A stretch of DNA of 64,000 nucleotides from a virus: IMG/VR virus record IMGVR_UViG_3300005190_000020. The stretch is one strand, 5' to 3'. This document shows positions 1 through 64,000 of this stretch, one piece after another. Each line of letters begins with the position of its first letter. The first letter of the stretch is position 1. Made by a program: the position numbers and the translations under genes. The notes beneath the pieces are model-generated. The model had not been told where the DNA came from and ran no database searches. It was given only the letters and a program-made list of their open reading frames with translations.

Positions 1-14
1 CTGGCGGCGTTGAA

Positions 15-2975
15 ATGGAGAGAGAACGGATAGTTCAGCACAACCACCCTGTTGGAAGTTCTACATCGCAAGGTGGTACAGGTAGAGACTTTTTAGGGAG
101 TTCAGGAGGTTTCAACTTCACAAACAACATCCCTTCTAGTGGTTGGCAGAGACTTGGAGGTCAGGCTTTCAGCGGCACAAGCCCGCCTGAAAATGATTTA
201 GCCCATGCCGTAGAATTTGAAATAGCTAGTATAACTCCTTTTGACCAGCCTCAAGGAAGTACTGTTGTAAGAGACCTTCACTATGCTATAGTGGCAGGAG
301 ACCCTGTTGCAAACTTTAGTTACACTCCTTTATCTCCTTCTACGGTCGATACTGTACGTTTCGAAGAAAACACCACGCAAGACATTGAGCAGACAGCAGT
401 TTACTTTGACTGGGATTTAGGTGACGGAACAACTTTTGACGGTTCAACACTTCAAGACAACGGAGAGGTTGTAACTCATAGCTACAGCAGTTCCGGTACT
501 TACACAGTTACAATGGAGGCTAGAGACAGTAATGATAACTTGATTGACGATGTTTCGAAAGATATAGAAGTTAGGGTTGCTAATTCTAATTCTTTAAGCC
601 TGCCTGACAGCCCTGAAAAACTTTCAGAAGAACAGAGAGAAGTTCTTGACGATGCTATTCAATCAAAAGCCAAGTCTGAAAGTGTTGAAAGCCAAGACAT
701 TTCGGCTCAGAACGACCCTGATGTAAACGTTGCTCTTGGAGACCCAGACCAAAACAACGTTACACAATGGATTTTTGATGATAACACTGAAACTGTTACT
801 TATGATGGAAGCGTTGTAAACGAATCTAGCACAAACTACAACGGCTTTGAAATTGAGCTTCGTATATTTAAGCTTGACCCTAGCCAGTTCGCCGGAGGCG
901 AAGTTATACAAGCTGAGGAAGTCGTTGACACTCAGACCACAAGTGCTGGTTTCGTTGAAAGTTACTCTTTTGACAGAGACTTCGACGATTTTGATGATGA
1001 CTCAACCTTTGAAGGTCAAGGAGAGGTGTACTACAAGATAATTGTTTACGACCTTAGCGGAAACATACTAGATGAAGTATATCAGAGAGAAGGAGGGAGT
1101 GGCCGGCAGGCAGCACACTTCCTTGCAGAACCGAAGGACTTCACAGAAATAACAGCAATAACTGACGGAAACGGTAACGACGCTACTCAAGGCGACACAC
1201 TTACTTCAGCAAATATAGACATCGAAACTAAATCAATCCATTCTGGAAGAACAGAAGGAATAGACCTAACAATTGATGAAGACGGCGGAACTCAAAACCC
1301 TATAAGAGATGTTGAAATTTCAAGTTCCGTAGATGATGCTTTTATCGAACTAGGTCTTGATGAAATAGTTACATTCACAATAAACGGTCAAGAATATTCT
1401 GTTGTTAACGAGGGAGTTAATGGGGATACCGCAGACGTATTCTTTGACGGAAGCGTAAGCCAGGTAGACCAGGGCGAAACATTTTCAATACAGGGAATTG
1501 GCTTCAAAGCTGTTAAATGTGTTGAAGACGGCGGTTATGAAGGCTTCGTCTTCTCTACGTACTTAACCGAGACAAATAACTTTAATCTTTCAGCAGGCAG
1601 TTTTACAGCTAATCTTGAAGCAGAACACGAAGAAAGAGATGGGAGCTACACTATAACAAGAAATGAGGACTTTACAATAAGCTTGAATCAGCCTCCGACA
1701 GCAGAGTTTTCTTTTTCGCCTACATCCCCTGACAGTTTCGAAGCTATAACATTTACCGATGAATCAACAGACCCAGACGGTTCCGGCGACTTAGATACTT
1801 GGGAGTGGGATTTCGGTGACGGAACAACGCAGACAATTAATAACGCACCAGGAGATACAACACACAGTTACAGTAGTTCGGGTAGTTACGACGTTACACT
1901 GACTGTAACCGATGATTCAGGTGTTCAAGATACTCACACTGAAACAGTGAATGTGGGTGGTATAGATGCACTTGACAACACTGTTGTTATGTCAGGTGTT
2001 AGAAATGTTGGTTCTACACCAATGCTTGATTCACAGGTTGTAAGCAACGCTAATACTATTGAACAATCAGGAGTAACCAATGTCGGAACACAAGTCTCTC
2101 CGGCAGGAGACACCTACATGACTGAGAGAGTTCATATTCCTTACAGACAAATCGCAGGTAGCTACGAAATTTACGTTGCCACTCAAGGAAGCGGCGACTG
2201 CCACGTTATCGGCGGCGTAGAACTTAGACAGTTGAACCACTTCCACGACATGCCACGACAGGACGACTTTGACGGAGCCGACCCTGATATAGGTTCCGGT
2301 GCTGAAAACAAGGAGATACCTTTCCAGAAATCAACAGGTAACAGAGGAGATGTAAACCTAGACTTCAGTACTAACGACGAATCAATTGTTTTAGATACTA
2401 CGGAAAACGGCAACGACGTAACTATTACTGTTGCAAACGAGGACGGTAGCGGAAACTTTACGAATACAGAACAGATAACGGCTAATGACGGTACAGCCAC
2501 TACAACAAATACTTATCAGGACGCAGAGCTTTACATAAGGATTGATTCAGCAAGCGATGAAGAAAACTTTGAAGTCAGAGATGTTTCTGGCGACGATGCT
2601 TATACTTTAGCTGCTGTAACTCTTGACAGCTTCCAATCAGATAAGACAAGTCAACAAAAAGAAAATGTAAGCGATGGAGATGGAGAAGAACAGGATATTA
2701 TCGAAGATGTACCTGCCGACCTTCTACAAGGAAGTACGGCAAATAACGTCCAGATATTTATTGATGACCAACCAGACAGCGGAGGCAACACTGAACAAGA
2801 GATTACAGGAGACCTTTACGGCGGTTCAAATGATTCAGGCACAGCCAAAGATAAAGAGCTTGATATAAGCGACTATGTTGACAGTCCTGGATGGTACAGA
2901 CTTAAAATTGTGCCTGACCAAGCAAGTTTCGTAAAATCAAGAGTATTCCTAGACCACCACAAGGATACAGAATGA
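15..2975 (+). CDS. Large acidic surface/adhesin-like protein with PKD-type repeats (possible fibre/host-recognition protein); may be N-terminally truncated by window edge
   Basis: 986 aa ORF; two repeats of the PKD-like signature WDFGDGT...THSYSSSG(T/S)Y(T/D)VT; very D/E/T/S rich. Confidence 0.6.
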   Translation: MERERIVQHNHPVGSSTSQGGTGRDFLGSSGGFNFTNNIPSSGWQRLGGQAFSGTSPPENDLAHAVEFEIASITPFDQPQGSTVVRDLHYAIVAGDPVANFSYTPLSPSTVDTVRFEENTTQDIEQTAVYFDWDLGDGTTFDGSTLQDNGEVVTHSYSSSGTYTVTMEARDSNDNLIDDVSKDIEVRVANSNSLSLPDSPEKLSEEQREVLDDAIQSKAKSESVESQDISAQNDPDVNVALGDPDQNNVTQWIFDDNTETVTYDGSVVNESSTNYNGFEIELRIFKLDPSQFAGGEVIQAEEVVDTQTTSAGFVESYSFDRDFDDFDDDSTFEGQGEVYYKIIVYDLSGNILDEVYQREGGSGRQAAHFLAEPKDFTEITAITDGNGNDATQGDTLTSANIDIETKSIHSGRTEGIDLTIDEDGGTQNPIRDVEISSSVDDAFIELGLDEIVTFTINGQEYSVVNEGVNGDTADVFFDGSVSQVDQGETFSIQGIGFKAVKCVEDGGYEGFVFSTYLTETNNFNLSAGSFTANLEAEHEERDGSYTITRNEDFTISLNQPPTAEFSFSPTSPDSFEAITFTDESTDPDGSGDLDTWEWDFGDGTTQTINNAPGDTTHSYSSSGSYDVTLTVTDDSGVQDTHTETVNVGGIDALDNTVVMSGVRNVGSTPMLDSQVVSNANTIEQSGVTNVGTQVSPAGDTYMTERVHIPYRQIAGSYEIYVATQGSGDCHVIGGVELRQLNHFHDMPRQDDFDGADPDIGSGAENKEIPFQKSTGNRGDVNLDFSTNDESIVLDTTENGNDVTITVANEDGSGNFTNTEQITANDGTATTTNTYQDAELYIRIDSASDEENFEVRDVSGDDAYTLAAVTLDSFQSDKTSQQKENVSDGDGEEQDIIEDVPADLLQGSTANNVQIFIDDQPDSGGNTEQEITGDLYGGSNDSGTAKDKELDISDYVDSPGWYRLKIVPDQASFVKSRVFLDHHKDTE

Positions 2976-3140
2976 ATATAGTAAAACAAACTGACGGCTC
3001 GGTAGTAGTCGAACTTGAAGACAAAGTAGTCAGATATGCCGCTAGTCGAACAAATAAGAAAAACTACTTGACTGGTGAAGGCGTAGAAAAGTTGGAAGAA
3101 TGGAAAATAGATTTGATTGAAAACTACGGAGTTGGTTTAG

Positions 3141-3647
3141 ATGAATTATGAAGTTAAAGTTTTGAGGACCGCAGATAGTGGAAGCGGTATAAGTGTAGAA
3201 GCAAAGGTTGAAGGAGAAACTGTTGCACACACCTTCCCCAAAGGATTGGGTTTCTTCGATGATTCCGGAGAAGGTAAGCCAAGGTTTGTGGAGAAACTTG
3301 AAGAAAAGTACGAGGAAAAAATGAAGAGAAAGCAAAAAACTTCGGTTCAAGCTCTCAGCACTGAAGAGGCTAAAATCCATGGCCGGTACTACGAAAACAA
3401 AAAATATTCCAGCAGCGTCTCCGAAAGATTTAAACAGGCAAATAACCAAGACAATGTTATGGATGTAGAACTTGATGAACCTGAGAAAATCAGGCAGTAC
3501 TTGAAAGAAAACATGGCTGAAGGTTATCTCTCTGATGAGGAAGAAGCTAGCATCGACAAGTTTGTAGACAGGTACAAAGAAATGATGGAAGGAAGACAAG
3601 GATTTCAGCAAATCGTAGAACGGATTCAAACAGGTAGAGTTCAATGA
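3141..3647 (+). CDS. hypothetical protein (168 aa, K/E-rich)
   Basis: ORF with ATG; follows the previous gene in a plus-strand block. Confidence 0.45.
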   Translation: MNYEVKVLRTADSGSGISVEAKVEGETVAHTFPKGLGFFDDSGEGKPRFVEKLEEKYEEKMKRKQKTSVQALSTEEAKIHGRYYENKKYSSSVSERFKQANNQDNVMDVELDEPEKIRQYLKENMAEGYLSDEEEASIDKFVDRYKEMMEGRQGFQQIVERIQTGRVQ

Positions 3648-3847
3648 ATTTGCTAAGTTACTTCAAGGATTTGTTTTGCGGTGGAGAAGTAAAAAAGCTT
3701 AGGAAAAGGATTTCGAATTTGCAGGAAAGAAATAATGATTTGAGCAGCCAGGTCAGTGAACTAAAGGAAGAGAATCAAGAGCTGCGGGAGAAAGTTGATG
3801 GTTTTGAAGAGTTTGTGGAAGATATTGAACGAGGTAAGATACTATGA
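3644..3847 (+). CDS. small coiled-coil protein (67 aa)
   Basis: Overlapping-stop/start coupling with neighbours; heptad-like E/L-rich sequence. Confidence 0.4.
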   Translation: MNLLSYFKDLFCGGEVKKLRKRISNLQERNNDLSSQVSELKEENQELREKVDGFEEFVEDIERGKIL

Positions 3848-4782
3848 GTAGAATACCAGAGGAAATAAAGAAGAAACTTCTCGATTACCCCTTCGTTACC
3901 GCTGTCGGGACAGGGTACGGACGGGGGGAAAGGCATAAAAACGACGAAAAAGCCGTAGTAGCTTTCGTAGAGGAGAAAAAGGCGGAGTCAGAGCTTGGCG
4001 AAGAAGAGATTCTTCCGAAGGAGATTGACGGCTGGAAAGTCGATGTTCAACCTGTTGGAGAGATTGGAATCGAACCAGTTGAACCTCAAACACCTAAAGA
4101 CACAGGTGAAATTGAGACAACTGACCGACACCGACCTAACCCGCAAGGAGTTTCAATCGGCCACCCTGACATAACTGCTGGAACAGCAGGATTTATTGCA
4201 TGGAAGAAAGAAGAAGATTATGGAATAACGTATCCTGCTCCTAGAGGAGTGACTAATAACCATGTCGGTGCGAATGTTAACGACGCAGAAAAAGGTGACA
4301 GCATCTTACAGCCAGGTAGTTACGACGGCGGAAGCAGTGATGACAAGATTGGAGAACTTGAAGGATTTATACCTATCAAGGACAACGACAACAAGGTAGA
4401 TGTAGCATGGTATACTATCGACGGAAGAAACTCGAACAGTTATGTTCCTTCTGTAGGCGTACCTACTGAGACTGCACAAGTTGAGGAAGGCGAAACAGTT
4501 AAAAAGTTTGGAAGAACTACAGGACTGGAAAAAGGTGATGTCCGGTCAACAGATGCTCGTGTCCGTGTAAGGTACAGCAACGGAGTTAAAGAGTTTGAAG
4601 GACAGATTATTGCAGACAGTATTTCTAGCGGAGGAGATTCCGGAAGCGCTGTTGTTAATCAAGACGGCGAATTAGTTGGACTGCTTTTCGCAGGTTCAAC
4701 AGAGATTACGATTGCAAACCCTATTCAAACTGTTTTAGATGAGACAGGACTTGTCTTAAACCCTGGTGATGTATATGAGTGA
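3844..4782 (+). CDS. trypsin-like (S1 family) serine protease
   Basis: C-terminal GDSGSAV motif (catalytic Ser); upstream TNNHVG (His) and D; 312 aa. Confidence 0.6.
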   Translation: MSRIPEEIKKKLLDYPFVTAVGTGYGRGERHKNDEKAVVAFVEEKKAESELGEEEILPKEIDGWKVDVQPVGEIGIEPVEPQTPKDTGEIETTDRHRPNPQGVSIGHPDITAGTAGFIAWKKEEDYGITYPAPRGVTNNHVGANVNDAEKGDSILQPGSYDGGSSDDKIGELEGFIPIKDNDNKVDVAWYTIDGRNSNSYVPSVGVPTETAQVEEGETVKKFGRTTGLEKGDVRSTDARVRVRYSNGVKEFEGQIIADSISSGGDSGSAVVNQDGELVGLLFAGSTEITIANPIQTVLDETGLVLNPGDVYE

Positions 4783-5125
4783 CGATGATGCAGGAACTCA
4801 GCCTGCTGGGAGAGGACCTCCTGAAAATCCTGGCGGCGGTAGAGGACCTTCTGAAGATGTTCCTCCTGGAAAAGATGAGCATCCCGTTGAAGAAGTAAGA
4901 GAGAAGTTTGAAAACATCATGGATGAGAGTATTGAGCAAGGAAGACTTGGAATGAAGGTTATTGATGAGGACGGTAATGAGAAGAACCGTGTTGAGTACC
5001 TGCGTGTGGACGGACAAGGAAGCGTTGAAGCGTGGAAGTACGATGAGACAAGCGGTCAATCACTTAGTCCTGACTCTGACAGCAGTAAGTGGGCTTTGAG
5101 ACGTAGAGACAAGCTTCAGGAATAA
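4766..5125 (+). CDS. hypothetical protein (Gly/Pro-rich N-terminus)
   Basis: 119 aa ORF, plus-strand block. Confidence 0.4.
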   Translation: MMYMSDDDAGTQPAGRGPPENPGGGRGPSEDVPPGKDEHPVEEVREKFENIMDESIEQGRLGMKVIDEDGNEKNRVEYLRVDGQGSVEAWKYDETSGQSLSPDSDSSKWALRRRDKLQE

Positions 5126-5134
5126 GATATTAAC

Positions 5135-5431
5135 TTGAACGGAGGTGAATACATAAAGATGACTAATGAAGTTTTAGTAGGTGACAAAGAGCTTGGACGT
5201 TACTACAAAGCTGTTGACAAACAGTTAGAAGAGAATGAGGATGTAAAACTTCTTTCTCGTGGACAAGTTAACAACGGAAAAGCTCTTGACGTAGCTGAAA
5301 TCGTTCGTAGAGAGGAAGGTGCTTCAGTTCAAGGTATTTCTACAAGCACTGCAAAGTTTGAGAACGATGACGGTGAAGAAGTTCGTGTTACCGAGCTAGA
5401 AGTTGAAATAATAAAAGAAGACGAGGAATAA
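5135..5431 (+). CDS. Alba-like (Sso10b-type) nucleic-acid-binding protein; true start probably the second Met (nt 5159)
   Basis: Similarity by eye to Alba core (SRGQ..NGKALDVAEIVRRE vs Alba ARGRAISKAVDTVEIVRN); ~90 aa domain size. Confidence 0.4.
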   Translation: MNGGEYIKMTNEVLVGDKELGRYYKAVDKQLEENEDVKLLSRGQVNNGKALDVAEIVRREEGASVQGISTSTAKFENDDGEEVRVTELEVEIIKEDEE

Positions 5432-5460
5432 AGCCTCGTCAGATAAATTTTACTTTTTTC
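5432..5460. terminator. convergent intergenic T-rich tract (putative bidirectional archaeal oligo-T terminator)
   Basis: AAATTTTACTTTTTTCTTATTCT between the end of the plus-strand block and the first minus-strand gene. Confidence 0.3.
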
Positions 5461-5829
5461 TTATTCTGGTGGTCGTCTAACGTCCCAGACGTGTGCGTCG
5501 TTAGGCTGTCCTTCGATTTCAGTGGTTCCTTCGTATACGACTGCGACCACTTCGCCGTTTTCTACTTCGTCAAGCTGATTCCGCAGAATTGCGTGCGGTG
5601 TAAAGCCGTAAGTGATTTCTTCTTCACTGTTGTCGAAGAGAGCGTTTTCAACGCCGCCGATTGGCCGGATACCTGTAAATTCTCCTACCCAGTAGTCTCC
5701 TTCTTCAACTTCCGCCATGTCGATAAATTCTAGGTCGAAATCGTTGAAGTCAGAGTCTTCTGGACCGGAATCTACAGATTCCCAGTCATCGACGTTACTG
5801 TCGAAAAGGACTTCTCCTGCTTCTGCCAT
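5461..5829 (-). CDS. hypothetical acidic protein (122 aa)
   Basis: ORF; D/E-rich like the rest of the proteome. Confidence 0.45.
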   Translation of the reverse strand: MAEAGEVLFDSNVDDWESVDSGPEDSDFNDFDLEFIDMAEVEEGDYWVGEFTGIRPIGGVENALFDNSEEEITYGFTPHAILRNQLDEVENGEVVAVVYEGTTEIEGQPNDAHVWDVRRPPE

Positions 5830-5831
5830 TG

Positions 5832-6068
5832 TTAGTTGTCACCTCCGTTAAAACTTGGTAGTTGGTCTACAAATTCTTGTACTGATTTTGCGTCTTCCTC
5901 AATGTTGTCGAGCCTGTTACGGGCTTCGTCTACTTCGTTGAGCATTTCCTGTGCTTCATCTTTCATTGACTGTAACTGATTGATGAACTCCGCCATTTCT
6001 CCGATGCGGTCATTTCTTCGTGACTCAAGGTCTTCAACGAGACCCGATGTCTTGCGTAGTAAACCCAT
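5832..6068 (-). CDS. small coiled-coil protein (78 aa)
   Basis: ORF; conserved promoter motif at 6102-6122 upstream. Confidence 0.45.
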   Translation of the reverse strand: MGLLRKTSGLVEDLESRRNDRIGEMAEFINQLQSMKDEAQEMLNEVDEARNRLDNIEEDAKSVQEFVDQLPSFNGGDN

Positions 6069-6101
6069 GGGTGTAGTTAGTTCACCTTATAGTAATTAAT
6101 G

Positions 6102-6122
6102 GGTACTTAACTTTTATATACC
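6102..6122 (-). promoter_or_regulatory. conserved TATA/BRE-type promoter motif (family consensus GGTGTTTAACTTTTATAAACC as written on plus strand; reads TATA box TTTATAAAAG on minus strand)
   Basis: GGTACTTAACTTTTATATACC; ~35-50 nt upstream of the minus ATG at 6068. Confidence 0.5.
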
Positions 6123-6138
6123 TATTGGAAAATGTGAC

Positions 6139-6212
6139 GCGTCCGGTAGGATTTGAACCCACGGCCTACCGATTAGAAGTCGGTTGCTCTGATTCCGCTG
6201 AGCTACGGACGC
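6139..6212 (-). tRNA. tRNA-Arg (anticodon UCU)
   Basis: Hand-folded cloverleaf on minus strand: acceptor GCGTCCG/CGGACGC, T-loop TTCAAAT, anticodon loop CTTCTAA. Confidence 0.8.
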
Positions 6213-6235
6213 ATATTTGTGGTTACACAGTGTAT

Positions 6236-6302
6236 ATTCTTTAACACACACACAGTACTTTCCACAAGTTTATAAAGGTTAATACCGACAGGTTTATAAG
6301 GT
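6236..6302. repeat. copy A of a ~65-nt repeated element containing (CA)5 and two TATA-like boxes
   Basis: TTAACACACACACAGTACTTTCCACAAGTTTATAAAGGTTAATACCGACAGGTTTATAAGGTG; ~85% identical to 60723-60790; inverted partial copy at 10021-10045. Confidence 0.55.
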
Positions 6303-6316
6303 GCGTGTTAAGGGTA

Positions 6317-6393
6317 CGAGCGATACCGGATTTGAACCGGTGACTTGAAGGTTAAAAGCCTTCTGCTCTAGAACCAGACTGAGCTAATCGCCC
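6317..6393 (-). tRNA. tRNA-Lys (anticodon UUU)
   Basis: Acceptor GGGCGAT, D-arm GCTC..GAGC, anticodon loop CTTTTAA, T-loop TTCAAAT. Confidence 0.8.
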
Positions 6394-6411
6394 AAAAAAT
6401 CCCACAAATAC

Positions 6412-6642
6412 TTAGTTTTCTTTGTGGAAGTGGAAGTGTTCGATTGTTCTTGAAGGGAATCGTGCTACTTGGTACTCTCCGTCTTTCATTCCTTCTGTTT
6501 CTACGATTCCGTGGTCTTCGCTGTCGTTGCTTGTTTCAAGTTCTGTGTCGTGTAAGTGTAGTTCGTACTCTACACCTGAGTCTAGGACTACGACTATTTC
6601 GCCGTATTCCTGTAGTTCTCGTTGTAATTGGTCGATGTTCAT
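6412..6642 (-). CDS. hypothetical acidic protein (76 aa)
   Basis: ORF between two tRNAs; acidic composition. Confidence 0.35.
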   Translation of the reverse strand: MNIDQLQRELQEYGEIVVVLDSGVEYELHLHDTELETSNDSEDHGIVETEGMKDGEYQVARFPSRTIEHFHFHKEN

Positions 6643-6650
6643 AAGTCTAC

Positions 6651-6724
6651 GAGGCTTGCAGGATTTGAACCTGCGGCTGGCACCTTCGAAGGGTGTTGCT
6701 CTGTCCAGACTGAGCTAAAGCCCC
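6651..6724 (-). tRNA. tRNA-Arg (anticodon UCG)
   Basis: Acceptor GGGGCTT/AAGCCTC, anticodon loop CTTCGAA, T-loop TTCAAAT. Confidence 0.8.
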
Positions 6725-6807
6725 AGTAACGCTGCTGCCATTACTGCGTTAGCTGCAAGCAGCAGTATTATCAGTAGTCTTATTATCTGGAATATTATAT
6801 TCATCAT

Positions 6808-6880
6808 GGACTCGGTGCGATTTGAACGCACGGCTTTTTCGCTGCCAACGAAATGCTCTGCCAGACTGAGCTACGAGCCC
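6808..6880 (-). tRNA. tRNA-Ala (anticodon GGC)
   Basis: Acceptor GGGCTCG with G3:U70 Ala identity pair; anticodon loop TTGGCAG; T-loop TTCAAAT. Confidence 0.8.
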
Positions 6881-7350
6881 GTTAAATGTTCTAGCCTGTG
6901 ACAATTCGCACAGAGTATTTTACATTTATCAACTTCATTTTTTAAGTCTTGTAAATCATATCCTGCTCTTATTTTCATGTTGGCTACAGCATCTACTTTT
7001 TCTGTAGGTTCTTTGTGGTGGAAATCGAGTAACTCTTCTTTTTCTAGTCCACATCCTTCACATTTAGAGTTCTTTTTAATTTTTTCTATGTAATCTATTT
7101 TTCCTTTGTAAGCAGGATTATTTTCTCCTGACCATTCTCTTTCTTCGTGAATGGCTTTTGAACTACACGAGTTGCTACAGTATTTTCCTCTATCGTTGTT
7201 TCTAACTTCTTTTACTATAGCAGTGTGTTTGTCGTTGCAATAGTTACATCTCTTTACTATTACCTTAAACTCTCTGTAACCTCTATCCTCTCTATATACT
7301 TTTTTACCTCTAAATTCTTCATCTGTTTCTTCTAGTTCTTCTATATTCAT
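6871..7350 (-). CDS. HNH endonuclease (start taken at Met of MNIEELEE; longer ORF would overlap the upstream tRNA)
   Basis: Cys pairs plus HH..N..CANCH HNH core; NPAYKG motif shared with the other HNH genes in the island. Confidence 0.7.
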   Translation of the reverse strand: MNIEELEETDEEFRGKKVYREDRGYREFKVIVKRCNYCNDKHTAIVKEVRNNDRGKYCSNSCSSKAIHEEREWSGENNPAYKGKIDYIEKIKKNSKCEGCGLEKEELLDFHHKEPTEKVDAVANMKIRAGYDLQDLKNEVDKCKILCANCHRLEHLTGS

Positions 7351-7353
7351 AAT

Positions 7354-7427
7354 GAAAGCGGGAAGATTTGAACTTCCGACAGCCGCCATATAAGGACGGT
7401 GTTCTCACCTGGCTGAACTACGCTTCC
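7354..7427 (-). tRNA. tRNA with anticodon UAU (Ile/AUA-reading) - anticodon call tentative
   Basis: Acceptor GGAAGCG/CGCTTTC; anticodon arm CCGTC-CTTATAT-GGCGG (same stem as the Ile-GAU tRNA at 8088-8160); T-loop TTCAAAT. Confidence 0.5.
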
Positions 7428-8083
7428 ATGAAAGCGTTCGTCACTCTTTCAGCAAGTTTTTGACCGATACCATCTATTAGTTGTAGTCTTTCGTCAACTA
7501 GGTGTGACTTGCCTGATTGAGTGTAGTTAACTATTTCTTTTATACTTGTTTTCTCAAGTATTTTCTCTGCTTTTTCTTTACTGATTCCTTTAATGCAGGT
7601 AAGCATTGCTACTTGTAGGTCTTCAGTGTCGGCATTAGTCCTTTTTAGTTCTTCTACTTTTCTTTCACCGTTTTCGTCGTGTTTACTTATAATCTTGTTT
7701 ATGGCGTAGGCTGTTGCCTCTGCGTCCGGTGTGTAAATTATGCCGATTCCTTCACCGCTTCGGCTTACCATTGTACCGACGAAAGCATGTTTGTGAAGAC
7801 TGCTGTACTCTAGGTCGTAAGGGTTGCCCTCTACTATGATGTATTGGTGTTCAAAGTCTTCTAGCATGCGAAGTGTCTGCTCTTTCAGGCGACCGTCTTT
7901 GATGCTACTGGCTAGGTCGCTTGCCTCTTTTCGTTCAATTGCTACGTCTCGGTATACGAAGTCAGCTGTTTTCAAGCCTTTGGTTTCTGTGTCTGCACCG
8001 GTGTCTCTGTCTTTTACGGTTAGTTCTACTGTTGTTTGTATGTTGTTTGGTTCGTTGCTGTCTATGTAAAGCGTGTCTGTCAT
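7418..8083 (-). CDS. ERCC4-type (XPF/Mus81/Hef-like) nuclease with C-terminal helix-hairpin-helix
   Basis: ADFVYRDVAIERKEASDL (ERK..D nuclease signature); C-terminal LIDGIGQKLAERV HhH; 221 aa. Confidence 0.6.
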   Translation of the reverse strand: MTDTLYIDSNEPNNIQTTVELTVKDRDTGADTETKGLKTADFVYRDVAIERKEASDLASSIKDGRLKEQTLRMLEDFEHQYIIVEGNPYDLEYSSLHKHAFVGTMVSRSGEGIGIIYTPDAEATAYAINKIISKHDENGERKVEELKRTNADTEDLQVAMLTCIKGISKEKAEKILEKTSIKEIVNYTQSGKSHLVDERLQLIDGIGQKLAERVTNAFMEA

Positions 8084-8730
8084 TGATTACACCCCGACGG
8101 ATTTGAACCGCCGACTACCGCCTCATCAGGACGGGACTCTGACCGCTGAGTTAGGGGTGTATCCGAGTGAATCACTTGATGACAGTTAAAGCATACTATT
8201 TCGCATTTTTCAGCTTCTTGCTTAACATCTTCTAAGTCGTACTTCTTTAGACCGGCCATTCTTGAAACCGGTTTCACCTTTTCTACATTTTCTTTGTGGT
8301 GGAGTGCTAGTGCAGGATTTCTTTCTTCTTCACAGTATTTACAGCTTGAGTTGTCTTTCAATTCCTTTAAGTAGTCCTCTTTACCTCTGTACCTAGGGTT
8401 GTTTTTCCCGCTATAGTCTCTATTTTCGTTTTGATGTTTTGCTATACAACTTTTACCACAGTACTTTGCGCCTCCTCTTTTGTATGAGGATAGCTGATTT
8501 ATTGTTTCTTTGCCACACTGTTTACATTCGATTTTTATACCTTTCTTTCTGTGCGTGTTTTCAAAGTATATCCATACAACTTCTTTACCATCGTAAGTTT
8601 CAGATGTTTCTTCTATTTTTTCTCTTGTCATTTTGACTATGCGTCCTTCTTTTCCCAGCTTGTTTCTATGCTGTGGTTTTTTTCTTTTCCTAGCCATTCT
8701 TTTTCCAGCATGGTTTTTAGTCGCCACCAT
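8080..8730 (-). CDS. HNH endonuclease; ORF reads through the entire tRNA-Ile gene at its 3' end
   Basis: C..C zinc-finger pairs, NNPRYRG motif, HH..N..CFNCH HNH core; last ~26 codons coincide with tRNA 8088-8160. Confidence 0.6.
   Translation of the reverse strand: MVATKNHAGKRMARKRKKPQHRNKLGKEGRIVKMTREKIEETSETYDGKEVVWIYFENTHRKKGIKIECKQCGKETINQLSSYKRGGAKYCGKSCIAKHQNENRDYSGKNNPRYRGKEDYLKELKDNSSCKYCEEERNPALALHHKENVEKVKPVSRMAGLKKYDLEDVKQEAEKCEIVCFNCHQVIHSDTPLTQRSESRPDEAVVGGSNPSGCNQ
8088..8160 (-). tRNA. tRNA-Ile (anticodon GAU)
   Basis: Acceptor ACACCCC/GGGGTGT, anticodon loop CTGATGA, T-loop TTCAAAT. Confidence 0.75.
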
Positions 8731-8879
8731 GTGCCGGCTCTAATCATTTGTTCTACGTCTTTTTCTGTATTCATACGAAACGGCTTTTTTTCCTGTCCCA
8801 AACTGCTTCTTGCCCTGTTGTTTCTTGTTTAAGTGTTATGTATCGTGGTTTTTCGTCGTCGAGTGTTTCCTGCTTCATA

Positions 8880-8954
8880 TAGGCTGGGACAGATTTGAAC
8901 TGCCGCTCTCCTCCATGTCAAGGAGGTGTCATAACCAAGCTAGACCACCAACCT
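8880..8954 (-). tRNA. tRNA-Val (anticodon GAC)
   Basis: Acceptor AGGTTGG/CCAGCCT, anticodon arm CCTCC-TTGACAT-GGAGG, T-loop TTCAAAT. Confidence 0.7.
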
Positions 8955-9053
8955 GTAAAGGGAAATAGTGGAAATCAGGCTGTCAGTCGGTCTTTGCGAG
9001 CTTGAATGCTCTGATACCTCTTGCTTTGCCGAGGAGACTTGCTGTCCAGTCCG

Positions 9054-9082
9054 CCGAAGTAACTGATTTCCTTGCCCTAGTG
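9054..9082 (-). repeat. tRNA-associated conserved element, family 1 copy (minus-strand reading CTAGGGCAAGGAAATCAGTTACTTCGG)
   Basis: One of six copies sharing the 3' block (G/C)TTACTTCGR; lies immediately 3' of the intron-containing tRNA. Confidence 0.55.
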
Positions 9083-9085
9083 AAT

Positions 9086-9220
9086 TGGAGAGAGCTGGAC
9101 TCGAACCAGCGACCACGGGTTATGCATCCGAAGTAACTCCACTACTCGCACCAAGTAATTGGTTAATGTTGTAACGGAGTAGTTAAGTTACGCCGCTCTG
9201 CCTAACTGAGCTACCTCTCC
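9086..9220 (-). tRNA. tRNA gene with ~60-nt insertion (putative intron) between D-arm and T-arm; anticodon unresolved
   Basis: Clear 5' part GGAGAGG-TA-GCTC..GAGC and 3' part GCTGG-TTCGAGT-CCAGC-TCTCTCC-A; intervening sequence ends with conserved GGTGCGAGTAGTGGAGTTACTTCGG. Confidence 0.5.
9128..9152 (-). repeat. tRNA-associated conserved element, family 2 copy (minus reading GGTGCGAGTAGTGGAGTTACTTCGG) inside the tRNA insertion
   Basis: Shares a ~55-nt alignable block with the insertion at 10820-10870. Confidence 0.55.
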
Positions 9221-9223
9221 ATT

Positions 9224-9296
9224 TGGGTTGAAAAGGATTTGAACCTTTGTTCTCCTCGATGTAAGCGAGGTGTCTTGACCGCTAGACCATCAACCC
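9224..9296 (-). tRNA. tRNA-Val (anticodon UAC)
   Basis: Acceptor GGGTTGA/TCAACCC, anticodon arm CCTCG-CTTACAT-CGAGG, T-loop TTCAAAT. Confidence 0.8.
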
Positions 9297-9793
9297 ATAT
9301 ATTCTTCGAGTTTGACTTCCGAATTGTGAAACTCTATATGATGTTTTTTGCAAATCCATTCAACTTCTAAAGGTTTGTCGTAATCTGTGTGATGTGCTTC
9401 AATATTTTCTTCTGTGCCGCACTTTACGCATTTACCTCTTTGAAGTTTTCCTGTTTGAACTGCGCTGTTAACCATTCTCCTTGCTCTGACTTTTTTCGGG
9501 TGTTTTTCTTCTTGTCTTTGTTTGTACCTGTATTTATACTCTGAAATACCGCCTTTCCAATTAGGGTTGTTTTCACCTGTTTGGTCAATTTTTTCTGCCC
9601 TTAGTTTGCCAGAGCATTCTGGGCTGCAAGTTTTTCTTTCTTTTTCTTCATCATCCATTTTAAAGTGGCTGAGTTTTACTTCGTAGTCCTCTCCGCAATA
9701 GTTACACTGCTTGATTACTACTTTACGTTTCCTGCCGTGTAATTTACTTCTGTATACAGTTTTTCCTTGAACTACTTCATCCAGCTCTTCCAT
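9290..9793 (-). CDS. HNH endonuclease (start at Met of MEELDEV; promoter motif 9808-9826 upstream)
   Basis: CNYCG..C..C zinc finger, NPNWKGG motif, EAHHTDYDKPLEVEWICKKHH HNH core. Confidence 0.7.
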   Translation of the reverse strand: MEELDEVVQGKTVYRSKLHGRKRKVVIKQCNYCGEDYEVKLSHFKMDDEEKERKTCSPECSGKLRAEKIDQTGENNPNWKGGISEYKYRYKQRQEEKHPKKVRARRMVNSAVQTGKLQRGKCVKCGTEENIEAHHTDYDKPLEVEWICKKHHIEFHNSEVKLEEYMG

Positions 9794-9829
9794 AGTTATT
9801 ATATGTTTCCCAACTTTTATATATGTTGT

Positions 9830-9905
9830 TAGCGGGAACAGGATTTGAACCTGTGACTTCAAGGTTATGAGCCTTGCGACTTGGACCTGGCTCGTCTACC
9901 CCGCT
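9830..9905 (-). tRNA. tRNA-Met (anticodon CAU), initiator-like (A1:U72)
   Basis: Acceptor AGCGGGG/TCCCGCT with A1-U72 as in archaeal initiators; anticodon arm CAAGG-CTCATAA-CCTTG; T-loop TTCAAAT. Confidence 0.7.
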
Positions 9906-9910
9906 ATTTA

Positions 9911-9985
9911 TGACGAGACACGGATTTGAACCGTGGACATCTCGGATATGAACCGAGTGTTCACTCCTGACTGAACTACCTCGCC
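9911..9985 (-). tRNA. tRNA with anticodon CAU (elongator Met or Ile2/AUA-decoding)
   Basis: Acceptor GGCGAGG (two G-U), anticodon arm CTCGG-TTCATAT-CCGAG, T-loop TTCAAAT. Confidence 0.65.
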
Positions 9986-10020
9986 GTCTTATAGGTTAAC
10001 TTATTTAAACTTTACCAATT

Positions 10021-10045
10021 CACTGTGTGTGTGTTAAAGATTATA
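10021..10045. repeat. inverted partial copy of the (CA)5 element
   Basis: CACTGTGTGTGTGTTAAAGA = reverse complement of TCTTTAACACACACACAGTG seen at 6236 and 60723. Confidence 0.45.
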
Positions 10046-10056
10046 GGGTGGTTGAG

Positions 10057-10130
10057 TGCTAAGGACTGGATTTGAACCAGCATCCTCTCCATCTTCAGTG
10101 GAGCGCCTTCCCGAGTTAGGCTACCTCAGC
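10057..10130 (-). tRNA. tRNA-Phe (anticodon GAA)
   Basis: Acceptor GCTGAGG/CCTTAGC, D-arm GCCT..AGGC, anticodon arm CTCCA-CTGAAGA-TGGAG, T-loop TTCAAAT. Confidence 0.8.
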
Positions 10131-10270
10131 ATCAGGGAAAATTGAAAGAGACGGTAAATAACCAGGCTTACAAGACCTGGGCAGCACGCCTTGTGCTATA
10201 CCTCCCGTCGGGAGGTGAAAGAATCGAACTTTCCGAAGTAAGTCTCCTTCTTGCCCTAGTAAAAAAAAGT
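10131..10270 (-). other. rearranged (apparently circularly permuted) tRNA-like locus: T-arm + 3' acceptor strand lie UPSTREAM of a 5' half carrying a Thr-like (UGU) anticodon arm
   Basis: Minus reading: family-1 element ...TTACTTCGG-AAAG-TTCGATT-CTTTC-ACCTCCC-G-AC-GGGAGGT-AT-AGCA..TGCT-G-CCAGGT-CTTGTAA-GCCTGG; acceptor halves ACCTCCC/GGGAGGT are complementary. Confidence 0.4.
10233..10259 (-). repeat. tRNA-associated conserved element, family 1 copy (minus reading CTAGGGCAAGAAGGAGACTTACTTCGG)
   Basis: Directly abuts the T-arm of the permuted tRNA-like locus. Confidence 0.55.
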
Positions 10271-10407
10271 AATTTGCCGCTTGACAGACCTGGAAAGCCT
10301 GTATCAGCGTAGTGTTGCCACTCGGACAAACATTATTTTAGAAAATGCGAATCTTGAGATACGTGAAATAGTGTCCAAGTGGTTCACCTCTGTAATTTAT
10401 TATTGTG

Positions 10408-10427
10408 GTTTAACTTTTATAAAACCT
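10408..10427 (-). promoter_or_regulatory. conserved TATA/BRE-type promoter motif
   Basis: GGTTTAACTTTTATAAAACC. Confidence 0.5.
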
Positions 10428-10443
10428 TTTGTTTACCGCAAGG

Positions 10444-10517
10444 AGGATTCGAACCTCCGAGCTTCAGGTCCAAAGCCTGATGAGATTGACCACTACTCCA
10501 CTGCGGTGTTATTCGAG
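10444..10517 (-). tRNA. tRNA-Gln (anticodon UUG)
   Basis: Acceptor ACCGCAG/TTGCGGT, anticodon arm TCAGG-CTTTGGA-CCTGA, T-loop TTCGAAT. Confidence 0.75.
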
Positions 10518-10588
10518 AGCTTTTAGCAGCTCTCTGCTTTCAAGTGCTATCCAAAACAGTTTTTGTCTGCGTACTGAGTAACTCATGA

Positions 10589-10661
10589 TAGCTCCGGCAG
10601 GATTCGAACCTGCGTCTCCACGCCCAGAACGTGGAAGGATTGGCCTCTACCCTACGGTGCT
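10589..10661 (-). tRNA. tRNA-Gln (anticodon CUG); one A-A mismatch in acceptor stem
   Basis: Anticodon arm CCACG-TTCTGGG-CGTGG, T-arm GCAGG-TTCGAAT-CCTGC. Confidence 0.6.
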
Positions 10662-10667
10662 GTAAAT

Positions 10668-10741
10668 CGCCTCCACAGGGAGTCGAACCCTGGGCCAACG
10701 CTCGAAAGGCGTTGATGTTTTACCACTTACACCATGGAGGC
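10668..10741 (-). tRNA. tRNA-Glu (anticodon UUC)
   Basis: Acceptor GCCTCCA/TGGAGGC, anticodon arm AACGC-CTTTCGA-GCGTT, 4-nt variable loop, T-loop TTCGACT. Confidence 0.65.
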
Positions 10742-10782
10742 GTATGCGTATTCCTTATTTTGTGTCGAAATGTCGAATGAGG

Positions 10783-10920
10783 GCTGACGGATTCGAACCG
10801 CCGTCACCGGCTCCACAAGCCGAAGTAACCGTACCTAACTCGCACCTTTTTACAGGTTAAACATTGTTGGACGGTGAAAGTGGTATCTTTGACCAAACTA
10901 GACAAAGCCCTCGTCGGTGA
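10783..10920 (-). tRNA. tRNA gene with ~55-nt insertion (putative intron); anticodon unresolved
   Basis: 5' part GAGGGCT-TT-GTCT..AGAT and 3' part GGCGG-TTCGAAT-CCGTC-AGCCCTC-A pair as acceptor; insertion ends AAGGTGCGAGTTAGGTACGGTTACTTCGG, alignable with the insertion in 9086-9220. Confidence 0.45.
10820..10846 (-). repeat. tRNA-associated conserved element, family 2 copy (minus reading GGTGCGAGTTAGGTACGGTTACTTCGG)
   Basis: Second member of the GGTGCGAGT...GTTACTTCGG subfamily. Confidence 0.55.
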
Positions 10921-10924
10921 GTGT

Positions 10925-10998
10925 TGGATTCGAACCAACGACTTCCTACGCCCAAGGTAGGAGTCCTCGCCCACTAGACCAACTCACCATAGGTGAAA
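10925..10998 (-). tRNA. tRNA-Pro (anticodon UGG)
   Basis: Acceptor GGTGAGT/ACTCACC, anticodon arm CCTAC-CTTGGGC-GTAGG, T-arm GTTGG-TTCGAAT-CCAAC. Confidence 0.8.
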
Positions 10999-11097
10999 CA
11001 GTGGGAAACAGCGTTTAGTTGGAGGATTTAAAGTAGGGTCCCGCCTCCTGCCACAGGCGGTTGTGTTCGAAGTATCTGTTTCCCTTGCACCTGTTTA

Positions 11098-11172
11098 TGC
11101 CGCCGACGAGATTTGAACTCGTGTCGCTTGCTCGAAAGGCAAGCATGATTGACCTGACTACACTATGGCGGC
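11098..11172 (-). tRNA. tRNA-Glu (anticodon UUC), typical archaeal Glu-type sequence
   Basis: GCCGCCA..GTGTAGTCAGGTCAATCATGC..CTTGC-CTTTCGA-GCAAG..ACGAG-TTCAAAT-CTCGT. Confidence 0.7.
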
Positions 11173-11177
11173 AGTAT

Positions 11178-11250
11178 CGCCCGGCACGGGATTTGAACCC
11201 GTGTCCACCGGCTGACAACCGACGATGATGAGCCACTACACTAGCCGAGC
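11178..11250 (-). tRNA. tRNA-Asp (anticodon GUC)
   Basis: Acceptor GCTCGGC/GCCGGGC, anticodon arm GTCGG-TTGTCAG-CCGGT, T-arm ACGGG-TTCAAAT-CCCGT. Confidence 0.7.
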
Positions 11251-11358
11251 AAAAAAGGTTAGAGTGCTACAGGATAGCTTACGGTTAGAGATTGGTTACT
11301 CTTCCCTCGCGAGGGTTACGGCTTTGCCGTCCGCAGCCCGCTCCCTGCACTCTGTAGA

Positions 11359-11433
11359 TGCTCCCTCTGAGATTTGAACTCAGGACCCAAGACTGAGAAT
11401 CTTGGATGATTGACCGTACTACACCAAGGGAGC
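11359..11433 (-). tRNA. tRNA-Glu (anticodon CUC)
   Basis: Acceptor GCTCCCT/AGGGAGC, anticodon arm CAAGA-TTCTCAG-TCTTG, T-arm CTGAG-TTCAAAT-CTCAG. Confidence 0.75.
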
Positions 11434-11582
11434 ATGTATACATCGTAGAAAAACTTGCTAACCCAATTGTCTTGGGTCGTTAAGAAGTAAAACCTGGATA
11501 GCTTTACCTCTCTTACTGTCCAGCATCTTCTGGTTGCTGGGGTTCAGAGGGTTCTAGGTAAAGCTCTACAAGTGACATAAGT

Positions 11583-11656
11583 GGTATGGACCCTGTCAGA
11601 CTTGAACTGACGGCCTTTCCGTTGCAAACGGAACGCTCTGCCAACTGAGCTAAGGG
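11583..11656 (-). tRNA. tRNA-Ala (anticodon UGC)
   Basis: Acceptor GGGCCCT with G3:U70; anticodon arm TTCCG-TTTGCAA-CGGAA; T-loop TTCAAGT. Confidence 0.8.
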
Positions 11657-11767
11657 CCCGTGGTAAAGGACGGTGATTCTCGGCATCCGCACCTCCTGCA
11701 CCGTTCCTCGAAGCAGGTTGTGGTTCATCGCCTTTTATTTAAAGGTGCTGGGTAAGCACCGTGTTCA

Positions 11768-11838
11768 TGCGCCCAGTGAGAATCGAACTCACGCCACTCG
11801 CTTGGAAGGCGAGTATCTTACCACTTGACCATGGACGC
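11768..11838 (-). tRNA. tRNA-Gly (anticodon UCC)
   Basis: Acceptor GCGTCCA/TGGGCGC, anticodon arm CTCGC-CTTCCAA-GCGAG, T-arm GTGAG-TTCGATT-CTCAC. Confidence 0.7.
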
Positions 11839-11946
11839 TGGTAGTGAAGGGTTGCCATTGAAGGTGAGTCCGTCACAGGCTTTTTCCGTTCGCCTCTGGT
11901 CTACACCCGCAACCCTTCGGTTTAATTCGTGTTAAGGTTCAATAGT

Positions 11947-12022
11947 ATCCGCAGGCCGGACTCGAACCGGCAGCCTGTCGTTTACAAGACGACTGCTCTG
12001 GAACCAATTGAGCTACTACGGA
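11947..12022 (-). tRNA. tRNA-Thr (anticodon UGU); U1:A72 first pair
   Basis: Acceptor TCCGTAG/CTGCGGA, D-arm GCTC..GAGC, anticodon arm GTCGT-CTTGTAA-ACGAC, T-arm GCCGG-TTCGAGT-CCGGC. Confidence 0.7.
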
Positions 12023-12047
12023 ATTGTCTTGACTGTATATTATTATT

Positions 12048-12069
12048 GTCACTTAACTTTTATAAATCC
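12048..12069 (-). promoter_or_regulatory. conserved TATA/BRE-type promoter motif, ~35 nt upstream of tRNA-Thr(UGU) 5' end
   Basis: GTCACTTAACTTTTATAAATCC. Confidence 0.5.
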
Positions 12070-12079
12070 TTTGTGTGGA

Positions 12080-12151
12080 ATCCGGTTGCGAGACTCGAAC
12101 TCGCACCTCCGACATACCAAGTCGGTGTACTGCCTTTGATACTAAACCGGA
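12080..12151 (-). tRNA. tRNA-Thr (anticodon GGU); U1:A72 first pair
   Basis: Acceptor TCCGGTT/AACCGGA, anticodon arm CCGAC-TTGGTAT-GTCGG, T-arm GCGAG-TTCGAGT-CTCGC. Confidence 0.7.
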
Positions 12152-12160
12152 GTAAGTAAG

Positions 12161-12346
12161 TTAGTATGGTGCTACAAAGTCTTCTGCTTCAGGGGTGGTA
12201 CTCATTATTTCGTAGCTCGTTTCTGGTTCGAGGTTGTGGTCTGCCCATGTTTCTGCTTCGCTCCGGTTGTCTGTCTCCGTGGTGAAGCGTACTTCTCCGT
12301 CTACAGCTACAATCCACCTTACTCTGGTGTCTTGATTCATCATCAT
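12161..12346 (-). CDS. small acidic hypothetical protein (61 aa)
   Basis: ORF only; weak. Confidence 0.3.
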   Translation of the reverse strand: MMMNQDTRVRWIVAVDGEVRFTTETDNRSEAETWADHNLEPETSYEIMSTTPEAEDFVAPY

Positions 12347-12451
12347 ATGTATATTTATAGTTACTAACCTTTAAAAATGTGTTTGAGAGTAGGGGTCGAA
12401 TAGTTTGCCGGAACAAAAACTTTTATTATTGTTTAATTTCAAGTAATATGT

Positions 12452-12985
12452 ATGGAAGAAACCGAAAGAACATGGAACGGGAAAACGGTTTACAGAGGTT
12501 CGAAGAACGATTCTCAAAAACAAGACTATGTAAAGAACAATTGTGAGTATTGTGGCGAATATTTCTATGCTCTTTTACAATCTAGGAAAAGAGGAAACGG
12601 GAACTTCTGTAGTCGCTCCTGTAGCGGTAAAAAACAAGCTGAAGAAGGAAACTTAAGCGGCGAGGACAATCCTAATTGGAAAGGCGGTGTTAGTGAAAAC
12701 CATTACGAAAGGAATAAAGAGCAGTATATACAAAGAACTAAGGAAAATAAGTTGAAGAAGAAGAAATTTGTTGAAGACTACAAAAAGGAAAGAGAATGCG
12801 AAGAATGTGGAGAAGGGTTTTATCGCTGTTTACAGTTTCATCATCGTAACCCTGAAGAAAAATTTAAAGGGGTTTCTGAGATGGCAGACCTCAATTATTC
12901 AATAGACAGAATTAAAGACGAAATAGAGAAGTGTGACTTAGTATGTTCTAACTGTCACAGGAAAAGACATTACGAAGAAGAGTAG
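12452..12985 (+). CDS. HNH endonuclease (the only plus-strand gene of the island)
   Basis: CEYCG..C..C zinc finger, DNPNWKGG motif, FHHRN...CDLVCSNCH HNH core. Confidence 0.7.
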   Translation: MEETERTWNGKTVYRGSKNDSQKQDYVKNNCEYCGEYFYALLQSRKRGNGNFCSRSCSGKKQAEEGNLSGEDNPNWKGGVSENHYERNKEQYIQRTKENKLKKKKFVEDYKKERECEECGEGFYRCLQFHHRNPEEKFKGVSEMADLNYSIDRIKDEIEKCDLVCSNCHRKRHYEEE

Positions 12986-13055
12986 GGTGTGAGATTTGAA
13001 CTCACGTAAATCTGCTCTGCAAGCAGACACATATAAACCACTCTGTCAACCCTAC
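12981..13055 (-). tRNA. tRNA-Cys (anticodon GCA)
   Basis: Acceptor GTAGGGT/ACCCTAC, anticodon arm TCTGC-TTGCAGA-GCAGA, T-arm GTGAG-TTCAAAT-CTCAC. Confidence 0.65.
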
Positions 13056-13056
13056 T

Positions 13057-13140
13057 ATAAGCCGAAGTGCGGACTTGAACCGCGTCTTACCTTTACCATG
13101 GATACGGTTTTTCCCAGTTGGCTGTGTACTTAAGCTCGTC
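13057..13140 (-). tRNA. tRNA-like gene (~84 nt, type-II-like length), anticodon unresolved; 3' end contains the ACTTCGG block
   Basis: T-arm CGCGG-TTCAAGT-CCGCA and acceptor-like GCCGACG/CTTCGGC visible; remainder does not fold canonically by hand. Confidence 0.3.
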
Positions 13141-13189
13141 GGCATAGTGAAGGGAAAAGGTGGAGTCGGAATGGACAACTGGTGTTGCC

Positions 13190-13320
13190 CGTAGGCAGTT
13201 TAGTCTGAACTACGAGACTTGCCGAGGTCTCGGAGGGATTTGAACCCTCGACTTTCAACTCTTAAGGTTGACGTTCTAACCGAAGTAGCCGACTTCCTTA
13301 GCCCTTCAAAGGGTGATTTC
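13190..13320 (-). other. split/permuted tRNA-like locus: family-1 element, then T-arm GAGGG-TTCAAAT-CCCTC + CGAGACC, then 5'-half-like AGTCTCG-TA-AGTT..AACT followed by a 7-bp/ACCA-tetraloop hairpin
   Basis: Minus-strand reading; acceptor halves CGAGACC / AGTCTCG nearly complementary; no canonical anticodon arm found. Confidence 0.3.
13280..13306 (-). repeat. tRNA-associated conserved element, family 1 copy (minus reading AAGGGCTAAGGAAGTCGGCTACTTCGG)
   Basis: Shares AGGGC(A/T)AG-purine run-...TTACTTCGG with copies at 9054, 10233, 13446. Confidence 0.5.
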
Positions 13321-13379
13321 CATCAACTGCGACCGTCTACGTTGGACGGCTAAAAATGTTAAGGGAATAGTGAGAGCGA

Positions 13380-13476
13380 GATTCAGAGCTTTTCCGCCTG
13401 CTCCTATAAGGGATAAGGATTCGAACCTTCCAGGTGATTCTGTAATCGAAGTAACTCGTTCTCTAGCCCTTGTAAA
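13380..13476 (-). other. tRNA 3'-half-like fragment (T-arm GGAAGG-TTCGAAT-CCTTAT) preceded by family-1 element; no matching 5' half identified
   Basis: Minus reading: ...GAGTTACTTCG-ATTACAGAATCAC-CTGGAAGGTTCGAATCCTTATCCCTTAT...; lies immediately 3' of tRNA-Trp. Confidence 0.3.
13446..13470 (-). repeat. tRNA-associated conserved element, family 1 copy (minus reading AAGGGCTAGAGAACGAGTTACTTCGA)
   Basis: Sixth copy of the motif family. Confidence 0.5.
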
Positions 13477-13551
13477 TGGGAGAGACAGGACTCGAACCTG
13501 TATCCACTGCTCTGGAGGCAGCAGCTCGGCCAATTGAGGCTATACACTCCC
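13477..13551 (-). tRNA. tRNA-Trp (anticodon CCA), apparently intron-less
   Basis: Acceptor GGGAGTG/CTCTCCC (one mismatch), anticodon arm GCTGC-CTCCAGA-GCAGT, T-arm ACAGG-TTCGAGT-CCTGT. Confidence 0.6.
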
Positions 13552-13557
13552 AATATG

Positions 13558-13600
13558 TGGCAGGGCATCGAACAGTTAGTTAGTATATGCGCGCCCTGCC
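13558..13600. other. strong GC hairpin (GGCAGGGC ... GCCCTGCC, ~27-nt loop) between promoter motif and tRNA-Trp
   Basis: 8-bp perfect GC-rich inverted repeat; possible processing/termination structure. Confidence 0.3.
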
Positions 13601-13630
13601 GTGCAAGGTGACAACCTGTATACTATAATG

Positions 13631-13652
13631 GGTGTTTAACTTTTTTAAACCT
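13631..13652 (-). promoter_or_regulatory. conserved promoter motif (weaker TATA: TTTTTTAAAC)
   Basis: GGTGTTTAACTTTTTTAAACC ~90 nt upstream of tRNA-Trp 5' end. Confidence 0.4.
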
Positions 13653-13759
13653 TGTCCTTTTTCCCGCATCTGCGGCATGTGTATTTGTGGTGTTTTTTGG
13701 TTGCTCCTGTGAACTGCCATTCGTGACTGTAAACAAGGCACTTGACTTTGTTGACTAAG

Positions 13760-13954
13760 TTATTCCACATATTCTTCACCTATGTATTTACAGTTGCCGC
13801 ACTGTTTTCTGACGGTGTGCCATTTTTCTCCGTCTTCGGAGACCTGTGTTTTTTTGTAGTTGTATTCTCCGCAGTGAGGGCATTGACTGTAAGGTCTTTC
13901 AACTCTTTTTAGAGGCGGGTTTAATCCTGTAGCTGCTAGTTCTTGGTTATTCAC
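13760..13954 (-). CDS. small zinc-ribbon protein (64 aa)
   Basis: CPHCG...CGNC four-Cys arrangement. Confidence 0.45.
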   Translation of the reverse strand: MNNQELAATGLNPPLKRVERPYSQCPHCGEYNYKKTQVSEDGEKWHTVRKQCGNCKYIGEEYVE

Positions 13955-14519
13955 TGGTTTCTACCTCGTGGCAGTCTCTACACCGTGCTTCGTATATGTC
14001 GTCTCCACCTACTTTTACTGTTGGTTCTTCGACATTGGCTGGTTCGCCTGTCTGGTCAAGTCTCTGGTTCATAGATGCGTCGTCTCCACATCTCTGACAC
14101 ACGGCTTGAAGTTTGTCTACTCGGTCTGCGACAGCCATCAAACCGTCCACGGGGGTGAAGGGTGTGCCTCTAAACGTTTGGTCTGTTCCAGCGGCGATTA
14201 CCCTGTAACCTTGGTTGGCCAATGACTGAAGATTGCCGATTAAACGCCCGTCGAAGAAATTGGCTTCGTCAATGATTACTACGTCATCTGATTCTTTGAC
14301 GTGGCTGACGATTTGCCGGCTGTTTTCAACCATTAATGCTTGGACGGAGTTGCCGTCGTGGCTTCCAATCTCTGTCTCTGAGTACCTGTCGTCTAGCACA
14401 GGTTTGAAGCATTTCACTTTTTGGTCTGCGATTTCTGCCCTGTTGATTCTTCTGATAAGCTCTGAGGTTTTACCTGAGTACATGGGACCGGTGATTACTT
14501 CTAGTTGTCCGTCACTCAT
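13947..14519 (-). CDS. tdk: thymidine kinase (TK1-type)
   Basis: N-terminal P-loop GPMYSGKTSELIRR, C-terminal CQRCG...CRDCH zinc ribbon typical of TK1 family; 190 aa. Confidence 0.85.
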   Translation of the reverse strand: MSDGQLEVITGPMYSGKTSELIRRINRAEIADQKVKCFKPVLDDRYSETEIGSHDGNSVQALMVENSRQIVSHVKESDDVVIIDEANFFDGRLIGNLQSLANQGYRVIAAGTDQTFRGTPFTPVDGLMAVADRVDKLQAVCQRCGDDASMNQRLDQTGEPANVEEPTVKVGGDDIYEARCRDCHEVETSE

Positions 14520-16558
14520 AGTACCACCTCGCCAGCAGCTTTCAGTTCGTCTAACTTGGATTTAGGGCTTGGCATGTTGTCTCCGTCGATTCTGATAACT
14601 CCTTTTTCTTCTAGGTCTGTTGCTACACTTATGAAGTCGATGCTGTCGTCTTGGTACATTTGCTCAAGGTCGTTCAGGTTTGCTTCCCATGCGAACTCGT
14701 TCATTTGGTCGAGGACTTTTTCTTCTTCGTCTGTGATTTCGATGTCTGGTTTGTCGTCTCTTTGTTCCTCGATTTCTTCTTTACGTTCCTCTGCTTTCTT
14801 GATTAGGTAGTCTGTAACCTGGATTTCTGTGTTGAAGATGCTGTCTAGGAGTTGTTCGTCTGGCTCCATTCCTGCTTCGTTAAGCATGCTTGTTACTGTG
14901 TCTTGGTTGAACTCTCTGATTTCTGGTTTGTTGTCAACCAGTTTCTTCACGTCTGCTCCTGCCCAGTGTACGTACCTTCCGTCTTCGTAGTCGGTGTTAA
15001 TCAGTTGTAGTTCTTCTGTTTCTTCCAGTTTGTCGCAGGTCTCCTTTACCTTGTTTGTGGAGAATCCTGATAGCTGAAGTCTTAACTGTTGACGGTCGAT
15101 TGCGTCGTTTCTGTCTTCTGGAAGTTCTTTCAACAGTTTGATGCTTTCTTCGTCTGTCTGTGCGACTGTTGTGTCGATTAGTGTTCCCCAAATCAGTTTG
15201 GCTAGTTCGAAGTCTGCTTTGGTGACGAAGATGTGTCCGTCTCGTGTTTCACGGTTTTTGTAGTGGATTTTGGCAATCATACCCATTAACGTGTAGAAGA
15301 ACGGGTAAAGCCGTCTGTTGAAGTTTTGCTTCCAGTTGATTCTGAATGGTACGATTGGTTTGAAGTCTGGTGTGTTCTCTCTGATGTCTCTAACCATTCT
15401 CTGAATAACTACTGATTCTTTCGGTGTGAAGTCTAAGTCTCCTCCGAAGTTCAGGATGTCTTGCTGGTGCTGGTTTACTGTGTCGTCCTGTGCGCTACTT
15501 GCGTCAGGGTTTGTAAGGATGAACCTGTTTTTCAGTTGTTCGTCTTGAATGGTGTCTACGGATGTGAACCAGACTGTGACGTTTCCGGCTTCCATGGTTA
15601 GTTCAAGGATTTCCTGGTCTTTCACTGCTTCGTGAGTGATTATGTCTTTGTCTTGGTCGGTTAGAAGCCTGATTAGTTCGATTGCGTTTTCAATGTTTTC
15701 TCCTACTTCGTCGAAGTACACTAACTGATTGTCCATGAAGTCGGACGGGTTGTTCTGTGTCTTGTACTGAAGTGCTTTCGGGGAGAAACTTTCTTTCTGT
15801 GTGTAGGCTTCGTTTGGCAGGTATTTAAGCAACTGTCTTTTCAAGTGGCTTTTTCCTTTGCCTGACGGTCCTACTGCCCATGAGTGAATCTGTCTGTCAG
15901 CGCAGGTGGCGCTTAGTGCTGAGATAAGCTCCCAAATCTTCAGTAGGTGGTCTCCTTTGTGGATTTTGTTGAAGCTGTCAAGGTAGTACCTTAAAGGATT
16001 GTTTTTAAGTTGTTCCTGTGCTTCTGCTTCTGGGTCTCCTTCGAATGCTTCGAATCCAAGGAATTCCTTGACTTTTTGCTCTCCTTTGTCTGTAATGGTG
16101 AGCTTACCCTCAACTGAGAAAACGTATTGTGCTTGAGGGTCCATTTCGTCGATGATAGCCATTACTTCGTAGTCAGTTTGCAGTGCTTCGACTTCTAAAG
16201 TGCCTCCTGCACTCATTATGTGGTGAAGGATTTCATTGAAGTCTTCTTCCATGTCTCGTGGCTGGTTGTCTTCCAAGTCTTGTTGCTGGCCTGCTTTCTC
16301 TCTTATATCGTTTTTCAGCTTCATAATTTCTGTTTTCAGTTCTTCTTGTTCGCTGTCTTCAAGCTGATATACGTCTTGAATGTTGTTGGCGTACTCTGAG
16401 CAGCTTCTTCCTTTCACCTTGATTTTTTCGTCGTAGCCACTGCCTTCTTCTCCAAGCGGTTTGGCTCTGATTCTTGCCTCTACTTCGCCGCCTGGAAGTT
16501 CTCTAGGGTCTTCTACTTCAATGTTGAAGTTCCGAGTTTCTTTTTCTATTAGAGCCAT
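14516..16558 (-). CDS. large P-loop NTPase, putative replicative helicase/primase-helicase (SF3-like)
   Basis: Walker A VGPSGKGKSH, Walker B LVYFDEVGE, downstream FTSVD/ILTNP motif-C-like; 680 aa acidic. Confidence 0.45.
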   Translation of the reverse strand: MALIEKETRNFNIEVEDPRELPGGEVEARIRAKPLGEEGSGYDEKIKVKGRSCSEYANNIQDVYQLEDSEQEELKTEIMKLKNDIREKAGQQQDLEDNQPRDMEEDFNEILHHIMSAGGTLEVEALQTDYEVMAIIDEMDPQAQYVFSVEGKLTITDKGEQKVKEFLGFEAFEGDPEAEAQEQLKNNPLRYYLDSFNKIHKGDHLLKIWELISALSATCADRQIHSWAVGPSGKGKSHLKRQLLKYLPNEAYTQKESFSPKALQYKTQNNPSDFMDNQLVYFDEVGENIENAIELIRLLTDQDKDIITHEAVKDQEILELTMEAGNVTVWFTSVDTIQDEQLKNRFILTNPDASSAQDDTVNQHQQDILNFGGDLDFTPKESVVIQRMVRDIRENTPDFKPIVPFRINWKQNFNRRLYPFFYTLMGMIAKIHYKNRETRDGHIFVTKADFELAKLIWGTLIDTTVAQTDEESIKLLKELPEDRNDAIDRQQLRLQLSGFSTNKVKETCDKLEETEELQLINTDYEDGRYVHWAGADVKKLVDNKPEIREFNQDTVTSMLNEAGMEPDEQLLDSIFNTEIQVTDYLIKKAEERKEEIEEQRDDKPDIEITDEEEKVLDQMNEFAWEANLNDLEQMYQDDSIDFISVATDLEEKGVIRIDGDNMPSPKSKLDELKAAGEVVL

Positions 16559-16712
16559 AGTGTTTACTCGTTTGTTTCTTTTTCTACTTCTTCTCTTGCT
16601 TTTTCTATTTTACCTAGGACTTTTTCCAGGTCTTCTTCGTCAAGGTCGTCTAGTTCAAGTCTTTCAACGGCTTGTTCTAGGTATGCCTGTATTGTTGCTG
16701 CTGCGCTTTCTC

Positions 16713-16943
16713 TCATTCCTGAATCACTCTGGTTTCTATTACTTCTGACTGGATTTCAAGGTCGCTGTTGGTGATTAGTTCGTTGATTGCTTCCTGTGCT
16801 GTGAAGTCTTCTCTCAGTACGCTGTCAAGCATCAGCATCATGGCGTACAGTGATGTGTTGTTGTAGCTTACTTCGTCTTGCTCGGCTTTTCTGTGGATGT
16901 CGTCTTGCAGTTTTTCTAGTCTTTGTCGTGTTTCTTGGTTCAT
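16713..16943 (-). CDS. hypothetical protein (76 aa)
   Basis: ORF. Confidence 0.35.
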   Translation of the reverse strand: MNQETRQRLEKLQDDIHRKAEQDEVSYNNTSLYAMMLMLDSVLREDFTAQEAINELITNSDLEIQSEVIETRVIQE

Positions 16944-17125
16944 TCTTCTTCAAGCCTCCTACGTGTTTCAGAGAATACTACATTCATTTCTCTGAAGTTT
17001 GAGATTTTTTCTGTGATGGTTTCGATAAGTTCTTCGTGTTCGTCTGCGATTCGTGAGCGTTCATCGTCCACTACTCCGCTTACAAGGTCTTCTGCCTCCT
17101 CTTCTGGTGTTTGTTCCATAGTATC

Positions 17126-17422
17126 TTATACCTCTTGTGTTTGTACGGTTTCGTGTTTTGACATGTATTTGTATACTACGCCGCGTGATATATTATCATT
17201 GTCCTCAAATGTTTTAAGTGTGTGGTTCCATGCTTCTTCGGTGACTGTCATTTTTTTCAGTTTTTGGTCTTTGATGTCGAAGAATATGAAGTCGGTGGGG
17301 AAACCGCCTTCGTAGTCTTTTAGCAGGTTCATGTTTACACTGCTAGTATTGCGACTGTTGCTACGGTGATTGTAAGTGTGAGCGCTGTTGCTGCTTTTTC
17401 TGTTGTATTCATTCGTCGTCAC
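17126..17422 (-). CDS. hypothetical protein (98 aa)
   Basis: ORF. Confidence 0.35.
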   Translation of the reverse strand: MTTNEYNRKSSNSAHTYNHRSNSRNTSSVNMNLLKDYEGGFPTDFIFFDIKDQKLKKMTVTEEAWNHTLKTFEDNDNISRGVVYKYMSKHETVQTQEV

Positions 17423-18410
17423 CTCCGTTCATTTCGCTTTCGAAGTCTGGGTCTCTGATTCCTTCTGGGAAGATGTCGTAGTAGATGTCGCCTGGCGGAA
17501 TATTTGGAGAGTCTACAAGTTCTGCGTTGTAGCCTTTGCTTCCACGGCTGTCAAGTCTTAGCCTGAAACTGGATTGGTGTTCTAGTGTGCTTGGGCCGTA
17601 GGCGTATACAGGGTCTCCGTATTGGACGGCGGGGTCTTTGCCTGCTTGGTTTGTGTAGAATACTGCTAGGTTGTGTCCTGTCTCTGTTGAAGCCATTTTG
17701 CTGAGTTCGGCTAGCATGTTTCCGAGGCGGTCTGCTCTTTCTCCGTATTCTTCTCTTCCTTCGAACTCGCTTCTTACGTGTCCTACAAGTGAGTCGATTA
17801 CGATTAGTGCTACGTCGTCTAGGTCTAACTGTCTGGCTTCGCTTATTGCTAGTTCTTGGTCGTTTAGGTCTGTTGGTCGTGTGACGTGGATGTTGCCTAG
17901 TACTTCGTCTGGGTCCATGTCTAGTGCTTCTGCCATTGACCTGATTCGGTCGGCTCTGAATGTTTCTTCTACGTCGATGAAGATTATTTGGTCGCCGTTG
18001 TCGGCTCCTCCTTCGTCTTCTCCTCTTTGTGCGTTTACGCATAGTTGGAATGCTAACTGGGTTTTACCTGAGCTTGAAAGCCCGTATGCTTCTGTAAGGT
18101 ATCCTACTCCGATACCTCCTTTCATCAGTCCGTCGAAGTTGCTTGAACCTGTGCTTATTGTTCCCATATTATTTTGCTCTTTTTCGAAGTCTAAACCGTT
18201 TTTGTACCTGTTTCCGCCTCGCATTGCTTGACGTGCTTTCATTACGAGGTCTTTCGATTTTTTTTCGCCTAAAGTGGTGTGTTCGGGCAGGGTGTCTGGG
18301 TTGGCTGTTGCCAGTTTCCGTATTGTTCCTCGCCCGTTTTCTTTAAGGTTTTTGGCCGTTTTTGCGCCTACTCCTTTCAAGTCTTTGATTGGGTCGTCTG
18401 GTTCTACCAT
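17409..18410 (-). CDS. radA: RadA/Rad51-family recombinase with N-terminal HhH domain
   Basis: N-terminal LKGVGAKTAKNL HhH; Walker A GLSSSGKTQLAFQL; overall RadA architecture, 333 aa. Confidence 0.85.
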   Translation of the reverse strand: MVEPDDPIKDLKGVGAKTAKNLKENGRGTIRKLATANPDTLPEHTTLGEKKSKDLVMKARQAMRGGNRYKNGLDFEKEQNNMGTISTGSSNFDGLMKGGIGVGYLTEAYGLSSSGKTQLAFQLCVNAQRGEDEGGADNGDQIIFIDVEETFRADRIRSMAEALDMDPDEVLGNIHVTRPTDLNDQELAISEARQLDLDDVALIVIDSLVGHVRSEFEGREEYGERADRLGNMLAELSKMASTETGHNLAVFYTNQAGKDPAVQYGDPVYAYGPSTLEHQSSFRLRLDSRGSKGYNAELVDSPNIPPGDIYYDIFPEGIRDPDFESEMNGGDDE

Positions 18411-18414
18411 TTTA

Positions 18415-18744
18415 TCATCCTAGTACGTCGTCTTCAAGGTCTTCTAAACTTTTTGAGTCTTTTATTTGGTTGTTGCTGATTTCTTCAAGAAGTTCTCTTA
18501 TGATGTGGTCTTGTTTTTCTGCTTCGTTCATTTCTGTGACTCGTGCTTCAAGTTCTGCGCCGATGTGCTGACTTGCTTCGCTGAGCCGTCCTTGGTCCAT
18601 CATTTTAGGTACTTCTTCAAGAAGTTCTGTTGCGTCGATGTGCATTTCAAGTAGTTGTTTTAAACTGGTGCGTGTAACTTCGATGGTTTCGGTCATGGTA
18701 TACATTTGGTTCTTAACTTTTATATGTTTATGGATACACCGCAA
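18415..18744 (-). CDS. hypothetical protein (likely starts at internal Met near 18696)
   Basis: ORF; promoter motif at 18708-18726 ~20 nt upstream of the internal ATG. Confidence 0.4.
   Translation of the reverse strand: MRCIHKHIKVKNQMYTMTETIEVTRTSLKQLLEMHIDATELLEEVPKMMDQGRLSEASQHIGAELEARVTEMNEAEKQDHIIRELLEEISNNQIKDSKSLEDLEDDVLG
18708..18726 (-). promoter_or_regulatory. conserved promoter motif
   Basis: GGTTCTTAACTTTTATATG. Confidence 0.45.
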
Positions 18745-18777
18745 ATGTTTTTAATGTCGAAAACGAATATTTGGGTT

Positions 18778-19308
18778 ATGGGACGGAAGAACAAAGTTTT
18801 GAAGAACGGCTGGCCTTGTGAGTCAATGGTTCTTTCCCTGCATAACCAGGGGAAAAGCCTGCGTGAAATCAGTAACGAGGTAAGTGAACGTTTTAACACT
18901 GACATAAGCCATGAATCGGTTAAAAATTATTTGAACGAGCATAAAGATGAGAAACTTGCTCGTATGAGTGAGGAAAATCGTGGCTACATTGAGCAGGATA
19001 AGATTGAAAACATTATCGAGGTTGAAGACCGTTTAGAGCAGATGGATGAAATGCTTGAAACGATTATGGATGAAACCTTGAGTGAGCATGAGAAACAAGA
19101 TGTCGGACAGTTGCTTCAAGTGTTTAAAGAGATTAGAAACTTGATGGAGTTCCACAAAGAGTATATTGAAGATGCTACTACTCCTGACACACAGATTAAC
19201 AATGTTGAAGTTACAAACAACACTGCCATCCAGTTAAGTGAGAAACTGATGGAGTATGAGAAGGAAGGGATTATCGACATCAAAAAACCCCATAAACTTT
19301 CTAAATAA
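18778..19308 (+). CDS. helix-turn-helix domain protein (start taken at Met of MGRKNKV)
   Basis: NGWPCESMVLSLHNQGKSLREISNEV resembles a resolvase/terminase-small-subunit type HTH; rest acidic coiled-coil. Confidence 0.4.
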   Translation: MGRKNKVLKNGWPCESMVLSLHNQGKSLREISNEVSERFNTDISHESVKNYLNEHKDEKLARMSEENRGYIEQDKIENIIEVEDRLEQMDEMLETIMDETLSEHEKQDVGQLLQVFKEIRNLMEFHKEYIEDATTPDTQINNVEVTNNTAIQLSEKLMEYEKEGIIDIKKPHKLSK

Positions 19309-19351
19309 GAGGTGTTGATTTATCGGATTTAAGAACGGTATCTCCACTTTT

Positions 19352-19594
19352 ATGGATACCGCCCGTGAAAGCCGTTTGTGGCATAACGGGATTTACCAAG
19401 GTTTGAAAACGGGTTTTAAGACCCATAATCCTTCGAAGATTTACAGCCGTATGAAGATTAGTGAGTACGGTATGAAGGAGTGGTATGAGCAGGACGGCCA
19501 TTATTTTGACGTGCCGTTTATCTTGATGTACTTAGTCAGTACGGCTGTAGAACTTGGTCTGCTTGCTTTACTAGCAAGTTATTTAGGTCTTTAA
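19352..19594 (+). CDS. small protein with C-terminal hydrophobic segment (80 aa)
   Basis: ORF; C-terminal LVSTAVELGLLALLASYLGL. Confidence 0.3.
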   Translation: MDTARESRLWHNGIYQGLKTGFKTHNPSKIYSRMKISEYGMKEWYEQDGHYFDVPFILMYLVSTAVELGLLALLASYLGL

Positions 19595-19596
19595 GT

Positions 19597-20496
19597 TTAT
19601 TTGTAGGCTTCTGCGGTTAGTTCCGCAAAGTCCTCCCAGTATTCTTTATGGTTGTCAAGTGTTACTATTTCTTTTTCTTTGTTGTCGGGGTGGAAACGCC
19701 ATATTTCGGCTCTGTCTATGTAGTCTCCGTTCATATCCGGGCTTTCTAGTGCTGCTTGTGCGTATGCTGCTGCCTGGTATTTGTGTTTGTCGTATACGTC
19801 TTTACTTGTTTTAAGGTCTACTACTACGTGTTCGCCGGTTGCAGGGTCTTCGTATATCATGTCGGCTTGTCCTCCGTAACCTGAGTGTCCGCTTTCAGGG
19901 TTTTCTGGCAGTGCGAACATGTGTTCAACACTTAGTACGTCTTCCGGCGTTACGCCTTTTGAAAGCATTGTGTCTGCGAAAGCGTTTTTGAAGAAGTCCA
20001 TGTCTTGGTGGAATATGTCGGTTACGTCGTTGTCTTCGTTTTGTTTGTAGTCTTGGTATGCTGCCACGCTGTTTACCCATTCACGGTCTTTCAAAATGCT
20101 GTATTCGAAGTCTTGGTCGCCTGCCCTATTCATTATTGCGTTTAGGCTTTGTTTTTCGTCTTTGCTCCATAACTGGTCTGCGTGTGGATGGTGTTGTTCT
20201 AACTGGCTTAGGGCGGCGTAGTGCGCCATTGTACCACGGTTTTGTTTGTATTCTAGTATGTGTTCCCAGTCGGCGTTGTCGCCTTTTCCGTCGTTGGCTT
20301 CTTTCCAGTATTTTAGGTGGTCTGGTTCGCCTTCGTTTTTCTGGTCGAGGATTGTGGTTACTGAGTATACGTCTAGGTCAGGGTCTTTTTCGTAGTGCCG
20401 TCTTTCTTCTTCGTCTAGGTATCTTCTTACTTCTTCTAATTCCTGTTCTGCGTCGTCTGTTAAAGTTGTGTCCTCCAGTTCATCGGAGATGCTCAT
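19597..20496 (-). CDS. PD-(D/E)xK nuclease of the RecB/Cas4/lambda-Exo-like family
   Basis: GQADMIYEDPATGEHVVVDLKTSKDVYDKHKYQAAAYAQA: D...E.K catalytic triad spacing plus QxxxY motif. Confidence 0.55.
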   Translation of the reverse strand: MSISDELEDTTLTDDAEQELEEVRRYLDEEERRHYEKDPDLDVYSVTTILDQKNEGEPDHLKYWKEANDGKGDNADWEHILEYKQNRGTMAHYAALSQLEQHHPHADQLWSKDEKQSLNAIMNRAGDQDFEYSILKDREWVNSVAAYQDYKQNEDNDVTDIFHQDMDFFKNAFADTMLSKGVTPEDVLSVEHMFALPENPESGHSGYGGQADMIYEDPATGEHVVVDLKTSKDVYDKHKYQAAAYAQAALESPDMNGDYIDRAEIWRFHPDNKEKEIVTLDNHKEYWEDFAELTAEAYK

Positions 20497-20672
20497 TTAC
20501 CGCCGTAGAGCTTTTGTATGACGGTTTTAGTTTTTTGGAGAAAAGCGTGGAAATGGTTTTCTTTCATGTAGAAACTGTATATTATTCACTATATTAAATG
20601 TGGTTGTGGTTGTTTGTCGCAGTTAAAAAACACGATAAGGTATAAAAGTGTTGAGGTACATTAATTAAGTGT

Positions 20673-21092
20673 ATGTATCCAGAAGTTGAAGTTAGGCAAA
20701 ATAATTCGAACGGTCAAAAACTTGTAACAGTTCCAAAAGAATCTGATATAGAACCAGGTGACAAAGTTAGGCTTGTTAGTCTAGGTAAAAACTGGGATTT
20801 AATACCTACCCACCTTAAAGCCCACCACAACATAAGAGAGCTAATCGACCTTTCTGTAAAAGCTTCAAAACCTCTTAAAGGAGAAGGAGAAGAATTCAAC
20901 GATGTTGACGCTCATTTAGAAGAGGCGGGTAAACACATGGACAAAGCACTTGAAGTAATCGAAGATGAGAGAACTGTTTACGCAGATGTATCTACAGAAG
21001 AACTACAGGAAAGTTGTCCGCATAACAAGCTAGAGAAAGAAGAAAAGGGTTGGAGGTGTCAGGACTGTAAAAAAGTCCTTAACCTCTCTTAA
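20673..21092 (+). CDS. hypothetical protein with C-terminal zinc ribbon
   Basis: CPHNK...WRCQDCKK. Confidence 0.4.
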   Translation: MYPEVEVRQNNSNGQKLVTVPKESDIEPGDKVRLVSLGKNWDLIPTHLKAHHNIRELIDLSVKASKPLKGEGEEFNDVDAHLEEAGKHMDKALEVIEDERTVYADVSTEELQESCPHNKLEKEEKGWRCQDCKKVLNLS

Positions 21093-21097
21093 TTTTT

Positions 21098-21248
21098 ATT
21101 TGCAAGGCGAGAATCCGCATTCTAGGCAACGTGAGCAGCCTTCTGCGACTTCGTACTTAACTGAGTCGCATTCTGGACAGGTCTCTGTGTTGGGTGCCTG
21201 CATTGATGCTGGTCCGCATGTTGCGCAGCTTGTTTCTGTTTCTGGCAT
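21098..21248 (-). CDS. 50-aa Cys-rich zinc-ribbon peptide immediately after the RNR stop codon
   Basis: MPETETSCATCG...CPECDS...CSRCLECGFSPCK; starts 2 nt after the nrdJ TAA. Confidence 0.4.
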
Positions 21249-21250
21249 TG

Positions 21251-23506
21251 TTACTCACCTCCTTCAATTTTTTGCTTGACTTCTTCTAGGTCTTCGGTGT
21301 CTGCGTCGTCAATCCATTGAAGTACATCAATTTTTTCGATGATTTTGTTGTCTTTGTTGGTCTGCATTACTTGTGTGTCTCTGCTACCGTCTCGGTAAAC
21401 AGTCATTCCTTTAACTCCTTCTTCGAACGCTTTGATGTAGGCTTCTTTAACGTCTTCTCTTGTAGCGGTGTTAGGGAAGTTACAAGTCTTGCTGATTCCA
21501 CTGTGGTTGTGTTTTTGGAAAGCGGCTTGAATCTCGATGTGTTCTTCAGGTGTTACTTGGTCTGCTGTTGCGAAGTACTTCTTCACTCGTGCTGGAAGAA
21601 TCTCGTCTGAAATGCTTTGTACGCCGTTCCATTCGTTGTTCTCCATCTTGTCCTTAGCGTCTGCCTTGACTTTTTCTACGTCTACGTCGTTGTGTTCCAA
21701 TGCTTTCAGGAAGTAGTCGTCGAACTCGACGAGCATGTCCTCGCCTTGAATGTCTTTAGCCACGTTTTTGAAGTAGGCTAGGCTGAAGATTGGTTCGCAT
21801 CCTCCGGAAGTGTCTCCAAGCATGCTAGTCGTGCCTGTCGGCGCAATAGTGACCATGTTGTGGTTTCTGACTTCGTAGCCGTCACTGTGTTTTTCTGTGT
21901 CTACTTCTGGTGCGTACTGGTCGAACCAGTCCTCGTACTCTGTAGGGTTAGCCCACTTGGATTCATCCCAGTCAGGGAATTTGCCTTTGGTCTCCGCCAG
22001 TTTGTGTGACTCTTGGACGCTGAACTTTGTGATTAAACGCTGTACTTCTTTAGCTAGAGCAATTGACTCATCTGAGCCGTAGCGGACTCCCATCTGGATG
22101 AGCATCTGTGCGAAGCCCATAAGTCCTAAACCGATTTTACGGTTGGCTTCTGCTGTTTCCTTGATTTCTTCGGTCGGCCAGTCGTTCATGCTGACTACGT
22201 TGTCAAGGAATCGTGTGCCGGTTCTACAGATACGCTCTAGTTCGTCCATGTCAAGAGCTTCTTCAAGGTAGTTTCTAGCTGCTTCGTTAAGCTCGTCTTC
22301 TTCTGTGTCTCCGACTTTTACTTCCTTGTTAGGGAATAGTTCTGTGCTTAGGTACTCTTCGAACTTCGGTGCGTCTTCCTCGACCAATAGGCTTAGGTTG
22401 ACGTGTCCAAGGTTACAAGCCTCGCCGTTCATCAAGCCTTGTTCTCCGCAAGGGTTACAGGCCTCGATTTTTTTCTCAGGTTTCTGGTCTACGTCGTAGC
22501 TGTGCATGTCGTTGTACTCTGTGTAGTTGTAGAATCCTGGTTCTCCGTTTCTCCATGCGCCGTCTACAATTGCTTCGAAGATAAACTTGGCTGGTAGAGT
22601 GAATGGCTCTCCTTCTTCTACATTTTCTAACTTGTCTCTGTAAGAATCTACGTCGCTTTCAAAGTTGTCAGCGAAGTCACGCCAAAAGTTGTCGTCTTTC
22701 CCTGTGTCTGACCCTTCGGCCCTTGGGTAGTCCTCCTTGTTACTGCTGTAGAACTCGACTGTTTTCTTGCTGGTCTGGAATACGTCGTCTGTACGCGGGT
22801 TAATCAGTTCGTATTCTTCGTCGTTTTTAACTGCTTCCATGAAGTCTTCTGTGAATCCTACGCTTATGTTAAAATTAGATAGTTTGCCTTCTTTTCGTTT
22901 GGCAACAATGAATCGTAGAATGTCTGGATGGTCTACACGCATGATTCCCATTTGTGCGCCTCTCCTGACTCCGCCTTGCTTGATTGTTCCGCAAGTGGTG
23001 TCGAAGACTTCCATGAAGCTCATAGGCCCTGAACTGATTCCGCCTGTGCTTTTTACGATGTCGCCTTTCGGCCTTAACAAGTGGAATGGGTAGCCCATGC
23101 CTCCTCCGTCTTTAAATGTTAGTGCTGCGTCTCTGGAAGTGTTGAAAATGCTTTCCATGTCGTCTTCTGGGTGTAGGACGAAGCACGCACTTCCCATTTG
23201 GAGTTCGTCGCCCATGTTCATAAGTGTTGGGCTGTTAGGCATAAACTTGAGTTCTGTCATCAAGTTGTAGAACTCTTCTTTAGTGTCTTCGTAGTCGTAG
23301 TTCTCATTGTTTTTTGCTGGCTGTGCTACGTTTTCAGCTACTCGTTCGAATAGTTCTTCAGGTGTCTCGGTGACGTTGCCTTCTTCGTCTTTGTTGAGAT
23401 ACCTTGCAGGTAAGATTCTTTGGTATGCGTTCGCCGTCATTCTGTCTTCTAGGGTTTTGCCGTCTTTGCGTTTTTTTGGTAGTTCGAAATTGGATGGTTG
23501 TGTCAT
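21251..23506 (-). CDS. nrdJ: ribonucleotide reductase, class II (adenosylcobalamin-dependent, monomeric NrdJ type)
   Basis: 751 aa; N-terminal ATP-cone-less class II layout, conserved CNLG.. and C..E active-site segment (NPCGEQGL), typical length. Confidence 0.85.
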
Positions 23507-23589
23507 TGTTTTTTATCCTCGTACTATCGAAAAAAAGAGAAGGAAAGTAAGAATTGGTTATTTTAATTGCATTTATGAACTTTTGGACT

Positions 23590-23796
23590 TTAGACTTCGC
23601 TGCTTGAACCGCCTAAAAAGAAGGCTGTTAGCAGGAATGCGGCCACCCATTCAATTATGCCGTATGAGGCAGTTGCTATTCCAAGTGTGTTGAGGCACCA
23701 GATTAGCAGTAGTGGTATGGCGACTAATGCTGCCGCGAAAATGGCTAGCATTAAAAGTCCGAGTGCAATTGTGCCGGCTGTGTCTAGCACTCCCAT
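23590..23796 (-). CDS. small integral membrane protein (68 aa, two TM helices)
   Basis: Hydrophobic throughout; promoter motif 23807-23828 ~25 nt upstream. Confidence 0.45.
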   Translation of the reverse strand: MGVLDTAGTIALGLLMLAIFAAALVAIPLLLIWCLNTLGIATASYGIIEWVAAFLLTAFFLGGSSSEV

Positions 23797-23806
23797 ATCT
23801 ATCAGT

Positions 23807-23828
23807 GGTTGTTTAACTTTTATATATC
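23807..23828 (-). promoter_or_regulatory. conserved promoter motif
   Basis: GGTTGTTTAACTTTTATATATC. Confidence 0.5.
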
Positions 23829-24014
23829 TAGGGGTAAAGTGTGCCGTACATTTTCATGTGTTTGATGCACATGTCTTGAAGGTTGTCTGTGGTGTCGGTT
23901 TCGCAGTTGTCACAGTATTTCTGCATTGCGTGTTCGATTTGTTCTACGCATTCTTGTTTGTCTTCTTCGTCTAGGTCTTCGGCGGCGTTGAAGTCCATGT
24001 AGAATATTGCGTGG

Positions 24015-24383
24015 TTAAATGTTATAAGCCTTACTCCTGGCTGTGGGGAATGAGTTGAAACGGTTGTATATCAGGGTTGTTGAGTATTCTCCTTTCTCTC
24101 TGTAGTCGCTTACCTTCATTAACCCGTCTACTTCGTCGTTGACTTTTTTCAAGTCTTTAAGAAGTTGTTTGTCTGAAATGGTGTTGCCTTTGCGTTGTTC
24201 TTTGTATATTCCTGCTCTGGCACGGGCTTCGTTCCAGGAGCCGAACCGGTTGACGGCCTGCCACGGGTTGTTGTCTCCGTGTTTTTCGTATTGTTTCTTC
24301 GTCATTGTTTCTCCGTCTGTACGCCTGTTTGTCTTGATAAGGTCTTTCAGCAGGTCGTCTTCGGTTGGCTGGTGTCCTGTCAT
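24015..24383 (-). CDS. hypothetical protein (122 aa)
   Basis: ORF. Confidence 0.4.
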   Translation of the reverse strand: MTGHQPTEDDLLKDLIKTNRRTDGETMTKKQYEKHGDNNPWQAVNRFGSWNEARARAGIYKEQRKGNTISDKQLLKDLKKVNDEVDGLMKVSDYREKGEYSTTLIYNRFNSFPTARSKAYNI

Positions 24384-24808
24384 ACTTCGAAACTGGTCTC
24401 TGCTTTAATGTCGTCTTCGTCGTTTTCGAACGGGTCGAACTCTGTTACCTCTCCTTCTGAGTCCAGTGACACCCAGAAACGCGGTCTCTGAGGATACTCA
24501 GGTTCAGGGAAAGGTCTCGGATTGGGGTTTGGGTCGATGTCAGGAACGTCTGAAGGCGTTACACCTGGCTCTGTTTTTTCTTCTTCCTGCATTTCCTTGA
24601 TTTCTTCTTTGAGTTCTTTGATTCTCTCTAGTTCTTTCCGTAGTTCTTTGATTTCGTCAAGGTTTACGACGTTGACTCCGATTGTAAGTTCTTGGTCTGG
24701 CATAAATTTTTTGTCACCTCCTTTATCTGTATCTTTTTTTGAGTACGATTTTTCCACGGTCTTTTTCTGTGGCATCGTTTTCGATGCTGTGGATTTCCTT
24801 GTCTCCAA
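24380..24808 (-). CDS. hypothetical acidic protein (142 aa)
   Basis: ORF; coupled overlap with neighbours. Confidence 0.4.
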   Translation of the reverse strand: METRKSTASKTMPQKKTVEKSYSKKDTDKGGDKKFMPDQELTIGVNVVNLDEIKELRKELERIKELKEEIKEMQEEEKTEPGVTPSDVPDIDPNPNPRPFPEPEYPQRPRFWVSLDSEGEVTEFDPFENDEDDIKAETSFEV

Positions 24809-25094
24809 TCGTTTTTAACTCGTTGAGTTTTCCTAGGCAGTACTGTCTTTCTGTGATGTCGGGGTTTGCTACTTCTTCGATGTGGAGAGCAAGGTCTTCG
24901 GGTATGGCTTCGTCTGGTATGTCGTGAAGCCGGTTCTTGATTTTACCTCTTTTGGTGTACCTGTCGTTTTGCCGGTCTATACGGTTTATTTCTTGTTGTA
25001 AACCTGTTGTGCATGTCGTACACATTGCCGGTTCTTCGACAGATTTTGGTTTGAGAATGGTTTCCTCGCATTTTACACATGTGATTACTGGCAT
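24723..25094 (-). CDS. zinc-finger protein (123 aa)
   Basis: N-terminal CVKC...CTTC. Confidence 0.4.
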   Translation of the reverse strand: MPVITCVKCEETILKPKSVEEPAMCTTCTTGLQQEINRIDRQNDRYTKRGKIKNRLHDIPDEAIPEDLALHIEEVANPDITERQYCLGKLNELKTIGDKEIHSIENDATEKDRGKIVLKKRYR

Positions 25095-25290
25095 AACTAT
25101 ATAAAAGTATGCCTTCCCGAGGTTTAAAAATGTTGTGGACAGGTGGTAACAACACCACCTTTATGTAAGAAGTATAACCAGTGCGATAAACGGACTGAAC
25201 ACTAACAGCAGTATTATGAATACAGCTAGTAAGGCGATTAAGGCGATTCCTATTCTTTTTCCTTTACCTTCTACTTCTTCGCCGTTTACT

Positions 25291-25749
25291 TTAATCTCCA
25301 TAATGCTTGGCGGTAATCTTGCTTACCTGGTTTAAAAGGTCTGGCTGTGGATTGGCTACAGGCCTTACTTTTTTGATTCTGTTGACGTTTTCTTTAAGCG
25401 GTTGATTGTTTTTAAGACTCATCAACGCTGCTGCTACTGCCACGCTTCTGCTTGAACCCATTGCGCAGTGGACAAGCATTGAGACTTCTTCTTCTTTGGC
25501 TTGTTTGTGAAGTTTCTCTGCTGTTTCAACTATTGTCTTGATTAGGAAGTCTGGGTTGCTTCCGTCGTCTGCGATTGGGATGTGGAAGTAATTGGTTTTC
25601 TTGATTGTTTCGTAGCCTGGTGCTGAGTCTCTTTCCGGTCCGCTACCTGAAAGGTTCAGAATGTATTCTATGTCGTTTCTTCTTTGTTTTGCGTCGTTGT
25701 CTGCGTCGCTTACATCGCCTACGAATAAGTTGTCGTATACTTGTTTCAT
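25291..25749 (-). CDS. dual-specificity / Cys-based protein-tyrosine-phosphatase-fold phosphatase
   Basis: VHCAMGSSRS = HCX5R(S) P-loop signature; 152 aa; promoter motif 25763-25781. Confidence 0.65.
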   Translation of the reverse strand: MKQVYDNLFVGDVSDADNDAKQRRNDIEYILNLSGSGPERDSAPGYETIKKTNYFHIPIADDGSNPDFLIKTIVETAEKLHKQAKEEEVSMLVHCAMGSSRSVAVAAALMSLKNNQPLKENVNRIKKVRPVANPQPDLLNQVSKITAKHYGD

Positions 25750-25839
25750 AATTATTTTTCCTCTATTAAACTTTTTATATGTTTGGATGCTACTTTTGTG
25801 TTGTCGTAATCATAGCTATCAAAAAAGAAAAAAGAGGGT

Positions 25840-27375
25840 TTACTGGTATGCCTCTATTTCCATTGGCTCCCAGTTTTTAATGTCGTTCAAGAGTGCTTCC
25901 TCGTTTTCAGCGTGCTGAATGTAGTCAAGCATGTCGCTTGTCCATCCCTGCAACTCGTAAACGTCAGGGTAGCCTTCAGGGAAGCTTAGGTCTCCGTAAC
26001 TTGAAAGGTCTACAAGGTAAAGACTTGCGGACGGATTAACTTCTTCCTTGTAAGCCTCCCACTCGTCTTTCAAGGTTTGTGCGTCGTGACTCCAACCTGC
26101 GTTTGAATCCCATAACTGTAGGTCGGAGAACATAACTACACGTTTGTAGCTCTCTCCTTTCTGCCGGATGTCTCTGATTGCTTTGTAAGCGTTTGTGCTT
26201 CCTCCTGTCTGAGCATCCATGATTTTCTGCTGAAGCTCAAGTGTCGGAGTGTTGTAGTGAGCTTTGACGCGTTTGTAACGCTTACCGAATGCTCCTGTGT
26301 CGCTTCCGTGACGCATCATCATGGCTCCGAACAAGGCACCGATTTCTGCGTGCTGTAGGTCGGATTCCTGACTGATTCCTACTCCGTACATGGAGCCGGA
26401 TGTGTCTACAGCTGTGAATGTGTCGCTTAGGTTGTCGTCTAAACTGTCTGATGCTTTGTCGATTGCCTCTGAAAGTTTTTCTTCGATGACTGGGTCGCTG
26501 ACTCCTGCGTCCTTAACTGCTTTGTAGGACTGGTAGAATCTGAAAGGCCAAATCTGTGCGTGTTCAACCCATTCTAGGTCGATGTCGCCTACGATTTCCT
26601 CTGATTCAAGCCCTGCTTCTTTCATGTTTCGAATGTTTCTGATTCGGGCGAACAGTCCCATGTCGTCTAGGACTTCTCTCCATGCTTCGGCGTTGTTGCC
26701 TTTCTCGGAGATAACTGTTTCCCATGTCTTGCCTTGTGACTCGTTTAGAGGCTGTACGTCTGGGTACTTGTCTAGGTCGCCTCTCATCAGTCTTTCGAAG
26801 ATTTCGTCTCTTAACTCGTCTTGAGGGTTTGGGTGAGTCCTGTTGATTACGTCTCTAATGTTGACTTCACGGTTGTCGTTGTCGTACTTGTCGTACTGGT
26901 ATTTGTCGAATTTGTGAAGTGCTTTGTTGATTCCTTTTTTCAAAGGCTTCGGCATTGTTCCGCCTTGTAGCTGGTCCCATGCTGCTACGACTGTTGCTGG
27001 TTCGTCGGCTCTGTCGATAATGTTTCCAGCCCATTTTTCGACGTATTCCTTGGTTCTGTCGTCGCCTGCTGCAAGGACTAGAAGGACTTGTGAAATGTCT
27101 CTTAATCCCATGCTTTGTCTGGCGTATGCAGCCAGTTTCAAAGCAAACTCAGGGTTTTCGTCTGCTACTTCTTCGAAGGCTCGTTCAACGCTTCTAAGCT
27201 GTTCTTGGTCGTTTTCGTAGTAAGTGTCTTCAAGAAGGTTGTTGATGACGTTTTTAGCCAGGCCTAGTTCAGGTGTGTCTGGCTCGTATGCTTCGCCACC
27301 TTCATAGTTTGTGGTTTTGGTTCTTTCTGCAACTGTGTCTTTTGTGCTGTTTAGTTCCATTGTGTTGTTTAGCAC
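25840..27375 (-). CDS. vWA-domain protein with large N-terminal helical domain (Ro60/TROVE-like architecture)
   Basis: C-terminal MIDAS-like AVDTSGSM...; ~320-aa alpha-helical N-terminus + ~190-aa vWA, 511 aa total as in Ro60/Rsr. Confidence 0.4.
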   Translation of the reverse strand: MLNNTMELNSTKDTVAERTKTTNYEGGEAYEPDTPELGLAKNVINNLLEDTYYENDQEQLRSVERAFEEVADENPEFALKLAAYARQSMGLRDISQVLLVLAAGDDRTKEYVEKWAGNIIDRADEPATVVAAWDQLQGGTMPKPLKKGINKALHKFDKYQYDKYDNDNREVNIRDVINRTHPNPQDELRDEIFERLMRGDLDKYPDVQPLNESQGKTWETVISEKGNNAEAWREVLDDMGLFARIRNIRNMKEAGLESEEIVGDIDLEWVEHAQIWPFRFYQSYKAVKDAGVSDPVIEEKLSEAIDKASDSLDDNLSDTFTAVDTSGSMYGVGISQESDLQHAEIGALFGAMMMRHGSDTGAFGKRYKRVKAHYNTPTLELQQKIMDAQTGGSTNAYKAIRDIRQKGESYKRVVMFSDLQLWDSNAGWSHDAQTLKDEWEAYKEEVNPSASLYLVDLSSYGDLSFPEGYPDVYELQGWTSDMLDYIQHAENEEALLNDIKNWEPMEIEAYQ

Positions 27376-27417
27376 CTCTTGTTAGGTGAAAAATGTGTTT
27401 TCGGTAAGTAATTATTA

Positions 27418-27437
27418 GGGATTAACTTTTATAAATG
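27418..27437 (-). promoter_or_regulatory. conserved promoter motif
   Basis: GGGATTAACTTTTATAAATG. Confidence 0.45.
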
Positions 27438-27773
27438 TTGTGTTATTTTCTGTTTAATTAGTTCTCGGTAGGTCATGTGTTTCCGGCCAAGCCAGTCTTC
27501 TTCTTCGGGTGCTCTGTAGAAGTATATTCCAACCCACATAACGAACCGGATTAAACTGATTGTAAATGTTCCCCACAAACCTAGAATTGCTACAGGAAGT
27601 AGAAGAGTTACAGGATAAGTTATAGTGTTCGGCAGGCTTGATTTCCTTGTGTAAATTGTCTGCTTGTCTCTCAAGGCGTTGGCTTGTTGCCCAAGACCTA
27701 TCATGCTGCCGATGCTCATAAGCAGGTCTGCTGTTGCTGCTGTGATTATAATGAATCCGAGGTCGAGAGCCAT
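27429..27773 (-). CDS. membrane protein (114 aa)
   Basis: Three hydrophobic segments. Confidence 0.4.
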   Translation of the reverse strand: MALDLGFIIITAATADLLMSIGSMIGLGQQANALRDKQTIYTRKSSLPNTITYPVTLLLPVAILGLWGTFTISLIRFVMWVGIYFYRAPEEEDWLGRKHMTYRELIKQKITQHL

Positions 27774-28048
27774 TATGTCAGCCCTCGTCTTTTTGCTTCT
27801 AGGAATGCGTCTGCGTCATCCCACTCCATCGCTGTATGTAAAGTGGTGTCAGGATGGTCTGGTGCGTTGTAGTTATGGCTTATACGGACTTCGTACCTGT
27901 CGTCTGCTTCTTCGATGTCTTCGAACGTGGTCTGGTTTTCCCAGGTGTCTTCGATGTATAGAAGGTCTCTGTCCATGTTTACAAGGGTTTTTTCGTAAGC
28001 TGTTTCGTCAACTTCTTTCCATTCATAGTCTTCGATAGAATCTAACAT
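27773..28048 (-). CDS. hypothetical protein (91 aa)
   Basis: ORF. Confidence 0.35.
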   Translation of the reverse strand: MLDSIEDYEWKEVDETAYEKTLVNMDRDLLYIEDTWENQTTFEDIEEADDRYEVRISHNYNAPDHPDTTLHTAMEWDDADAFLEAKRRGLT

Positions 28049-28200
28049 AGATAATATGTTTTGGTTAGTGACTTTTTTATTTCCTTTGCCACCGCAGTCT
28101 TGTTTTACAGATGGGGCAGAAGCCGGAGGGGTTGAAGGAAAATTCTCTTTCCTCTCCGACTTGTGGACAGTACACCACCATTTTCTTTCTTATGAATCCT

Positions 28201-28938
28201 TTACGTGTCTTGTAGTGCATTGGTCTCTGTCTCCCCGCCTTTACGCCAGTGAAGTTCTTCTGTTTGAACATGGTTTTCACGCACGCATTTAGCCATGTTC
28301 TCAGTTAATTCATCCAGCGGGAATCCTTTAGTGTTTCTTACGACGTAGCCTTCTCTTGTGTCTCCGTACTTGCTTTCTCCTTCAGGCATTTTGTCTACGA
28401 TACTCATGTACCTTCTGAAGTCGTCTCCTATTTCTAAAAATTCTTCGAGGTCTGTTATACGGAATTTGTCTATTACTGGTACGGTTGGCAACCCTACTTC
28501 TTCTGCTATTGCTTCTACTTCGTACCACGGCAGCCATTCTCCGTCGTAAAGCACTCCGAATACTAGGAAGTAGCTTGGAAGGTTTTCATAATCTATGCTG
28601 TGCCGTGCGTAAAGGTATTCTCCGAAGATTGCGAAGTCTTCAGGTATTTTGTGCATCAGTTCTTCTCTGTGCCTTTTCTTGAGATAGTCCCATTCTTCTC
28701 TATGCGGTTCACCTGAGTGGCTCCGGGCATAGACTTTGTCACTGGTTAGGCAGGCGTTTGCCCCGTCCATCTTCTCTGTTATCACTACTTCGTTCATAAA
28801 GTTTTGTTTCGTGAACATTTCTTCGGTTTCTGATTTGCTAAGCCATTTCTGTTGCCGTGCGTCTTCTTGACTCCAAGGCAGGTGTTTCATGCTCGGCATT
28901 TTAGGTACTTCGTGTCCATGTTCGTTATTCTGTGTCAT
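28201..28938 (-). CDS. covalent nucleotidyltransferase of the ligase family, most likely an RNA ligase (Rnl2/DRB0094-like size)
   Basis: Motif I VITEKMDGANA (KxDG), motif III-like IFGEYLY, motif IV EGYVVRN; only 245 aa and a bona fide DNA ligase is encoded elsewhere (62383-63315). Confidence 0.5.
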   Translation of the reverse strand: MTQNNEHGHEVPKMPSMKHLPWSQEDARQQKWLSKSETEEMFTKQNFMNEVVITEKMDGANACLTSDKVYARSHSGEPHREEWDYLKKRHREELMHKIPEDFAIFGEYLYARHSIDYENLPSYFLVFGVLYDGEWLPWYEVEAIAEEVGLPTVPVIDKFRITDLEEFLEIGDDFRRYMSIVDKMPEGESKYGDTREGYVVRNTKGFPLDELTENMAKCVRENHVQTEELHWRKGGETETNALQDT

Positions 28939-28962
28939 TTTGTCAACTCCTCCTAAGAAAAG

Positions 28963-29634
28963 TTAGTCATCTAACTCTTTTAAAACCTTGTGAAAGAAAA
29001 GCTGTTTTTCAGCGTTTTCCGGTCCGAAGTAGCTCGTGGCTGCTAACGGATTTACCTTGGTTGTACGACTAAAGTTTTCGTCTCCTTGAATCTCTGCTTC
29101 TTCTTTTGAGATGGTTTTCAGTTCTTCTTGGGCTATACCCTCAGGAGATACGCACACTGCGTTGGCGTAGTCTGATACAGGTTCTTCGCTGATAAGTGTT
29201 ATGTCGATGTCGTGACGGTTGCTTATCTGTTTTGCCACGCCTATAAGCAGGCCGAAGTTGTCTGTAGGAATTTTCTCATGTATACAAGGCGCTTCTCCTG
29301 CTTTTTCAAGCAGTTCTTGTTTGGCTTCTTCCTCTAGATTGTCTCTGTATTTTCTAAGCTCTTTCACGTTTTCAAACAAGACTTTTGATGCTTTGGGAGC
29401 GCCTTTGGCAAGTGCTGTAAGATATACTGGTTCTGTATCTGGTTCGTATTCTTTGTCAAGGTAGTCGCATAGTTTTTTCGTTGTTACCTCTAGTTCTGCG
29501 TGTTCAATTCTTAGTTTTTTAACGCCTCTTGTTAGTTTTTCCATGTCGGGTCTGAACTTGTTTTCTTCTATCTCTATGCCTTCTGCTATACCTCTGCTGA
29601 TTTCTTTGAACAAATCGTCTTTTTTGTAGTCCAT
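28963..29634 (-). CDS. hypothetical protein (223 aa)
   Basis: ORF. Confidence 0.4.
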   Translation of the reverse strand: MDYKKDDLFKEISRGIAEGIEIEENKFRPDMEKLTRGVKKLRIEHAELEVTTKKLCDYLDKEYEPDTEPVYLTALAKGAPKASKVLFENVKELRKYRDNLEEEAKQELLEKAGEAPCIHEKIPTDNFGLLIGVAKQISNRHDIDITLISEEPVSDYANAVCVSPEGIAQEELKTISKEEAEIQGDENFSRTTKVNPLAATSYFGPENAEKQLFFHKVLKELDD

Positions 29635-29894
29635 TATTCTTCCACCTTTAAACTTATGTCAATGCTTGGAACTACTGTTACCTCCACCTCTGTCTGGCAT
29701 TCACCGCAGTAAAGATACTCTGTGTTTTCTTCGTTCCATACAGGGTATGAAAGGTAGCGGTCTGTCCAGTCAAGTGTTTTCCGTGTTCCGCAGCCTGGAC
29801 AAGTCCATTCTACTTTGTACGGTATTCTCTGCCTTTTCGCTCCTTTAACGTATTTCCCGTCTTCTTGCTCTACTTTCTCTACTTCAATATCCAT
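29634..29894 (-). CDS. zinc-ribbon protein (86 aa)
   Basis: CPGCG...CGECQ. Confidence 0.4.
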   Translation of the reverse strand: MDIEVEKVEQEDGKYVKGAKRQRIPYKVEWTCPGCGTRKTLDWTDRYLSYPVWNEENTEYLYCGECQTEVEVTVVPSIDISLKVEE

Positions 29895-29963
29895 GTTTTA
29901 CCTCCTCCGCAAACATTATAACGATGAGAACTATCACTGTTGAAGAAAAGGCGAGGGCGGCGT

Positions 29964-31361
29964 TCATTCATCTCCCTCGCTGATTTCCTTCATCATGTGG
30001 ACACGGTCGTTTAAAATGGTTTGTCCAAGTGCTTCGCCGTCAAAGTCTTCGATTTCTTTGTCTCTCTGGTCTGCGACGTATTCTGCGTCAACGATTCTTA
30101 TTGCTTCTCTCGCCATTTCAAGTCTTTGCTCAATCCGGTTGAAGGCGGTCATGTCTACTGGTACTTCTTTTTCTCTTCCTGCGTTGTCAGCCTTGGCTAA
30201 GTCGATAAGTTCTTCCTGTGTCGCACCTTTGTTGCTGTCAAGCCTTTGAACGAGTTCAATGACTTTTGACTCTCTCATACAGGATTCCTGTGCTGGGTCT
30301 ACGTTGAAAATCCTCATGTGTTCTCTGCATGCGTCTTTCATTTTTTCTTTGTACTCGTTGCTTAACCTCCATTTCTCGGCTAGGTCTTCTGCTAGTTCAA
30401 CTCCTAGTTTGTCGTGGCCTCCTGTGTTCTCTTCGTTTCTGGTTTCCAGTTTGCCGATGTCGTGGACTAAGGCCATCATCAGTTTGTCGTTGTTGCCGAG
30501 GTCTAGGTCTGCCATTTCGTCTACGACCATCATGGTGTGTGTCCAGCAGTCTCCTTCGCCGTGGTGTTCTTCTGGTCCGGCACTGATGTAACGTAGCTTG
30601 GTTAGTTCCGGTGCGATGACGTGTAAGGCGTTTACTTCCATGCAGACTTCCCAGAATCGTCTTGGGTCTTCTGCTTGTTTCATTGCTTTGTGTATTTCGT
30701 CTCCGATTCTTTCGCCTGGAACTTCTTCAAGTTTCGGACTGGTTAACTGGGCGATTTCAATTGTTTCGTCTGCTATTTCGAACTCTGGCATCCGTGCTGC
30801 GAAACGTGCCAATCTTAGGACGCGTACAGGGTCTTCTTTGAATGCCTGTGATGTGTGTCTCAACACTTTTTCGTCTAGGTCTTTGATTGGGTTGATTGGT
30901 CTTTCCGGCCTGATTTCGTCTTCTTCGAAGTTGTCAAGCAGTGGGAAGTGGTAGTCTTGTTTACCTGGCTCCATTGCAATGCTGTTTATGGTTAGGTCTC
31001 TTCGTCTAAGGTCTGCTTCCAAGCTTACGTTTTCTGTGTTTACTTCGAAGTCGTGGTATCCGTCGCCTGTGTTTTCTTCTGTCCGTGCCAGTGCGAACTC
31101 GTTTTTCTGGTTGTCGTGGAATACTGGGAAGCTCTGTGCGTCTATTTTGTGGAATCCTCTGTCCAGCATTTCTTCTTCCGTTTCTTCTGTGACAACGAAG
31201 TCGTAGTCCTCTGTTTCCTTACCTATTAAAGAGTCTCTTACCTGTCCTCCTACTGCGAACCATTTAAGGTCTTCGAAGTCTATTCCTTCTTGGTTTTCTA
31301 TTTCTTCGTGTTTTGGCCGTATGTCGATTGGGTCGAAATCTGTCATTTTATCATTCCTCAC
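29964..31361 (-). CDS. cca: class II tRNA nucleotidyltransferase (CCA-adding enzyme) with C-terminal HD domain
   Basis: GGQVRD (GGxVRD), DYDF, RRDLTINS class-II head motifs; HDIGK HD motif; 465 aa. Confidence 0.8.
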   Translation of the reverse strand: MRNDKMTDFDPIDIRPKHEEIENQEGIDFEDLKWFAVGGQVRDSLIGKETEDYDFVVTEETEEEMLDRGFHKIDAQSFPVFHDNQKNEFALARTEENTGDGYHDFEVNTENVSLEADLRRRDLTINSIAMEPGKQDYHFPLLDNFEEDEIRPERPINPIKDLDEKVLRHTSQAFKEDPVRVLRLARFAARMPEFEIADETIEIAQLTSPKLEEVPGERIGDEIHKAMKQAEDPRRFWEVCMEVNALHVIAPELTKLRYISAGPEEHHGEGDCWTHTMMVVDEMADLDLGNNDKLMMALVHDIGKLETRNEENTGGHDKLGVELAEDLAEKWRLSNEYKEKMKDACREHMRIFNVDPAQESCMRESKVIELVQRLDSNKGATQEELIDLAKADNAGREKEVPVDMTAFNRIEQRLEMAREAIRIVDAEYVADQRDKEIEDFDGEALGQTILNDRVHMMKEISEGDE

Positions 31362-31479
31362 AGTTTAATTAGGTAAAGCCCCACCACTTCTTCTTCCTCC
31401 ATTTTCTCTTCTATTTCCACGTTTGTGGGTTGTGTGTCTTTATCCTCTCCAAACACTTCTTTCACTTTGCTTGTTATAC

Positions 31480-31704
31480 TCACAGCAAGGATTCACCTTC
31501 TTGGAAGACTTTTTTAGCTATTTCTTCTTCGCTCATGCCTTCAAACTTGTCCTGTATTTTTTCTCTGAGTTCTTCGGCAAATTCTTCTTCGTGTTCCTTG
31601 CAAAGCCTTAGTGGTTCTCCTGCTTCGGTTTTGATTCTGGCCGTGGCCGGCTCGTCGCATTTGTCGCATTCTACGTCGTCTTCGATTTTTTTGATGTCTT
31701 TCAT
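31480..31704 (-). CDS. small Zn-binding protein (74 aa)
   Basis: CDKCDE...CKEHE. Confidence 0.35.
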   Translation of the reverse strand: MKDIKKIEDDVECDKCDEPATARIKTEAGEPLRLCKEHEEEFAEELREKIQDKFEGMSEEEIAKKVFQEGESLL

Positions 31705-32108
31705 CTGTTATCAACTCGTATTTTAGTATAGCTTGGTTCTTCTGCGTTCCACGGCCTGTCTTCTCCGTTGCAGTTAGGGTTTGTGGCGTGGTGGACACCT
31801 ATTCCTTGTTTGGTGTCGAAGATTTCTCCGCACCGGTCACATTCGTATATGTACATTCTCAAAAATTTTCTGATGTCGTAGTTGTCCAACAGTTCTTCTA
31901 GTTCGTCGAATTTCTGTCTTAGTTCGTTGTCTTCTTCTCTCAGTTCTTCTCTTATAGCGTCTATCCTGTTCGTGACTTTTCTTTTCCGTCCCTGGTCTAA
32001 AGGGATTTGAAACCTTGTCCTCTCCGGTTCTTCTTGTTCACCGTAGTTTTCTTCCTGGTTCTCTGCTTCTTGGGCAGGGGTGTAGGCCGAGGTGTCGAGG
32101 TCACTCAT
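31701..32108 (-). CDS. hypothetical protein with CxxC...HH..NPNC zinc finger (135 aa)
   Basis: ORF; the overlapping Arg-rich ORF 31541-31798 is an alternative frame and rejected. Confidence 0.4.
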   Translation of the reverse strand: MSDLDTSAYTPAQEAENQEENYGEQEEPERTRFQIPLDQGRKRKVTNRIDAIREELREEDNELRQKFDELEELLDNYDIRKFLRMYIYECDRCGEIFDTKQGIGVHHATNPNCNGEDRPWNAEEPSYTKIRVDNR

Positions 32109-32385
32109 CTTCTTCCTCTATTAATGTTCCTTTCAAGTTTTCCTGCGCCGGATTCATTGCTGCGTGTGCTTCGGCTTTGTCTTCGAAGCAGTTGGCTTCG
32201 ATGAAGTTGAACATGTGTAGGAACATCTCCATCATTTCTTCTGGGTCGGCGTACACTATTCTGTCATCTGTCAGGATGAAGTTGTAGTGGTCTGGCAGTG
32301 CTTCTTCGACTTGTGTGCTTACATGGTCTAGTTCTTCCGGTGATGCGTCCTCTACTTTAAGGAACGCCAGTTTTTCTTCAGTCAC
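32101..32385 (-). CDS. hypothetical acidic protein (94 aa)
   Basis: ORF. Confidence 0.35.
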   Translation of the reverse strand: MTEEKLAFLKVEDASPEELDHVSTQVEEALPDHYNFILTDDRIVYADPEEMMEMFLHMFNFIEANCFEDKAEAHAAMNPAQENLKGTLIEEEDE

Positions 32386-32506
32386 TCTAATCTACCTCTT
32401 ATTTCGGAACCTTTTACTTCTGGATGCTTATGTTCAATAACTTCTAAAAGTGAGTTTACCATGGTGTCTTCCTCTACCTCAAGTTCAACTTTTATTGTTT
32501 CAGTCA

Positions 32507-32872
32507 TTAATCCATCAACCCTTTCCTAGCGCTTAGGATGTCTTGAACATCGGTTTTAGGAATCATGGTTTTGCCGTCTTCCTCAAGGATTGTCGCACCC
32601 TGCAACTGTTTCTTGAATCTTACGTACTCTTCCTCGTTCAAGCAGTCAGCGATTTCTTCCTCGCTTATTCTGTAATCGCTTTTCTGCGGACTGTTCTCAC
32701 CTGTTACTTTGTCATACAGGTCTTTGTTGTAAAGCATGTAGTGGACTTGGAAAAGTGCTTCCTTTACTTTCTCCTCGTCTTGTCTTGCGTCCTCCACATC
32801 TGTTTCTGGGAAGAGTTCTTCGTATTCAGCGTCTCGTACCTTGGCCGCCAGTTCTTTCAGTGTTTCGTCCAT
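32507..32872 (-). CDS. hypothetical protein (121 aa)
   Basis: ORF; promoter motif 32885-32904 ~25 nt upstream of ATG. Confidence 0.45.
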   Translation of the reverse strand: MDETLKELAAKVRDAEYEELFPETDVEDARQDEEKVKEALFQVHYMLYNKDLYDKVTGENSPQKSDYRISEEEIADCLNEEEYVRFKKQLQGATILEEDGKTMIPKTDVQDILSARKGLMD

Positions 32873-32884
32873 ACCTAAAATATA

Positions 32885-32904
32885 CTGTTTAACTCTTATA
32901 AACC
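32885..32904 (-). promoter_or_regulatory. conserved promoter motif
   Basis: CTGTTTAACTCTTATAAACC. Confidence 0.5.
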
Positions 32905-32999
32905 TGTTGGAAAGTTTCTTGTTTCATGTGTTTAAAGTACACATTTTAGTTAATTATAGAGACATGAAGTAAGAAAAAGTAAAAATAAGTGGCCTGCCT

Positions 33000-33290
33000 C
33001 GCTTGTCGTCCACGAGGCTAGGCGCGTGCGTACCAGAACCAGACCGTTCGCCTTACAGCTTTCAGGCTTTAGGGTTTCTGCGAACTGGTAATGTAGGCTC
33101 AGGTGGTCGCCGTCCGAGTCCAAGTTACCAACCTGTGAATAGGCTGGGACACACCAGTCACCGGTTTAAGCTGCGGTGGTCAGACACGGACTTATGGATG
33201 TGCCGTCTGACGGTCTCCTACTCCACACTTATGAAGGATGTAGTACAGTAGTTGGAGCCCACCCAATAATCTACGGGCTTATATTGTTTT
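33000..33290 (-). ncRNA. candidate structured non-coding RNA (~290 nt, ORF-free, GC-richer than flanks)
   Basis: No ORF >= 60 aa on the gene strand; GC visibly higher than neighbours; TATA-type motif at 33295-33320 positioned to start a minus transcript; next promoter at 32885 delimits it. Confidence 0.35.
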
Positions 33291-33298
33291 ATTATCAC

Positions 33299-34087
33299 CT
33301 AATCTTTATAAATGTATTTGTCGGGCCACTTGTATTCAAAACCTTTTGGAGGATTACCCATCCACTTCCATACTTTCTTTGAGTCTTCAACGCTAAATTC
33401 TATTATACAGTTTACTTTACCTGCTCCATTTTTTCTTTTGTGTTCATTCCATCGAGCTATTTCTACAGGTGTGGAATCAAACATTTTTCCTACTTTTTCT
33501 TTCTCTGCTCGTTCGTTTGACAAGCCTATTGCTATGTAATTGTTATTATTTGTGTTATGCCATGTGCCGTCACAGCAGAACCAGTGCTTTAATATTTTTG
33601 GAGTTAACTTTATTTCAGGGAACTTTTTTTCACCGCTTTCATACCATTTTTCAAAGTTTGATAGTTCTGGATGTTTTCTTCCGTTGAGAACATATAAGTC
33701 TGAGTAATTTTCTTCAGAAGCGTTTTCACTCAACCCTGTTTTTCTTGCGTGTCTGGCGGATTCTTCTGCTGTTGCTTTCCTGCTGATTTTGCTTGACAAA
33801 AACGTTAGTTCGCTGTCTAAGTATTCAAGGTATTTTCTATTAGTATTTGTTACGCATATTGAAGGATTTCCAGCTTTGTTGATGTATCCATCTCCCATCA
33901 ATACACCTGTAATTATTTCTTTTTGTTTTTCAGAAATTTCTGGGTAATTACAGCTAGATTTATTCCAGTGAAGAGATATGTTCTTGTAGTTGTTTCCACA
34001 TTGTTTACATTTCATAAGAGAAAAAAGGTGGAAGGTGAAAGTGAAGTTCGGGAAAACCCACCTTGCTGGGTTATGACATTGGGGCAA
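33299..34087 (-). CDS. LAGLIDADG homing endonuclease (two-motif, monomeric type); start uncertain (34087 or internal Met ~34015)
   Basis: ITGVLMGDGYI and WFCCDGTW LAGLIDADG-type motifs; AT-rich. Confidence 0.6.
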   Translation of the reverse strand: MPQCHNPARWVFPNFTFTFHLFSLMKCKQCGNNYKNISLHWNKSSCNYPEISEKQKEIITGVLMGDGYINKAGNPSICVTNTNRKYLEYLDSELTFLSSKISRKATAEESARHARKTGLSENASEENYSDLYVLNGRKHPELSNFEKWYESGEKKFPEIKLTPKILKHWFCCDGTWHNTNNNNYIAIGLSNERAEKEKVGKMFDSTPVEIARWNEHKRKNGAGKVNCIIEFSVEDSKKVWKWMGNPPKGFEYKWPDKYIYKD

Positions 34088-34143
34088 TTGTTCTGGATTG
34101 CGAAGTAACCGAACTTCTCGCCCTTCTATAATAACATTATTAG

Positions 34144-34163
34144 TGTTTAACTTTTATAAACCT
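34144..34163 (-). promoter_or_regulatory. conserved promoter motif
   Basis: GTGTTTAACTTTTATAAACC. Confidence 0.5.
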
Positions 34164-34255
34164 TTTCAATTTAACGCATATTTTGTGGAGGTCGTCGTGG
34201 TTTAGTTCGGATATTATGAATCCTGCGGTCAGCATAACCATGCAAAGAAAAATGG

Positions 34256-34462
34256 TTAGGTATACGTGGTCGTGCATTCTCTCCATCCCTCAACTACTTT
34301 GTCTTTCGAAGGTTTTTCCTGGCTTACCCACCACATTCCGTGGCCGTACTTCGTGTTGTATTCATCGGCTATGCTGTGCGCTCTTTCCTTGCTTATCCCT
34401 TGCCACGGAGTGATTGGCCTGTATTCTTCGTCTTCGCCTTGCCTGTACCAGATTGTTGTCAT
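34256..34462 (-). CDS. hypothetical protein (68 aa)
   Basis: ORF. Confidence 0.3.
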   Translation of the reverse strand: MTTIWYRQGEDEEYRPITPWQGISKERAHSIADEYNTKYGHGMWWVSQEKPSKDKVVEGWRECTTTYT

Positions 34463-35358
34463 CGTGGAACCACGCTTCTAATCAGGTCGTTGACTTTTTC
34501 ACGGCTGATTCCTCGGACATCGTGTTCTGAATGATTTATTTCTTCGCCTTTCTCGATTTCGTTGCTCATCCAGTCCCAGAGTTCTTGGTCTGCGATTTCA
34601 CGGCTTCCTTCTCCGTTTGTCTTGGCACGGATAAATTCGTCGAGGTAGGTTTTAACCATGTCTGGAACATTTAACTGGTCAAGTTCCTCATCAACGAATC
34701 TTTGGAAGTCCAGTGGCGGCCTCTGGTGTGTCTCTAAGACGTACTTGGCATAGGTCAAACCTCTTAGAATGTATAGGTGTCGCTTTATTGAGAGGTCGTT
34801 CCGGTTGTCGATGTATTTGTTGTAGTTTGCCTTACCCATCTCCCTGTAATGCCCCCAGAGTGCGATAGGTTTAAATTCGTCGTTGGCGTGTTGCCTGATT
34901 AATTCCAGGTTGCCTTTGACGTTAGGCATGTCGTTAACCCTCATAAGTTTTGGGTCTTTCATTTTTTCTTCGCTTGGCTGTTCGAAGATTTTCTCGCCTT
35001 TCCAAACCCAGTAAGGTTCTAGTTCGTAGTACGTGATTCCGCTGTTCAACCATTCAATCATGGAAGGATTGGACTTGTTCAACAGTTCTGCGAAGCGTTT
35101 AATGTTCCAACCGATTAGTTCGAACTCTTCTCCGTCCAGCATGAATTTGCGGTCGATGTTCTGCGTGTATCCTCCTAGTTCGATGTAGTCCATTGGCTCT
35201 TGACTGAAAACCATTCCTGCGTCCATGTCGCTTGTCTCTGAGTCAAGGTTCCATGCCCGTGAACCGTAGTCACGGACGGAAAGGACTTTGATTTCGTACT
35301 TGTTTTCAAGGTATCGAATCATTTCGTGGATGTCGTCAAATTCTTTGTGGTCTGTCAT
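34459..35358 (-). CDS. Pol-beta-superfamily nucleotidyltransferase
   Basis: YGSRAWNLDSETSDMDAG = GS-x9-DxD nucleotidyltransferase signature; 299 aa. Confidence 0.5.
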   Translation of the reverse strand: MTDHKEFDDIHEMIRYLENKYEIKVLSVRDYGSRAWNLDSETSDMDAGMVFSQEPMDYIELGGYTQNIDRKFMLDGEEFELIGWNIKRFAELLNKSNPSMIEWLNSGITYYELEPYWVWKGEKIFEQPSEEKMKDPKLMRVNDMPNVKGNLELIRQHANDEFKPIALWGHYREMGKANYNKYIDNRNDLSIKRHLYILRGLTYAKYVLETHQRPPLDFQRFVDEELDQLNVPDMVKTYLDEFIRAKTNGEGSREIADQELWDWMSNEIEKGEEINHSEHDVRGISREKVNDLIRSVVPR

Positions 35359-35642
35359 AATACTTCACTTATGATGCGTCTGATACCGGATTTAGGGATA
35401 ACCATTGGCGATTCAGGTAGTTCGCCCCAGTGCTGAATGACTTTTGCGTCGATAAAGTATTCTTCTCCGCTCGGTGCGTAAGCTGTCTGCTTTTTCAACC
35501 TTTCTCTGTGTCTTGGTTCTACAAGTATTACTAACTCGCTGTAGTCTGTGTCGTTTTCTGCGTATTTCTGCATTTTGTCAATTACTTGTTCATGTATGCT
35601 CGGTTCTGTTTCTACTACTTCAAGTTCAACTTCTTCAGTCAT
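35355..35642 (-). CDS. hypothetical protein (95 aa)
   Basis: ORF. Confidence 0.35.
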   Translation of the reverse strand: MTEEVELEVVETEPSIHEQVIDKMQKYAENDTDYSELVILVEPRHRERLKKQTAYAPSGEEYFIDAKVIQHWGELPESPMVIPKSGIRRIISEVL

Positions 35643-36075
35643 AGCGTTCTTTCATCCTCTCAAATTCTTCTTCGGTTTTAACTTTTATATTTATGTCGGT
35701 CTCGGTGTCGAGGTCGTCGAAGACATCTCTCCTTACTTCCTCGGTTATTTTGTTTCTGAAGTTCCAAAGCAACCTGAAATCTTCTTCGATGTCGTCACTT
35801 TCTCTGACTTGTTTAATACATTTTTCCTGGTCTTCCTCAAGCAAGAGAATCACTGAAAGCCTTATGTTGCTTGATTCGTAGCTGGGCTTTACCTGTACTG
35901 CGTAGTTCCTTACTTTGTGATGGTCTTTCAGGTCGTCGCCGTAACGCCTGTCAATATGTTTTTGAAGGTCGTGGTAGGCTTGTTTCTTGGCTTTGTACGC
36001 CATTGTCTCCTGTTTTTCTGCGAGTTGTATCGTGTCGTCTATGTCGTCTAGGAACATAAATATCAGCAACAGCAA
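35635..36075 (-). CDS. hypothetical protein (146 aa)
   Basis: ORF. Confidence 0.35.
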   Translation of the reverse strand: MLLLIFMFLDDIDDTIQLAEKQETMAYKAKKQAYHDLQKHIDRRYGDDLKDHHKVRNYAVQVKPSYESSNIRLSVILLLEEDQEKCIKQVRESDDIEEDFRLLWNFRNKITEEVRRDVFDDLDTETDINIKVKTEEEFERMKERYD

Positions 36076-36208
36076 TCGTTACGGTTTTTACCGCATTTTT
36101 TACAGTCTCCGGTTTTCTCTCTACATTTTTCGCATTCGTCTTTACCCCAAGGCACTCTTGCCTCGATGGCAGGGTTGTCTCCACAATTTACACAAGTTTT
36201 TTCGTCTG

Positions 36209-36562
36209 TCATTCTTCTCCACCTCTCCAAGCATGTTTTGTACCTACTGGCGATGCACCAAGATATACTTCTGTCGTAACTTTGCTTTTCTCTGCGTCGT
36301 TTAAATTGTTTTCCTCGACGTGTTTTTCAACTATTTCTCTCTGCCGTTCTTCTTGAAGGAAGTAGTCTCTGTACGGGTTTGGGTCGTCGTGGTCTGCTTC
36401 TTTACTGAATTTTCCTTGTTTAAGTTCGTCGAAATCTGCGCTAGGCGTTGCTTCTTCGTATAATTCGTTGTAAATGTCTACGCATATTTCCCATAGTTCT
36501 TCATCAGTTTTCATTGTGTGTAACCTCCTATCATAACTGTTTCTCTTCCGCACTGAGTACAT
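36209..36562 (-). CDS. hypothetical protein (117 aa)
   Basis: ORF. Confidence 0.35.
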   Translation of the reverse strand: MYSVRKRNSYDRRLHTMKTDEELWEICVDIYNELYEEATPSADFDELKQGKFSKEADHDDPNPYRDYFLQEERQREIVEKHVEENNLNDAEKSKVTTEVYLGASPVGTKHAWRGGEE

Positions 36563-36981
36563 ACAAATAATTGGTCGTCTTCGTCTTGCTCTGCTGTCTC
36601 TGTCTCGCAGTCAGGGCATTCAACTACGTCAGGCAGCTCTGTCTTGGGTTTGGTCATTCCTTCGAACCATCTTCCTGATTGGAAGAATGCGCCTTCGTCT
36701 AGGTAACGGATTATTACGTCTCCGTGACACAGTTTTGGTTTGCAGTGGCAGGCCAGTGTCTTACCTTTCAGGTTGTCTACTGCTTTTTTGAAGTCTTCGT
36801 CGTGCCTGATTCTTTTGTCGAAGTAGTTGCTGTATAGGTCTACTACGAGTTCCCGTGCTGCTTCGTCGCTCATGTTGTCGTTGAAGTCTGAGATTTTGAA
36901 TGGGTTGCCGAATTTTGACCTTCGGTCAATCCACTGGTCGATTTCTTTGTCGGTTTTGTTTCCGTTTACGATGTCAGTCAT
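36511..36981 (-). CDS. hypothetical Cys-rich protein (156 aa)
   Basis: CHCKPKLCHGD and C-terminal CPDC...CTQCG clusters. Confidence 0.4.
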   Translation of the reverse strand: MTDIVNGNKTDKEIDQWIDRRSKFGNPFKISDFNDNMSDEAARELVVDLYSNYFDKRIRHDEDFKKAVDNLKGKTLACHCKPKLCHGDVIIRYLDEGAFFQSGRWFEGMTKPKTELPDVVECPDCETETAEQDEDDQLFVCTQCGRETVMIGGYTQ

Positions 36982-37592
36982 TTTATCATGTCCTCCTCAA
37001 TCATGTCTGCGGCTTCACGCAGTCTGTCAACTACTTTCTCATCGTCGATGTGTGTAATGTGGTACTGGACGTATGCCTTCGTGATTTTCCTGTATGCCTT
37101 CTTGTTTTTCTCCGGTACGTTGTCTGTGAACTCTCTCGGCCTTTTAAGACTGTTGTGAGTGTATACTCCGTGATGGAGAATCATGTAGGCAGCTGCTTTT
37201 GCTCCTACAGGTCTTCCGTGCGCCAGTTCTTGTTCTTCGAACTCGTCGATACAGGCTAGGTCTCCTTCGTCGTAGCCAAGCCATGAACCGTTTGCTCGTT
37301 CGTAGTATTTGGCGTGTCCTGTATCTCCTGTGTCGTTGGCTTTCAGGATTACTGCTTTTTTCCAGCCTTTGATTTCGTCTAGGAAGTCTTCGTATTCATC
37401 CCAGTCTTTGTAGCCTCCGAGCTGTGCTATTGGGTGTCCGTTGTTGGAAGTTATTGTGGCGTACCAGTCTCTTTCTTCTGCTTGTTCTTTCATCTGTGTA
37501 CGCATTGCGTCTAGTTCTGCGAAGTCTCCTTCAGCCATTTCGTCTAGTTTTTCTGTGTCTTCAACTACTGTGATTGTCGCCCATCCACTCAT
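36978..37592 (-). CDS. hypothetical protein (204 aa)
   Basis: ORF. Confidence 0.4.
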   Translation of the reverse strand: MSGWATITVVEDTEKLDEMAEGDFAELDAMRTQMKEQAEERDWYATITSNNGHPIAQLGGYKDWDEYEDFLDEIKGWKKAVILKANDTGDTGHAKYYERANGSWLGYDEGDLACIDEFEEQELAHGRPVGAKAAAYMILHHGVYTHNSLKRPREFTDNVPEKNKKAYRKITKAYVQYHITHIDDEKVVDRLREAADMIEEDMIK

Positions 37593-37810
37593 TAGTTTGC
37601 TACACCTCTTTCAACTTGTGATGTAGGCATACAAGTAAAGCCTTCTCCTTCAATGTTGTTTGACATGAAGCAAGTTGCTTCTTTGTATTCGAATACTTCA
37701 ACGTTTGGGCCTTCTGTAACTGTGGTGTAAATTGCTCCGCCTACTATTGCTACGACAAGTAGAATCCAGCCGTAGGACATAAGGTATTCGAGGGCTGTTT
37801 CACTGTCCAT
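37592..37810 (-). CDS. small protein with one TM helix (72 aa)
   Basis: ORF. Confidence 0.3.
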   Translation of the reverse strand: MDSETALEYLMSYGWILLVVAIVGGAIYTTVTEGPNVEVFEYKEATCFMSNNIEGEGFTCMPTSQVERGVAN

Positions 37811-38029
37811 TTATACAGCACCTCTGCCTTTTTCTTCGATGACTTTCGGCTTCCATTTCTGGTCGATGATGTTGATGCCGTGGTCTACTTCGTCATCTTT
37901 GTCTACGCCTCTGTCTTTTTCTACTTCGTGGCGTTCGCATTGTCCGTGGTTTTCGATTTGTGCTGTTGGAACCATTACGCCGCATACTGGGCATTCTTTT
38001 TCTTCGTATTCGTAGGGGTCGTCTGTCAT
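37811..38029 (-). CDS. small zinc-ribbon protein (72 aa)
   Basis: CPVCG...HGQCERH. Confidence 0.35.
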   Translation of the reverse strand: MTDDPYEYEEKECPVCGVMVPTAQIENHGQCERHEVEKDRGVDKDDEVDHGINIIDQKWKPKVIEEKGRGAV

Positions 38030-38054
38030 TGTGTCACCTTGTAAATTATGTTAT

Positions 38055-38076
38055 GTGTGTAAAGTTTTATAAATGC
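38055..38076 (-). promoter_or_regulatory. conserved promoter motif
   Basis: GTGTGTAAAGTTTTATAAATGC. Confidence 0.45.
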
Positions 38077-38255
38077 TCTCCTATACCTTGTAGGACTGCG
38101 CCGGCAACCAGAAATAATAGCTCTACGATGTAGGCTACCCATAGAATTATTCCTGCGTCGATTGATACAAGGATGCCTGCTGTTACTACAATGCTTAACA
38201 GGAATCCTATAAGTGCTAGGGCGCTTCCGAATGCTTCTACTCCTTCTCCACTCAT
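38067..38255 (-). CDS. small membrane protein (62 aa)
   Basis: Two hydrophobic helices. Confidence 0.3.
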   Translation of the reverse strand: MSGEGVEAFGSALALIGFLLSIVVTAGILVSIDAGIILWVAYIVELLFLVAGAVLQGIGEHL

Positions 38256-38617
38256 TGTTCTGCCTCTACAGGTACTTTTTCTGTCACGGTTTTAGTGTAC
38301 TCCATCTCTCTTTGTTTTCTTTCTACGGTCTCCATTTTCTTGAAGTTGCTGTACGGGATTGTAGCGATTGTTTCTCTACGCCACCCGCCGTATTTTCCTC
38401 CTTCGTAACCTGTGTAGTACCTGTAGAATTTTACGCCTTCATCTGTTTTGTCCATGCTGTCGAAAACTATTTCCTCTGACGTGTCTTCACCGACTCGATG
38501 TATGGCTCCTATGTGTTCGGTGTATCCTTTGTGCCGTTTTTCCATTGCTTCGACTTTTGCGTAAGCTGTTTTGTCTAGCTCAGATTCTTTCGTAAGTGTG
38601 TACCCAAATAGTCCCAT
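38252..38617 (-). CDS. hypothetical protein (121 aa)
   Basis: ORF; promoter motif 38629-38649 ~25 nt upstream. Confidence 0.4.
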   Translation of the reverse strand: MGLFGYTLTKESELDKTAYAKVEAMEKRHKGYTEHIGAIHRVGEDTSEEIVFDSMDKTDEGVKFYRYYTGYEGGKYGGWRRETIATIPYSNFKKMETVERKQREMEYTKTVTEKVPVEAEQ

Positions 38618-38628
38618 ATTGATACATG

Positions 38629-38649
38629 GGGGTTTAACTCTTATAAACC
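38629..38649 (-). promoter_or_regulatory. conserved promoter motif
   Basis: GGGGTTTAACTCTTATAAACC. Confidence 0.5.
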
Positions 38650-38655
38650 TGTGGA

Positions 38656-39009
38656 TTAGTTAAGTAAGAATGAGAGATTGTCGCCTTCTGAAATGTTGAA
38701 GTCGTCTGCCTTGCCTTGTTTCAGTTCAATGGCGTAGCTGCATTCTCCGTTGCTGTGTATGTGTTCTGTGCTTTCTGGTTCGCCTTGTTCAATGTTTAGA
38801 ACTGTGCCGTCTTCGGAAAGAAAAACTATGTCAAGCGGTATATGAGTGTTTTTCATCCAGATGCTTTGTTTCTCTGTTTCTGGGAAGTTGAACAGCATCC
38901 CTCTGTACTGGCTTAGTTCTTCTCTGTTTTGCAGTCCTTCTGCTCTTTCTTCCTGTGTCTCCGCTGTTTCTAGTTCAAGAAATGTTTTGAGAAATGCTTT
39001 TTTGGTCAT
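38656..39009 (-). CDS. hypothetical protein (117 aa)
   Basis: ORF. Confidence 0.4.
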   Translation of the reverse strand: MTKKAFLKTFLELETAETQEERAEGLQNREELSQYRGMLFNFPETEKQSIWMKNTHIPLDIVFLSEDGTVLNIEQGEPESTEHIHSNGECSYAIELKQGKADDFNISEGDNLSFLLN

Positions 39010-39038
39010 GTATGTGAAAAAGGTTTTACTCGTTTAAA

Positions 39039-39644
39039 TTATTTTTGCTGCAACTCTTCGTATTTTTGCTTTTTTCTCTTGAGATAATATTTTGCAGGGT
39101 AGAAGAAGTCTTGAATTTTTTTACTATCTTTCTGCATATAAGATAAAACAAACCCGTTATTAGTTCTTTCATGTATGTTAACTGAGGTACAACCTGCTTT
39201 CTGGTTTAACTTTTTTCTTATTTCTTTTAAGAAGTTTTTATCTTCTGAGAAAAATCTGGTGTTCATATATCCTTTACTTTCATATATGCCGCCGTCGCCG
39301 TCGAAGAAACCTCTTATGAAATCTCTGTCTGAAACTTCTTCAGGGTAAACTAAATCTCTGGATTTATCTGAAGTGTAACCTATACTTTTAAGGGCGTCTG
39401 CTAATTCTTTGCTGTTGAAATTTATGTAGAAACAGTTTTTCTTTTTTCTTTCAGTTATAGGGTGGCTTGAGTTAAGACAGGTCTTTAAGTCCTGTAAAAC
39501 TTGCTTATCTCCCGAAGTTATTCTTACGGTTGTGTCTCTTAAGTTTCCATCAGCGGCAAAGTATCCTAAGAAATATGATTGTTTTTCTGAACTTAAATCA
39601 TCTAAATCCTCTTTCAAATCGTATTTTCTGTATCGTTTAGGCAT
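39039..39644 (-). CDS. LAGLIDADG homing endonuclease (two-motif)
   Basis: LGYFAADGNL and IRGFFDGDGG motifs; AT-rich, 201 aa. Confidence 0.65.
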   Translation of the reverse strand: MPKRYRKYDLKEDLDDLSSEKQSYFLGYFAADGNLRDTTVRITSGDKQVLQDLKTCLNSSHPITERKKKNCFYINFNSKELADALKSIGYTSDKSRDLVYPEEVSDRDFIRGFFDGDGGIYESKGYMNTRFFSEDKNFLKEIRKKLNQKAGCTSVNIHERTNNGFVLSYMQKDSKKIQDFFYPAKYYLKRKKQKYEELQQK

Positions 39645-40017
39645 AAAGTTCTACCACTTCTTCTCCAAATTTTCTGCTGTTTTTTCTTTCATCGACAGGC
39701 TGTTTCCATTCTTCTTCTTCAAGTTTTTTCACTCTCCAACCATTGTAATCGTGAGCGACCCATACTTGAATGTTCATGTGTTCAGGATTCAGAAATTCTT
39801 TGTTTTTTATTTGTTTAAGTGCGCCATCTGTAGTATTTGATTTTACTTGGATGTATAAAGGTTTTTCTCCTTTTTTAGTTGCTATAACGTCAAATAAGCC
39901 CCAGATGTCGCTGTTATCGTAAGTATTGTTTACTTTTTTGTGTGCTTTCCAACCTGCTCTTTCTAGGGCTTTGACGCACTGTCTTTCTCTAGTTCCTCCT
40001 TTTCCTCTTGTAGACAT
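39637..40017 (-). CDS. Hjc-like Holliday-junction resolvase / archaeal PD-(D/E)xK nuclease
   Basis: KGGTRERQCVKALERAGWKA (Hjc N-terminal ER..L..G signature) then D..IQVKS; 126 aa. Confidence 0.5.
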   Translation of the reverse strand: MSTRGKGGTRERQCVKALERAGWKAHKKVNNTYDNSDIWGLFDVIATKKGEKPLYIQVKSNTTDGALKQIKNKEFLNPEHMNIQVWVAHDYNGWRVKKLEEEEWKQPVDERKNSRKFGEEVVELYA

Positions 40018-40020
40018 GTG

Positions 40021-40212
40021 CTACTCTCCATCATAATAACCTTTCATCCCACGCTTAAATGCTTTACTGGGCTTGTTTTCTTCTACGCAGAAGTGTCCTC
40101 CAAAGTAGTACAGGACTCCGCATTCTCCGCAGATTCCAGGTTTTTCGTGGGTTTCAGGGTTGTCTGCGTCTATTGTAAGGCCGTTGCCAAGTTCGAAGCG
40201 TCCGTCGCTCAT
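40021..40212 (-). CDS. small zinc-ribbon protein (63 aa)
   Basis: CGECG...HFC. Confidence 0.3.
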   Translation of the reverse strand: MSDGRFELGNGLTIDADNPETHEKPGICGECGVLYYFGGHFCVEENKPSKAFKRGMKGYYDGE

Positions 40213-40280
40213 AATTATTATTGTGTGATAAAAAGTTTTAAAGGTGTTGTTAAATTACTTGTTTTTAGGGAGAGTCCCCC

Positions 40281-40490
40281 TTGAAAGAACCTTCGTATGA
40301 AGAGAATTACCTGTACACAAGTTATGACCGAGGCGTTTTAACTGTTGTCGATGACTTGGCTGAAGCGGATTTTGCTTATGCCGAGGACATAGGTTACGGC
40401 AGTGATGAACGGTTCGAGGTAAGAGAGAAGGGTATAACTCTAGGAAGATTTGAAACGCTTGATGACGCTAAAAGTTTTCTTGACGGATAA
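40281..40490 (+). CDS. small hypothetical protein (69 aa), plus strand
   Basis: ORF only. Confidence 0.25.
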   Translation: MKEPSYEENYLYTSYDRGVLTVVDDLAEADFAYAEDIGYGSDERFEVREKGITLGRFETLDDAKSFLDG

Positions 40491-40509
40491 AAAATAATTG
40501 AAGGAGGTG

Positions 40510-40755
40510 TTACTCCTCTTCTTCGTTGCTGGCTTCTTGAACTCTTTGCTCAACTTCTTCTTGGATTTCTTCCTCTGAAATGTCTTGCATTTCCTTGACG
40601 ATTTCCTGTGCTTCTTCGTTGATTCGTTCTTGGTCAAGGATGTCTTCTTTCTCCATCACATTCAAAAGTGCGTGTACTGTGAGTTCAAGGTTTCCGATTT
40701 TCTGTTGAAGCATTTTCAAAATGTCTTGTGAATCCATTTGTGGTTGTTGGTCCAT
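40510..40755 (-). CDS. acidic coiled-coil protein (81 aa)
   Basis: ORF. Confidence 0.35.
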   Translation of the reverse strand: MDQQPQMDSQDILKMLQQKIGNLELTVHALLNVMEKEDILDQERINEEAQEIVKEMQDISEEEIQEEVEQRVQEASNEEEE

Positions 40756-40934
40756 GTTTAGTTCTCCTCTTCTACTATGTGTTCGATTAGTTTTTCTGCT
40801 GCAAGTCCTAGTCCGCTGATTACCGTTATAAATACTGCTACAGCAATCACGAACTCTGTCAGGAAGTAAACAAATCCTAGCAAGGCGAATATTATAAGCC
40901 CTAGGATTGCTCTTTCGAACCAGTCAAGGTTCAT

Positions 40935-41141
40935 TCAGTTTAGCACCTTGTCTTCGTGTTCTTCAAGTTTGTCTGCTGCTTTACGGGCAAGATAAGCCTT
41001 TACGGTTAGTGCTGTGAAGGCTACAAGCATCCCGCCTAGTGTCGGGATAACGAATTTTATGGCTTTGATGAGGACAAGTATCAGTGATACACTGATTCCT
41101 ATAGTTAGTACTATTGCCCTGAGTTTGTCGTAGTCAGTCAT
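40935..41141 (-). CDS. small membrane protein (68 aa)
   Basis: Promoter motif 41152-41172 directly upstream. Confidence 0.4.
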   Translation of the reverse strand: MTDYDKLRAIVLTIGISVSLILVLIKAIKFVIPTLGGMLVAFTALTVKAYLARKAADKLEEHEDKVLN

Positions 41142-41151
41142 TGCATTAGTG

Positions 41152-41172
41152 TTTAATGTGTTTAACTTTTAT
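41152..41172 (-). promoter_or_regulatory. conserved promoter motif (perfect consensus)
   Basis: GTGTTTAACTTTTATAAACTT. Confidence 0.55.
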
Positions 41173-41176
41173 AAAC

Positions 41177-42934
41177 TTATTTCACTGTGACAGATTTTGC
41201 CAGGTTTCTTGGACGGTCAACTGGTAACTGTTTCAGGTGTGCCCAGTACATCGCAAGCCAGAATCCGTAGATTGCTGAGTTGAATACGAAGTCGTTTTCG
41301 TTTCCTGTTGCTTCAAGTTTCTTGGTTCTTGCACCTCGTGCCTCTACTTCTTCGATACTGGTTTGAATGTTTCCTGTGCCGTCGTCTAAACATATTACAG
41401 GTGTTCCTTCTTCAATCAAAGCTAAAGTACCGTGTTTAAGTTCGCCCGCCATCATTCCTTCTGCGTGGACGTAGGCTATTTCCTTTATTTTTAACGCGAT
41501 TTCCCGTGCGACAGGGTATGTTGAAGCGTTTCCTATTATGTAAAGGTCTTCGTGTCCTGCGTCGTGGAACTCTGCTGCATCTTGGAATGCCATCATACCT
41601 ATGTTTTTAACGGTTTCGATTTCTTCTGCGCCGAAGGTGTCTGCACCTGCCAAGTTCATTAATGCGTATACTTGGTTTGTGAATGTTTTAGTGGCTGCTA
41701 CACAGTTTTCTTGCTGTGCCTTGATTTCAAGGCTGATACTGCTTTTTCTTTGAATCGTTGAGTGCGGTACGTTTACAAGACTGGCTATTTCAGCGCCTTT
41801 GTTTTCTGCTACTTCGATTGCGTCTAGTACGTCTCTTGTCTCTCCTGACTGGCTTATTGCTAGCAGCAGTGTGTCTTCGTTTACTCTTTCGTAGTTTTCG
41901 AACTCGGAGGCGATAAGTGCTTGTGCGTCTACACCGTTTTTCTGTAGGTAGTACACTCCGAGCAGTGCGGCGTGGTAACTTGTTCCGCTTGCGGTCAGTA
42001 TTACTTTCTCCGCTGATTCAATCTTGGTTTGAAGCCTTGTAAATGCGTCGTATTGCGTGTTGTTAAGGCTTTCTGCAAGCCGGTTTATTGCTTCAGGTAT
42101 TTCTTTGATTTCTTTCTCCATCCAGTACTTGTTGCGTTCGCCTAGTTCTGGTTCTTCTTCAGTCCATTCGAACTCTTTCCAGTTTTCGTTTTTGAATCCT
42201 TCTGTCCATTTCCCGTCTTCCATAAGTCCGAGGTTGGAGCCGCTTGTCATTATAATGTCTCCGTCTTCCATGAAGTATGCTTTGTCGCATTTGTCGGATA
42301 TGGCGTACAGGTCGCTTGAGAAGTATGCTCCTTTAGCTGGTTTAAGAAGTTCGTCTTCTACTCTTGGGTATGCGAAGACCAGTGGGCTTCCTCTTTTCAG
42401 TCCGTAGAGTTGTTCTTCTTTCCTGTCGAGTACGACTACGGCGTAGTTTCCCTCTGCTTCTTCGTCGAATAGGTGAAGTGCTTCTGCCGTTGTCCTACCT
42501 GCTTCGGTGTGGTGTTCGAGGAAGTGAGGTATAACTTCGGTGTCTGTGTCTGATGTGAAGCAGTGGTCGCTGTTTAATTGTTCTCTCAGTTCTTCGTGGT
42601 TTTCAATTATTCCGTTGTGTACTACTGCGAATCTTCTTTCAGGGGTTTCTAGTTTTCTACAGCTTTCGTGAGGATGTGCGTTCTCCTTTGTTACGCCTCC
42701 ATGGGTCGCCCATCTTGTATGGCCGACGCAGGATTCTGCCTCTGCCTCTCTTTCGTCCATTGCGAAGGTTTCAGGTACTTCGCCTACTTGTTTGTTTGTG
42801 TACCCGTTGCTTGTGCTGTATCCCCAGCTGTCGTATCCTCTGTAAACAAGTCTTCTTAACCCGTTTGATACTTCGTTTACTACGTCTTTGTCTTCGGGTT
42901 CAAGTCCTTGTATGTATCCGAATATTCCACACAT
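41177..42934 (-). CDS. glmS: glutamine--fructose-6-phosphate aminotransferase (glucosamine-6-phosphate synthase)
   Basis: N-terminal MCGIFGY class-II (Ntn) amidotransferase start, two C-terminal SIS domains (SGTSYHAALLG...), 585 aa. Confidence 0.85.
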   Translation of the reverse strand: MCGIFGYIQGLEPEDKDVVNEVSNGLRRLVYRGYDSWGYSTSNGYTNKQVGEVPETFAMDEREAEAESCVGHTRWATHGGVTKENAHPHESCRKLETPERRFAVVHNGIIENHEELREQLNSDHCFTSDTDTEVIPHFLEHHTEAGRTTAEALHLFDEEAEGNYAVVVLDRKEEQLYGLKRGSPLVFAYPRVEDELLKPAKGAYFSSDLYAISDKCDKAYFMEDGDIIMTSGSNLGLMEDGKWTEGFKNENWKEFEWTEEEPELGERNKYWMEKEIKEIPEAINRLAESLNNTQYDAFTRLQTKIESAEKVILTASGTSYHAALLGVYYLQKNGVDAQALIASEFENYERVNEDTLLLAISQSGETRDVLDAIEVAENKGAEIASLVNVPHSTIQRKSSISLEIKAQQENCVAATKTFTNQVYALMNLAGADTFGAEEIETVKNIGMMAFQDAAEFHDAGHEDLYIIGNASTYPVAREIALKIKEIAYVHAEGMMAGELKHGTLALIEEGTPVICLDDGTGNIQTSIEEVEARGARTKKLEATGNENDFVFNSAIYGFWLAMYWAHLKQLPVDRPRNLAKSVTVK

Positions 42935-43194
42935 TAGAAACCATCCTCCGGCACATCTGCACCTGAGTCTGGTGCTTCAAAATCGTCATATCTTTCATTT
43001 TCTTTATTGTGTTTGTACCCTTCAGCAAGAAGTTTTTCCTCTTGGTCTGTGGATAAGCTGTCTACTTTGATGTGACTGTTTTCTGGGTTGATTGTTTTTA
43101 CTCCTTCCATCTCCATAAGTTTCTTCATTATATCTGCTTTTTCCTTGCTGTCGATTGTTAAAATTATTTCTTCTTTCCTTCCTTTGATAAGCAT
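42934..43194 (-). CDS. hypothetical protein (86 aa)
   Basis: ORF coupled to glmS. Confidence 0.35.
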   Translation of the reverse strand: MLIKGRKEEIILTIDSKEKADIMKKLMEMEGVKTINPENSHIKVDSLSTDQEEKLLAEGYKHNKENERYDDFEAPDSGADVPEDGF

Positions 43195-43196
43195 TT

Positions 43197-43907
43197 TTAA
43201 TCTCCTCTGTACCTTTGTTTCGTATGTGTTGTCATTTTGTCGAACGGTACCTGTCTTAGAACAGGGTTTTTGCTGCCTGTCGGGTGTCCGTACTCGCCGT
43301 TTTCTCCGAAGGCGTTGCCGTGGTCGGCGGTTATAACTGTGTTGCCTAGAAGCCTGTCATCTACATCGTAGACGTAAGGCATTACTTTTTCAAGGTTTTC
43401 TTTGAATGCCTTCCATACTTCTTGGTCGGAGAACTCTCCTTCTTCAAGTCTGTCCCATACGTTCATGTCACGTTCTTCGTCTTGCTTCACATCTGAATCT
43501 ATGAACGGTGTGTGAGGCTGCATGAAGTGTATTATGAAGTTGTTGTCTTTGTCTGGGTATTTGTTTGCTGCTTCGTCTACTGCCTCAACCATTTTTTCCG
43601 GCGGCACTGTGCCTAGTTCGTCATCCCAGTATTTGTCGTGTGCGAAGCATTTTATAACTGCTTTGAATACTTCGTCCGGTTTTTTACCTGTTTCTTCTTC
43701 GAACAACGGGCCGAAGTAGTGCGGGTTTGCTGTTACGACTACGGTGTCACTCCAGTCTCCTTGGCTGAATGTTTCTTGTATAAATTCTTCGCTGCTGCTT
43801 CCGACTGTTCTTCTTTTCCTTGTTTTGCTGTTTACTTCTTCGTATAGGTCGTGCCGTGCTGCGTCCAGTATTATCAGGTTTGTCCATTCAAATTCGTCAA
43901 TCCTCAT
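43197..43907 (-). CDS. alkaline-phosphatase-superfamily metalloenzyme (sulfatase/phosphotransferase-like)
   Basis: ILDAARHD, HFMQPHTPF and ITADHGNAFGENGEYGH motifs reminiscent of the AP/sulfatase core. Confidence 0.4.
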   Translation of the reverse strand: MRIDEFEWTNLIILDAARHDLYEEVNSKTRKRRTVGSSSEEFIQETFSQGDWSDTVVVTANPHYFGPLFEEETGKKPDEVFKAVIKCFAHDKYWDDELGTVPPEKMVEAVDEAANKYPDKDNNFIIHFMQPHTPFIDSDVKQDEERDMNVWDRLEEGEFSDQEVWKAFKENLEKVMPYVYDVDDRLLGNTVITADHGNAFGENGEYGHPTGSKNPVLRQVPFDKMTTHTKQRYRGD

Positions 43908-44100
43908 CTTTCAACACCTCTGCTGCTTCTACAAGTTTCCAGAATGCTTCTGCGTCTAGGCTTAGTCTCTGGTTTGTGTCTTCGTCGTAGTTTGGTCCTC
44001 GTTCAATAGTTATTATTTCTTTGTCGCTGTCCATGTTTCTGTAGAATCCTTCTTCGTCTGTGATGCTGTACTCTTTTTCGTCTTCGAAACTTATTCTCAT
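43897..44100 (-). CDS. hypothetical protein (67 aa)
   Basis: ORF. Confidence 0.3.
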   Translation of the reverse strand: MRISFEDEKEYSITDEEGFYRNMDSDKEIITIERGPNYDEDTNQRLSLDAEAFWKLVEAAEVLKDED

Positions 44101-44303
44101 TCCTGTTTCACTTCTAAGACTACGATTCTACTGGTTTGACGATAACCTGAGCCAAGTTCTTTGGCTAGTAAATCATCCCAGTCTACATCGTTTTTCTGGT
44201 TTACAAGGCTTTTAGCTTTTTTCGTAGGTGTGCCGTATCCAGCGGCTTCTGTCTCCTTGAACACCCATACTCTCTCGTTTTCTACAAGTTCTACTTCTTC
44301 CAT
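44097..44303 (-). CDS. hypothetical protein (68 aa)
   Basis: ORF. Confidence 0.3.
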   Translation of the reverse strand: MEEVELVENERVWVFKETEAAGYGTPTKKAKSLVNQKNDVDWDDLLAKELGSGYRQTSRIVVLEVKQE

Positions 44304-44314
44304 GTGCGTATCAC

Positions 44315-44752
44315 TTATTCCGTGTCGTTTTGTCGAATGATTTCAGGTTGTTCCAGGATTTTTGCCTCTGTCTCTGTTCTGCTTGCGTGTGAGTGACGGA
44401 CTCTGCGTTTTACTTCTCTCGTTGCGTATTTGACATCTTTGGCAATGTATTTTCGTGTGCTTACTGTTTCTTTTTTGATTGCTGCGATTTCGTCTTCGTT
44501 TAACTCAAGTTTTTCGTCGCCCTTGATTTTCCTTAGTTTCGGGCTGCTGTACGGCGTTTTTACTTCAAATCCTTCGATGTCGTGGAAGTACCTGTTGCCG
44601 TAGTTTTTCCTTACGTGGTCTGCCTCTACTGCGATGTCGTCGCCGGATTCAAGTTTGATTTCGTATCTTTTGCGTTTAACGGTTTCGGTGAGTCGTACAG
44701 GGTCTTCTTCAACCCAGTCGGTCGGGTAGTCTGATTTGAATAATCCTAGCAT
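44315..44752 (-). CDS. hypothetical basic protein (145 aa)
   Basis: ORF. Confidence 0.4.
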   Translation of the reverse strand: MLGLFKSDYPTDWVEEDPVRLTETVKRKRYEIKLESGDDIAVEADHVRKNYGNRYFHDIEGFEVKTPYSSPKLRKIKGDEKLELNEDEIAAIKKETVSTRKYIAKDVKYATREVKRRVRHSHASRTETEAKILEQPEIIRQNDTE

Positions 44753-44937
44753 AGTTCTTCCTCTGATTCGAAAACTTTTACAGGTTTAACTGTGTCTTGG
44801 TTTGAGATAGCGGTTTTTGTTTTGATGATGTCGTCGAAACCTATTCTTTCTCCGCATTCGCTGCACACTACTTCTTTGATTTGTGTGCCTGTGTAGAAGG
44901 TTTCTCCGCAGTGCTGGTATCTATTGTAGGTTTTCAT
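44746..44937 (-). CDS. small zinc-ribbon protein (63 aa)
   Basis: HCGE...CSECGE. Confidence 0.35.
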   Translation of the reverse strand: MKTYNRYQHCGETFYTGTQIKEVVCSECGERIGFDDIIKTKTAISNQDTVKPVKVFESEEELC

Positions 44938-45151
44938 AGTACTGTTTTTGGTTTAGGTACATCTGTGTTTTCAGGATTTCAAGTTGTGTGTTTAGGCTGT
45001 CACGCATACCTGGAAACAGCTCTGCCTTTGTTGTACTAGGTATTGCGAAAAACATTAAAGCTGAAAATATTATGTATTGCGGGTTTACTGTTATGGCCAT
45101 GGCCAGCCAGAAGTAGTGCTGTATGGTGGCCATCCAGAAGTAGTATTCCAT
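44921..45151 (-). CDS. small membrane protein (76 aa)
   Basis: Promoter motif 45163-45183 ~25 nt upstream. Confidence 0.35.
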   Translation of the reverse strand: MEYYFWMATIQHYFWLAMAITVNPQYIIFSALMFFAIPSTTKAELFPGMRDSLNTQLEILKTQMYLNQKQYYENLQ

Positions 45152-45162
45152 ATAGACTTATT

Positions 45163-45183
45163 GGCGGTTAACTTTTATAAACC
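45163..45183 (-). promoter_or_regulatory. conserved promoter motif
   Basis: GGCGGTTAACTTTTATAAACC. Confidence 0.5.
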
Positions 45184-45467
45184 TATTCCTCGACTTTGTC
45201 TTTGGCTTTTTCAGCGGTCTCTCCTGCTTTTTTCTTCAGTCGTTTGTCATAGACATAAATTACAAAAGTCAAAATTGCTACAAGCAGGAAGGTTGTCCAA
45301 AGAGGTATAGGTAGGTCTTGCCCGATTCCTTTCAGAATTAGTTCCATGCTTTTTTGAAGCATGAGGATTATAAACATAGGTATGCCGATTCCGGCTTCGT
45401 CAAGTTCACGTAGTTTTTTCCTCACGGAGTTGTCACCATGGTATGGAACCCATGATTTCCATGACAT
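45183..45467 (-). CDS. membrane protein (94 aa)
   Basis: ORF. Confidence 0.35.
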   Translation of the reverse strand: MSWKSWVPYHGDNSVRKKLRELDEAGIGIPMFIILMLQKSMELILKGIGQDLPIPLWTTFLLVAILTFVIYVYDKRLKKKAGETAEKAKDKVEE

Positions 45468-45492
45468 ATCGAAGTTTTTTGGTTGAACACAT

Positions 45493-45804
45493 TTATATAA
45501 GTTGCCTGATTCGATGCTCTAAATGTGCTACAAGGCTTTGTTCAACAGGTTTCTCACCGATTCTCCATGTTACATCGACTGTCCGTATTTCTGTAGGGTA
45601 AGCGTTCATTTTAGGTTTGTAGTGTTGGTTTAGTTCTTCTACAGTTTTTACAGGGAATCTTGCATCCATCACTTCGGAGTTGAAAGGGTTGAGAAGTGCG
45701 AGTTCGCCGTCTATCTTCACTGTTTTCAAGTGTATTGTGGCGTCTGCGTTGGTTTTGGCTTCAAGGTAGTCACCTGCTTCTACGTAGTCTTTGTCGTTTG
45801 ACAT
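45493..45804 (-). CDS. hypothetical protein (103 aa)
   Basis: ORF. Confidence 0.4.
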   Translation of the reverse strand: MSNDKDYVEAGDYLEAKTNADATIHLKTVKIDGELALLNPFNSEVMDARFPVKTVEELNQHYKPKMNAYPTEIRTVDVTWRIGEKPVEQSLVAHLEHRIRQLI

Positions 45805-45811
45805 AGGAAAA

Positions 45812-45897
45812 TGAGGCTGACAGGATTCGAACCTGCGAAGAGACTAACCGACGGGTCTTAAGCCCGTTGCCTTTGACCTGACTTGGCTTACAGCCTC
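45812..45897 (-). tRNA. tRNA-Leu (anticodon UAA), type II
   Basis: Acceptor GAGGCTG/CAGCCTC, anticodon arm ACGGG-CTTAAGA-CCCGT, long variable arm, T-loop TTCGAAT. Confidence 0.75.
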
Positions 45898-46201
45898 ATG
45901 CTAGGCTCAGCATGCTTAGAACACCTTTCAGGAAGAGTATTCCTGACATCAGTGTTTTGTAGCTTTCAAGTATTGGAGGCGTGCCTGTGAACAGTATGGT
46001 TGCTGAAAGCAGGTCTGCGGCTCCGCCCAGTACGAAAACCGGTAACGGGAATCTGACCTGTTTAATTACTGTTCCTACTCCTTTGATTATCAGGAAGTAT
46101 GCGTGTATCTCTGCTACGGCTACAGGTATTGGGCTTGTTGTGAATAGCAGCAGCACTCCTACCAGTATGTCGAAAAACCCTATCGGGTCTGGTCTTATCA
46201 T
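45896..46201 (-). CDS. membrane protein (101 aa)
   Basis: ORF. Confidence 0.35.
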   Translation of the reverse strand: MIRPDPIGFFDILVGVLLLFTTSPIPVAVAEIHAYFLIIKGVGTVIKQVRFPLPVFVLGGAADLLSATILFTGTPPILESYKTLMSGILFLKGVLSMLSLA

Positions 46202-46737
46202 TCATCCTCCAATTCCTCTGAGTCGAATGGTCTTTTAGCGCTCATCGCAATTACTAAGTCTTCTTGGTCTTGGATTCTACTGGCTTCAAGGACTTTGGGT
46301 TTGCCTTTAATCCTGACCTTTAATTGTAGTCGGTCGTCTTCCTCTGCTTCGTCAATTATTTGCTTGGCTCTGTCCGTCGGTTCTTCGTACTTAGCTTCTT
46401 GAAGGTCTTCGTACCGGCTCTTTGTGAAGAGTTTGATACTTGTCTCTCTTTCGTCTTTTGTTCTTTCTCTAGCGACTTTGAAGCTGACTATTTTGTCTGT
46501 GAACAGTTTCTCGTCAAAGTAGTAAGTTATATCTCCTGCTCCGAAAGTTTTTTCAACTTCTTTGTCTAGGTCTTGAAGCACATCGTGGCTTTGAACTTGG
46601 TCTGCGTCATAAGGGATTGTAACTGTTTTAGTGTGTTCTATCCCAGCTACGTCTACAGCTGTTATTTTAGCCTTAACGATTTCTGATTTTCCTTCTTGGA
46701 TGTGTTCTGGGTCGGCGTAGTCTTTATCTGCTAACAT
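46198..46737 (-). CDS. hypothetical acidic protein (179 aa)
   Basis: ORF. Confidence 0.4.
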   Translation of the reverse strand: MLADKDYADPEHIQEGKSEIVKAKITAVDVAGIEHTKTVTIPYDADQVQSHDVLQDLDKEVEKTFGAGDITYYFDEKLFTDKIVSFKVARERTKDERETSIKLFTKSRYEDLQEAKYEEPTDRAKQIIDEAEEDDRLQLKVRIKGKPKVLEASRIQDQEDLVIAMSAKRPFDSEELEDE

Positions 46738-46741
46738 GATA

Positions 46742-46826
46742 TGCGGATGACAGGATTTGAACCTGTGTACCCCCTTCGGAGAGCGGAGCTTGAATCCGCT
46801 GCCTTTGGCCGCTTGGCTACACCCGC
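46742..46826 (-). tRNA. tRNA-Leu (anticodon CAA), type II
   Basis: Acceptor GCGGGTG/CATCCGC, anticodon arm GCGGA-TTCAAGC-TCCGC, long variable arm, T-arm ACAGG-TTCAAAT-CCTGT. Confidence 0.75.
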
Positions 46827-46849
46827 AAGTAGGCAGTTTTACGAGGTTG

Positions 46850-47468
46850 CCTAGCTCGGGAAGGTGAATTTAGATGAAAGCTATCAAGGGTTGATGGTTG
46901 AGCGGCTTTCTGTGCGTCTAAACTCAGATTTACCTTCGCACGCGTACCGTCTCCGGTTACGATTGCACGCCCGTTTTACAGGTTTAATACCTGCCTGTCT
47001 TCGGCTTCCCTCCGCTGCGTTCCACAATCAACGCCGACAAACCTGATACGGCTTGTCAGCCCTCGTCTCTATAGCTTCGGGTCTGACTTACGCCAGTCCG
47101 CCTCTCGTGGAAGAGCCTTCGAATAGGGGTGTGTCGTGAGCCGACTTTAACCTAAGCAGCTTTTTTCACTGCCTGGTCTGAGTTCCTCAACCCTTAGTCG
47201 GAGAGGTCTTTGGTGTCTGCCCACCGCCCTATGGTTCGAACCTTTTCCTTTTTATCGGTTTTAAGCCCTCGACCGTCTTCACGGATTTGAGAGCGCAGTA
47301 GGGTAATAAGCATAGGGTTTGTGCTGAACCGGTTAAAGCTCAGGGTGTCTCACCTCGGTATCCCGCACCTATCTAAAGACCGGCTTTTAACAAGTGACTT
47401 ATCCCAGTCAAGTGCCTCCGCCTTTTTAGCCTCGGGTGAACTTTTTCCTTCTCCTAGTAAATTAGTAT
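46850..47468 (-). ncRNA. candidate large structured non-coding RNA or decayed element (~620 nt without plausible ORF), between promoter motif 47469-47490 and tRNA-Leu(CAA)
   Basis: No minus-strand ORF >= 60 aa; GC visibly higher than coding flanks; many inverted repeats; perfect-consensus promoter immediately upstream. Confidence 0.3.
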
Positions 47469-47490
47469 TGGTGTTTAACTTTTATAAACC
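47469..47490 (-). promoter_or_regulatory. conserved promoter motif (perfect consensus)
   Basis: GGTGTTTAACTTTTATAAACC. Confidence 0.55.
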
Positions 47491-47602
47491 TATTTGGAAT
47501 CGGAGTAGTGCCACGCATTCACTGATGTTACGGGTTTTTTCACCTATTCCTGATTCGAAGTAAGTGACTTCTCCGCCTTTGTTTTCTACTTTTTCTTGTA
47601 GG

Positions 47603-48490
47603 CTAAACGTACTGTCCTTCTGGCACGACTAGGTGCTGTACTGCGTCCATTTCTGCGGCTTTTTCTACTTCGTTTTTGCCGTACGCTACTTTTTCGGGTT
47701 GTTGGTCTAGCCGTGTCAGGAATTGTTCGGTTACTTTTTCTAGTTCTAGTTCGTTCCTGTTTTTCAGGTTGTCTTTTACTTGTTGGAATGCTTTGCTTAG
47801 GTTCTGTGTTTCTTTGGCTTCGGCTACGATTTCTTCTTTGAGTTCGCCGTTCAGTTTTTGTTTGATGTCTTTGTTGAGTGTGCCTGTTATGATTACTCCT
47901 AGTAGTTCGTCGTTCCTCAGTTTTTTGAGGAAGTGGTCTTGTGCTGTGTTACTGATTTCCTTTACATAGTTTTTCTTCTTCTCTGCCCTGTATCTTTCCC
48001 ATCTCTGCGCACTTTGACCTCCTTTGGAATGCTTTGAGGGTATGCCGGAGACGTCTTCACGGAGTCGGGTTGTGTTTCCTTGTTTGTCTGCCATGCCTGC
48101 CCTGTACTTATCTCTGTCTGCTTGTATGATTCCGTAACGCGTGTCATCTCGCTCAAGTTTTTCGATGGGTTCGGTGTGGAATTTGTTGTCGCAACGGTAA
48201 AGTTTCTGATTCAATTCTTTCTCTGGAATATGTGTAACTGCTTTATCGTGTTTTGTGTAAATCGCTACACCGTTTTCAGGTACTCTGCCTAGTTCCTTCA
48301 ACTTGTTCTGCGCTTTCTTTAACGCGGCTTGGACTTTTTTCCTAGTGTTCTTGTTCTTTATATTTTTTGCTTCGCTTCTTTCGTTTTTCAAAAGGTTTCG
48401 AGCATTTTTTATGCTGTAGTCTGCTGGTAACAGGAGGCTTACAAGTGTTGTACCTGTGCCTTCGATGTCGCTTAGTTCGTTTAGAGTCAT
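47603..48490 (-). CDS. eRF1/aRF1-like class I peptide chain release factor (domains 1-2; shorter than cellular aRF1)
   Basis: NIKN (NIKS-like) motif, YRCDNKFHTE (eRF1 YxCxxxF motif) and KHSKGGQSAQRWERYR (GGQ motif) in correct order; 295 aa. Confidence 0.75.
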   Translation of the reverse strand: MTLNELSDIEGTGTTLVSLLLPADYSIKNARNLLKNERSEAKNIKNKNTRKKVQAALKKAQNKLKELGRVPENGVAIYTKHDKAVTHIPEKELNQKLYRCDNKFHTEPIEKLERDDTRYGIIQADRDKYRAGMADKQGNTTRLREDVSGIPSKHSKGGQSAQRWERYRAEKKKNYVKEISNTAQDHFLKKLRNDELLGVIITGTLNKDIKQKLNGELKEEIVAEAKETQNLSKAFQQVKDNLKNRNELELEKVTEQFLTRLDQQPEKVAYGKNEVEKAAEMDAVQHLVVPEGQYV

Positions 48491-48498
48491 AAGTAAAG

Positions 48499-48583
48499 TG
48501 AGGTTGGCAGGATTCGAACCTGCGGTAGGTCGCTATGGACCGGCTCCTAAGGCCGGCACCTTTGGCCGCTCGGTCACAACCTC
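48499..48583 (-). tRNA. tRNA-Leu (anticodon UAG), type II
   Basis: Acceptor GAGGTTG/CAACCTC, anticodon arm CCGGC-CTTAGGA-GCCGG, long variable arm, T-loop TTCGAAT. Confidence 0.75.
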
Positions 48584-48692
48584 GTACAAAAAAGAATAGA
48601 AAATTTTGGTATGGCGACGACTAACTAAAGTATAGAAAAATTCTACAGGAGTAAGAGATTTGTGTCGCCGTCGAATCTCATACCAATTAATT

Positions 48693-48713
48693 GGTGTTCA
48701 ACTTTTATAAACC
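48693..48713 (-). promoter_or_regulatory. conserved promoter motif upstream of tRNA-Leu(UAG)+aRF1-like gene
   Basis: GGTGTTCAACTTTTATAAACC. Confidence 0.5.
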
Positions 48714-48938
48714 TTATCGGTCTTCGATGAAATCTTTCCTGATTTTTTCAGAAGAAAAGTAAATGACTACTCCAGTCCATGCCAACGGGTAGAATGTGCC
48801 TGCCGCACAGCCTATTACGACTGCCATCATTTTGTCTGCGGTGCAGTAGTTAAGACTGTTCTCTTTGAAGTGTTGGTTGGCGTATGCCGTGGCTATTATT
48901 GCTGTTGCGACCGCAAGGATTAAATGTATCAGAATCAC
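48714..48938 (-). CDS. membrane protein (74 aa)
   Basis: ORF. Confidence 0.35.
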   Translation of the reverse strand: MILIHLILAVATAIIATAYANQHFKENSLNYCTADKMMAVVIGCAAGTFYPLAWTGVVIYFSSEKIRKDFIEDR

Positions 48939-49123
48939 TGCATTTCACCTAGGTTCTGTGCGTAGCTGTAGGCTTCTTCTACATGTTCGTCTCCAAGCTC
49001 GTATTCGCCTTGTTCGTATAGTTGCTGTGCTACGCCGTAATGTATTTCAACCATGTTTTGAATGCTTATCTTTTCTGTTTCTTCGAAGTCTGGTTCTAAC
49101 GCGTTTTCTATAACTTCTTTCAC
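48935..49123 (-). CDS. hypothetical acidic protein (62 aa)
   Basis: ORF. Confidence 0.3.
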   Translation of the reverse strand: MKEVIENALEPDFEETEKISIQNMVEIHYGVAQQLYEQGEYELGDEHVEEAYSYAQNLGEMQ

Positions 49124-49407
49124 TGGTCTCCGCCCTCCGGTTCAAGTAGGTCTTCGGTTAGTTCCAGTGCTTCGTCCACTTGTCCTTTGTTTAGGTGTCT
49201 GCTGACTTCCATAGCATCTTTCTCACTGACATAGGTTGATGCTCTAAGGTTGTCGTAGAGCTGTCCTTGCCACAAACTGTATAGTGGACTGTTTACTTCT
49301 TCTGCTGCGTAAAGGTTTTCGAAGAATGTGTCTGGCATCTCCATTGTGTCGTACTCTTCCGGCAGGTTAGGTTCTGAAAGTGTGTCGTATTCATCTTCTC
49401 GTGTCAT
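49120..49407 (-). CDS. hypothetical acidic protein (95 aa)
   Basis: ORF. Confidence 0.35.
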   Translation of the reverse strand: MTREDEYDTLSEPNLPEEYDTMEMPDTFFENLYAAEEVNSPLYSLWQGQLYDNLRASTYVSEKDAMEVSRHLNKGQVDEALELTEDLLEPEGGDQ

Positions 49408-49622
49408 TATGTGTTGTCCTCCATGTTTTTCTTCTTGGTTTGTGTTGGGATGTATGTGATTTCTGCTTCAGGTATCCGTGCCTGTGAATGTGTGCGTAGA
49501 TGACCGCATTTTTTACAGGTTAAAACTTTTTCTCCGTTGTATTTGTAAAGCCCTGTTTGGTAGGGTTTGTGCGGTGTTGGTTGTTCGCATGGTCTACAAT
49601 GCTTCTTTTTCATGTAGTACAC
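49407..49622 (-). CDS. zinc-ribbon protein (71 aa)
   Basis: CRPC...CKKCGH. Confidence 0.35.
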   Translation of the reverse strand: MYYMKKKHCRPCEQPTPHKPYQTGLYKYNGEKVLTCKKCGHLRTHSQARIPEAEITYIPTQTKKKNMEDNT

Positions 49623-49875
49623 CTTTACAGTTTGACTTTAAAGGGTTTCTCCACCAATCATCTCCGATTCCGTACCCGAAACTGTAGCAGTCCTTGGTGT
49701 ATATCATTGTGTTGATTTCTCGCTTCATTTTCTCAGTCATTTTGTCACTGTACTCTCCCTGTATATTAAGCTCTGTTTCTTCGGTGACTGCTCTTTCTAG
49801 GTCGATTTCTACATCGAACTCAGTTGTGAATGCGTCTCCTATTCTGTCGCAGCATGTTCTTCTGAATACTGTCAT
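49594..49875 (-). CDS. hypothetical protein (93 aa)
   Basis: ORF. Confidence 0.35.
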   Translation of the reverse strand: MTVFRRTCCDRIGDAFTTEFDVEIDLERAVTEETELNIQGEYSDKMTEKMKREINTMIYTKDCYSFGYGIGDDWWRNPLKSNCKGVLHEKEAL

Positions 49876-50302
49876 TCTGGTACCTCGTAGATGTCTTCGT
49901 TCAGGTTTTCGTGTTTGTCGGTTTTAAGGTTGCTCCAAGTTGTGATTGTGTGTTCGTCGTCCGGCTCTATAACCAGTATTTTATCTCTCTCACTGTCTAA
50001 GTGTTTCCTCATTGCTATAAACTTGACTTCGCCGTCTTGGACTGTGATTTCGAATACATGTGTTTTTGTCGGTGTGTCTTCGTCTCCGATTGCTTCTTTC
50101 GGGTTTCTTTCGTACATTTCCTGTGTAAGGTCTTGTCTCAGTGGTAGGTCGTAGCTTCCGAACTGGTCTTTTTCTGCTTCGTCTCTTGCGTGTTCTGTGC
50201 TGTAAAGCATCATTATTCCTGTCGGTAGTTCTACGTTTTCTGGGAAGCCGAGTTCTTTGTGGTATCTGTCGCCTTCGACGTGTTGTTCGTATCCTTCGCT
50301 CA
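49872..50302 (-). CDS. hypothetical protein (143 aa; start moved to Met of MSEGYEQH, upstream part of the tracked ORF is out-of-context frame of the next gene)
   Basis: Promoter motif 50330-50349 upstream of the internal ATG. Confidence 0.4.
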
Positions 50303-50397
50303 TGGGTGTGTTGCCTCTGTAAATGTATGCGGTCTTAACTCTTATAAACCTAACTGGAAGAAAGAAAAAAGTGAAATGTGGTGACTCCTTACGGGAG

Positions 50398-51450
50398 TTA
50401 CTCGTACTGTGAGGTAAGGTCTGCGTACTGTGCGTCGAACTCGTCGCCGTTGTCTGTACCTTCAACTTCGACAACTGTGTCTCCATCTCTGTAAATGTTG
50501 TTCTCTGTGTTGTCGTCTTCATCGTACTGGAAGTAAGTCCACTCGTCACCGTTGTCTACTGCTACTTCTTCTAGGTCGCCGTCATCTTTTGCGTCTCTGT
50601 AAGTGACTGAAACTGTGTCTCCTTCGTCAACCTGATACTCGCTGCTTAGAGTGATTCTGAGCTGTTCGTCGTTGTTTCCTGCGTAACTTACAGATTCTAC
50701 TCGGTCTGTAATGTCTACTCCGTCAACTGTAAGGTCTTGGATGTCGTCTACATCATTGACATCTTCAATTGCTTCTGCATCATCATACTCGATGTCCAGC
50801 TGCTTCATTTCACCTTCGTAGTCGGTTACTTCGACTGTGTGTTCGTCGCCGTCTCTGCTGATTGTTACAGGGTCTTGTGCTTCTTCAAACTCGTCTACTC
50901 TTTCCTCTGCGTCATCTACAGATTCAAACTGCTGAATGGTTACATGATAGAATCCGTCGTCGCTGTCGTAGTTTACATCAAGCTCGTCGTAGTCGTAGTC
51001 GGAGTTTGAAATTGCGTCAAGCTCTTCTGCTTCCTGGTCAAGACTTACGCTTATTGGGTCTTGTAGTTCTACGTCTTCGTCTGAGAAGACTGGAAGATAG
51101 TCAACAAGTCCGACTCGTTCCTGTGCCTGTGCTACTGCGTCTTCAAGGTCTGCGTTCTCTGCTCTAAGGTCTTCAACCGTCTGATTGAATTGTGTGACCT
51201 GTGATTCAAGGTTTGCTACTCTGTCCTCTTTCTCCGTTACAGTAGTTTCAAGGTCAGAAATTTGGTCTTCAAGGTCTGCGTTGTCGCTCTGTGCGTCCTG
51301 AAGTGTTTGGTTAAGGTTTTGATAAGCGTCTGTTTTTTGGGTTGGAGTGTCATTTACAGTGTAACCTGCTAGGCCCACTCCGATGCCGACAACTGCTGTT
51401 GCGGCATACTTGCCATAATTCTTTGCCTGTTCTCGTGTAATGGTTTTCAT
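50398..51450 (-). CDS. membrane-anchored extracellular acidic coiled-coil protein (350 aa)
   Basis: N-terminal TM/signal anchor then heptad-rich and very D/E-rich domain; promoter motif 51469-51490. Confidence 0.45.
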   Translation of the reverse strand: MKTITREQAKNYGKYAATAVVGIGVGLAGYTVNDTPTQKTDAYQNLNQTLQDAQSDNADLEDQISDLETTVTEKEDRVANLESQVTQFNQTVEDLRAENADLEDAVAQAQERVGLVDYLPVFSDEDVELQDPISVSLDQEAEELDAISNSDYDYDELDVNYDSDDGFYHVTIQQFESVDDAEERVDEFEEAQDPVTISRDGDEHTVEVTDYEGEMKQLDIEYDDAEAIEDVNDVDDIQDLTVDGVDITDRVESVSYAGNNDEQLRITLSSEYQVDEGDTVSVTYRDAKDDGDLEEVAVDNGDEWTYFQYDEDDNTENNIYRDGDTVVEVEGTDNGDEFDAQYADLTSQYE

Positions 51451-51468
51451 AGGTAGTATCTACTGTTT

Positions 51469-51490
51469 GGTAATTAACTTTTATAAACCC
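51469..51490 (-). promoter_or_regulatory. conserved promoter motif
   Basis: GGTAATTAACTTTTATAAACCC. Confidence 0.5.
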
Positions 51491-51555
51491 TTTGATGTGA
51501 ACGGTCTGTGAACGGTTAAATAATAAAAAGAAAAAGAAGGGTGTGGTCGTGGTTT

Positions 51556-52407
51556 TTACTGTGTGGCGTTTGCTGGTGTTCCTAGTCCTGTTCCGTCAAG
51601 GTTCTCTACGAACTGAGGTGTTCCTGAGCTACCTGTTGGGATGTAGACTGTGTCGGAGTTGTCAAGCGCCTTAATGAACTTCTCGGTTAGGACTGGCTTG
51701 GTTAGTGACTCGGTTAGAATCTCGTTCTGCCTTTTCTTCTTCTGAGCGATTTCTACCTTTTTCTCCTGAATCTCAAGCTCTTGCTCTGTTCTCTTCTTCT
51801 CCTGAATCTTTGCTCTTACTTGTTCTGGCAGCATGATGTTCCTAACCTGTGCTGCTTCAATTGTGAAATCGTCGCTGTAATCTCTTTCACCTGATTCAAA
51901 TTCAGAATAGGTTGCGTTTTTAATACAGGTTGCTAGTTCTGCTCTTCCTGCTGACGCAATTTCACGTGATGTGAACTGTGCCGTACAGTCTCTTACCGCC
52001 GTTCTTACTGATGGACGGATAAGTTTTCTGACAATTGTGGACTCGTCACCTAGATTTCTGTGGACTACTGTTGCAGAGTCCTCATTTAGGTGGTAACGTA
52101 TTGAAATGTCGAGAGTCTCTAAGTTCAGTTCTTCGTCTGTAAGAGCTTGGATGGTGTCGTCTCCTTCACCAGCAGACATTGTGTACTCTTGTGACTTCAC
52201 ATCGTATGTCCGTGTTCCTTTCAACGGATTGATGAGGTGCATACCTTCGTCAAGCGTGTCGTTCTGTAGTTCTCCGAAATAAGTGACCGTCTTCGTTTGT
52301 CCTGGATTGACTACTTGGACGGACGACATAAGCACCAGCACCGCAATTACTGCAATACCGGCTACACCGTATAGGCCATAAGTTGTCTTTGATGTCATCG
52401 GTATCAT
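51556..52407 (-). CDS. SPFH/band-7 (stomatin/prohibitin-like) membrane protein
   Basis: N-terminal TM helix followed by band-7-like core and C-terminal coiled coil (EKKRTEQELEIQEKKVEIAQKKK). Confidence 0.55.
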   Translation of the reverse strand: MIPMTSKTTYGLYGVAGIAVIAVLVLMSSVQVVNPGQTKTVTYFGELQNDTLDEGMHLINPLKGTRTYDVKSQEYTMSAGEGDDTIQALTDEELNLETLDISIRYHLNEDSATVVHRNLGDESTIVRKLIRPSVRTAVRDCTAQFTSREIASAGRAELATCIKNATYSEFESGERDYSDDFTIEAAQVRNIMLPEQVRAKIQEKKRTEQELEIQEKKVEIAQKKKRQNEILTESLTKPVLTEKFIKALDNSDTVYIPTGSSGTPQFVENLDGTGLGTPANATQ

Positions 52408-52414
52408 TGTTATG

Positions 52415-52436
52415 TGGTTTAACTCTTATAAACCCA
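52415..52436 (-). promoter_or_regulatory. conserved promoter motif
   Basis: GTGGTTTAACTCTTATAAACCC. Confidence 0.5.
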
Positions 52437-52947
52437 TTGGCTGAACCATGAATTCAGGGGTGACTGAGTGATTGTATTCGCTTATATCTGCTTTTGCCTG
52501 TCTGTAGTATGCCCTGTAGCCACGGACTACTTGTTCAAAAGTTTCCCCTTCTGTGAGAGCTTCCGGAGTGTCTTTAAATGCTTGTGGAGGGACTGTCTCT
52601 GTCTGTGAAGGGAAAGTGTGTTCTTCCAAGAGTTTCTGCCAGTCGATGTTTTCATGTAGTTTAGTGTAGGTTAAGTGGTTACCAGAGTCAAAACGTTTTT
52701 TCTTCTCTTCGTTCAAACACTTCATAAGTTTAAGAGCCTTGAAAATGTTTTGTTTACTTTCCGCCGCCCACTTTACACATGGATGGTTTGAATGTGTTTT
52801 ACGGTAAAGGCGTTCGTCTTCTACTCCTCGTATCTGTGCGGCGGTTGAGATTATTTGACCGATTTCAAGTATTATTTTTGAGCAGTGTTTATCGTTGTAT
52901 AATTCGGCGTTTCTTTCAGGGTCTTGGTGAAGCCAGAATATCTGCAT
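52426..52947 (-). CDS. hypothetical protein (173 aa)
   Basis: ORF; promoter motif 52960-52980 ~25 nt upstream. Confidence 0.4.
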   Translation of the reverse strand: MQIFWLHQDPERNAELYNDKHCSKIILEIGQIISTAAQIRGVEDERLYRKTHSNHPCVKWAAESKQNIFKALKLMKCLNEEKKKRFDSGNHLTYTKLHENIDWQKLLEEHTFPSQTETVPPQAFKDTPEALTEGETFEQVVRGYRAYYRQAKADISEYNHSVTPEFMVQPMGL

Positions 52948-53260
52948 ATAGTATGGTGCGCGGTTTAATTTTATAAACTCTGTGCTAATGCGGAAAGTAT
53001 TGAGAAAATTGCTTTCAAAACCGATTCAAGTATACGGAAAAATGTTACTATCACTCCGGCTATTATACGGGCTAGCCAGCCCCATCTCCGTTCAGTTTTT
53101 GGTTTATCCATTATCATCATTTAGGTTTAATCTCGTTTATACCTGTTTCCACCCTTCTTTAGTGTGGGTGTGCGAAGAAGACTCTGAGAGACCTGTGTAG
53201 AAACTCTGTATGTAGGGATTAAAGGTAGCTGAAAAAAGAAATATGGAAATGGATATGTGG

Positions 53261-54388
53261 TTACCGCCAGTCGATTTCTGTCATCGCTTTCTGGTTCGGG
53301 TGTTCGGACGGGTGCTGTTTCTCGTCGTCTTCACTCATTCCGCCGTAGTTTTGCTTGTAGTGTTCGTAGCTTCCTTTCGGCGGTTCGTCTCCACCACGAC
53401 TTGCTTTCTTCCCGTAGTCTCCTCTGATTTGGTTGTAGTTCCTGTCCTTGTTTTTCTTCCCTCTGCTGGACGACCTTTTCTTTGTCGTCACATTCTCTAA
53501 ACCCTCAACACTTGGAAGCTGTTTCTCAGGACTGTCTACAACTACTTCTGGCTGGATACGGGCTGTTACACCGTCTTCTACTTCAACGTTGGCTACTGCG
53601 TCTGCGAAGGTTTCCGCACCTCCGGCGTACAGGACCGCCATGTCGAAATGGCTGTTGATGTGGTCATCGTCTGTGCCACTGAACCCTGAGCTTTCTCCTG
53701 CCCATGGATGGCTGTGAATGTTGACGATGTAGCCCTCATCCCTGTACTTTTTCAGGTCTTCCTTGTATGTGATGTGCGCCCTACTTGCTTTCTGCTCTGG
53801 AATCACATAGTCTGGCTTTACTTTGAAGCCTTCGTCAGTCCATTCTCCTTTGAACAGGACTCCGAACTCGCACGCTGAACCGTAGTCCTCGTTTACTTCT
53901 TCCTGTATTGCTACACAAATCTTCCTTACTTCTTCGGAGAGGATTACCTTGTTTTTCTCGATGCCAAGCTGTTGGATGGCGTATTGTTCAAGGCTTCTTG
54001 CCCCGATTTCCTGTTCCAGTAGGTCTCGTAGGCTGGATGCTCCGAGTTCGTGTTCGGCAAGGTCTTGTGCTGAGTCAAGGATTTCCAGTCCTGAGTCCCA
54101 TACACCGCTCCTTGTCCCGTTCGTCGTGGTTGATGTGCTGGATGTTTCTGTCTTGGTTTTGTCCATGCTTCTGTCGTAGTCATCTCGTGCTTCTACTTCT
54201 CCTTGAAGCAAGGCGATTTTCTCTGGGTCGTCTGTGTTTACTGTGAACCATTCAAGTTGGTAGGCGTGGAAACGGTTTAACTGGCTGGCAAGGTCTTCCG
54301 TGCTTTGTTCTTCAAGCCAGTCTTCTACATCTCCTTCTACGCTGTCTGCTTCTTCGTACTCTGTCGGGTAATCTTTTTCTTCACTCAT
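53261..54388 (-). CDS. JAB/MPN (JAMM)-like metalloprotease domain protein
   Basis: NIHSHPWAGESSGFSGTDDDH resembles HxH-x(7-9)-S-xx-D JAMM motif; acidic N-terminal half; 375 aa. Confidence 0.4.
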   Translation of the reverse strand: MSEEKDYPTEYEEADSVEGDVEDWLEEQSTEDLASQLNRFHAYQLEWFTVNTDDPEKIALLQGEVEARDDYDRSMDKTKTETSSTSTTTNGTRSGVWDSGLEILDSAQDLAEHELGASSLRDLLEQEIGARSLEQYAIQQLGIEKNKVILSEEVRKICVAIQEEVNEDYGSACEFGVLFKGEWTDEGFKVKPDYVIPEQKASRAHITYKEDLKKYRDEGYIVNIHSHPWAGESSGFSGTDDDHINSHFDMAVLYAGGAETFADAVANVEVEDGVTARIQPEVVVDSPEKQLPSVEGLENVTTKKRSSSRGKKNKDRNYNQIRGDYGKKASRGGDEPPKGSYEHYKQNYGGMSEDDEKQHPSEHPNQKAMTEIDWR

Positions 54389-55083
54389 TCTTCATCACCT
54401 CCTTCATCTTCTTCTTCGTCCTCGTGTCCGTCTTCCGTATTCTCTGTCGAGTTGTCGCCTCCGCCTAACAGGTCTCGGATAACCTCTCTCATGTCATGTG
54501 TCGTATACTGTTCTTCTTCTGTCCGAAGCTCTGGACTACATACGATTGAGGTTACGATGCTGGAAAGGAATTGCGGTGGTGCGATAAAGCTCGGAACTGT
54601 CTCGTATTCCGTGTCTTCGTCACCCCAAATCTGGTCGTAGTCAGGGTTTGTGTGAAGTGTGAACTCGAATCCGTCGTAACCTGCTGTCAGAACTACTTGT
54701 TCATCAAGGTCGTCTCCGAGTGGGTCAGCACTGTCACGGCAGTCGATAATCGGATTGCTCTTTATTTCATCTCTGAAAGTACCTGCCAGTTGTTCAATTC
54801 TTTCTGTAATCGGTACTGCCTCTGCGTCAATACGCCTCTCCGAAATCAACTCTGTAAGTGCTGTTACTTTGTCGGTGTCGATTTGTTCTTCTTTGAACGG
54901 TGTCCTGTTGAGGTTGTGGGTTTCGATGTGGTCGTGGTCTACTAAGTAGATTTTCTGGACTCCTGCGAGTGCTAAGTCGAGTGCGACCCATGAACCTACA
55001 CCTCCTACTCCTATCACCGTTACTGTGTGTGGGGGTTCGAGGTCGAGTTCTTGTTGTCGTTGGTAGATGTCATCTTGTGTCAT
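54385..55083 (-). CDS. E1-like (ThiF/MoeB/UBA-family) adenylyltransferase
   Basis: VIGVGGVGSWVALDLALAGVQKIYLVDHDHIETHNLNR = Rossmann GxGxxG plus D.D.(V/I)E.SNLNR signature; 232 aa. Confidence 0.7.
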   Translation of the reverse strand: MTQDDIYQRQQELDLEPPHTVTVIGVGGVGSWVALDLALAGVQKIYLVDHDHIETHNLNRTPFKEEQIDTDKVTALTELISERRIDAEAVPITERIEQLAGTFRDEIKSNPIIDCRDSADPLGDDLDEQVVLTAGYDGFEFTLHTNPDYDQIWGDEDTEYETVPSFIAPPQFLSSIVTSIVCSPELRTEEEQYTTHDMREVIRDLLGGGDNSTENTEDGHEDEEEDEGGDEE

Positions 55084-55272
55084 TTGGTTGTATCACCTTG
55101 TATAGTAAAATTGTGGAGTAAGGCTTTTAAACCTTCTCCACACCTCTTATTGTTGCTAAGGGGAAAACATCGAGGTTGCCTTCCTCTGGACTGTCAAGTC
55201 CTCTGCCTTCTAAGAGTTCTTCTTGTTTGTCTTCCTTGAGGTCGTCGAAGTAAATCTCCATCATAGCACCTT

Positions 55273-56427
55273 TTAATCGGTTGTCCATACTTCTTCTGTG
55301 ACTTCTCGTTCTTCTTCTTCACCGTCTTCGTTTTCAACGGTTTCTGTTTTCACATATTCTTCCCAGTTGTTTTTCAGGTCTTGCTCACATTCTGTGTGGT
55401 TACGGCTGTGGAGGTCTCCGTGCTTCAACTGGTCGATTGCCTCTCGTAAACCTTCTTCACCCATTTCTGCTCTGAAACTTCCGGTACAAGTTCCGTAGCT
55501 CAGTGCGTGTGGGTGGTAAGCGTCTTCGTATTTGACCTTCTTAATCTTTTTTCTAATCGGGATTTTTACGCCGTCAATGTAGAACTTTTCCTGTGCTTCT
55601 TCTGTAAGTTCTCTTGGCTCATCGTGGTCTTTTAACTTGACGGTCTCCATCTGAACGGTTTTTGTGTATTTCAGGTAGTCTCCTTCAACTTTCCAGTCCT
55701 CAAGGTTTCCGACCATTTGGATTCCTTTTACCAGCATTTCTTTTCTCTCCGATTCAATCTTGTCTTCTAAACGCTGGTTACGGGCTTTAAGTGTGTCTAC
55801 TCTTGCGTCTACTTGGTTTTCGTAGACTTCTTTGGTGTCTTCTTCTACTTGTTGTTTTACATCGTCAAGTGTTTCTGCTCCTTCTACATCTTGGACTTGT
55901 AGCTTTTTAGCACCGTCGTTTGTGACTACCAGTGCTTCGTCAAGCATTTCGGGGTCGGTAAGTGTGCCACTTGGTTCTGCGTCTACTGTTACGCTGGATT
56001 GTGCGACGAAGTTTTCTTCATCGCTTAGTAGTTCGTCATCGTAGTTGTCAAGTGCTTCCTTCAACTTTTGTGCTATTACATCGCTGAATAGTTGTAGGTC
56101 TTCATCGCTGTCGATGTATTTGACGTAGGAAGTGTTGAAAGCGTCTTGAAGGAATTGTCTCCAACCTCCTGTGTTGAAGTCCTGTCCTGTCGGTCCGTGT
56201 TCTACTCCTGCGTCGAAGCCGAAGTAGTCGTAGAACTGGCTGTGGTTCTCGAAGAATGTGGAGAGGGCGTACTTCAACTTTTGCTCGTCTGAAGGGCTGT
56301 AACCCCATGTTCCACAATCTATGCCGAGTTGGTCTTCAAGGGCTTCTTCTATCTTCTCGTAGTCGTTGCTTTGGATTTGAACGTAGTTACGGTTATTTTC
56401 CCGTCTTATTTGAACTGCGAGTCTCAT
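55273..56427 (-). CDS. hypothetical acidic protein (384 aa)
   Basis: ORF. Confidence 0.45.
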   Translation of the reverse strand: MRLAVQIRRENNRNYVQIQSNDYEKIEEALEDQLGIDCGTWGYSPSDEQKLKYALSTFFENHSQFYDYFGFDAGVEHGPTGQDFNTGGWRQFLQDAFNTSYVKYIDSDEDLQLFSDVIAQKLKEALDNYDDELLSDEENFVAQSSVTVDAEPSGTLTDPEMLDEALVVTNDGAKKLQVQDVEGAETLDDVKQQVEEDTKEVYENQVDARVDTLKARNQRLEDKIESERKEMLVKGIQMVGNLEDWKVEGDYLKYTKTVQMETVKLKDHDEPRELTEEAQEKFYIDGVKIPIRKKIKKVKYEDAYHPHALSYGTCTGSFRAEMGEEGLREAIDQLKHGDLHSRNHTECEQDLKNNWEEYVKTETVENEDGEEEEREVTEEVWTTD

Positions 56428-56511
56428 GGTTGTATTTTTGTCACCTTTGTAGTATTTATTTGTTGTGTGCGGTTTAAAATAATAAAAAAGAGAGTGTTTT
56501 GAGAACGGTTT

Positions 56512-56739
56512 TTAAGCGTTCTCGTTGTATTCCCGTACAACTACATCGCCGTTGTATGGAAACTGGTCTTGGTCAAGTCCGTTGCCTTCGGAGTCTTCTA
56601 CCTTGAAGTTTTTAACTCCGTTGTCACGGGCAACTTCTTTTACTCTGTCGATTGTTACTTCGCCTTCAACCGATTCTGTTGTGTTTCCTACGGTAATTGA
56701 GTTTACGGGGTCTGCTGTTGCGTCGAATGTGTCTGACAT
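56512..56739 (-). CDS. hypothetical protein (75 aa)
   Basis: ORF; promoter motif 56771-56792. Confidence 0.35.
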   Translation of the reverse strand: MSDTFDATADPVNSITVGNTTESVEGEVTIDRVKEVARDNGVKNFKVEDSEGNGLDQDQFPYNGDVVVREYNENA

Positions 56740-56948
56740 AAAGTGTGGTCACCTCTTGTAATTTTGTTTTGGGTTTTAACTTTTATAAATGGGTTGATTC
56801 CTTCAATTCTTCAAGGTTTGCGTAACCTCTGCCCTGTGCCTCTTCTAAGGCGGTTACTATATCGTTGAAGGGTTGTGATTCTGCGTCCATCATCTGAGTG
56901 ATGTGTTCTGCTAGTTCGTTGTCGTCCATCATAAGTGTTTCTTCCATT

Positions 56949-57266
56949 CTAGTTCAACCTCCCTTCAATCCAGTCTGTTGTCGCCTCGATTACTTCTTCT
57001 TCTCCGCTGTCTATTGCGTCTTGTTCAAGCGGTGTAAGGTCGCCTGAGTTAAGGCTGTGGTGTGAAAGAATTTCACCGTAAGCCTCTTGAAGTTTGGACT
57101 GGATTATTTCTTTGATTTTGTCTTCGTCTACCTTGATTTTTTCTGCTTCAAAGACCGTGAATGTTTCGTTGTTTAAATACTCTACAAGTTCGTCACCTGT
57201 AAGAGTGTATTTATTGGGTTCTTTACTGTTTGTGTCACGGCCTATCAAACATTTGAATAATCTCAT
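56949..57266 (-). CDS. hypothetical protein (105 aa)
   Basis: ORF. Confidence 0.35.
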   Translation of the reverse strand: MRLFKCLIGRDTNSKEPNKYTLTGDELVEYLNNETFTVFEAEKIKVDEDKIKEIIQSKLQEAYGEILSHHSLNSGDLTPLEQDAIDSGEEEVIEATTDWIEGRLN

Positions 57267-57307
57267 AATAGTGTTACCTCGTATAGTATAATGAGGGAGT
57301 AAGGCTT

Positions 57308-57556
57308 TTAAACCTCATCCCCGAGTCTGTTTTGTTCAGTGTTTGGTGTTCCTCTGTCGTATTTGTCGGTTAGTTTGTCTGCTATTCTAAGGTTGAGTTC
57401 TCTGTGGTCTGGAAGCCTTGTTACTTCGTTCCTTGTTTCTGTTTCTACTACATCTCCTTCAAGGTTGCGTGTCTTTGAAGTCTTTACTGCTGTGAAGACA
57501 AGTTCTCCTGTGTCTTCGTCTTTCGCCATCTCCACATCGTCGTAGTCTTCCATCAT
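57308..57556 (-). CDS. hypothetical protein (82 aa)
   Basis: ORF. Confidence 0.35.
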   Translation of the reverse strand: MMEDYDDVEMAKDEDTGELVFTAVKTSKTRNLEGDVVETETRNEVTRLPDHRELNLRIADKLTDKYDRGTPNTEQNRLGDEV

Positions 57557-57810
57557 TCTTCTAGCCCCACTGCTGTGTTGTAGTCTTGGAAAAACTCGTA
57601 TAGTTCTTCTGAAAGTTCTTCCATGTCGTCTGCCTGTGCTACTTGTTGAAGTTTGTTCGGTGTGTAAAGCAGTGCTACAACACTTACTATGTTGTCCTGT
57701 GAATCGGTTTCAGGGAATACTTCTACTGCGTTCCCTGTCACCGTGTTCTTGAATTGTCCGTCTTCTTTCACCCATTTAGGTGTGCTGTTAAGCAGTTCTT
57801 CTTCGTTCAT
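57553..57810 (-). CDS. hypothetical acidic protein (85 aa)
   Basis: ORF. Confidence 0.35.
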   Translation of the reverse strand: MNEEELLNSTPKWVKEDGQFKNTVTGNAVEVFPETDSQDNIVSVVALLYTPNKLQQVAQADDMEELSEELYEFFQDYNTAVGLEE

Positions 57811-57811
57811 T

Positions 57812-58591
57812 TTATTCCTCCTCGATTCTCGGTGCTAGGACAAAAGTCAGGTTTTCACGGTCTGCCTCGTGTGTCATCTCCATCGGGAAGTCTTCCCCCA
57901 TCTTAATCGTTACTTTGTCGCACGGTTCAAGGCTTCTAAACATTTTCTCCGCCTTTGTCAAGTAGTCAAGTGCGAACATACTCTGTGCTGATTCTACTTC
58001 TTCATCCAAGTTCTCAACATTTTCAAGGTCGAAACTGGATTCGATACTGATTTGGTCGCCTCCACCTTCAAATTCGAATGTGCCGTCATCGTTGAAGGTT
58101 ACAGTTGTGCTGTCACTTGCTACTGCCAGTTTCTTAACCATCGTCTTGAATTGGTCGGTTGTCAGGTCTCCCTCTACCTTGAAGTCGTCAAGAGAGTCCA
58201 TACTTGGAATGTCGTCTGTTGAAAGGTTCAGAATCGGTAACTCGAATCTGTCGCTTCCTTCTTCAAGCACAAACTGGTTTCCGTCTACTGTGAATGTGAT
58301 TTCTTCGTCAAACAGGTTTACGATTGCTGAAAGGTTTTCAAGGTCTACACCTATTAGGATTCCTTCTGTTCCTTCTTCTGTCAAGTGTTCGTAGTCTTCG
58401 TTGTCAGGGTTTACTTCGTATTCTTCGAAACTGCTTTCAGGGACTTCTAGGTTTATCATACTCACCATTGCTGGGTCTGCCGTTGTCACCTTCAAGCCGT
58501 CTTCCGTGAAGCGTAGGATTGCTTCACCTATAAGGTTTGACATTTTGTCAAACAGTTCGTCCGTTTGGTCTGCGTTTAGTGTTGTTTCCAT
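57812..58591 (-). CDS. pcn: PCNA-type DNA sliding clamp
   Basis: 259 aa, two-domain repeat layout and archaeal-PCNA-like sequence pattern; acidic. Confidence 0.8.
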   Translation of the reverse strand: METTLNADQTDELFDKMSNLIGEAILRFTEDGLKVTTADPAMVSMINLEVPESSFEEYEVNPDNEDYEHLTEEGTEGILIGVDLENLSAIVNLFDEEITFTVDGNQFVLEEGSDRFELPILNLSTDDIPSMDSLDDFKVEGDLTTDQFKTMVKKLAVASDSTTVTFNDDGTFEFEGGGDQISIESSFDLENVENLDEEVESAQSMFALDYLTKAEKMFRSLEPCDKVTIKMGEDFPMEMTHEADRENLTFVLAPRIEEE

Positions 58592-58737
58592 TTGTTTATC
58601 AAGCCTCTGTATTATAGTATTATACCTTAACCTTTAAAAGGCTGTTTCTATGTCTACGCCTTCGATTTCTCTGATTTTTTCAAGTGCTTCTGTTGGTTCT
58701 ATCTGTTCTTCATCTATTTCAAGGTAAGTCTTAAACT

Positions 58738-58790
58738 CCATAAAGCACGGACGGGAATCGAACACCGTCCTCCAACCAGTCGTGCTTCCA
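58738..58790 (-). other. tRNA-like minihelix (7-bp acceptor-like stem AAGCACG/CGTGCTT enclosing a T-arm-like GACGG-TGTTCGATT-CCGTC), lacks D and anticodon arms
   Basis: Hand-folded on minus strand in the PCNA-NTPase intergenic region. Confidence 0.25.
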
Positions 58791-58821
58791 TATTCTCTAT
58801 ACTGTGTCGGATTGTCGAATC

Positions 58822-60057
58822 CTATGCCTGTCCAAGTGCCTCTTGGACTTTCTCGGACTTGTCAAGTAGTTCATCTCTAGCCCTTGTGTAAGTTCTTCCG
58901 CCTTTACCTGTTCTCTCCTTGAATGAGTCTTTTCTATCTCCTACGGTTGTGTGGTCTTCCTCAAGGATTACAGCTCTTGCGTGGTAAAGGTTGTCATCTG
59001 TTTCGATGAGTTCGTTGGTAAGTTCGTGCCAAGTTTCATCTCCTATCTCTGCGTCAATATCTTCTGCGTAGTCGTAAAGTTTGAACGCTCTCATCAAGGT
59101 TCTAAGGTTTACATCTTTTGTAGCCGATGTAGTGACTTCTCTTATCCAGTCGGCTATCTCAAGCCTTGTATCTCTATCTATGTCGTGTTCTTGAACACCT
59201 TTTTTAGCTACTGCTCCGATTAGCTTCAGCCTTTGCTCGTATGTAAACTGTAGCTCGTAGTAAAAGCACCTGTCCTGTAAACTGTGGACTATGGGGTCAT
59301 CAGGGACTTCGTTGAAGCACATAATGATTCTGCCTGTAAACTCAAACTTGGGGTCTATATCCTGTCCGTGTTCGTTCTGTAGTTTGCTGGTGCTACTGTT
59401 CCATTCTACATATCTCTTGTCTGTTTCACTCCAAGTCGCCTGTTTGAGTATAGCCAGTGCTTTCTTGTTGTTTATCAAGCCTTCGATGTCGTCAAGGAAT
59501 AACACTTCTTTGTCAGGGTCTTGTTCTACTTCCCACAACTTTTTGTAAAACTGGAATGGTGGGCAGTAACCACTCTGTGTTTTGTAGCCGTCAGCACCTA
59601 GTTCGTTGGTTAAAGTCTTCTGAATCTGGTAACTTTTTCCTATACCGTGCTTTGCGTTAATCATTAATGCGTCGTGGTGTCCTTTGGCAATAGCTCTTAC
59701 ATAGTGGTTGAAAAACTTGTAGAAGCTCTGGACTTCTTCTTCTTCATCTGTGCTTCCGTCACCGAAAAATCTTTCAAGTTCTTGTTCTTTCTGTTCTTCT
59801 ATCTCCTCTATGTATTTTTCGTGTATCTCTCTTTCCTTCGCTTTAATTTCATCTTCTGTCAAGTCTTCTGCTTTTTCTTCTAGCTTTGCTTCACTATCCA
59901 TCAAACCCTCTACTTTCTCCTTAATAATATCCCAGTTCTCTGCTTCCGTCAGTTCTTTATCAAGCACACTCTCAAAGTCTATCCGTGAAGGGTCTACATT
60001 TCTCGCCTTAGCATACTGCTCTGCGTTCGTTTTCATCAGCTCTTTGTTTGTTTCCAT
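58822..60057 (-). CDS. P-loop NTPase (AAA/SF3-helicase-like), acidic N-terminal domain
   Basis: Walker A AKHGIGKSY, Walker B VLFLDDIEG; 411 aa. Confidence 0.45.
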   Translation of the reverse strand: METNKELMKTNAEQYAKARNVDPSRIDFESVLDKELTEAENWDIIKEKVEGLMDSEAKLEEKAEDLTEDEIKAKEREIHEKYIEEIEEQKEQELERFFGDGSTDEEEEVQSFYKFFNHYVRAIAKGHHDALMINAKHGIGKSYQIQKTLTNELGADGYKTQSGYCPPFQFYKKLWEVEQDPDKEVLFLDDIEGLINNKKALAILKQATWSETDKRYVEWNSSTSKLQNEHGQDIDPKFEFTGRIIMCFNEVPDDPIVHSLQDRCFYYELQFTYEQRLKLIGAVAKKGVQEHDIDRDTRLEIADWIREVTTSATKDVNLRTLMRAFKLYDYAEDIDAEIGDETWHELTNELIETDDNLYHARAVILEEDHTTVGDRKDSFKERTGKGGRTYTRARDELLDKSEKVQEALGQA

Positions 60058-60082
60058 AATATTGTATTACCTCATAACCTTT

Positions 60083-60682
60083 TTAAATCTCAAGCATTTC
60101 GTGTAGCTCGAAACTTTTTTGTCGTAGTTCTTCGATTTTGTCTGAGTCGGCTCTGTCCTCCTCAAATATGTCTTTGTAGGTTTGTCTGCGTCTTCTATCT
60201 CTCCTAGCCATTTGCTGTCTGTCGCCTTTCTTTAAGTGAAGTTCTTTTTTAATCATCTCGAATATGAAGTCTGCTTCCTGCTTTGAATACTGGTCGCCTA
60301 AGTAGTCTTCCACAAACTGCTCAATATTTGATACTTCTTCGATTACTGCTTCCGTAAACACTGCGGAGAAGTTCACTCCGTATTGTTCTCCTGCCTGTAA
60401 CACATTTTCTGGAATTGCTACTTGTTTCTGTCTTTTACGGTCTTCCTTATCTACATTTACACCTGCTTTCTCTGGTTTCTTTACTATCCAAGTTTGTGTT
60501 TCAGGGACTTGTTCTATCCTGCCGAAGTCGTGTAGTTCGTTCCAGTATTTTTCTACTACTGTATATCCTGCTACTTTTTTGATTATCTTTTTTATTTCAT
60601 CTGCTGTTATCTCTCCGTCATCGCTTTCTTCCCAACACTCTTTGTGTATCTCGTTTAGGTATTGGATAAATTCTTTTGTCAT
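60083..60682 (-). CDS. hypothetical protein (199 aa)
   Basis: ORF. Confidence 0.4.
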   Translation of the reverse strand: MTKEFIQYLNEIHKECWEESDDGEITADEIKKIIKKVAGYTVVEKYWNELHDFGRIEQVPETQTWIVKKPEKAGVNVDKEDRKRQKQVAIPENVLQAGEQYGVNFSAVFTEAVIEEVSNIEQFVEDYLGDQYSKQEADFIFEMIKKELHLKKGDRQQMARRDRRRRQTYKDIFEEDRADSDKIEELRQKSFELHEMLEI

Positions 60683-60722
60683 CTTTTTCGGCTCTTGTTA
60701 TTTTTTGTCTGATTTACCAATA

Positions 60723-60790
60723 TTTAACACACACACAGTGTTTTCCACAACTTTTTAAAGGTTAATACCGCCAAGTTTATAAAAGGTAAC
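60723..60790. repeat. copy B of the (CA)5 / double-TATA repeated element
   Basis: TTAACACACACACAGTGTTTTCCACAACTTTTTAAAGGTTAATACCGCCAAGTTTATAAAAGGTAAC; upstream of minus gene starting at 60682. Confidence 0.55.
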
Positions 60791-60795
60791 AAGGT

Positions 60796-61197
60796 TCAGT
60801 GGATTCGTGAAAACCCACTAATGTTGTAGTTCTCACGGAAATACCCTGTTACATCTCTTGCCATCGCACCTTCGTAACCGCTTTCTACATCTACTTGTTC
60901 AAGTTTTATTTCTTCGTTCTCGGTGTGTTCTACTTCGTAAAGGACTCCATCTCCGCTGTCGGTTGTGTCGTTGGCTTCTATAATCAATACTTTGTCGCCT
61001 TTTTCTGTTTCTATCTCTTTCAGTAAATCTCCTACTTCTGATTTTATATCTGCTTCGTAGCCTCCCATTCCTATTGAGTCATCACTAAGTTTCTTGACAT
61101 TTTCTGCGTCCTCTACTTTCTCGTTGATTGCTTTGTTCAGGTTTTGGTTGTGTTCGTCTGCCTTTGCGTTGATTGTAGCCGTTTTCCAACCACTCAT
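60796..61197 (-). CDS. hypothetical acidic protein (133 aa)
   Basis: ORF. Confidence 0.4.
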   Translation of the reverse strand: MSGWKTATINAKADEHNQNLNKAINEKVEDAENVKKLSDDSIGMGGYEADIKSEVGDLLKEIETEKGDKVLIIEANDTTDSGDGVLYEVEHTENEEIKLEQVDVESGYEGAMARDVTGYFRENYNISGFSRIH

Positions 61198-61618
61198 AGT
61201 TCTCGCCTCATAGTATTTGTTTTGTTCCTTAACCTTTTAAGTCTCGCCTGTTCTTTCTTCCATTTTTTGTGTCTGTAATATGTTGATATTGACGCTACTG
61301 CTATTGCTGTTAATGTTATAGCTATACCTATCATTTTAACACTTCTTCTTTTATTAGGCTTCTCTGTTTTTCTCTACAACTTTTTACTATATCTTTGTAA
61401 CCGCTTCTCCGTGCGTCTCTCTCGGTTACAAGTTCTACTCTGTATAGTAAATGTCTCCACGCCTTACTCATTTTTAAACTCCTTTTTGTATCCTCTTTTC
61501 ATACCTTTCAAAAAGAGTTTAACGGTTTTTACTGGGTGGTAAAACCAATATCTGTATAGTTCTTTCCATCTAATCATCACTATTTCATCTTCTTTCTCAA
61601 GTGTTGTGACTTTTGTAG

Positions 61619-62359
61619 TCATTCTTTTAGCCTCTCAGGTATGCTATATGTAGGTTTTTTATTCACTCCTTCATCTTTTCTTCTTAATCTTCTCTGTTTG
61701 TTGTGGCAGTTATTAGAACAGTATTTTTTTGTGTTACTTCCTGTGTCTTCACCGCACATAATACAATTTGTTGTCTTTAAACTTTTTAAAAGCTCTTTGT
61801 TTTTTCTATTTATTTCAAACCCTACTTTCTCTGCGTATTTCTCTCTTGCTTTCCTTCTACCTATTTTCAGTCCGTAAACTTTGTTCTCTGATAGTCCTTT
61901 CTCTGTTGTAAAACTGTGTATGTTTTCTTCTTCAATTCCTATTTCTTGAAGTTTTTTCTGTGCTGTATTCACTACATCAGGGTTTGTCATTCTAAGCCTT
62001 ATGTCGTATGCTGTTTTTCTGTTTGTTTTTTTCTGTATGTTTCCGTCACCATCAAATAGTGCTTGTAGATATGGCTCTGGTTGTGCTTTGGTTCTGTCTG
62101 AAAACATTATTTCTTCGTAAAGCTCTTTGTTTGCCTTGTTTACTTGATAAAAGTCATCGTAGTCATATAAATTTACTTCTTCGCCTGTTTCTTCTTCTAA
62201 TATTTTTCTGAATTTTTCTGCGTATTCTCTGTCTTTTACTCCGAGCTGTATTGAATAAGCACCATCTCTTGTTTTTGATAAACAACCGTCTGAGTCTACT
62301 ACTCCTTTAAGGTATGATAGGTTCTCTCTCATATTTTTGTTTTCGTTTTTCACATTCAT
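61619..62359 (-). CDS. LAGLIDADG homing endonuclease (two-motif) with C-terminal Cys cluster
   Basis: LKGVVDSDGCL and LQALFDGDGNI motifs; C-terminal CIMCGE...CSNNCH; AT-rich. Confidence 0.65.
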   Translation of the reverse strand: MNVKNENKNMRENLSYLKGVVDSDGCLSKTRDGAYSIQLGVKDREYAEKFRKILEEETGEEVNLYDYDDFYQVNKANKELYEEIMFSDRTKAQPEPYLQALFDGDGNIQKKTNRKTAYDIRLRMTNPDVVNTAQKKLQEIGIEEENIHSFTTEKGLSENKVYGLKIGRRKAREKYAEKVGFEINRKNKELLKSLKTTNCIMCGEDTGSNTKKYCSNNCHNKQRRLRRKDEGVNKKPTYSIPERLKE

Positions 62360-62382
62360 AACCTTTTTAGTGAGTGGTTCTC

Positions 62383-63315
62383 TTACTTTACCAATCGTTT
62401 GTAGCGGGGTTCTCTGAGTTTACCGTTTTTACTTCTCTCTAAATAGCTTACTTCTACTTCCGCCGTGTCGCCGTCTTCGATTTCCTGTCTAACCTGTTCA
62501 CTTACCCTGCCGTTCACGGTAAACCTGTGGTTGTCATCGTGGTCGTCTTCACCGATTACGGTTATTCCTTTGTCATGTTCTTCGTATTGGCTACATGTCA
62601 GTATGGTATCCTTAATGTTTTTAACCTTTCGCCATGTAGGGGTGCGTCCTTCGGGGTATCGGCTTTCCGGCTTCTTCAATATTACTCCTTCCATCTTGTT
62701 TTCTGTTACTTCGTTCCAAGCCTTGTTAAAGTTATCGTATCTTTTGCTTATAGTTACTTCGTCACCTAAGCCTTCTACAACTGTCTTTAACAGTTCTCTG
62801 CGTTTTTCTATCGGCATGTCTCTCACATTTTCTCCTTTGTATCTTAATATGTCAAATGCTACAAACTGTGCTGAGTATTGTTTCATCTTCATTTTTTGTT
62901 TAAAGTTTTTCCGTCCACTTTTTCGTAGGACTGGTTTGCCTCCGTCTCTTTTTTGTAGCACATTTTTGTTGCCGTGTGGGTGTAGTTCGTCTGTTACTAT
63001 TGTTTCTCCGTCTAAGACTACTCCTTTGGGTAGAGCTATTTCTTTTGTTATCTCTGGAAAATGTCTTGTTTTGTTTGTTCCTCTTTTGTTGTGTAGTTCT
63101 GTTCCTGTATCTGTTCCCATCAGGAATTGTCTTGTGCCGTCATATTTCAAGGATACATACCAGTCTTTATATTTTTCACTATTTTTGACTGTTTCTACAT
63201 CTGCTTGTTTAGGTTTCGCATAACCTTCGATTTTACCAGTTTTCATATTGTGTTTCCTCTGTGTTAAGGTTGAAGTTCTGTGGGTTTGGTCGGGTTGTGC
63301 GTATTCATCTATCAT
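62383..63315 (-). CDS. lig: ATP-dependent DNA ligase (minimal, ~310 aa)
   Basis: Motif I KYDGTR, motif III VLDGE, motif IV EGVILK, motif V WRKVK in canonical order. Confidence 0.8.
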   Translation of the reverse strand: MIDEYAQPDQTHRTSTLTQRKHNMKTGKIEGYAKPKQADVETVKNSEKYKDWYVSLKYDGTRQFLMGTDTGTELHNKRGTNKTRHFPEITKEIALPKGVVLDGETIVTDELHPHGNKNVLQKRDGGKPVLRKSGRKNFKQKMKMKQYSAQFVAFDILRYKGENVRDMPIEKRRELLKTVVEGLGDEVTISKRYDNFNKAWNEVTENKMEGVILKKPESRYPEGRTPTWRKVKNIKDTILTCSQYEEHDKGITVIGEDDHDDNHRFTVNGRVSEQVRQEIEDGDTAEVEVSYLERSKNGKLREPRYKRLVK

Positions 63316-63453
63316 CTTAACACTTTTGAAATAGCTTTTTTGAGTTTTTCGTATTTTTCTTTGTCGCTTCTTTCAAGTTCTTCTGTTGTTAGGATTGATT
63401 TCATAAATAGCCGTTCCGTGAATTGAACACGGACGGTGGCTTCCAAGCACGGC

Positions 63454-63735
63454 TCAGTTAGGTGGTCGTTCTTCTTGGATTTCTGCGTACTGGTATTTTT
63501 CTACTGCTTCTTCGAATGTGTTTACTCCTTCGTCACTTGTCAGTTCTGTGATTATATCCTCTCCATCTATGAAGTCTGCTACTTTCAATAGTTCTTCTCT
63601 TTCTGTACTTGTTATCCAGTAGTACCCTACTTGGTCTTCGTAAATGTCGCCTACTTCTTGTTTAAGTTTTTCCATTTCTTCGTTGAATGTTGCTTTAACC
63701 CAATAAGGGTTGTCGGTGTGTAGCTTGTATGTCAT
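63454..63735 (-). CDS. hypothetical protein (93 aa)
   Basis: ORF. Confidence 0.35.
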   Translation of the reverse strand: MTYKLHTDNPYWVKATFNEEMEKLKQEVGDIYEDQVGYYWITSTEREELLKVADFIDGEDIITELTSDEGVNTFEEAVEKYQYAEIQEERPPN

Positions 63736-63995
63736 AATACTGCCTCTAATTTGTCTTCTGCTTCCTGTTGCTCTGCTTCTTCCTGCTCTGTCTCCACATC
63801 AAGTTCTTCGCCGTTCATCTTCTTTTCAATTGCTTCTTCGATTTTCTCCCTTTGGTCGTTTACAATTCTGTCGGTTTGATTGTTTTCTTCTACTTTCTCG
63901 ATAAAGGATTCGGCTTTTTCTTGAAGGTTCTCATTAAGTTCCTCAATTTCTACATCGGCTGTTTCAAATCCTTCTGGATAAACCATCTGTGACAA
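63732..63995 (-). CDS. hypothetical acidic coiled-coil protein (87 aa); may continue beyond window
   Basis: ORF. Confidence 0.3.
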   Translation of the reverse strand: MSQMVYPEGFETADVEIEELNENLQEKAESFIEKVEENNQTDRIVNDQREKIEEAIEKKMNGEELDVETEQEEAEQQEAEDKLEAVL

Positions 63996-64000
63996 CCATA

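What the first reader, a model, noticed from the sequence alone, without database searches (positions are those of the whole stretch)
9054..13476. Family of conserved elements ending in GTTACTTCGG at every disrupted tRNA locus of the island (two with intron-like insertions, three with permuted/split halves)
Six copies of a ~25-55 nt element share the 3' block (G/C)TTACTTCGR, read on the minus strand. Family 1 has four copies: CTAGGGCAAG-purine run-...TTACTTCGG. Family 2 has two copies: GGTGCGAGT-AG-G-...GTTACTTCGG. Family 2 sits at the 3' end of ~55-60 nt insertions that split two otherwise good tRNA genes (9086-9220 and 10783-10920). The two insertions align over ~55 nt. The 3' exon-like segment is 17 nt long in both cases. 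In three family-1 loci the element abuts a T-arm plus 3' acceptor strand that lies upstream of, or apart from, a matching 5' half. At 10131-10270 the order is T-arm, ACCTCCC, then GGGAGGT, D-arm, and an anticodon arm CCAGGT-CTTGTAA-GCCTGG. That order is what a circularly permuted tRNA-Thr(UGU)-like gene would show. The sixth copy trails the intron-bearing tRNA at 9054. Conventional BHB introns at 37/38 do not explain the arrangement, because I could not place canonical anticodon stems. It may be a new class of tRNA intron or processing element, a set of permuted or split tRNA genes in an archaeal virus, or a tRNA-targeting mini insertion element.
Basis: seen in the sequence. Interest (0 to 1): 0.9.

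Follow-up and report, generated by a model that had tools for sequence, protein, structure and literature searches.

The report
Y RNA genes in halovirus tRNA island
The repeated "…GTTACTTCGG" elements are most likely the Ro60-protein-binding stems of at least eight Y-RNA-like (tRNA-mimicking) non-coding RNA genes in a haloarchaeal virus that also encodes Ro60; they do not look like introns or split tRNA genes, and Y RNAs of this kind have been described in bacteria and phages but, as far as I could find, not in archaea.

Summary
The window holds 8 copies, not 6, all on the minus strand, against about 0.4 expected by chance.

Every copy is one strand of the same module. The 5' strand reads P1 (..GGG or ..GGUG), C-N-A, P2 (9-10 nt), UUACUUCGR. 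The 3' strand reads P2', A-N-U-N-U-U-U, P1'. P2 covaries strongly: 97% of cells are paired and 8 of 9 pairs show double changes.

- **Family 1:** the stem is open and encloses 48-120 nt. In two units (U2, U3) this is a full tRNA-like body with a closed acceptor stem, in U1 only a T-arm-like hairpin.
- **Family 2:** the same module is circularly permuted, capped by a loop, and sits between the D arm and the anticodon arm of a tRNA-shaped RNA.

No bulge-helix-bulge (BHB) motif is present. The "anticodons" change among orthologues.

The virus encodes a Ro60/TROVE protein, an RNA ligase, a CCA-adding enzyme and RlaP. The same motif, CGA-helix-(U/A)UACUUC, lies just upstream of TROVE genes on the same strand in three haloarchaeal chromosomes, in halovirus HGTV-1, and in many phage contigs (10-fold enrichment).

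Best reading: these are Y-RNA-like (YrlA-type) partners of Ro60. Ro60 binding itself was not tested. This is a new variant of a known kind, because of the archaeal setting and the tRNA-ended topology.

The parts
13361..13471 (-). Unit U1, stem-ended Y-RNA-like gene. 5' strand at 13446-13471: AAGGG-CUA-GAGAACGAG-UUACUUCGA. 3' strand at 13361-13380: CUCGCUCUC-ACUAUU-CCCUU. The 65-nt interior holds a T-arm-like hairpin.
   Evidence: Orthologues in L140 (6548-6701) and L152 (4155-4305) keep the stem.
13149..13307 (-). Unit U2, the most YrlA-like gene. Order: P1 GAAGGG, CUAA, P2 GGAAGUCGG, CUACUUCGG, anticodon-like arm (13255-13271), T arm (13233-13249), closed acceptor stem CGAGACC-UCGGCAA-GUCUCG (13213-13232), D-like arm, hairpin, P2' CCGACUCC, P1' CCCUUC.
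   Evidence: The Rfam YrlA model aligns it in the right order, T then closed stem then D, but scores only 19.8 bits against a gathering score of 69. Seven orthologues give an RNAalifold consensus with 10 of 38 pairs compensatory.
10991..11092 (-). AGGUG-CAA-GGGAAACAG-AUACUUCGA, 55 nt, then CUGUUUCCC-ACUGUUU-CACCU. It fills the spacer between tRNA-Glu and tRNA-Pro and has no tRNA-like interior.
   Evidence: Orthologues L141 18346 (GAGGAACAG/CUGUUCCUC) and L143 15815 covary.
10778..10912 (-). Unit B, tRNA-ended permuted form. It has an open acceptor stem GAGGGCU/AGCCCUC, a D arm and a T arm. The module lies at 10820-10874, between position 26 and the anticodon arm: P2' CCGUCCAAC, AAUGUUUA, P1' ACCU, loop, P1 AGGU, GCGA, P2 GUUAGGUACGG, UUACUUCGG. 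The anticodon arm is UCGGC-UUGUGGA-GCCGG (GUG).
   Evidence: Orthologues carry GUG (L140, L141), GUC (L149) or UUC (L152), and L143 has no anticodon arm at all.
10134..10258 (-). Unit U3, stem-ended with a permuted tRNA-like body. UAGGG-CAA-GAAGGAGAC-UUACUUCGG, T arm (10217-10233), closed acceptor ACCUCCC-GAC-GGGAGGU (10200-10216), D arm, stem-loop CCAGGU-CUUGUAA-GCCUGG (10162-10180), then GUCUCUUUC-AAUUUU-CCCU.
   Evidence: Orthologues are L140 9080-9207, L141 19084-19205 and L152 6543-6677. The L140 copy has a 4-bp stem with a 9-nt loop in place of the 'Thr' anticodon arm.
9086..9220 (-). Unit A, tRNA-ended permuted form. It has an open acceptor GGAGAGG/UCUCUCC, a D arm and a T arm. The module lies at 9128-9180: P2' ACUCCGUUAC, AACAUUA, P1' ACC(AA), loop, P1 (UU)GGU, GCGA, P2 GUAGUGGAGU, UACUUCGG. 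It is followed by CGG-AUGCAUAAC-CCG, which is not a canonical anticodon arm.
   Evidence: The Rfam tRNA model scores 39.6 bits with a 73-nt insertion and no aligned anticodon loop. P2 covaries: L140 has ACUCUGUUAC/GUAAGAGAGU.
8959..9079 (-). Unit U5, stem-ended with a non-tRNA interior. UAGGG-CAA-GGAAAUCAG-UUACUUCGG, 75 nt, then CUGAUUUCC-ACUAUUU-CCCU. It is bounded by unit A upstream and tRNA-Val downstream.
   Evidence: The orthologue is L140 10233-10356.
34031..34126 (-). It is a stand-alone copy outside the tRNA island: GAAGG-GCGA-GAAGUUCGG-UUACUUCGC, 48 nt, then CCGAACUUC-ACUUUCA-CCUUC. A promoter-like motif lies 21 nt upstream (34147-34158) and a U6 run follows. It sits between the RlaP gene and a LAGLIDADG gene.
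25840..27375 (-). Ro60 orthologue (TROVE domain protein), the proposed protein partner of the eight RNAs.
   Evidence: Pfam TROVE, E = 1e-21. Full-length match to Thermus phage phiLo Ro60 structures 9KOP and 9L5Y, E = 5e-36. 49% identical to the HGTV-1 TROVE protein and about 50% identical to cellular haloarchaeal TROVE proteins.
28201..28938 (-). RNA ligase (PF09414). It belongs to an RNA-repair or tRNA-maintenance gene neighbourhood that also holds a DSPc phosphatase (25291-25749), a CCA-adding enzyme (29964-31361) and the RlaP nucleotidyltransferase (34459-35358).
13636..13647 (-). One of 17 copies of the promoter-like motif T(A/T)(A/T)A(A/T)AAGTT(A/G)(A/G), usually TATAAAAGTTAA. This copy precedes the tRNA-Trp, U1, U2 stretch. 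Others lie at 10410-10421, 9996-10007, 12053-12064, 34147-34158 (before U6) and 27422-27433 (before the TROVE gene).
   Evidence: 17 matches, all on the minus strand, against 0.65 expected.

Best explanation
**What it is.** The elements are the protein-binding stem of a family of Y-RNA-like non-coding RNAs. This is the class that partners the ring-shaped RNA-binding protein Ro60 (TROVE). A haloarchaeal tailed virus that also encodes Ro60 carries at least eight such genes.

**The module.** Each RNA has one conserved module:
- a short outer helix P1;
- an asymmetric internal loop, with 5' strand C-N-A (often CGA) and a U-rich 3' strand A-N-U-N-U-U-U;
- a 9-10 bp purine-rich helix P2;
- directly after P2, the junction sequence YUAC-UUCGR.

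Beyond the junction comes a variable 'effector' body.

**The six stem-ended genes (U1-U6).** The RNA ends lie at P1. In U2 and U3 the body is a tRNA mimic with a closed acceptor stem, and U1 keeps only a T-arm-like hairpin. U2 has the order V/anticodon-like arm, T arm, closed acceptor, D arm, as in bacterial YrlA. In U4, U5 and U6 the body is an unrelated fold.

**The two tRNA-ended genes (A, B).** The same RNA is circularly permuted. P1 is capped by a small loop and the acceptor stem is open. The result looks like a tRNA carrying a 55-65 nt extra arm between the D arm and the anticodon arm.

**Shown here.** The structure, its covariation, its conservation in relatives, and its genomic linkage to Ro60 genes.

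**Inferred.**
- The RNAs are transcribed within the tRNA polycistrons, or from their own promoter in the case of U6.
- They are released by RNase P and tRNase Z cuts at the flanking tRNAs, or at their own acceptor ends for A and B.
- The viral Ro60 binds the P1-loop-P2 module through the 5' strand.
- The tRNA-like or other body tethers Ro60 to tRNA-handling enzymes (viral RNA ligase, CCA-adding enzyme, host exonucleases), or gates Ro60, or acts as a decoy. This would serve quality control or repair of the virus's large tRNA set during infection, by analogy with Rsr-YrlA and the Ro60/Y RNA/PNPase complex.
For: 1. **One structural family.** P2 pairs in 97.4% of cells and 8 of 9 pairs show double changes across 17 stem-ended units. 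Slid controls give 46-57%. In 11 tRNA-ended units 97.7% of cells pair, against 21-44% in slid controls. The 3' tail A-N-U-N-U-U-U plus CCCU was not part of the search, yet it follows the partner in nearly every unit.
2. **Conservation.** The module is conserved at orthologous places in relatives whose neighbouring 680-aa protein is 63-90% identical: L140, L141, L143, L148, L149, L150 and L152.
3. **YrlA-like order.** U2 has the YrlA order of modules, and the Rfam YrlA model aligns it that way. RNAalifold on 7 orthologues gives P1, P2, an anticodon-like arm, a T arm, a closed acceptor and a D arm, with 10 compensatory pairs.
4. **Published Y RNA hallmarks.** These are a 5'/3' stem, an internal bulge with a CGAA-like motif (GNCGAAN0-1G), and YUAY after the helix (PMC4201824; PMC12135203). 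Here the module reads GGGC-N-A(G), helix, UUAC. Relatives carry the exact GGCGAAGG (L143 13382, L152 4457).
5. **A Ro60 gene in the virus.** The virus encodes a full-length Ro60 orthologue. It also encodes an RNA ligase, a CCA-adding enzyme, RlaP and a phosphatase.
6. **Independent genomic linkage to Ro60 genes.**
   - In three haloarchaeal chromosomes (Haloprofundus, Halorubrum, Halococcoides), all 12 motif hits are on the TROVE strand and upstream of the TROVE gene; 9 lie within 1 kb, two at about 1.2 kb and one at 4 kb. Shuffles give 0.65-0.85 per locus. Complete P1/P2 stems are present, and in L164 both topologies occur.
   - In the isolated halovirus HGTV-1, a unit lies about 100 nt upstream of TROVE. 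A tRNA-ended unit, annotated there as 'tRNA-Asp + intron', lies 3 kb upstream.
   - In 80 IMG/VR TROVE loci the motif CGA-N8-11-(A/C/U)UAC(U/C)UC is 10-fold enriched in the 1.5 kb upstream on the same strand: 32 hits in 113 kb against 69 in 2.5 Mb.
7. **Relatives lacking the island.** Within the 22 kb fetched, relatives without the tRNA island (L145, L151) show no module copy and no TROVE gene.
Against: - No binding data exist. The link to Ro60 rests on architecture and genomic association.
- In the window itself the nearest copy (U6) is 6.7 kb from the TROVE gene, and the island copies are 12-17 kb away. Bacterial YrlA genes typically lie within 4 kb.
- The Rfam YrlA model scores only 13-22 bits against a gathering score of 69. 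By that test these are not members of the curated family.
- The strict GNCGAAN0-1G motif is not met by any of the eight window copies. They read GGGCAAG, GGGCUAG, GGGCGAG and similar.
- Unit B would be a perfect tRNA-His if its 62-nt arm were removed, and no other tRNA-His was found in the window or in L140 and L141. A decoding role after processing therefore cannot be excluded.
- Co-occurrence of the module and TROVE in this virus group is confounded with presence of the tRNA island.
Confidence: 0.8

Rival explanations
1. These are genuine disrupted tRNA genes. A and B would be tRNAs with a new kind of intron at position 26/27. U2 and U3 would be circularly permuted tRNA genes. The conserved module would be the recognition structure for excision and ligation, either by the host splicing endonuclease with RtcB or by a virus-encoded nuclease with the viral RNA ligase, followed by CCA addition.
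For: - Removing 62 nt from B leaves a canonical cloverleaf with anticodon GUG, and no other tRNA-His was found.
- The gene order in U2 and U3 is that of permuted tRNAs.
- The virus encodes an RNA ligase and a CCA-adding enzyme. HGTV-1 encodes RtcB near its copy, and annotators called that copy an intron-containing tRNA.
- Wang et al. 2018 raised the idea that YrlA-like RNAs might be processed like permuted tRNAs.
Against: - No hBHBh' motif lies at any junction. BHB-like hits number 50 in the region against 49 in shuffles, and hand checks of the junctions fail.
- The anticodon of B changes among orthologues with near-identical acceptor and D arms (GUG, GUC, UUC), and L143 has lost the arm.
- A has no canonical anticodon stem in any of 5 orthologues.
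- U3's 'Thr' arm is a 4-bp stem with a 9-nt loop in L140.
- U2's anticodon-like loop reads UAA, UAA, UUA, GUA or UGA in five of seven orthologues, while a sixth has an 8-nt loop; only its stems covary.
- The closed acceptor loops are only 3-10 nt.
- Three units (U4-U6) and the minimal units in relatives enclose no tRNA at all.
- The module is linked to TROVE genes even where no disrupted tRNA is present.
Confidence: 0.1
2. The module is a structured RNA signal bound by a protein other than Ro60, or it acts in processing or termination of the tRNA polycistrons. Candidate binders are the viral RNA ligase, RlaP, Alba or L7Ae. The linkage to TROVE genes would then be indirect, reflecting a shared RNA-repair island.
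For: - In the window the copies lie in the tRNA island or next to RlaP, not next to TROVE.
- TROVE, tRNA arrays, RNA ligase or RtcB, and nucleotidyltransferases travel together.
- U4 and U5 fill inter-tRNA spacers exactly.
Against: - In cells and in many phages the motif sits immediately upstream of TROVE itself (73-1100 nt), on the same strand, often in tandem.
- The stem, CGA(A) loop, stem, YUAY layout is the published Ro60-binding layout.
- It is not a K-turn: there are no tandem G.A pairs.
- It is not a terminator: oligo-U tracts follow only some units.
Confidence: 0.07
3. The copies are a small mobile DNA element or recombination scars. They would be decayed tRNA fragments left by homing endonucleases or integrases in a much-rearranged tRNA island, with no function as RNA.
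For: - The island is full of HNH homing-endonuclease-like ORFs (9298-9827, 8162-8879, 6881-7351).
- LAGLIDADG genes are present, and U6 abuts one of them.
- Anticodon arms are swapped among orthologues.
Against: - Compensatory base changes keep both helices.
- All copies are on the transcribed strand.
- Orthologous positions are kept across relatives in which the neighbouring 680-aa protein is only 63-71% identical.
- There are no terminal inverted repeats or target duplications.
- The family also occurs at Ro60 genes in cellular chromosomes and in bacterial phages.
Confidence: 0.03

Closest known systems
YrlA and other prokaryotic Y RNAs (Rfam RF02553; Chen et al. 2014, PMC4201824; Wang et al. 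2018, bioRxiv 10.1101/312249; phiLo Yrl1/Yrl2, PMC12135203)
   Same: - The RNA is modular. The 5' and 3' ends form a stem with an internal loop carrying a CGA(A)-type motif on the 5' strand, then a second helix, then YUAY.
- The effector domain mimics a tRNA in the order V arm, T arm, closed acceptor stem, D arm (unit U2).
- There are several paralogues per genome with different effector domains, like YrlA and YrlB.
- The genes are encoded with a Ro60/TROVE gene and RNA-repair genes, and they occur in viruses.
- The motif CGA-N8-11-(U/A)UACUUC recurs upstream of TROVE genes in many phage contigs.
   Different: - The setting is archaeal, in both virus and host lineage.
- The window holds eight copies, embedded in a tRNA array 12-17 kb from the Ro60 gene.
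- Scores against the Rfam model are far below threshold, at 22 bits or less.
- The loop motif is usually C-N-A rather than CGAA.
- The junction extends to a conserved YUAC-UUCGR.
- Two copies (A, B) have the opposite circular permutation: an open acceptor stem with the Ro60-type stem capped by a loop. I did not find this described for Y RNAs in the papers I could read.
Circularly permuted tRNA genes (Cyanidioschyzon merolae and other algae; Thermofilum pendens; PMC3978253)
   Same: The 3' half (T arm plus 3' acceptor strand) lies upstream of the 5' half. The acceptor stem is initially closed. The RNA ends pair to form an extended stem.
   Different: - Permuted tRNA genes need a BHB motif at the leader/trailer junction for the splicing endonuclease. 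None is present here.
- Their mature products are canonical decoders with conserved anticodons. Here the anticodon-like loops drift or are lost.
- Here the acceptor loops are as short as 3 nt.
Archaeal tRNA introns at non-canonical positions and split tRNAs (BHB-dependent; PMC4090602, PMC4033280)
   Same: An insertion interrupts a tRNA-shaped gene outside position 37/38. The host is an archaeon that has a splicing endonuclease and RtcB.
   Different: - There is no BHB, strict or relaxed, at the boundaries.
- The inserted sequence is itself a conserved, covarying structure shared with non-tRNA loci and with Ro60 loci.
- Unit A cannot be spliced into a canonical tRNA.
Deinococcus radiodurans Yrn1 and metazoan Y RNAs
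   Same: A stem, bulged loop, stem Ro60 site is recognised mainly through the 5' strand. Compare GGUCCGAGU in human Y3 (quoted from my own memory, not checked here) with GGUGCGAGU in units A and B. The 3' strand of the loop is U-rich. Some tRNA-like features are present.
   Different: Sequence similarity is short and may be coincidental. The effector loops are unrelated.

Membership tests
Prokaryotic Y RNA / YrlA | The 5' and 3' ends pair into a stem, bulged internal loop, stem module. | tested here: met
   P1, asymmetric loop and P2 are present in all 8 window copies and in more than 30 copies in relatives. P2 is 97-98% paired with compensatory changes. In units A and B the module is present but closed by a loop rather than formed by the RNA ends.
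Prokaryotic Y RNA / YrlA | A GNCGAAN0-1G ('CGAA') motif on the 5' strand of the loop. | tested here: inconclusive
   Window copies read GGGCAAG, GGGCUAG, GGGCUAAG, GGUGCAAG, GGGCGAG and GGUGCGAG. None matches the strict motif. Relatives have the exact GGCGAAGG (L143 13382, L152 4457). Cellular haloarchaeal copies read (U)CGA.
Prokaryotic Y RNA / YrlA | A conserved YUAY directly after the helix, at the start of the V region. | tested here: met
   UUAC in six copies and CUAC in one. The remaining copy has AUAC, which is not Y at the first position.
Prokaryotic Y RNA / YrlA | A tRNA-like effector domain with a T arm, a closed acceptor-like stem-loop and a D arm. | tested here: met
   U2 shows the order V, T, AS, D, and the YrlA model aligns these parts. 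U3 has T, AS, D plus an extra arm. U1 is partial. U4, U5 and U6 lack the domain, as YrlB does.
Prokaryotic Y RNA / YrlA | Encoded close to a Ro60/TROVE gene (within about 4 kb) on the same strand. | tested here: inconclusive
   In the window the strand is the same but the distance is 6.7 kb (U6) to 12-17 kb (island). The feature is met by homologous units elsewhere: 0.1-1.2 kb upstream in Haloprofundus, Halorubrum and Halococcoides, about 100 nt and 3 kb upstream in HGTV-1, and in many IMG/VR phage loci.
Prokaryotic Y RNA / YrlA | Reaches the Rfam RF02553 gathering score. | tested here: not met
   The best scores at module units are 19.8 bits (window U2) and 22.3 bits (L141 U2), against a gathering score of 69. 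There were no YrlA hits in L164, L165 or L225.
Prokaryotic Y RNA / YrlA | The RNA is bound by Ro60. | not testable with these tools
   This needs EMSA or RIP-seq. Only the presence of a full-length Ro60 orthologue is shown.
Circularly permuted tRNA gene | The 3' half lies upstream of the 5' half in one transcription unit. | tested here: met
   U2 and U3.
Circularly permuted tRNA gene | A BHB motif is formed by the leader and trailer at the junction. | tested here: not met
   P1, loop (3 nt against 6-7 nt) and 9-bp P2 do not make a 3-nt bulge, 4-bp helix, 3-nt bulge. The scan found no BHB at the junctions, and the hit count equals chance.
Circularly permuted tRNA gene | The product is a canonical decoder, with anticodon arm and identity conserved among orthologues. 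| tested here: not met
   The U2 loop varies (UAA, UUA, GUA, UGA and others). The U3 arm is degenerate in L140.
Archaeal BHB tRNA intron (canonical or non-canonical position) | An hBHBh' or relaxed BHB lies at the exon-intron boundaries. | tested here: not met
   Hand checks of the boundaries in A and B, and the scan, found none. The Infernal tRNA model places a 73-nt insertion with no anticodon loop aligned. ARAGORN with the intron option reports a tRNA-Arg(tcg) with a 55-nt intron only by reading the conserved CUUCGGA as the anticodon loop.
Archaeal BHB tRNA intron (canonical or non-canonical position) | Joining the exons gives a canonical cloverleaf. | tested here: inconclusive
   Yes for B in the window, L140 and L141. 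No for A in all 5 orthologues, and no for the L143 copy of B.
Miniature insertion element | Terminal inverted repeats or target-site duplications, and insertion in either orientation at non-orthologous sites. | tested here: not met
   All copies are on one strand and at orthologous positions in relatives. The helices are kept by compensatory changes rather than by sequence identity.

The most novel reading that the evidence does not exclude
The tRNA-ended forms (A, B, and HGTV-1's 'tRNA-Asp + intron') may be bifunctional. They could be matured by RNase P, tRNase Z and the viral CCA-adding enzyme, and used as tRNAs while carrying a Ro60-binding arm. Alternatively, a Ro60-guided, ligase-dependent pathway that is not BHB-based could remove the arm. 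Either way, supply of certain tRNAs such as tRNA-His would depend on the virus's own RNA-repair machinery. A related reading is that the fast-changing anticodon-like loops (GUG, GUC, GUA, UUC and others) are Ro60-tethered decoys for host anticodon nucleases.
Probability: 0.1. Interest if true: 0.9.

Novelty: new variant of a known kind. Interest (0 to 1): 0.6.

Why it matters
Y RNAs and Ro60 are well studied in animals and bacteria, but their origin and the purpose of the tRNA mimicry remain open. In the papers I could search I found no description of Y RNAs in archaea or archaeal viruses.

This locus, together with the cellular haloarchaeal loci found on the way, offers three things.

- **A testable family of archaeal Y RNAs.** It has a clear sequence and structure signature and is present in cultivable systems: HGTV-1 with Halogranum, and Halorubrum and Haloprofundus.
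- **Two circular permutations side by side.** The same RNA occurs in a tRNA-ended and a stem-ended form. This is the kind of intermediate invoked in proposals that YrlA evolved from tRNAs or permuted pre-tRNAs.
- **A viral context.** Ro60, eight Y RNAs, an RNA ligase, a CCA-adding enzyme and about 30 tRNAs are encoded together. This points to tRNA quality control or counter-defence as the job of the Ro60 particle.

It also corrects annotation. 'Intron-containing' or odd tRNA calls in haloviruses, such as HGTV-1 'tRNA-Asp + intron', are likely Y-RNA-like genes.

Tried and rejected
**Searches that found nothing useful.**
- Degenerate versions of the element searched in IMG/VR gave only single, chance-level hits per contig. 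This used two scans.
- Megablast of the island and tblastn of the neighbouring 680-aa protein against the phage collection found nothing.
- A single-protein search of IMG/VR found nothing.
- The genome-contig scan with the 680-aa protein profile gave only a distant hit in an Archaeoglobaceae MAG.

**Known RNA families.**
- No family other than tRNA reaches its gathering score in the window.
- The YrlA model gives only weak hits. Some of these are artefacts that span two adjacent tRNAs.
- A phage locus (L225) carrying the same motif has no YrlA hit either.

**Structural alternatives rejected.**
- BHB motifs were tested by hand and by a scan. They are absent at the junctions, and the number of hits equals chance.
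- A K-turn is ruled out because there are no tandem G.A pairs. A C/D-box RNA is ruled out because there is no C box. Small self-cleaving ribozymes are ruled out because there is no Rfam hit and no hammerhead core.
- My first fold of unit A as one long irregular hairpin (GUAAC/GUUAC) was dropped. The 10-bp P2 (ACUCCGUUAC/GUAGUGGAGU) is the pairing that the orthologues support.

**Caveats on my own scans.**
- ARAGORN with the intron option calls A a tRNA-Arg only by using the conserved CUUCGGA as an anticodon loop. I do not accept this call.
- The structure-only scan in GC-rich genomes is noisy. Only hits that also carry the sequence motif were counted.
- My scan for P2 partners is lax, and a chance partner within 300 nt is likely. 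Support for P2 therefore rests on perfect 9/9 pairing, the independent conserved 3' tail, and covariation among orthologues.

Full report
**1. The observation**

The region is a tRNA island on the minus strand. ARAGORN and Rfam find about 25 ordinary tRNAs between 6136 and 13549. All six reported copies of (G/C)TTACTTCGR are present.

Two more copies exist. One is ATACTTCGA at 11075-11067, in the spacer between tRNA-Glu and tRNA-Pro. The other is TTACTTCGC at 34108-34100, 20 kb away.

The composite pattern GKGCNA-N10-TACTTCG has 6 exact matches, all on the minus strand. With up to 1 mismatch allowed, 0.40 matches are expected by chance. The bare octamer also occurs in coding sequence, so it is the upstream block that makes the family specific.

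**2. What kind of genome this is**

- The window encodes RadA, an ERCC4 nuclease, an eRF1-like protein, ribonucleotide reductase and thymidine kinase.
- It carries a promoter-like motif, usually TATAAAAGTTAA, 17 times. All copies are on the minus strand, against 0.65 expected.
- It has no DNA match in the phage collection.
- Its TROVE protein is 49% identical to that of Halogranum tailed virus HGTV-1 and about 50% identical to chromosomal TROVE proteins of many Halobacteria.

Close to the TROVE gene (25840-27375) lie a DSPc phosphatase, an RNA ligase (28201-28938), a CCA-adding enzyme (29964-31361) and an RlaP nucleotidyltransferase (34459-35358). The TROVE protein aligns over its full length with the solved Ro60 of Thermus phage phiLo (9KOP and 9L5Y, E = 5e-36). 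That protein binds two phage Y-RNA-like molecules (PMC12135203).

**3. Anatomy of the element**

Reading the spacers and folding them showed that the 'family 1' element is the 5' strand of a long-range stem.

- The 5' strand is P1 (AGGG, AGGUG or GAAGG), then C-N-A, then P2 (9 nt, purine-rich), then YUAC-UUCGR.
- The 3' strand lies 48-120 nt downstream in the window copies. It is P2', then A-N-U-N-U-U-U, then P1' (CCCU, CACCU or CCUUC).

A scan for P2 partners recovered U1, U3, U4, U5 and U6. U2 has a one-nucleotide bulge in P2.

The partner scan alone is lax, and a chance partner within 300 nt is likely. However, the partners are mostly perfect 9/9 matches. Each is also followed by the conserved U-rich tail and P1', which were not searched for.

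**4. Relatives and covariation**

Homologues of the neighbouring 680-aa protein led to related contigs: L140 (90% identical), L152 (82%), L148 (81%), L141 (71%), L149 (68%), L143 (64%) and L150 (63%). All carry the module at orthologous places.

- On 17 stem-ended units, P2 is paired in 97.4% of cells and 8 of 9 pairs have changes on both sides. Slid controls give 46-57%.
- 'Family 2' turned out to be the same module in the other circular permutation. The order is P2', A-A-U-N-U-U-U-A, P1' (ACCU), a 4-8 nt loop, P1 (AGGU), GCGA, P2, UUACUUCGG.
- P2 of type A is ACUCCGUUAC/GUAGUGGAGU, with ACUCUGUUAC/GUAAGAGAGU in L140.
- P2 of type B is CCGUCCAAC/GUU-A-GG-U-ACGG, with CCGUCCGAC/GUC.. in L149.
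- On 11 such units, 97.7% of cells pair, against 21-44% when slid.

Relatives also contain 'minimal' units with only 18-20 nt between the strands (L140 6469-6535, L143 13288-13352, L152 4320-4386).

**5. What the module is attached to**

- **U2** (7 orthologues). After YUAC-UUCGG come an anticodon-like arm (5 bp plus a 7-nt loop, with all five stem pairs covarying), a T arm, a closed acceptor-like stem (CGAGACC-UCGGCAN-GUCUCG), UA, a D-like arm and a variable hairpin. This is the order of modules in bacterial YrlA. The Rfam YrlA model aligns U2 that way but scores only 19.8 bits against a gathering score of 69.
- **U3.** T arm, closed acceptor with a 3-nt loop, D arm, and an extra stem-loop.
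- **U1.** Only a T-arm-like hairpin is recognisable.
- **U4, U5, U6 and the minimal units.** No tRNA-like part.
- **A and B.** These are tRNA-shaped, with open acceptor stems and good D and T arms. The module projects between the D arm and the anticodon-arm region.

**6. Why these are not introns or permuted tRNA genes**

- No BHB can be drawn at any junction. A scan for hBHBh' motifs gave 50 hits against a mean of 49 in shuffles, and none lay at the junctions.
- B's anticodon is GUG in the window, L140 and L141. It is GUC in L149 and UUC in L152, and L143 has no arm at all. The acceptor and D arms stay nearly the same throughout.
- A has only a 3-bp stem with a 9-nt loop (CGG-AUGCAUAAC-CCG) or similar in all five orthologues.
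- U2's loop reads UAA, UAA, UUA, GUA or UGA in five of seven orthologues, and a sixth has an 8-nt loop.
- U3's arm is non-canonical in L140.
- Infernal's tRNA model treats A as a tRNA with a 73-nt insertion and no aligned anticodon loop.
- ARAGORN with the intron option calls A a tRNA-Arg only by using the conserved CUUCGGA as the loop.

B remains the one case in which excision would give a perfect tRNA-His, and no other tRNA-His was seen. I therefore keep a 10% rival for that reading.

**7. The link to Ro60**

Published features of prokaryotic Y RNAs are as follows (PMC4201824; 10.1101/312249; PMC12135203):
- a stem formed by the two ends;
- an internal bulge carrying a CGAA-type motif (GNCGAAN0-1G), read by Ro60 mainly on the 5' strand;
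- a conserved YUAY after the helix;
- in YrlA, a tRNA-like domain with a closed acceptor stem;
- genes lying next to Ro60 on the same strand.

The module here has that layout.

The decisive test was to look at Ro60 genes elsewhere.

- **Cellular chromosomes.** Upstream of the chromosomal TROVE genes of Haloprofundus salinisoli (L164), Halorubrum sp. BOL3-1 (L165) and Halococcoides cellulosivorans (L166) lie tRNA genes and tandem GC-rich versions of the same unit. An example is GGCGACCG-UCGA-GCAGGAGUG-UUCCUUCGC, 123 nt, then CGCUCCUGC-GAUUUUC-CGGUCGCC. L164 also has tRNA-ended forms.
- **Motif count in those loci.** All 12 hits to C-N-A-N9-10-(A/C/U)U(A/C)CUUC are on the TROVE strand and upstream of the gene (9 within 1 kb, two at about 1.2 kb, one at 4 kb), against 0.65-0.85 expected per locus.
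- **HGTV-1.** A unit (CGA-GGGAGUCGG-AUACUUC...CCGACUUCC) ends about 100 nt before the TROVE start codon. A minimal unit and a tRNA-ended unit lie 3 kb upstream near RtcB. The tRNA-ended unit is annotated 'tRNA-Asp (gtc) + Intron'.
- **IMG/VR TROVE loci.** In 80 loci, mostly bacterial-phage-like, the motif CGA-N8-11-(A/C/U)UAC(U/C)UC occurs 32 times in the 113 kb lying up to 1.5 kb upstream on the same strand. It occurs 69 times in the remaining 2.5 Mb, a 10-fold enrichment. The upstream copies are often in tandem and read GGUGG-CGAAG-...-G(U/A)UACUUC.

**8. Mechanism**

Shown:
- a conserved, covarying two-helix module with sequence-constrained loop and junction;
- its attachment to tRNA mimics or other folds, in two circular permutations;
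- co-encoding with Ro60 and RNA-repair enzymes;
- tight genomic linkage to Ro60 genes in cells and viruses.

Inferred:
- The RNAs are made from the tRNA polycistrons. U4 and U5 fill inter-tRNA spacers exactly. U6 has its own promoter-like motif 21 nt upstream and a U-run after it.
- They are released by tRNA-end processing and bound by the viral Ro60.
- Their variable bodies then tether, gate or decoy tRNA-acting enzymes. This follows the model of Rsr-YrlA and the Ro60/Y RNA/PNPase machine.

Which enzyme is tethered, and whether A and B receive CCA or are charged, is unknown.

**9. Novelty**

Searches of the held literature for Y RNAs together with archaea, haloviruses, HGTV-1 or TROVE found only two kinds of paper. 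Some remark that certain archaeal viruses or Borgs encode TROVE proteins. Others note that HGTV-1 has tRNA-metabolism genes. None describes archaeal Y RNAs. Rfam has no model that detects these RNAs.

The kind (Y RNA / YrlA) is known. The archaeal family, the multi-copy embedding in a tRNA island, and the tRNA-ended permuted topology appear to be new. I rate it a new variant of a known kind, interest 0.6, with 0.8 confidence in the Y RNA reading.

Noticed in passing
window, 17 sites on the minus strand, e.g. 6107-6118, 10410-10421, 13636-13647, 27422-27433, 34147-34158, 56776-56787: A conserved promoter-like motif TWWAWAAGTTRR, usually TATAAAAGTTAA and often preceded by TT. It occurs 17 times against 0.65 expected, always on the minus strand, upstream of genes and tRNA blocks. 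It looks like an archaeal TATA-type viral promoter.
   Followed up: partly
window 11839-11946, 11660-11767, 11252-11356 (minus strand): Three inter-tRNA spacers of 105-108 nt also fold into long-range stems, e.g. GAAGGGUUGC...GCAACCCUUC followed by ACU. They lack the C-N-A and UUACUUCG signature. They may be further small RNAs or processing structures.
   Followed up: no
window 13056-13148 (minus strand); also in L149 and L152 downstream of their U2 units: A conserved sequence of about 90 nt, GCCGACGAGCUUAAGUACACAGCCAACUGGG...GCGGUUCAAGUCCGCACUUCGGCU. It has a T arm and a pairing acceptor-like stem (GCCGA../..UCGGC) but no recognisable D or anticodon arm. Neither ARAGORN nor Rfam calls it. Its 3' strand again contains ACUUCGG.
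   Followed up: no
window 10267-10400 (minus strand); conserved in L140 8930-9075: A conserved non-coding stretch of about 130 nt starts just after the promoter-like motif at 10410-10421 and ends in a run of eight U, immediately before unit U3. It is a candidate independent small RNA.
   Followed up: no
window 6881-7351, 8162-8879, 9298-9827 (minus strand); 12452-12985 (plus strand); 33299-34087 and 39039-39644 (minus strand): Three paralogous ORFs between the tRNAs resemble HNH homing endonucleases by inspection of their Cys/His motifs, although Pfam gave no hit for the two that were tested (8080-8730 and 9290-9862). There is also a Cys-rich ORF on the opposite strand and two LAGLIDADG endonuclease genes. 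One LAGLIDADG gene lies directly downstream of unit U6. The tRNA island appears heavily invaded by mobile endonuclease genes.
   Followed up: partly
L248 (HGTV-1, NC_021328.1) 17013-17144, record coordinates 70440-70571: The feature annotated 'tRNA-Asp (gtc) + Intron' in the published HGTV-1 genome is a tRNA-ended unit carrying the same module: CGCUUCUGA-GAUUUCA-GCCAC-loop-GUGGA-GCGA-UUGGAAGCG-UUACUUCGC. The annotation as an intron-containing tRNA is probably wrong.
   Followed up: partly
L164 4319-6000, L165 3391-6000, L166 about 2000-6000: Chromosomal haloarchaeal TROVE genes are preceded by arrays of tRNA genes, tRNA-like genes and tandem Y-like units. In L165 a PDDEXK_5 gene like the one in the viral tRNA islands is also present. 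The whole tRNA, Y RNA and Ro60 block may be a mobile or virus-derived cassette.
   Followed up: partly
window 47603-48490 (minus strand), next to tRNA-Leu genes at 45811-48583: An eRF1-like (release-factor family) protein is encoded among three tRNA-Leu genes. This suggests further viral tinkering with translation.
   Followed up: no
window 13477-13549 (minus strand): A weak tRNA call (Rfam 29.9 bits, missed by ARAGORN) with anticodon loop CUCCAGA, i.e. tRNA-Trp(CCA). Relatives have a clear tRNA-Trp at the same place (L141 13547-13619, L143 13210-13281).
   Followed up: partly
L247 (Thermus phage phiLo) 2240-2330, upstream of its Ro60 gene: The region that should hold the experimentally bound Yrl RNAs contains CUUUACUUCGGCC...GGCGAAGC, so both UUACUUCGG and a CGAA motif are present. 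I did not work out its structure.
   Followed up: no

What the first reader, a model, noticed from the sequence alone, without database searches (positions are those of the whole stretch)
25291..31361. RNA end-healing/sealing style gene cluster next to the tRNA arsenal
Four genes lie within 6 kb on one strand. The first is a class II (bacterial/eukaryal-type) CCA-adding enzyme with a C-terminal HD phosphohydrolase domain (GGxVRD, RRDLTIN, HDIGK). Archaea normally use class I enzymes, so the gene is foreign to the presumed host lineage. The second is a small KxDG nucleotidyltransferase best explained as an RNA ligase, since a separate ATP-dependent DNA ligase is encoded at 62383. The third is a CX5R phosphatase. 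The fourth is a 511-aa vWA protein whose N-terminal helical domain plus C-terminal vWA mimics Ro60/Rsr architecture. These activities recall T4 Pnkp/Rnl tRNA repair and bacterial Rsr/RtcB RNA-repair operons. Together with the CCA-less tRNA genes they suggest a virus-carried tRNA maturation and repair toolkit. If the vWA protein is a true Ro60 homolog, a Y-RNA-like ncRNA with a tRNA-like T-arm module might exist. The orphan T-arm fragments at 13.2-13.5 kb are candidates.
Basis: partly seen in the sequence, partly recalled or inferred. Interest (0 to 1): 0.8.

Follow-up and report, generated by a model that had tools for sequence, protein, structure and literature searches.

The report
Viral RNA-repair genes plus Y RNAs
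A salt-loving archaeal virus carries a Ro60-type RNA-binding protein, an RNA ligase, a bacterial-type tRNA CCA-adding enzyme and a phosphatase side by side, together with six small "Y RNA"-like partner RNAs hidden among its tRNA genes, a kind of RNA that the papers I could search do not report for archaea or their viruses.

Summary
Four genes on the minus strand encode a class II CCA-adding enzyme with an HD domain, a 245-aa stand-alone RNA ligase, a true Ro60/TROVE+vWA protein and a dual-specificity-type Cys phosphatase. An RlaP nucleotidyltransferase lies 3 kb upstream. The window is a distant relative of halovirus HGTV-1, which has all these gene types but scattered. Three metagenomic relatives keep the order RlaP, CCA, (ligase), TROVE, DSP.

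The "orphan T-arms" at 13.2-13.5 kb belong to a family of six small RNAs in the window. Each has:
- a terminal stem;
- an internal loop, 5' GGGC-N-AR and 3' UUUUCCC;
- an 8-9 bp helix whose sequence differs between copies but stays complementary;
- the motif YUACUUCG;
- a variable module, which in three copies is a permuted tRNA-like fold.

The same architecture sits directly upstream of TROVE genes in HGTV-1 and in 42 of 53 haloarchaeal loci, always on the same strand. In two bacterial loci it coincides with Rfam YrlA hits. These are most likely Y RNAs.

That the module repairs or surveys tRNA is inferred, not shown. The phosphatase's substrate is unknown. The genes are a new member of a known kind; the RNAs are a new variant.

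The parts
29964..31361 (-). Class II (bacterial-type) CCA-adding enzyme with C-terminal HD phosphohydrolase domain
   Evidence: Pfam PF01743/PF12627/PF01966, NCBIfam PRK10885 3e-79, PHROG 2244 2e-93. PDB hits are all class II enzymes. Motifs GGQVRD, DYD, RRD and EDPVR are in the sequence. 36% identical to HGTV-1 ORF242.
28201..28938 (-). Stand-alone nucleotidyltransferase-domain RNA ligase (PF09414)
   Evidence: Pfam 4.4e-34. Motifs I (K56xDG), III (FGE), IV (EGYVV) and V (AKCVR) are conserved in 25 homologs. AF2 model pLDDT 83; Foldseek top hits are T4 Rnl2 (7e-06), Rnl3 and NgrRnl. 34% identical to the C-terminal part of HGTV-1 ORF233.
25840..27375 (-). Ro60/Rsr ortholog (TROVE ring domain + vWA with MIDAS)
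   Evidence: Pfam TROVE 1.1e-21. phiLo Ro60 9KOP/9L5Y E 5e-36 over residues 19-497. 49% identical to HGTV-1 ORF129. About 50% identical to TROVE proteins of many Halobacteria.
25291..25749 (-). Dual-specificity-type cysteine phosphatase (HCx5R); substrate unknown
   Evidence: Pfam DSPc 7e-15. PDB hits are DUSP16, DUSP26, DUSP13 and similar. Follows TROVE in all three relatives. 30% identical to HGTV-1 ORF179.
34459..35358 (-). RlaP, the RNA-ligase-associated Pol-beta nucleotidyltransferase
   Evidence: Pfam PF10127 1.1e-33. Ortholog of HGTV-1 ORF126 (1e-41). Conserved upstream of the CCA gene in L125 and L126.
34021..34126 (-). Y-like RNA R1, no tRNA-like module; own promoter and U-run terminator
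   Evidence: Profile score 38.6 against a null maximum of 25.1. Helix AAGUUCGG/CCGAACUU. Orthologs at L125 2595-2705 and L126 4125-4245, with a compensatory hairpin.
13352..13471 (-). Y-like RNA C3, module with a T-arm
   Evidence: Score 30.7. Helix AGAACGAG/CUCGCUCU. Ortholog at L213 4154-4307.
13149..13307 (-). Y-like RNA C1, YrlA-type: anticodon-like arm, T-arm, closed acceptor hairpin, D-arm
   Evidence: Weak Rfam YrlA hit at 13169-13282 (19.8 bits, E 0.21 in an 801-nt search). Score 28.9. Ortholog at L213 4439-4585 with compensatory changes in the anticodon-like stem.
10991..11092 (-). Y-like RNA C5, no T-arm; lies between tRNA-Glu and tRNA-Pro
   Evidence: Score 31.8. Helix GGGAAACAG/CUGUUUCCC, outer stem AGGUG/CACCU.
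10133..10258 (-). Y-like RNA C2: T-arm, 7-bp closed acceptor hairpin, D-arm, anticodon-like arm
   Evidence: Score 43.1. Fold z-score -3.5. Ortholog at L213 6542-6677 with compensatory changes in the acceptor and D stems.
8958..9079 (-). Y-like RNA C4, no T-arm; ends 4 nt before tRNA-Val
   Evidence: Score 36.2. Helix GAAAUCAG/CUGAUUUC.
32887..32904 (-). Promoter-like motif heading the unit that contains the CCA enzyme and the ligase
   Evidence: GGTTTATAAGAGTTAAAC. The motif has 17 matches in the window, all on the - strand, against 0.11 expected.
27420..27437 (-). Promoter-like motif (3 mismatches) directly upstream of TROVE, suggesting that TROVE+DSP is a separate unit
34145..34162 (-). Promoter-like motif of R1 (exact match)
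6136..13549 (-). tRNA gene array in which C1-C5 are embedded
   Evidence: ARAGORN and Rfam. tRNA-Trp at 13477-13549.
27429..29894 (-). Four small ORFs of unknown function between the named genes: an 86-aa Zn-ribbon protein, a 223-aa protein, a 91-aa protein and a 114-aa membrane protein. This span also contains the ligase.
   Evidence: no significant family apart from weak Zn-ribbon hits.

Best explanation
The region is the protein half of a virus-encoded RNA (mainly tRNA) maintenance system in a haloarchaeal tailed virus related to HGTV-1.

Shown by sequence analysis:
- The genes encode an E. coli-type CCA-adding/repair enzyme with an HD domain, an ATP-type RNA ligase, a Ro60 ortholog, a Cys-phosphatase and, just upstream, RlaP.
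- The same genome carries six small RNAs with the Y-RNA architecture. The 5' and 3' ends pair into a stem that is interrupted by a conserved internal loop. A variable module follows, which in three copies is a circularly permuted tRNA mimic.

Inferred:
- Ro60 binds the conserved stem and loop of these RNAs to form RNPs, as in bacteria and in Thermus phage phiLo.
- The Y RNAs inside the tRNA array are co-transcribed with tRNAs and released when RNase P and tRNase Z cut out the flanking tRNAs.
- The RNP acts as a platform or gate that recognises damaged or misfolded tRNA-like RNAs.
- The ligase and RlaP rejoin or refill broken ends.
- The CCA/HD enzyme finishes and repairs 3' ends of the 25 CCA-less viral tRNAs.
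- The phosphatase may trim end phosphates.
- The purpose is to keep the virus's own translation supply working, probably against host nucleases that target tRNA.
For: Gene identities.

Linkage:
- The order RlaP, CCA, (ligase), TROVE, DSP is kept in L125, L126 and L128, whose TROVE proteins are 73-78% identical.
- At the syntenic site L125 and L128 carry a different RNA-ligase paralog, so 'a ligase here' is conserved rather than one particular gene.
- L128 adds RtcB next to the CCA gene. In HGTV-1, RtcB, TROVE and RlaP lie within 9 kb of each other.

Y RNAs:
- The pair AGGGCnARR + 8-9 nt + YTACTTCG occurs 5 times on the - strand.
- Every copy has its own complementary 8-9 bp partner followed by UUUUCCC.
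- On 18 sequences, 8 of 8 helix pairs change on both sides, 95.8% of cells pair, and 0 of 500 shuffles reach the observed value.
- A profile trained only on RNAs next to TROVE genes in other genomes scores six window sites at 28.9-43.1. The null maximum was 25.1 in 60 simulated windows.
- In 53 haloarchaeal TROVE loci all 84 hits lie upstream on the TROVE strand, which is 18.8% of the search space, and none lie elsewhere.
- HGTV-1 has a hit 13 nt upstream of its TROVE gene.
- In bacterial loci L201 and L205 the same architecture coincides with Rfam YrlA hits (E 2e-08 and 4e-07).
- Orthologs of C1, C2 and C3 in L213 keep their stems through compensatory changes.

Literature:
- Phage Ro60 binds phage-encoded Y-like RNAs (PMC12135203).
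- M. smegmatis YrlA is cut by RNase P and receives CCA (PMC4201824).
- Jumbo phages combine tRNAs, RNA ligases, RlaP, CCA enzyme and TROVE as predicted RNA repair (PMC7824862).
Against: - No biochemical or expression data exist; binding of these RNAs to this Ro60 is inferred.
- In this window the Y-like RNAs are not adjacent to the TROVE gene. R1 is 6.6 kb away and the others are 12-18 kb away.
- The Rfam YrlA model does not detect the haloarchaeal RNAs, and C1 scores only 19.8 bits against a gathering score of 69.
- The helix covariation is partly circular, because my first scanner required complementarity.
- The relatives that keep the synteny are close, so conserved order may reflect descent alone. 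In HGTV-1 the CCA, DSP and ligase genes are scattered.
- No polynucleotide kinase or RtcB is present in these 64 kb.
- The phosphatase resembles protein DUSPs.
- The ligase lacks the extra domain that T4 Rnl2 needs for full nick sealing.
Confidence: 0.6

Rival explanations
1. The T-arm-containing elements (C1, C2) are circularly permuted tRNA genes of the kind known in Cyanidioschyzon and Thermofilum. On this reading the transcript is cut at a bulge-helix-bulge motif, circularised by a ligase, opened at the acceptor stem and CCA-tailed to give working tRNAs. The ligase and the CCA enzyme would be there for that pathway, not for Ro60.
For: - The order T-arm, complementary acceptor strands (6-7 bp), D-arm is the permuted order.
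- C1 and C2 also have anticodon-like arms with canonical 7-nt loops, CUUAAGA and CUUGUAA.
- The C1 loop is conserved in L213 while its stem changes in a compensatory way.
- Resemblance of YrlA to permuted pre-tRNAs is noted in 10.1101/312249.
Against: - By inspection there is no 3-nt bulge / 4-bp helix / 3-nt bulge motif at the terminal stems. The internal loop is 3-4 nt opposite 6-8 nt at one position.
- The C2 'anticodon' loop is not conserved in L213 (CUAAGUAAA).
- tRNA-Thr(UGU) and tRNA-Leu(UAA) genes already exist in the window.
- Three family members (R1, C4, C5) and many TROVE-adjacent ones keep the terminal domain but have no tRNA-like module.
- The family tracks TROVE genes.
Confidence: 0.1
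2. Ro60 and its Y RNAs work in RNA degradation or host takeover rather than repair. As in the Deinococcus RYPER complex, and as proposed for phage phiLo, the RNP would tether a host exoribonuclease to degrade structured host RNAs or to blunt host defence RNAs. The neighbouring CCA enzyme, ligase and phosphatase would be independent auxiliary genes.
For: - The best-characterised activity of bacterial Rsr/Y RNA is gating PNPase (PMC4201824).
- phiLo Ro60-Yrl forms complexes with host PNPase (PMC12135203).
- TROVE+DSP appear to have their own promoter, separate from the unit holding CCA and the ligase.
- In HGTV-1 the genes are dispersed.
Against: - The repeated co-location of TROVE with tRNA arrays, RlaP, RtcB and ligases in this viral lineage and in HGTV-1 points to tRNA-centred functions.
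- No nuclease partner is identifiable in the window.
- From my own knowledge, not tested here, haloarchaea lack PNPase.
Confidence: 0.2
3. The adjacency is not functional. These are unrelated accessory genes that sit together in one small viral clade by descent, and the phosphatase is a protein phosphatase used for host manipulation.
For: - The relatives with the same order are close (73-78% TROVE identity).
- L126 lacks a ligase between CCA and TROVE.
- The DSP's nearest solved relatives are protein DUSPs.
- Cellular TROVE loci have no DSP, CCA or ligase neighbours.
Against: - A different ligase paralog occupies the same slot in L125 and L128.
- RlaP, by name and published analysis, associates with RNA ligases (PMC7824862).
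- All the parts act on RNA ends or bind RNA, apart from the unresolved DSP.
Confidence: 0.1

Closest known systems
Bacterial Rsr (Ro60) with YrlA/YrlB Y RNAs, e.g. the Salmonella rsr-yrlBA-rtcBA operon and M. smegmatis rsr-yrlA (Chen et al. 2014, PMC4201824)
   Same: - TROVE+vWA protein.
- Small RNAs whose ends form a stem with a conserved internal loop.
- Some copies carry a module with T-arm, closed acceptor stem, D-arm; others (YrlB-like) do not.
- Several RNA copies per locus and association with RNA ligase genes.
- The motif UUACUUCG after the helix is shared with bacterial YrlAs in L201 and L205.
   Different: - Archaeal virus or archaeal host.
- Not detected by the Rfam YrlA model.
- The 5' loop motif is GGC(G/U/A)AR rather than GNCGAA.
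- C1 and C2 keep an additional anticodon-like arm, so all four tRNA arms are present in permuted order.
- In this window the RNAs lie inside a tRNA array far from the Ro60 gene.
- The ligase is ATP-type (PF09414), not RtcB.
Thermus phage phiLo Ro60 with Yrl1/Yrl2 (PMC12135203; PDB 9KOP, 9L5Y)
   Same: A virus-encoded Ro60 (E 5e-36 to this protein) together with virus-encoded Y-like RNAs.
   Different: - Bacterial virus.
- Its two Yrls lie immediately upstream of the gene.
- It is proposed to hijack host PNPase.
- That paper reports no linked CCA enzyme, ligase, DSP or RlaP.
Halovirus HGTV-1 (Halomagnusviridae) tRNA-metabolism gene set (PMC8651126)
   Same: - Closest sequenced virus.
- Orthologs of TROVE (49%), CCA enzyme (36%), ligase (34%), DSP (30%) and RlaP (31%).
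- A large tRNA complement.
- A Y-like RNA 13 nt upstream of its TROVE gene, found here.
   Different: - In HGTV-1 the genes are spread over about 55 kb, and only RtcB, TROVE and RlaP are near each other.
- TROVE/Ro60 was not among the terms I searched in that paper, and the passages returned do not mention it. The GenBank record has no feature at the site of the Y-like RNA.
Jumbo-phage RNA-repair systems: tRNAs + Rnl/RtcB ligases + RlaP + CCA-adding enzyme + ROT/TROVE (Iyer et al. 2021, PMC7824862, which cites Burroughs and Aravind 2016 for these predictions; that paper was not available to me)
   Same: The same parts list and the same predicted logic: counteracting attacks on the translation apparatus.
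   Different: - Archaeal virus of normal size.
- Compact linear arrangement.
- Includes a DSP-type phosphatase instead of the usual kinase/phosphoesterase end-healing enzymes.
T4 Pnkp/Rnl1 tRNA repair
   Same: A phage-encoded ligase restores broken tRNA. This is an analogy of purpose only.
   Different: - No Pnkp homolog is present.
- The ligase belongs to a different family (PF09414, Rnl2-like fold).
- No known cognate anticodon nuclease.

Membership tests
Ro60/Rsr (TROVE) proteins | TROVE domain | tested here: met
   Pfam PF05731 1.1e-21, 78 bits against a cut-off of 23.
Ro60/Rsr (TROVE) proteins | C-terminal vWA domain with MIDAS motif DxSxS | tested here: met
   DTSGS at residues 324-328, invariant in 14 homologs. 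PF25045 vWA_Ro60 is recorded for close homologs.
Ro60/Rsr (TROVE) proteins | Full-length similarity to an experimentally validated Ro60 | tested here: met
   phmmer E 5e-36, residues 19-497 aligned to 19-491 of phiLo Ro60 (9KOP/9L5Y).
Ro60/Rsr (TROVE) proteins | Ring-shaped fold that binds Y RNA | not tested
   No structure was predicted for this protein. Binding cannot be tested with these tools.
Y RNA (YrlA/YrlB type) | 5' and 3' ends pair into a long stem interrupted by a conserved internal loop | tested here: met
   Two helices, 89% of cells paired, 13 of 14 pairs changed on both sides, 0 of 500 shuffles as high. Caveat: selection bias for helix 2. An independent profile test gave six hits above the null.
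Y RNA (YrlA/YrlB type) | 5'-strand motif GNCGAA(N)G | tested here: inconclusive
   R1 has GGCGAG. Cellular haloarchaeal copies have GUCGAG. C1-C5 have GGCUAA, GGCAAG, GGCUAG or GUGCAAG. The motif is similar but not identical.
Y RNA (YrlA/YrlB type) | tRNA-like module: T-arm, closed acceptor stem, D-arm | tested here: met
   Met for C1 and C2 and supported by compensatory changes in L213. C3 has only a T-arm. R1, C4 and C5 have none (YrlB-like).
Y RNA (YrlA/YrlB type) | Encoded next to a Ro60 gene | tested here: met
   Met for the family: HGTV-1 and 42 of 53 haloarchaeal loci, with 84 of 84 hits upstream on the same strand. Not met for the window's own copies, which lie 6.6-18 kb away.
Y RNA (YrlA/YrlB type) | Reaches the Rfam RF02553 gathering score | tested here: not met
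   C1 scores 19.8 bits against 69. The other copies and the cellular haloarchaeal copies have no hit at E<=1.
Class II CCA-adding enzyme, E. coli Cca type | Pol-beta head domain with GGxVRD, DxD, RRD and templating EDxxR motifs | tested here: met
   PF01743 1.3e-16. GGQVRD, DYD, RRD and EDPVR can be read in the translation.
Class II CCA-adding enzyme, E. coli Cca type | C-terminal HD phosphohydrolase domain | tested here: met
   PF01966 1.1e-06 and TIGR00277 HDIG 1.1e-06.
Class II CCA-adding enzyme, E. coli Cca type | Passes the NCBIfam equivalog cut-off; adds CCA rather than CC or A only | tested here: not met
   PRK10885 scores 266.7 bits against a cut-off of 451. The top PDB hits include A-adding and CC-adding enzymes. 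Specificity is not testable here.
ATP-dependent RNA ligases (PF09414, Rnl2-like) | Nucleotidyltransferase motifs I, III, IV and V | tested here: met
   K56, D58, G59, E107, E196, G197, K217 and V219 are invariant.
ATP-dependent RNA ligases (PF09414, Rnl2-like) | Fold closest to RNA ligases rather than DNA ligases or capping enzymes | tested here: met
   The first 21 Foldseek hits are RNA ligases, counting 3qwu, which is deposited as a putative DNA ligase; I take it to be Rnl3-like from its similarity to Pab1020, which was not tested. These hits have E 7e-06 to 2e-04. ASFV DNA ligase appears at 1.7e-04 and the other DNA ligases at >=1e-02.
ATP-dependent RNA ligases (PF09414, Rnl2-like) | Accessory domain (T4 Rnl2 C-domain or Rnl5 N-domain) | tested here: not met
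   The protein is 245 aa, with only a ~50-aa N-terminal extension. Relatives L125 and L128 carry a paralog that has a C-terminal domain.
Cys-based dual-specificity phosphatases | HCx5R(S/T) P-loop within the DSPc fold | tested here: met
   HCAMGSSRS; PF00782 7e-15.
RNA 5'-phosphatase subgroup of DSPs (BVP/PIR1/DUSP11) | Specific similarity to that subgroup | tested here: not met
   None of the 48 PDB matches belongs to that subgroup; all are protein DUSPs.
Permuted tRNA genes | Bulge-helix-bulge motif formed by the transcript termini | tested here: not met
   Inspection of the terminal stems of C1 and C2: the internal loop is asymmetric and no 4-bp central helix is flanked by 3-nt bulges.

The most novel reading that the evidence does not exclude
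The tRNA-shaped Y RNAs may be active players, not passive scaffolds. C1 and C2 have 6-7 bp closed acceptor stems. These could be opened by RNase P and tRNase Z and CCA-tailed by the virus's own class II enzyme, as happens to M. smegmatis YrlA. They could then serve as decoys or sensors for host nucleases that target tRNA. Ro60, the ligase and RlaP would reseal whatever gets cut. That would make this a dedicated archaeal-virus counter-defence built around tRNA mimicry. The C1 'anticodon' loop CUUAAGA is conserved while its stem co-varies, which would then mark the tRNA being mimicked.
Probability: 0.12. Interest if true: 0.85.

Novelty: new variant of a known kind. Interest (0 to 1): 0.66.

Why it matters
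In the papers I could search, Ro60 and its Y RNAs have been characterised in animals, bacteria and a few bacteriophages. I found no description of archaeal Y RNAs there, though that library is incomplete. Here a recognisable Y-RNA family turns up in a haloarchaeal virus, in HGTV-1 and next to TROVE genes in dozens of Halobacteria. In each case it is tied to tRNA gene arrays.

This gives a concrete, testable set of RNA partners for archaeal Ro60. It also provides culturable systems, HGTV-1/Halogranum and the TROVE islands of haloarchaea, in which to ask what Ro60-Y RNPs do with tRNAs. It shows that existing covariance models miss this branch. And it adds an archaeal example to the picture of viruses carrying their own tRNA repair and maturation kits.

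Tried and rejected
- Megablast of the 6-kb region against phage records found no match. The virus is known only through distant protein similarity.
- The search for related loci with the single TROVE protein in IMG/VR found nothing.
- A loose DNA pattern (T-loop, gap, GTAGTTCAG) in IMG/VR returned 120 loci, but it simply matches adjacent tRNA genes. I did not use it.
- Rfam found no Y_RNA or YrlA hit in the whole window at gathering score or at E<=10. YrlA surfaced weakly only when 801 nt were searched.
- A covariance model built from the joined 5' and 3' terminal segments found none of the real copies, because their 47-109 nt modules exceed the model's window. I replaced it with a two-part profile scan with simulated nulls.
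- The first rigid version of that scan missed copies whose 3' loop differs by 1 nt.
- My first scanner, with relaxed criteria, gives about 20 chance hits per 500 kb, so its raw hits alone are not evidence.
- I looked for bulge-helix-bulge motifs at the terminal stems and found none.
- I considered that YUACUUCG closes a UUCG tetraloop hairpin or forms a D-arm. Local pairing is inconsistent between copies, whereas the long-range helix is present in every copy.
- I tested the ~300-nt conserved non-coding RNA for RNase P or SRP identity and found no Rfam hit.
- Searched for RtcB, LysRS and the second HGTV-1 ligase type in the window; all are absent.

Full report
**What the window is.** The proteins are strongly acidic and nearly all genes lie on the minus strand. 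There is no nucleotide match to any deposited phage. The TROVE protein is 49% identical to ORF129 of Halogranum tailed virus 1 (HGTV-1, Halomagnusviridae). The RlaP, CCA, ligase and phosphatase genes also have their best viral counterparts there, at 30-36% identity. The window is therefore a haloarchaeal tailed virus distantly related to HGTV-1. It carries at least 28 tRNA genes, and 25 of the 27 called by ARAGORN lack an encoded CCA.

**The observation.**
- The 465-aa protein has the class II Pol-beta head, the RNA-binding body and an HD domain. It aligns end to end with the E. coli-type 'multifunctional CCA addition/repair protein' model (3e-79, below the equivalog cut-off). Its solved relatives are all class II enzymes. 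GGQVRD, DYD, RRD, EDPVR and HDIGK are readable in the sequence.
- The 245-aa protein is a PF09414 RNA ligase (4.4e-34) with motifs I, III, IV and V intact.
  - It belongs to a large family of ~210-245 aa stand-alone enzymes.
  - An AlphaFold model (pLDDT 83) finds T4 Rnl2 first. The Rnl3 enzymes of Palaeococcus, Pyrococcus and Methanobacterium and Naegleria Rnl5 follow. Apart from the ASFV ligase, DNA ligases score about 100-1000 times worse.
- The 511-aa protein is a genuine Ro60. It has a TROVE domain (1.1e-21), a MIDAS motif DTSGS and a full-length match (5e-36) to the crystallised Ro60 of Thermus phage phiLo.
- The 152-aa protein is a DSP-fold Cys phosphatase. Its nearest solved relatives are ordinary protein DUSPs, and none of the RNA 5'-phosphatase subgroup appears. 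Whether it acts on nucleic acid remains open.

- An RlaP gene (RNA-ligase-associated Pol-beta nucleotidyltransferase, PF10127, 1e-33) lies at 34459-35358.
- A very regular promoter-like motif, GGTTTATAAAAGTTAAAC, occurs 17 times, always on the minus strand, against 0.11 expected. From this motif I infer separate transcription units: one for R1 (see below), one from 32904 that runs through the CCA enzyme and the ligase, and one from 27437 that covers TROVE and the phosphatase.
- Three metagenomic relatives (TROVE 73-78% identical) keep the order RlaP, CCA, (ligase), TROVE, DSP, HNH-repeat, RNR, RadA.
  - L128 adds RtcB and a methyltransferase beside the CCA gene.
  - L126 has no ligase in the slot.
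  - L125 and L128 have a different ligase paralog there, with a C-terminal domain, equivalent to HGTV-1 ORF217. The window's ligase is equivalent to the C-terminal part of ORF233.
- In HGTV-1 all these gene types are present but spread out. Only RtcB, TROVE and RlaP are close to each other. Its CCA enzyme, RNA ligases and RtcB were noted in the literature (PMC8651126).

**The Y RNAs.** Rfam finds no Y RNA in the whole window. When only 13.0-13.8 kb is searched, a weak YrlA match appears at 13169-13282 (19.8 bits). It rests on a T-arm, a closed acceptor-like hairpin and a D-arm in that order. A second element with the same order lies at 10.2 kb.

Comparing these with a conserved non-coding stretch downstream of RlaP revealed a shared frame:
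1. 5' (A)GGGC-N-AR;
2. an 8-9 nt strand;
3. YUACUUCG;
4. a variable module;
5. the complementary strand;
6. (A/C)NYUUUU;
7. CCCU at the 3' end.

The paired 5' motifs occur five times on the minus strand. Each copy has its own complementary helix:
- AAGUUCGG/CCGAACUU
- AGAACGAG/CUCGCUCU
- GAAGUCGG/CCGAC-UCC
- AAGGAGAC/GUCUCUUU
- GAAAUCAG/CUGAUUUC.

**Link to Ro60.** The same frame lies immediately upstream of TROVE genes, on the same strand, in several other places:
- the Haloprofundus salinisoli chromosome and two other contigs;
- Haloarchaeobius, and three tandem copies in an uncultured archaeon;
- 13 nt upstream of the HGTV-1 TROVE gene, in a gap with no annotated feature.

In two bacterial loci my hits coincide with Rfam YrlA matches (E 2e-08 and 4e-07), and the motif UUACUUCG is identical there.

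On 18 sequences the two helices show 89% pairing, 13 of 14 pairs changed on both sides, and no shuffle or slid register comes close. My first scanner demanded complementarity, so this is partly circular. I therefore trained a two-part profile only on eight TROVE-adjacent RNAs from other genomes and applied it to the window. Six minus-strand sites scored 28.9-43.1. The maximum over 60 simulated windows was 25.1, and the best plus-strand hit scored 23.8.

Applied to 53 haloarchaeal TROVE loci, the profile gave 84 hits. All 84 lie upstream on the TROVE strand, which is 18.8% of the search space, and none lie elsewhere. 39 of the 50 non-training loci are positive. Many of these loci are related to one another, so they are not independent. 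These cellular loci have a stereotyped layout: a tRNA array, then 3-4 tandem Y-like RNAs, then tRNA-Arg, then TROVE. The last Y-like RNA is a textbook YrlA shape.

**The six window copies (all minus strand).**

| Copy | Coordinates | Notes |
|---|---|---|
| R1 | 34126-34021 | own promoter, U-run terminator |
| C3 | 13471-13352 | T-arm |
| C1 | 13307-13149 | YrlA-type |
| C5 | 11092-10991 | no T-arm |
| C2 | 10258-10133 | T-arm, acceptor hairpin, D-arm, anticodon-like arm |
| C4 | 9079-8958 | no T-arm |

C1-C5 sit inside the tRNA array. C2, C4 and C5 end 2-4 nt before a tRNA, which suggests co-transcription and release by tRNA-processing enzymes; this is an inference. A syntenic metagenomic contig (L213) has orthologs of C3, C1 and C2. 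Compensatory changes occur in the acceptor hairpin, the D stem and the anticodon-like stem. The C1 loop CUUAAG is conserved, whereas the C2 'anticodon' loop is not.

**Rival reading: permuted tRNA genes.** C1 and C2 contain all four tRNA arms in permuted order, so they could in principle be precursors of working tRNAs. Four points argue against this. I found no bulge-helix-bulge motif. The C2 anticodon loop drifts. Half of the family has no tRNA-like module. And the conserved part of the family is the terminal stem-loop that tracks TROVE genes. I give this reading about 10%.

**What is known and what is new.** Phage RNA-repair kits made of tRNAs, ligases, RlaP, CCA enzyme and TROVE 'with a tRNA-like partner' have been described for jumbo phages (PMC7824862). 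Phage Y-like RNAs and their binding to a phage Ro60 are shown for Thermus phage phiLo (PMC12135203) and predicted for other phages (PMC4201824). The protein cluster is therefore a new, unusually compact member of a known kind. The searchable literature contains no description of Y RNAs in archaea or archaeal viruses (the library is incomplete). The Rfam model does not detect them. The haloarchaeal/viral RNAs are thus a new variant of the YrlA/YrlB class. They are distinguished by their association with tRNA arrays and, in this virus, by their dispersal within the array.

**Limits.**
- Function is inferred throughout.
- There is no evidence on expression, binding, ligase substrate or phosphatase substrate.
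- Synteny conservation comes from close relatives.
- The window ends at 64 kb, so RtcB or a kinase may lie elsewhere in the genome.

Noticed in passing
window 32985-33280 (- strand); L125 2706-3110; L126 4262-4590: A ~300-nt conserved, structured non-coding region ends in a U-run and lies between Y-like RNA R1 and the promoter of the CCA unit. Its invariant core is GUGG.GU.GGAGACCGUCAGACGGCA...UAAGUCCGU.UCUG.CC...GACUGGUGUG. The consensus fold has 67 pairs, 7 of them with compensatory changes. It has no Rfam match, so it is an unknown RNA.
   Followed up: partly
window 33299-34015 (- strand): A LAGLIDADG homing endonuclease gene is inserted between R1 and the 300-nt RNA in this virus only; it is absent at that site in L125 and L126. 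The ORF as listed (TTG at 34087) overlaps R1, so the real start is probably the ATG at 34015.
   Followed up: partly
L133-L185, e.g. L183 53-4140, L177, L159, L178: In many Halobacteria the TROVE gene sits in an island with 12-17 tRNA genes, 3-4 tandem Y-like RNAs and a tRNA-Arg just upstream. The islands occur on chromosomes and on plasmids. They may be proviral or mobile; this was not checked.
   Followed up: partly
window 9085-9221 and 10777-10844 (- strand); L123 20440-20571: An intron-containing tRNA, an odd low-scoring 'tRNA-His' and the HGTV-1 tRNA-Asp intron all carry GGUGCGAG/GGAGCGA + ~8 nt + UUACUUCG. This is the same 5' signature as the Y-like RNAs, but the matching 3' half is missing. 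Their relationship to the Y family is unexplained.
   Followed up: no
window 13477-13549 (- strand): A tRNA-Trp(CCA) that ARAGORN misses (Rfam 29.9 bits). Its ortholog in L213 (4074-4147) is called normally.
   Followed up: yes
window 47603-48490 (- strand): A 295-aa aRF1/Pelota-like protein (eRF1 domains 1-3) is encoded among the three tRNA-Leu genes. This is a further translation-related viral gene.
   Followed up: no
window, 17 sites, e.g. 34145-34162, 47473-47490: An 18-nt promoter-like motif, GGTTTATAAAAGTTAAAC, is highly conserved, all on the minus strand (17 matches against 0.11 expected). It appears to define the transcription units of this part of the genome.
   Followed up: partly
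L213 4319-4386: The relative L213 has an extra, very short (68 nt) Y-like RNA between its C3 and C1 orthologs. The window has no counterpart.
   Followed up: no
window 53261-55083 (- strand): Adjacent ThiF-family (E1-like) and JAB-like genes suggest a ubiquitin-like modification pair. They are unrelated to the finding.
   Followed up: no
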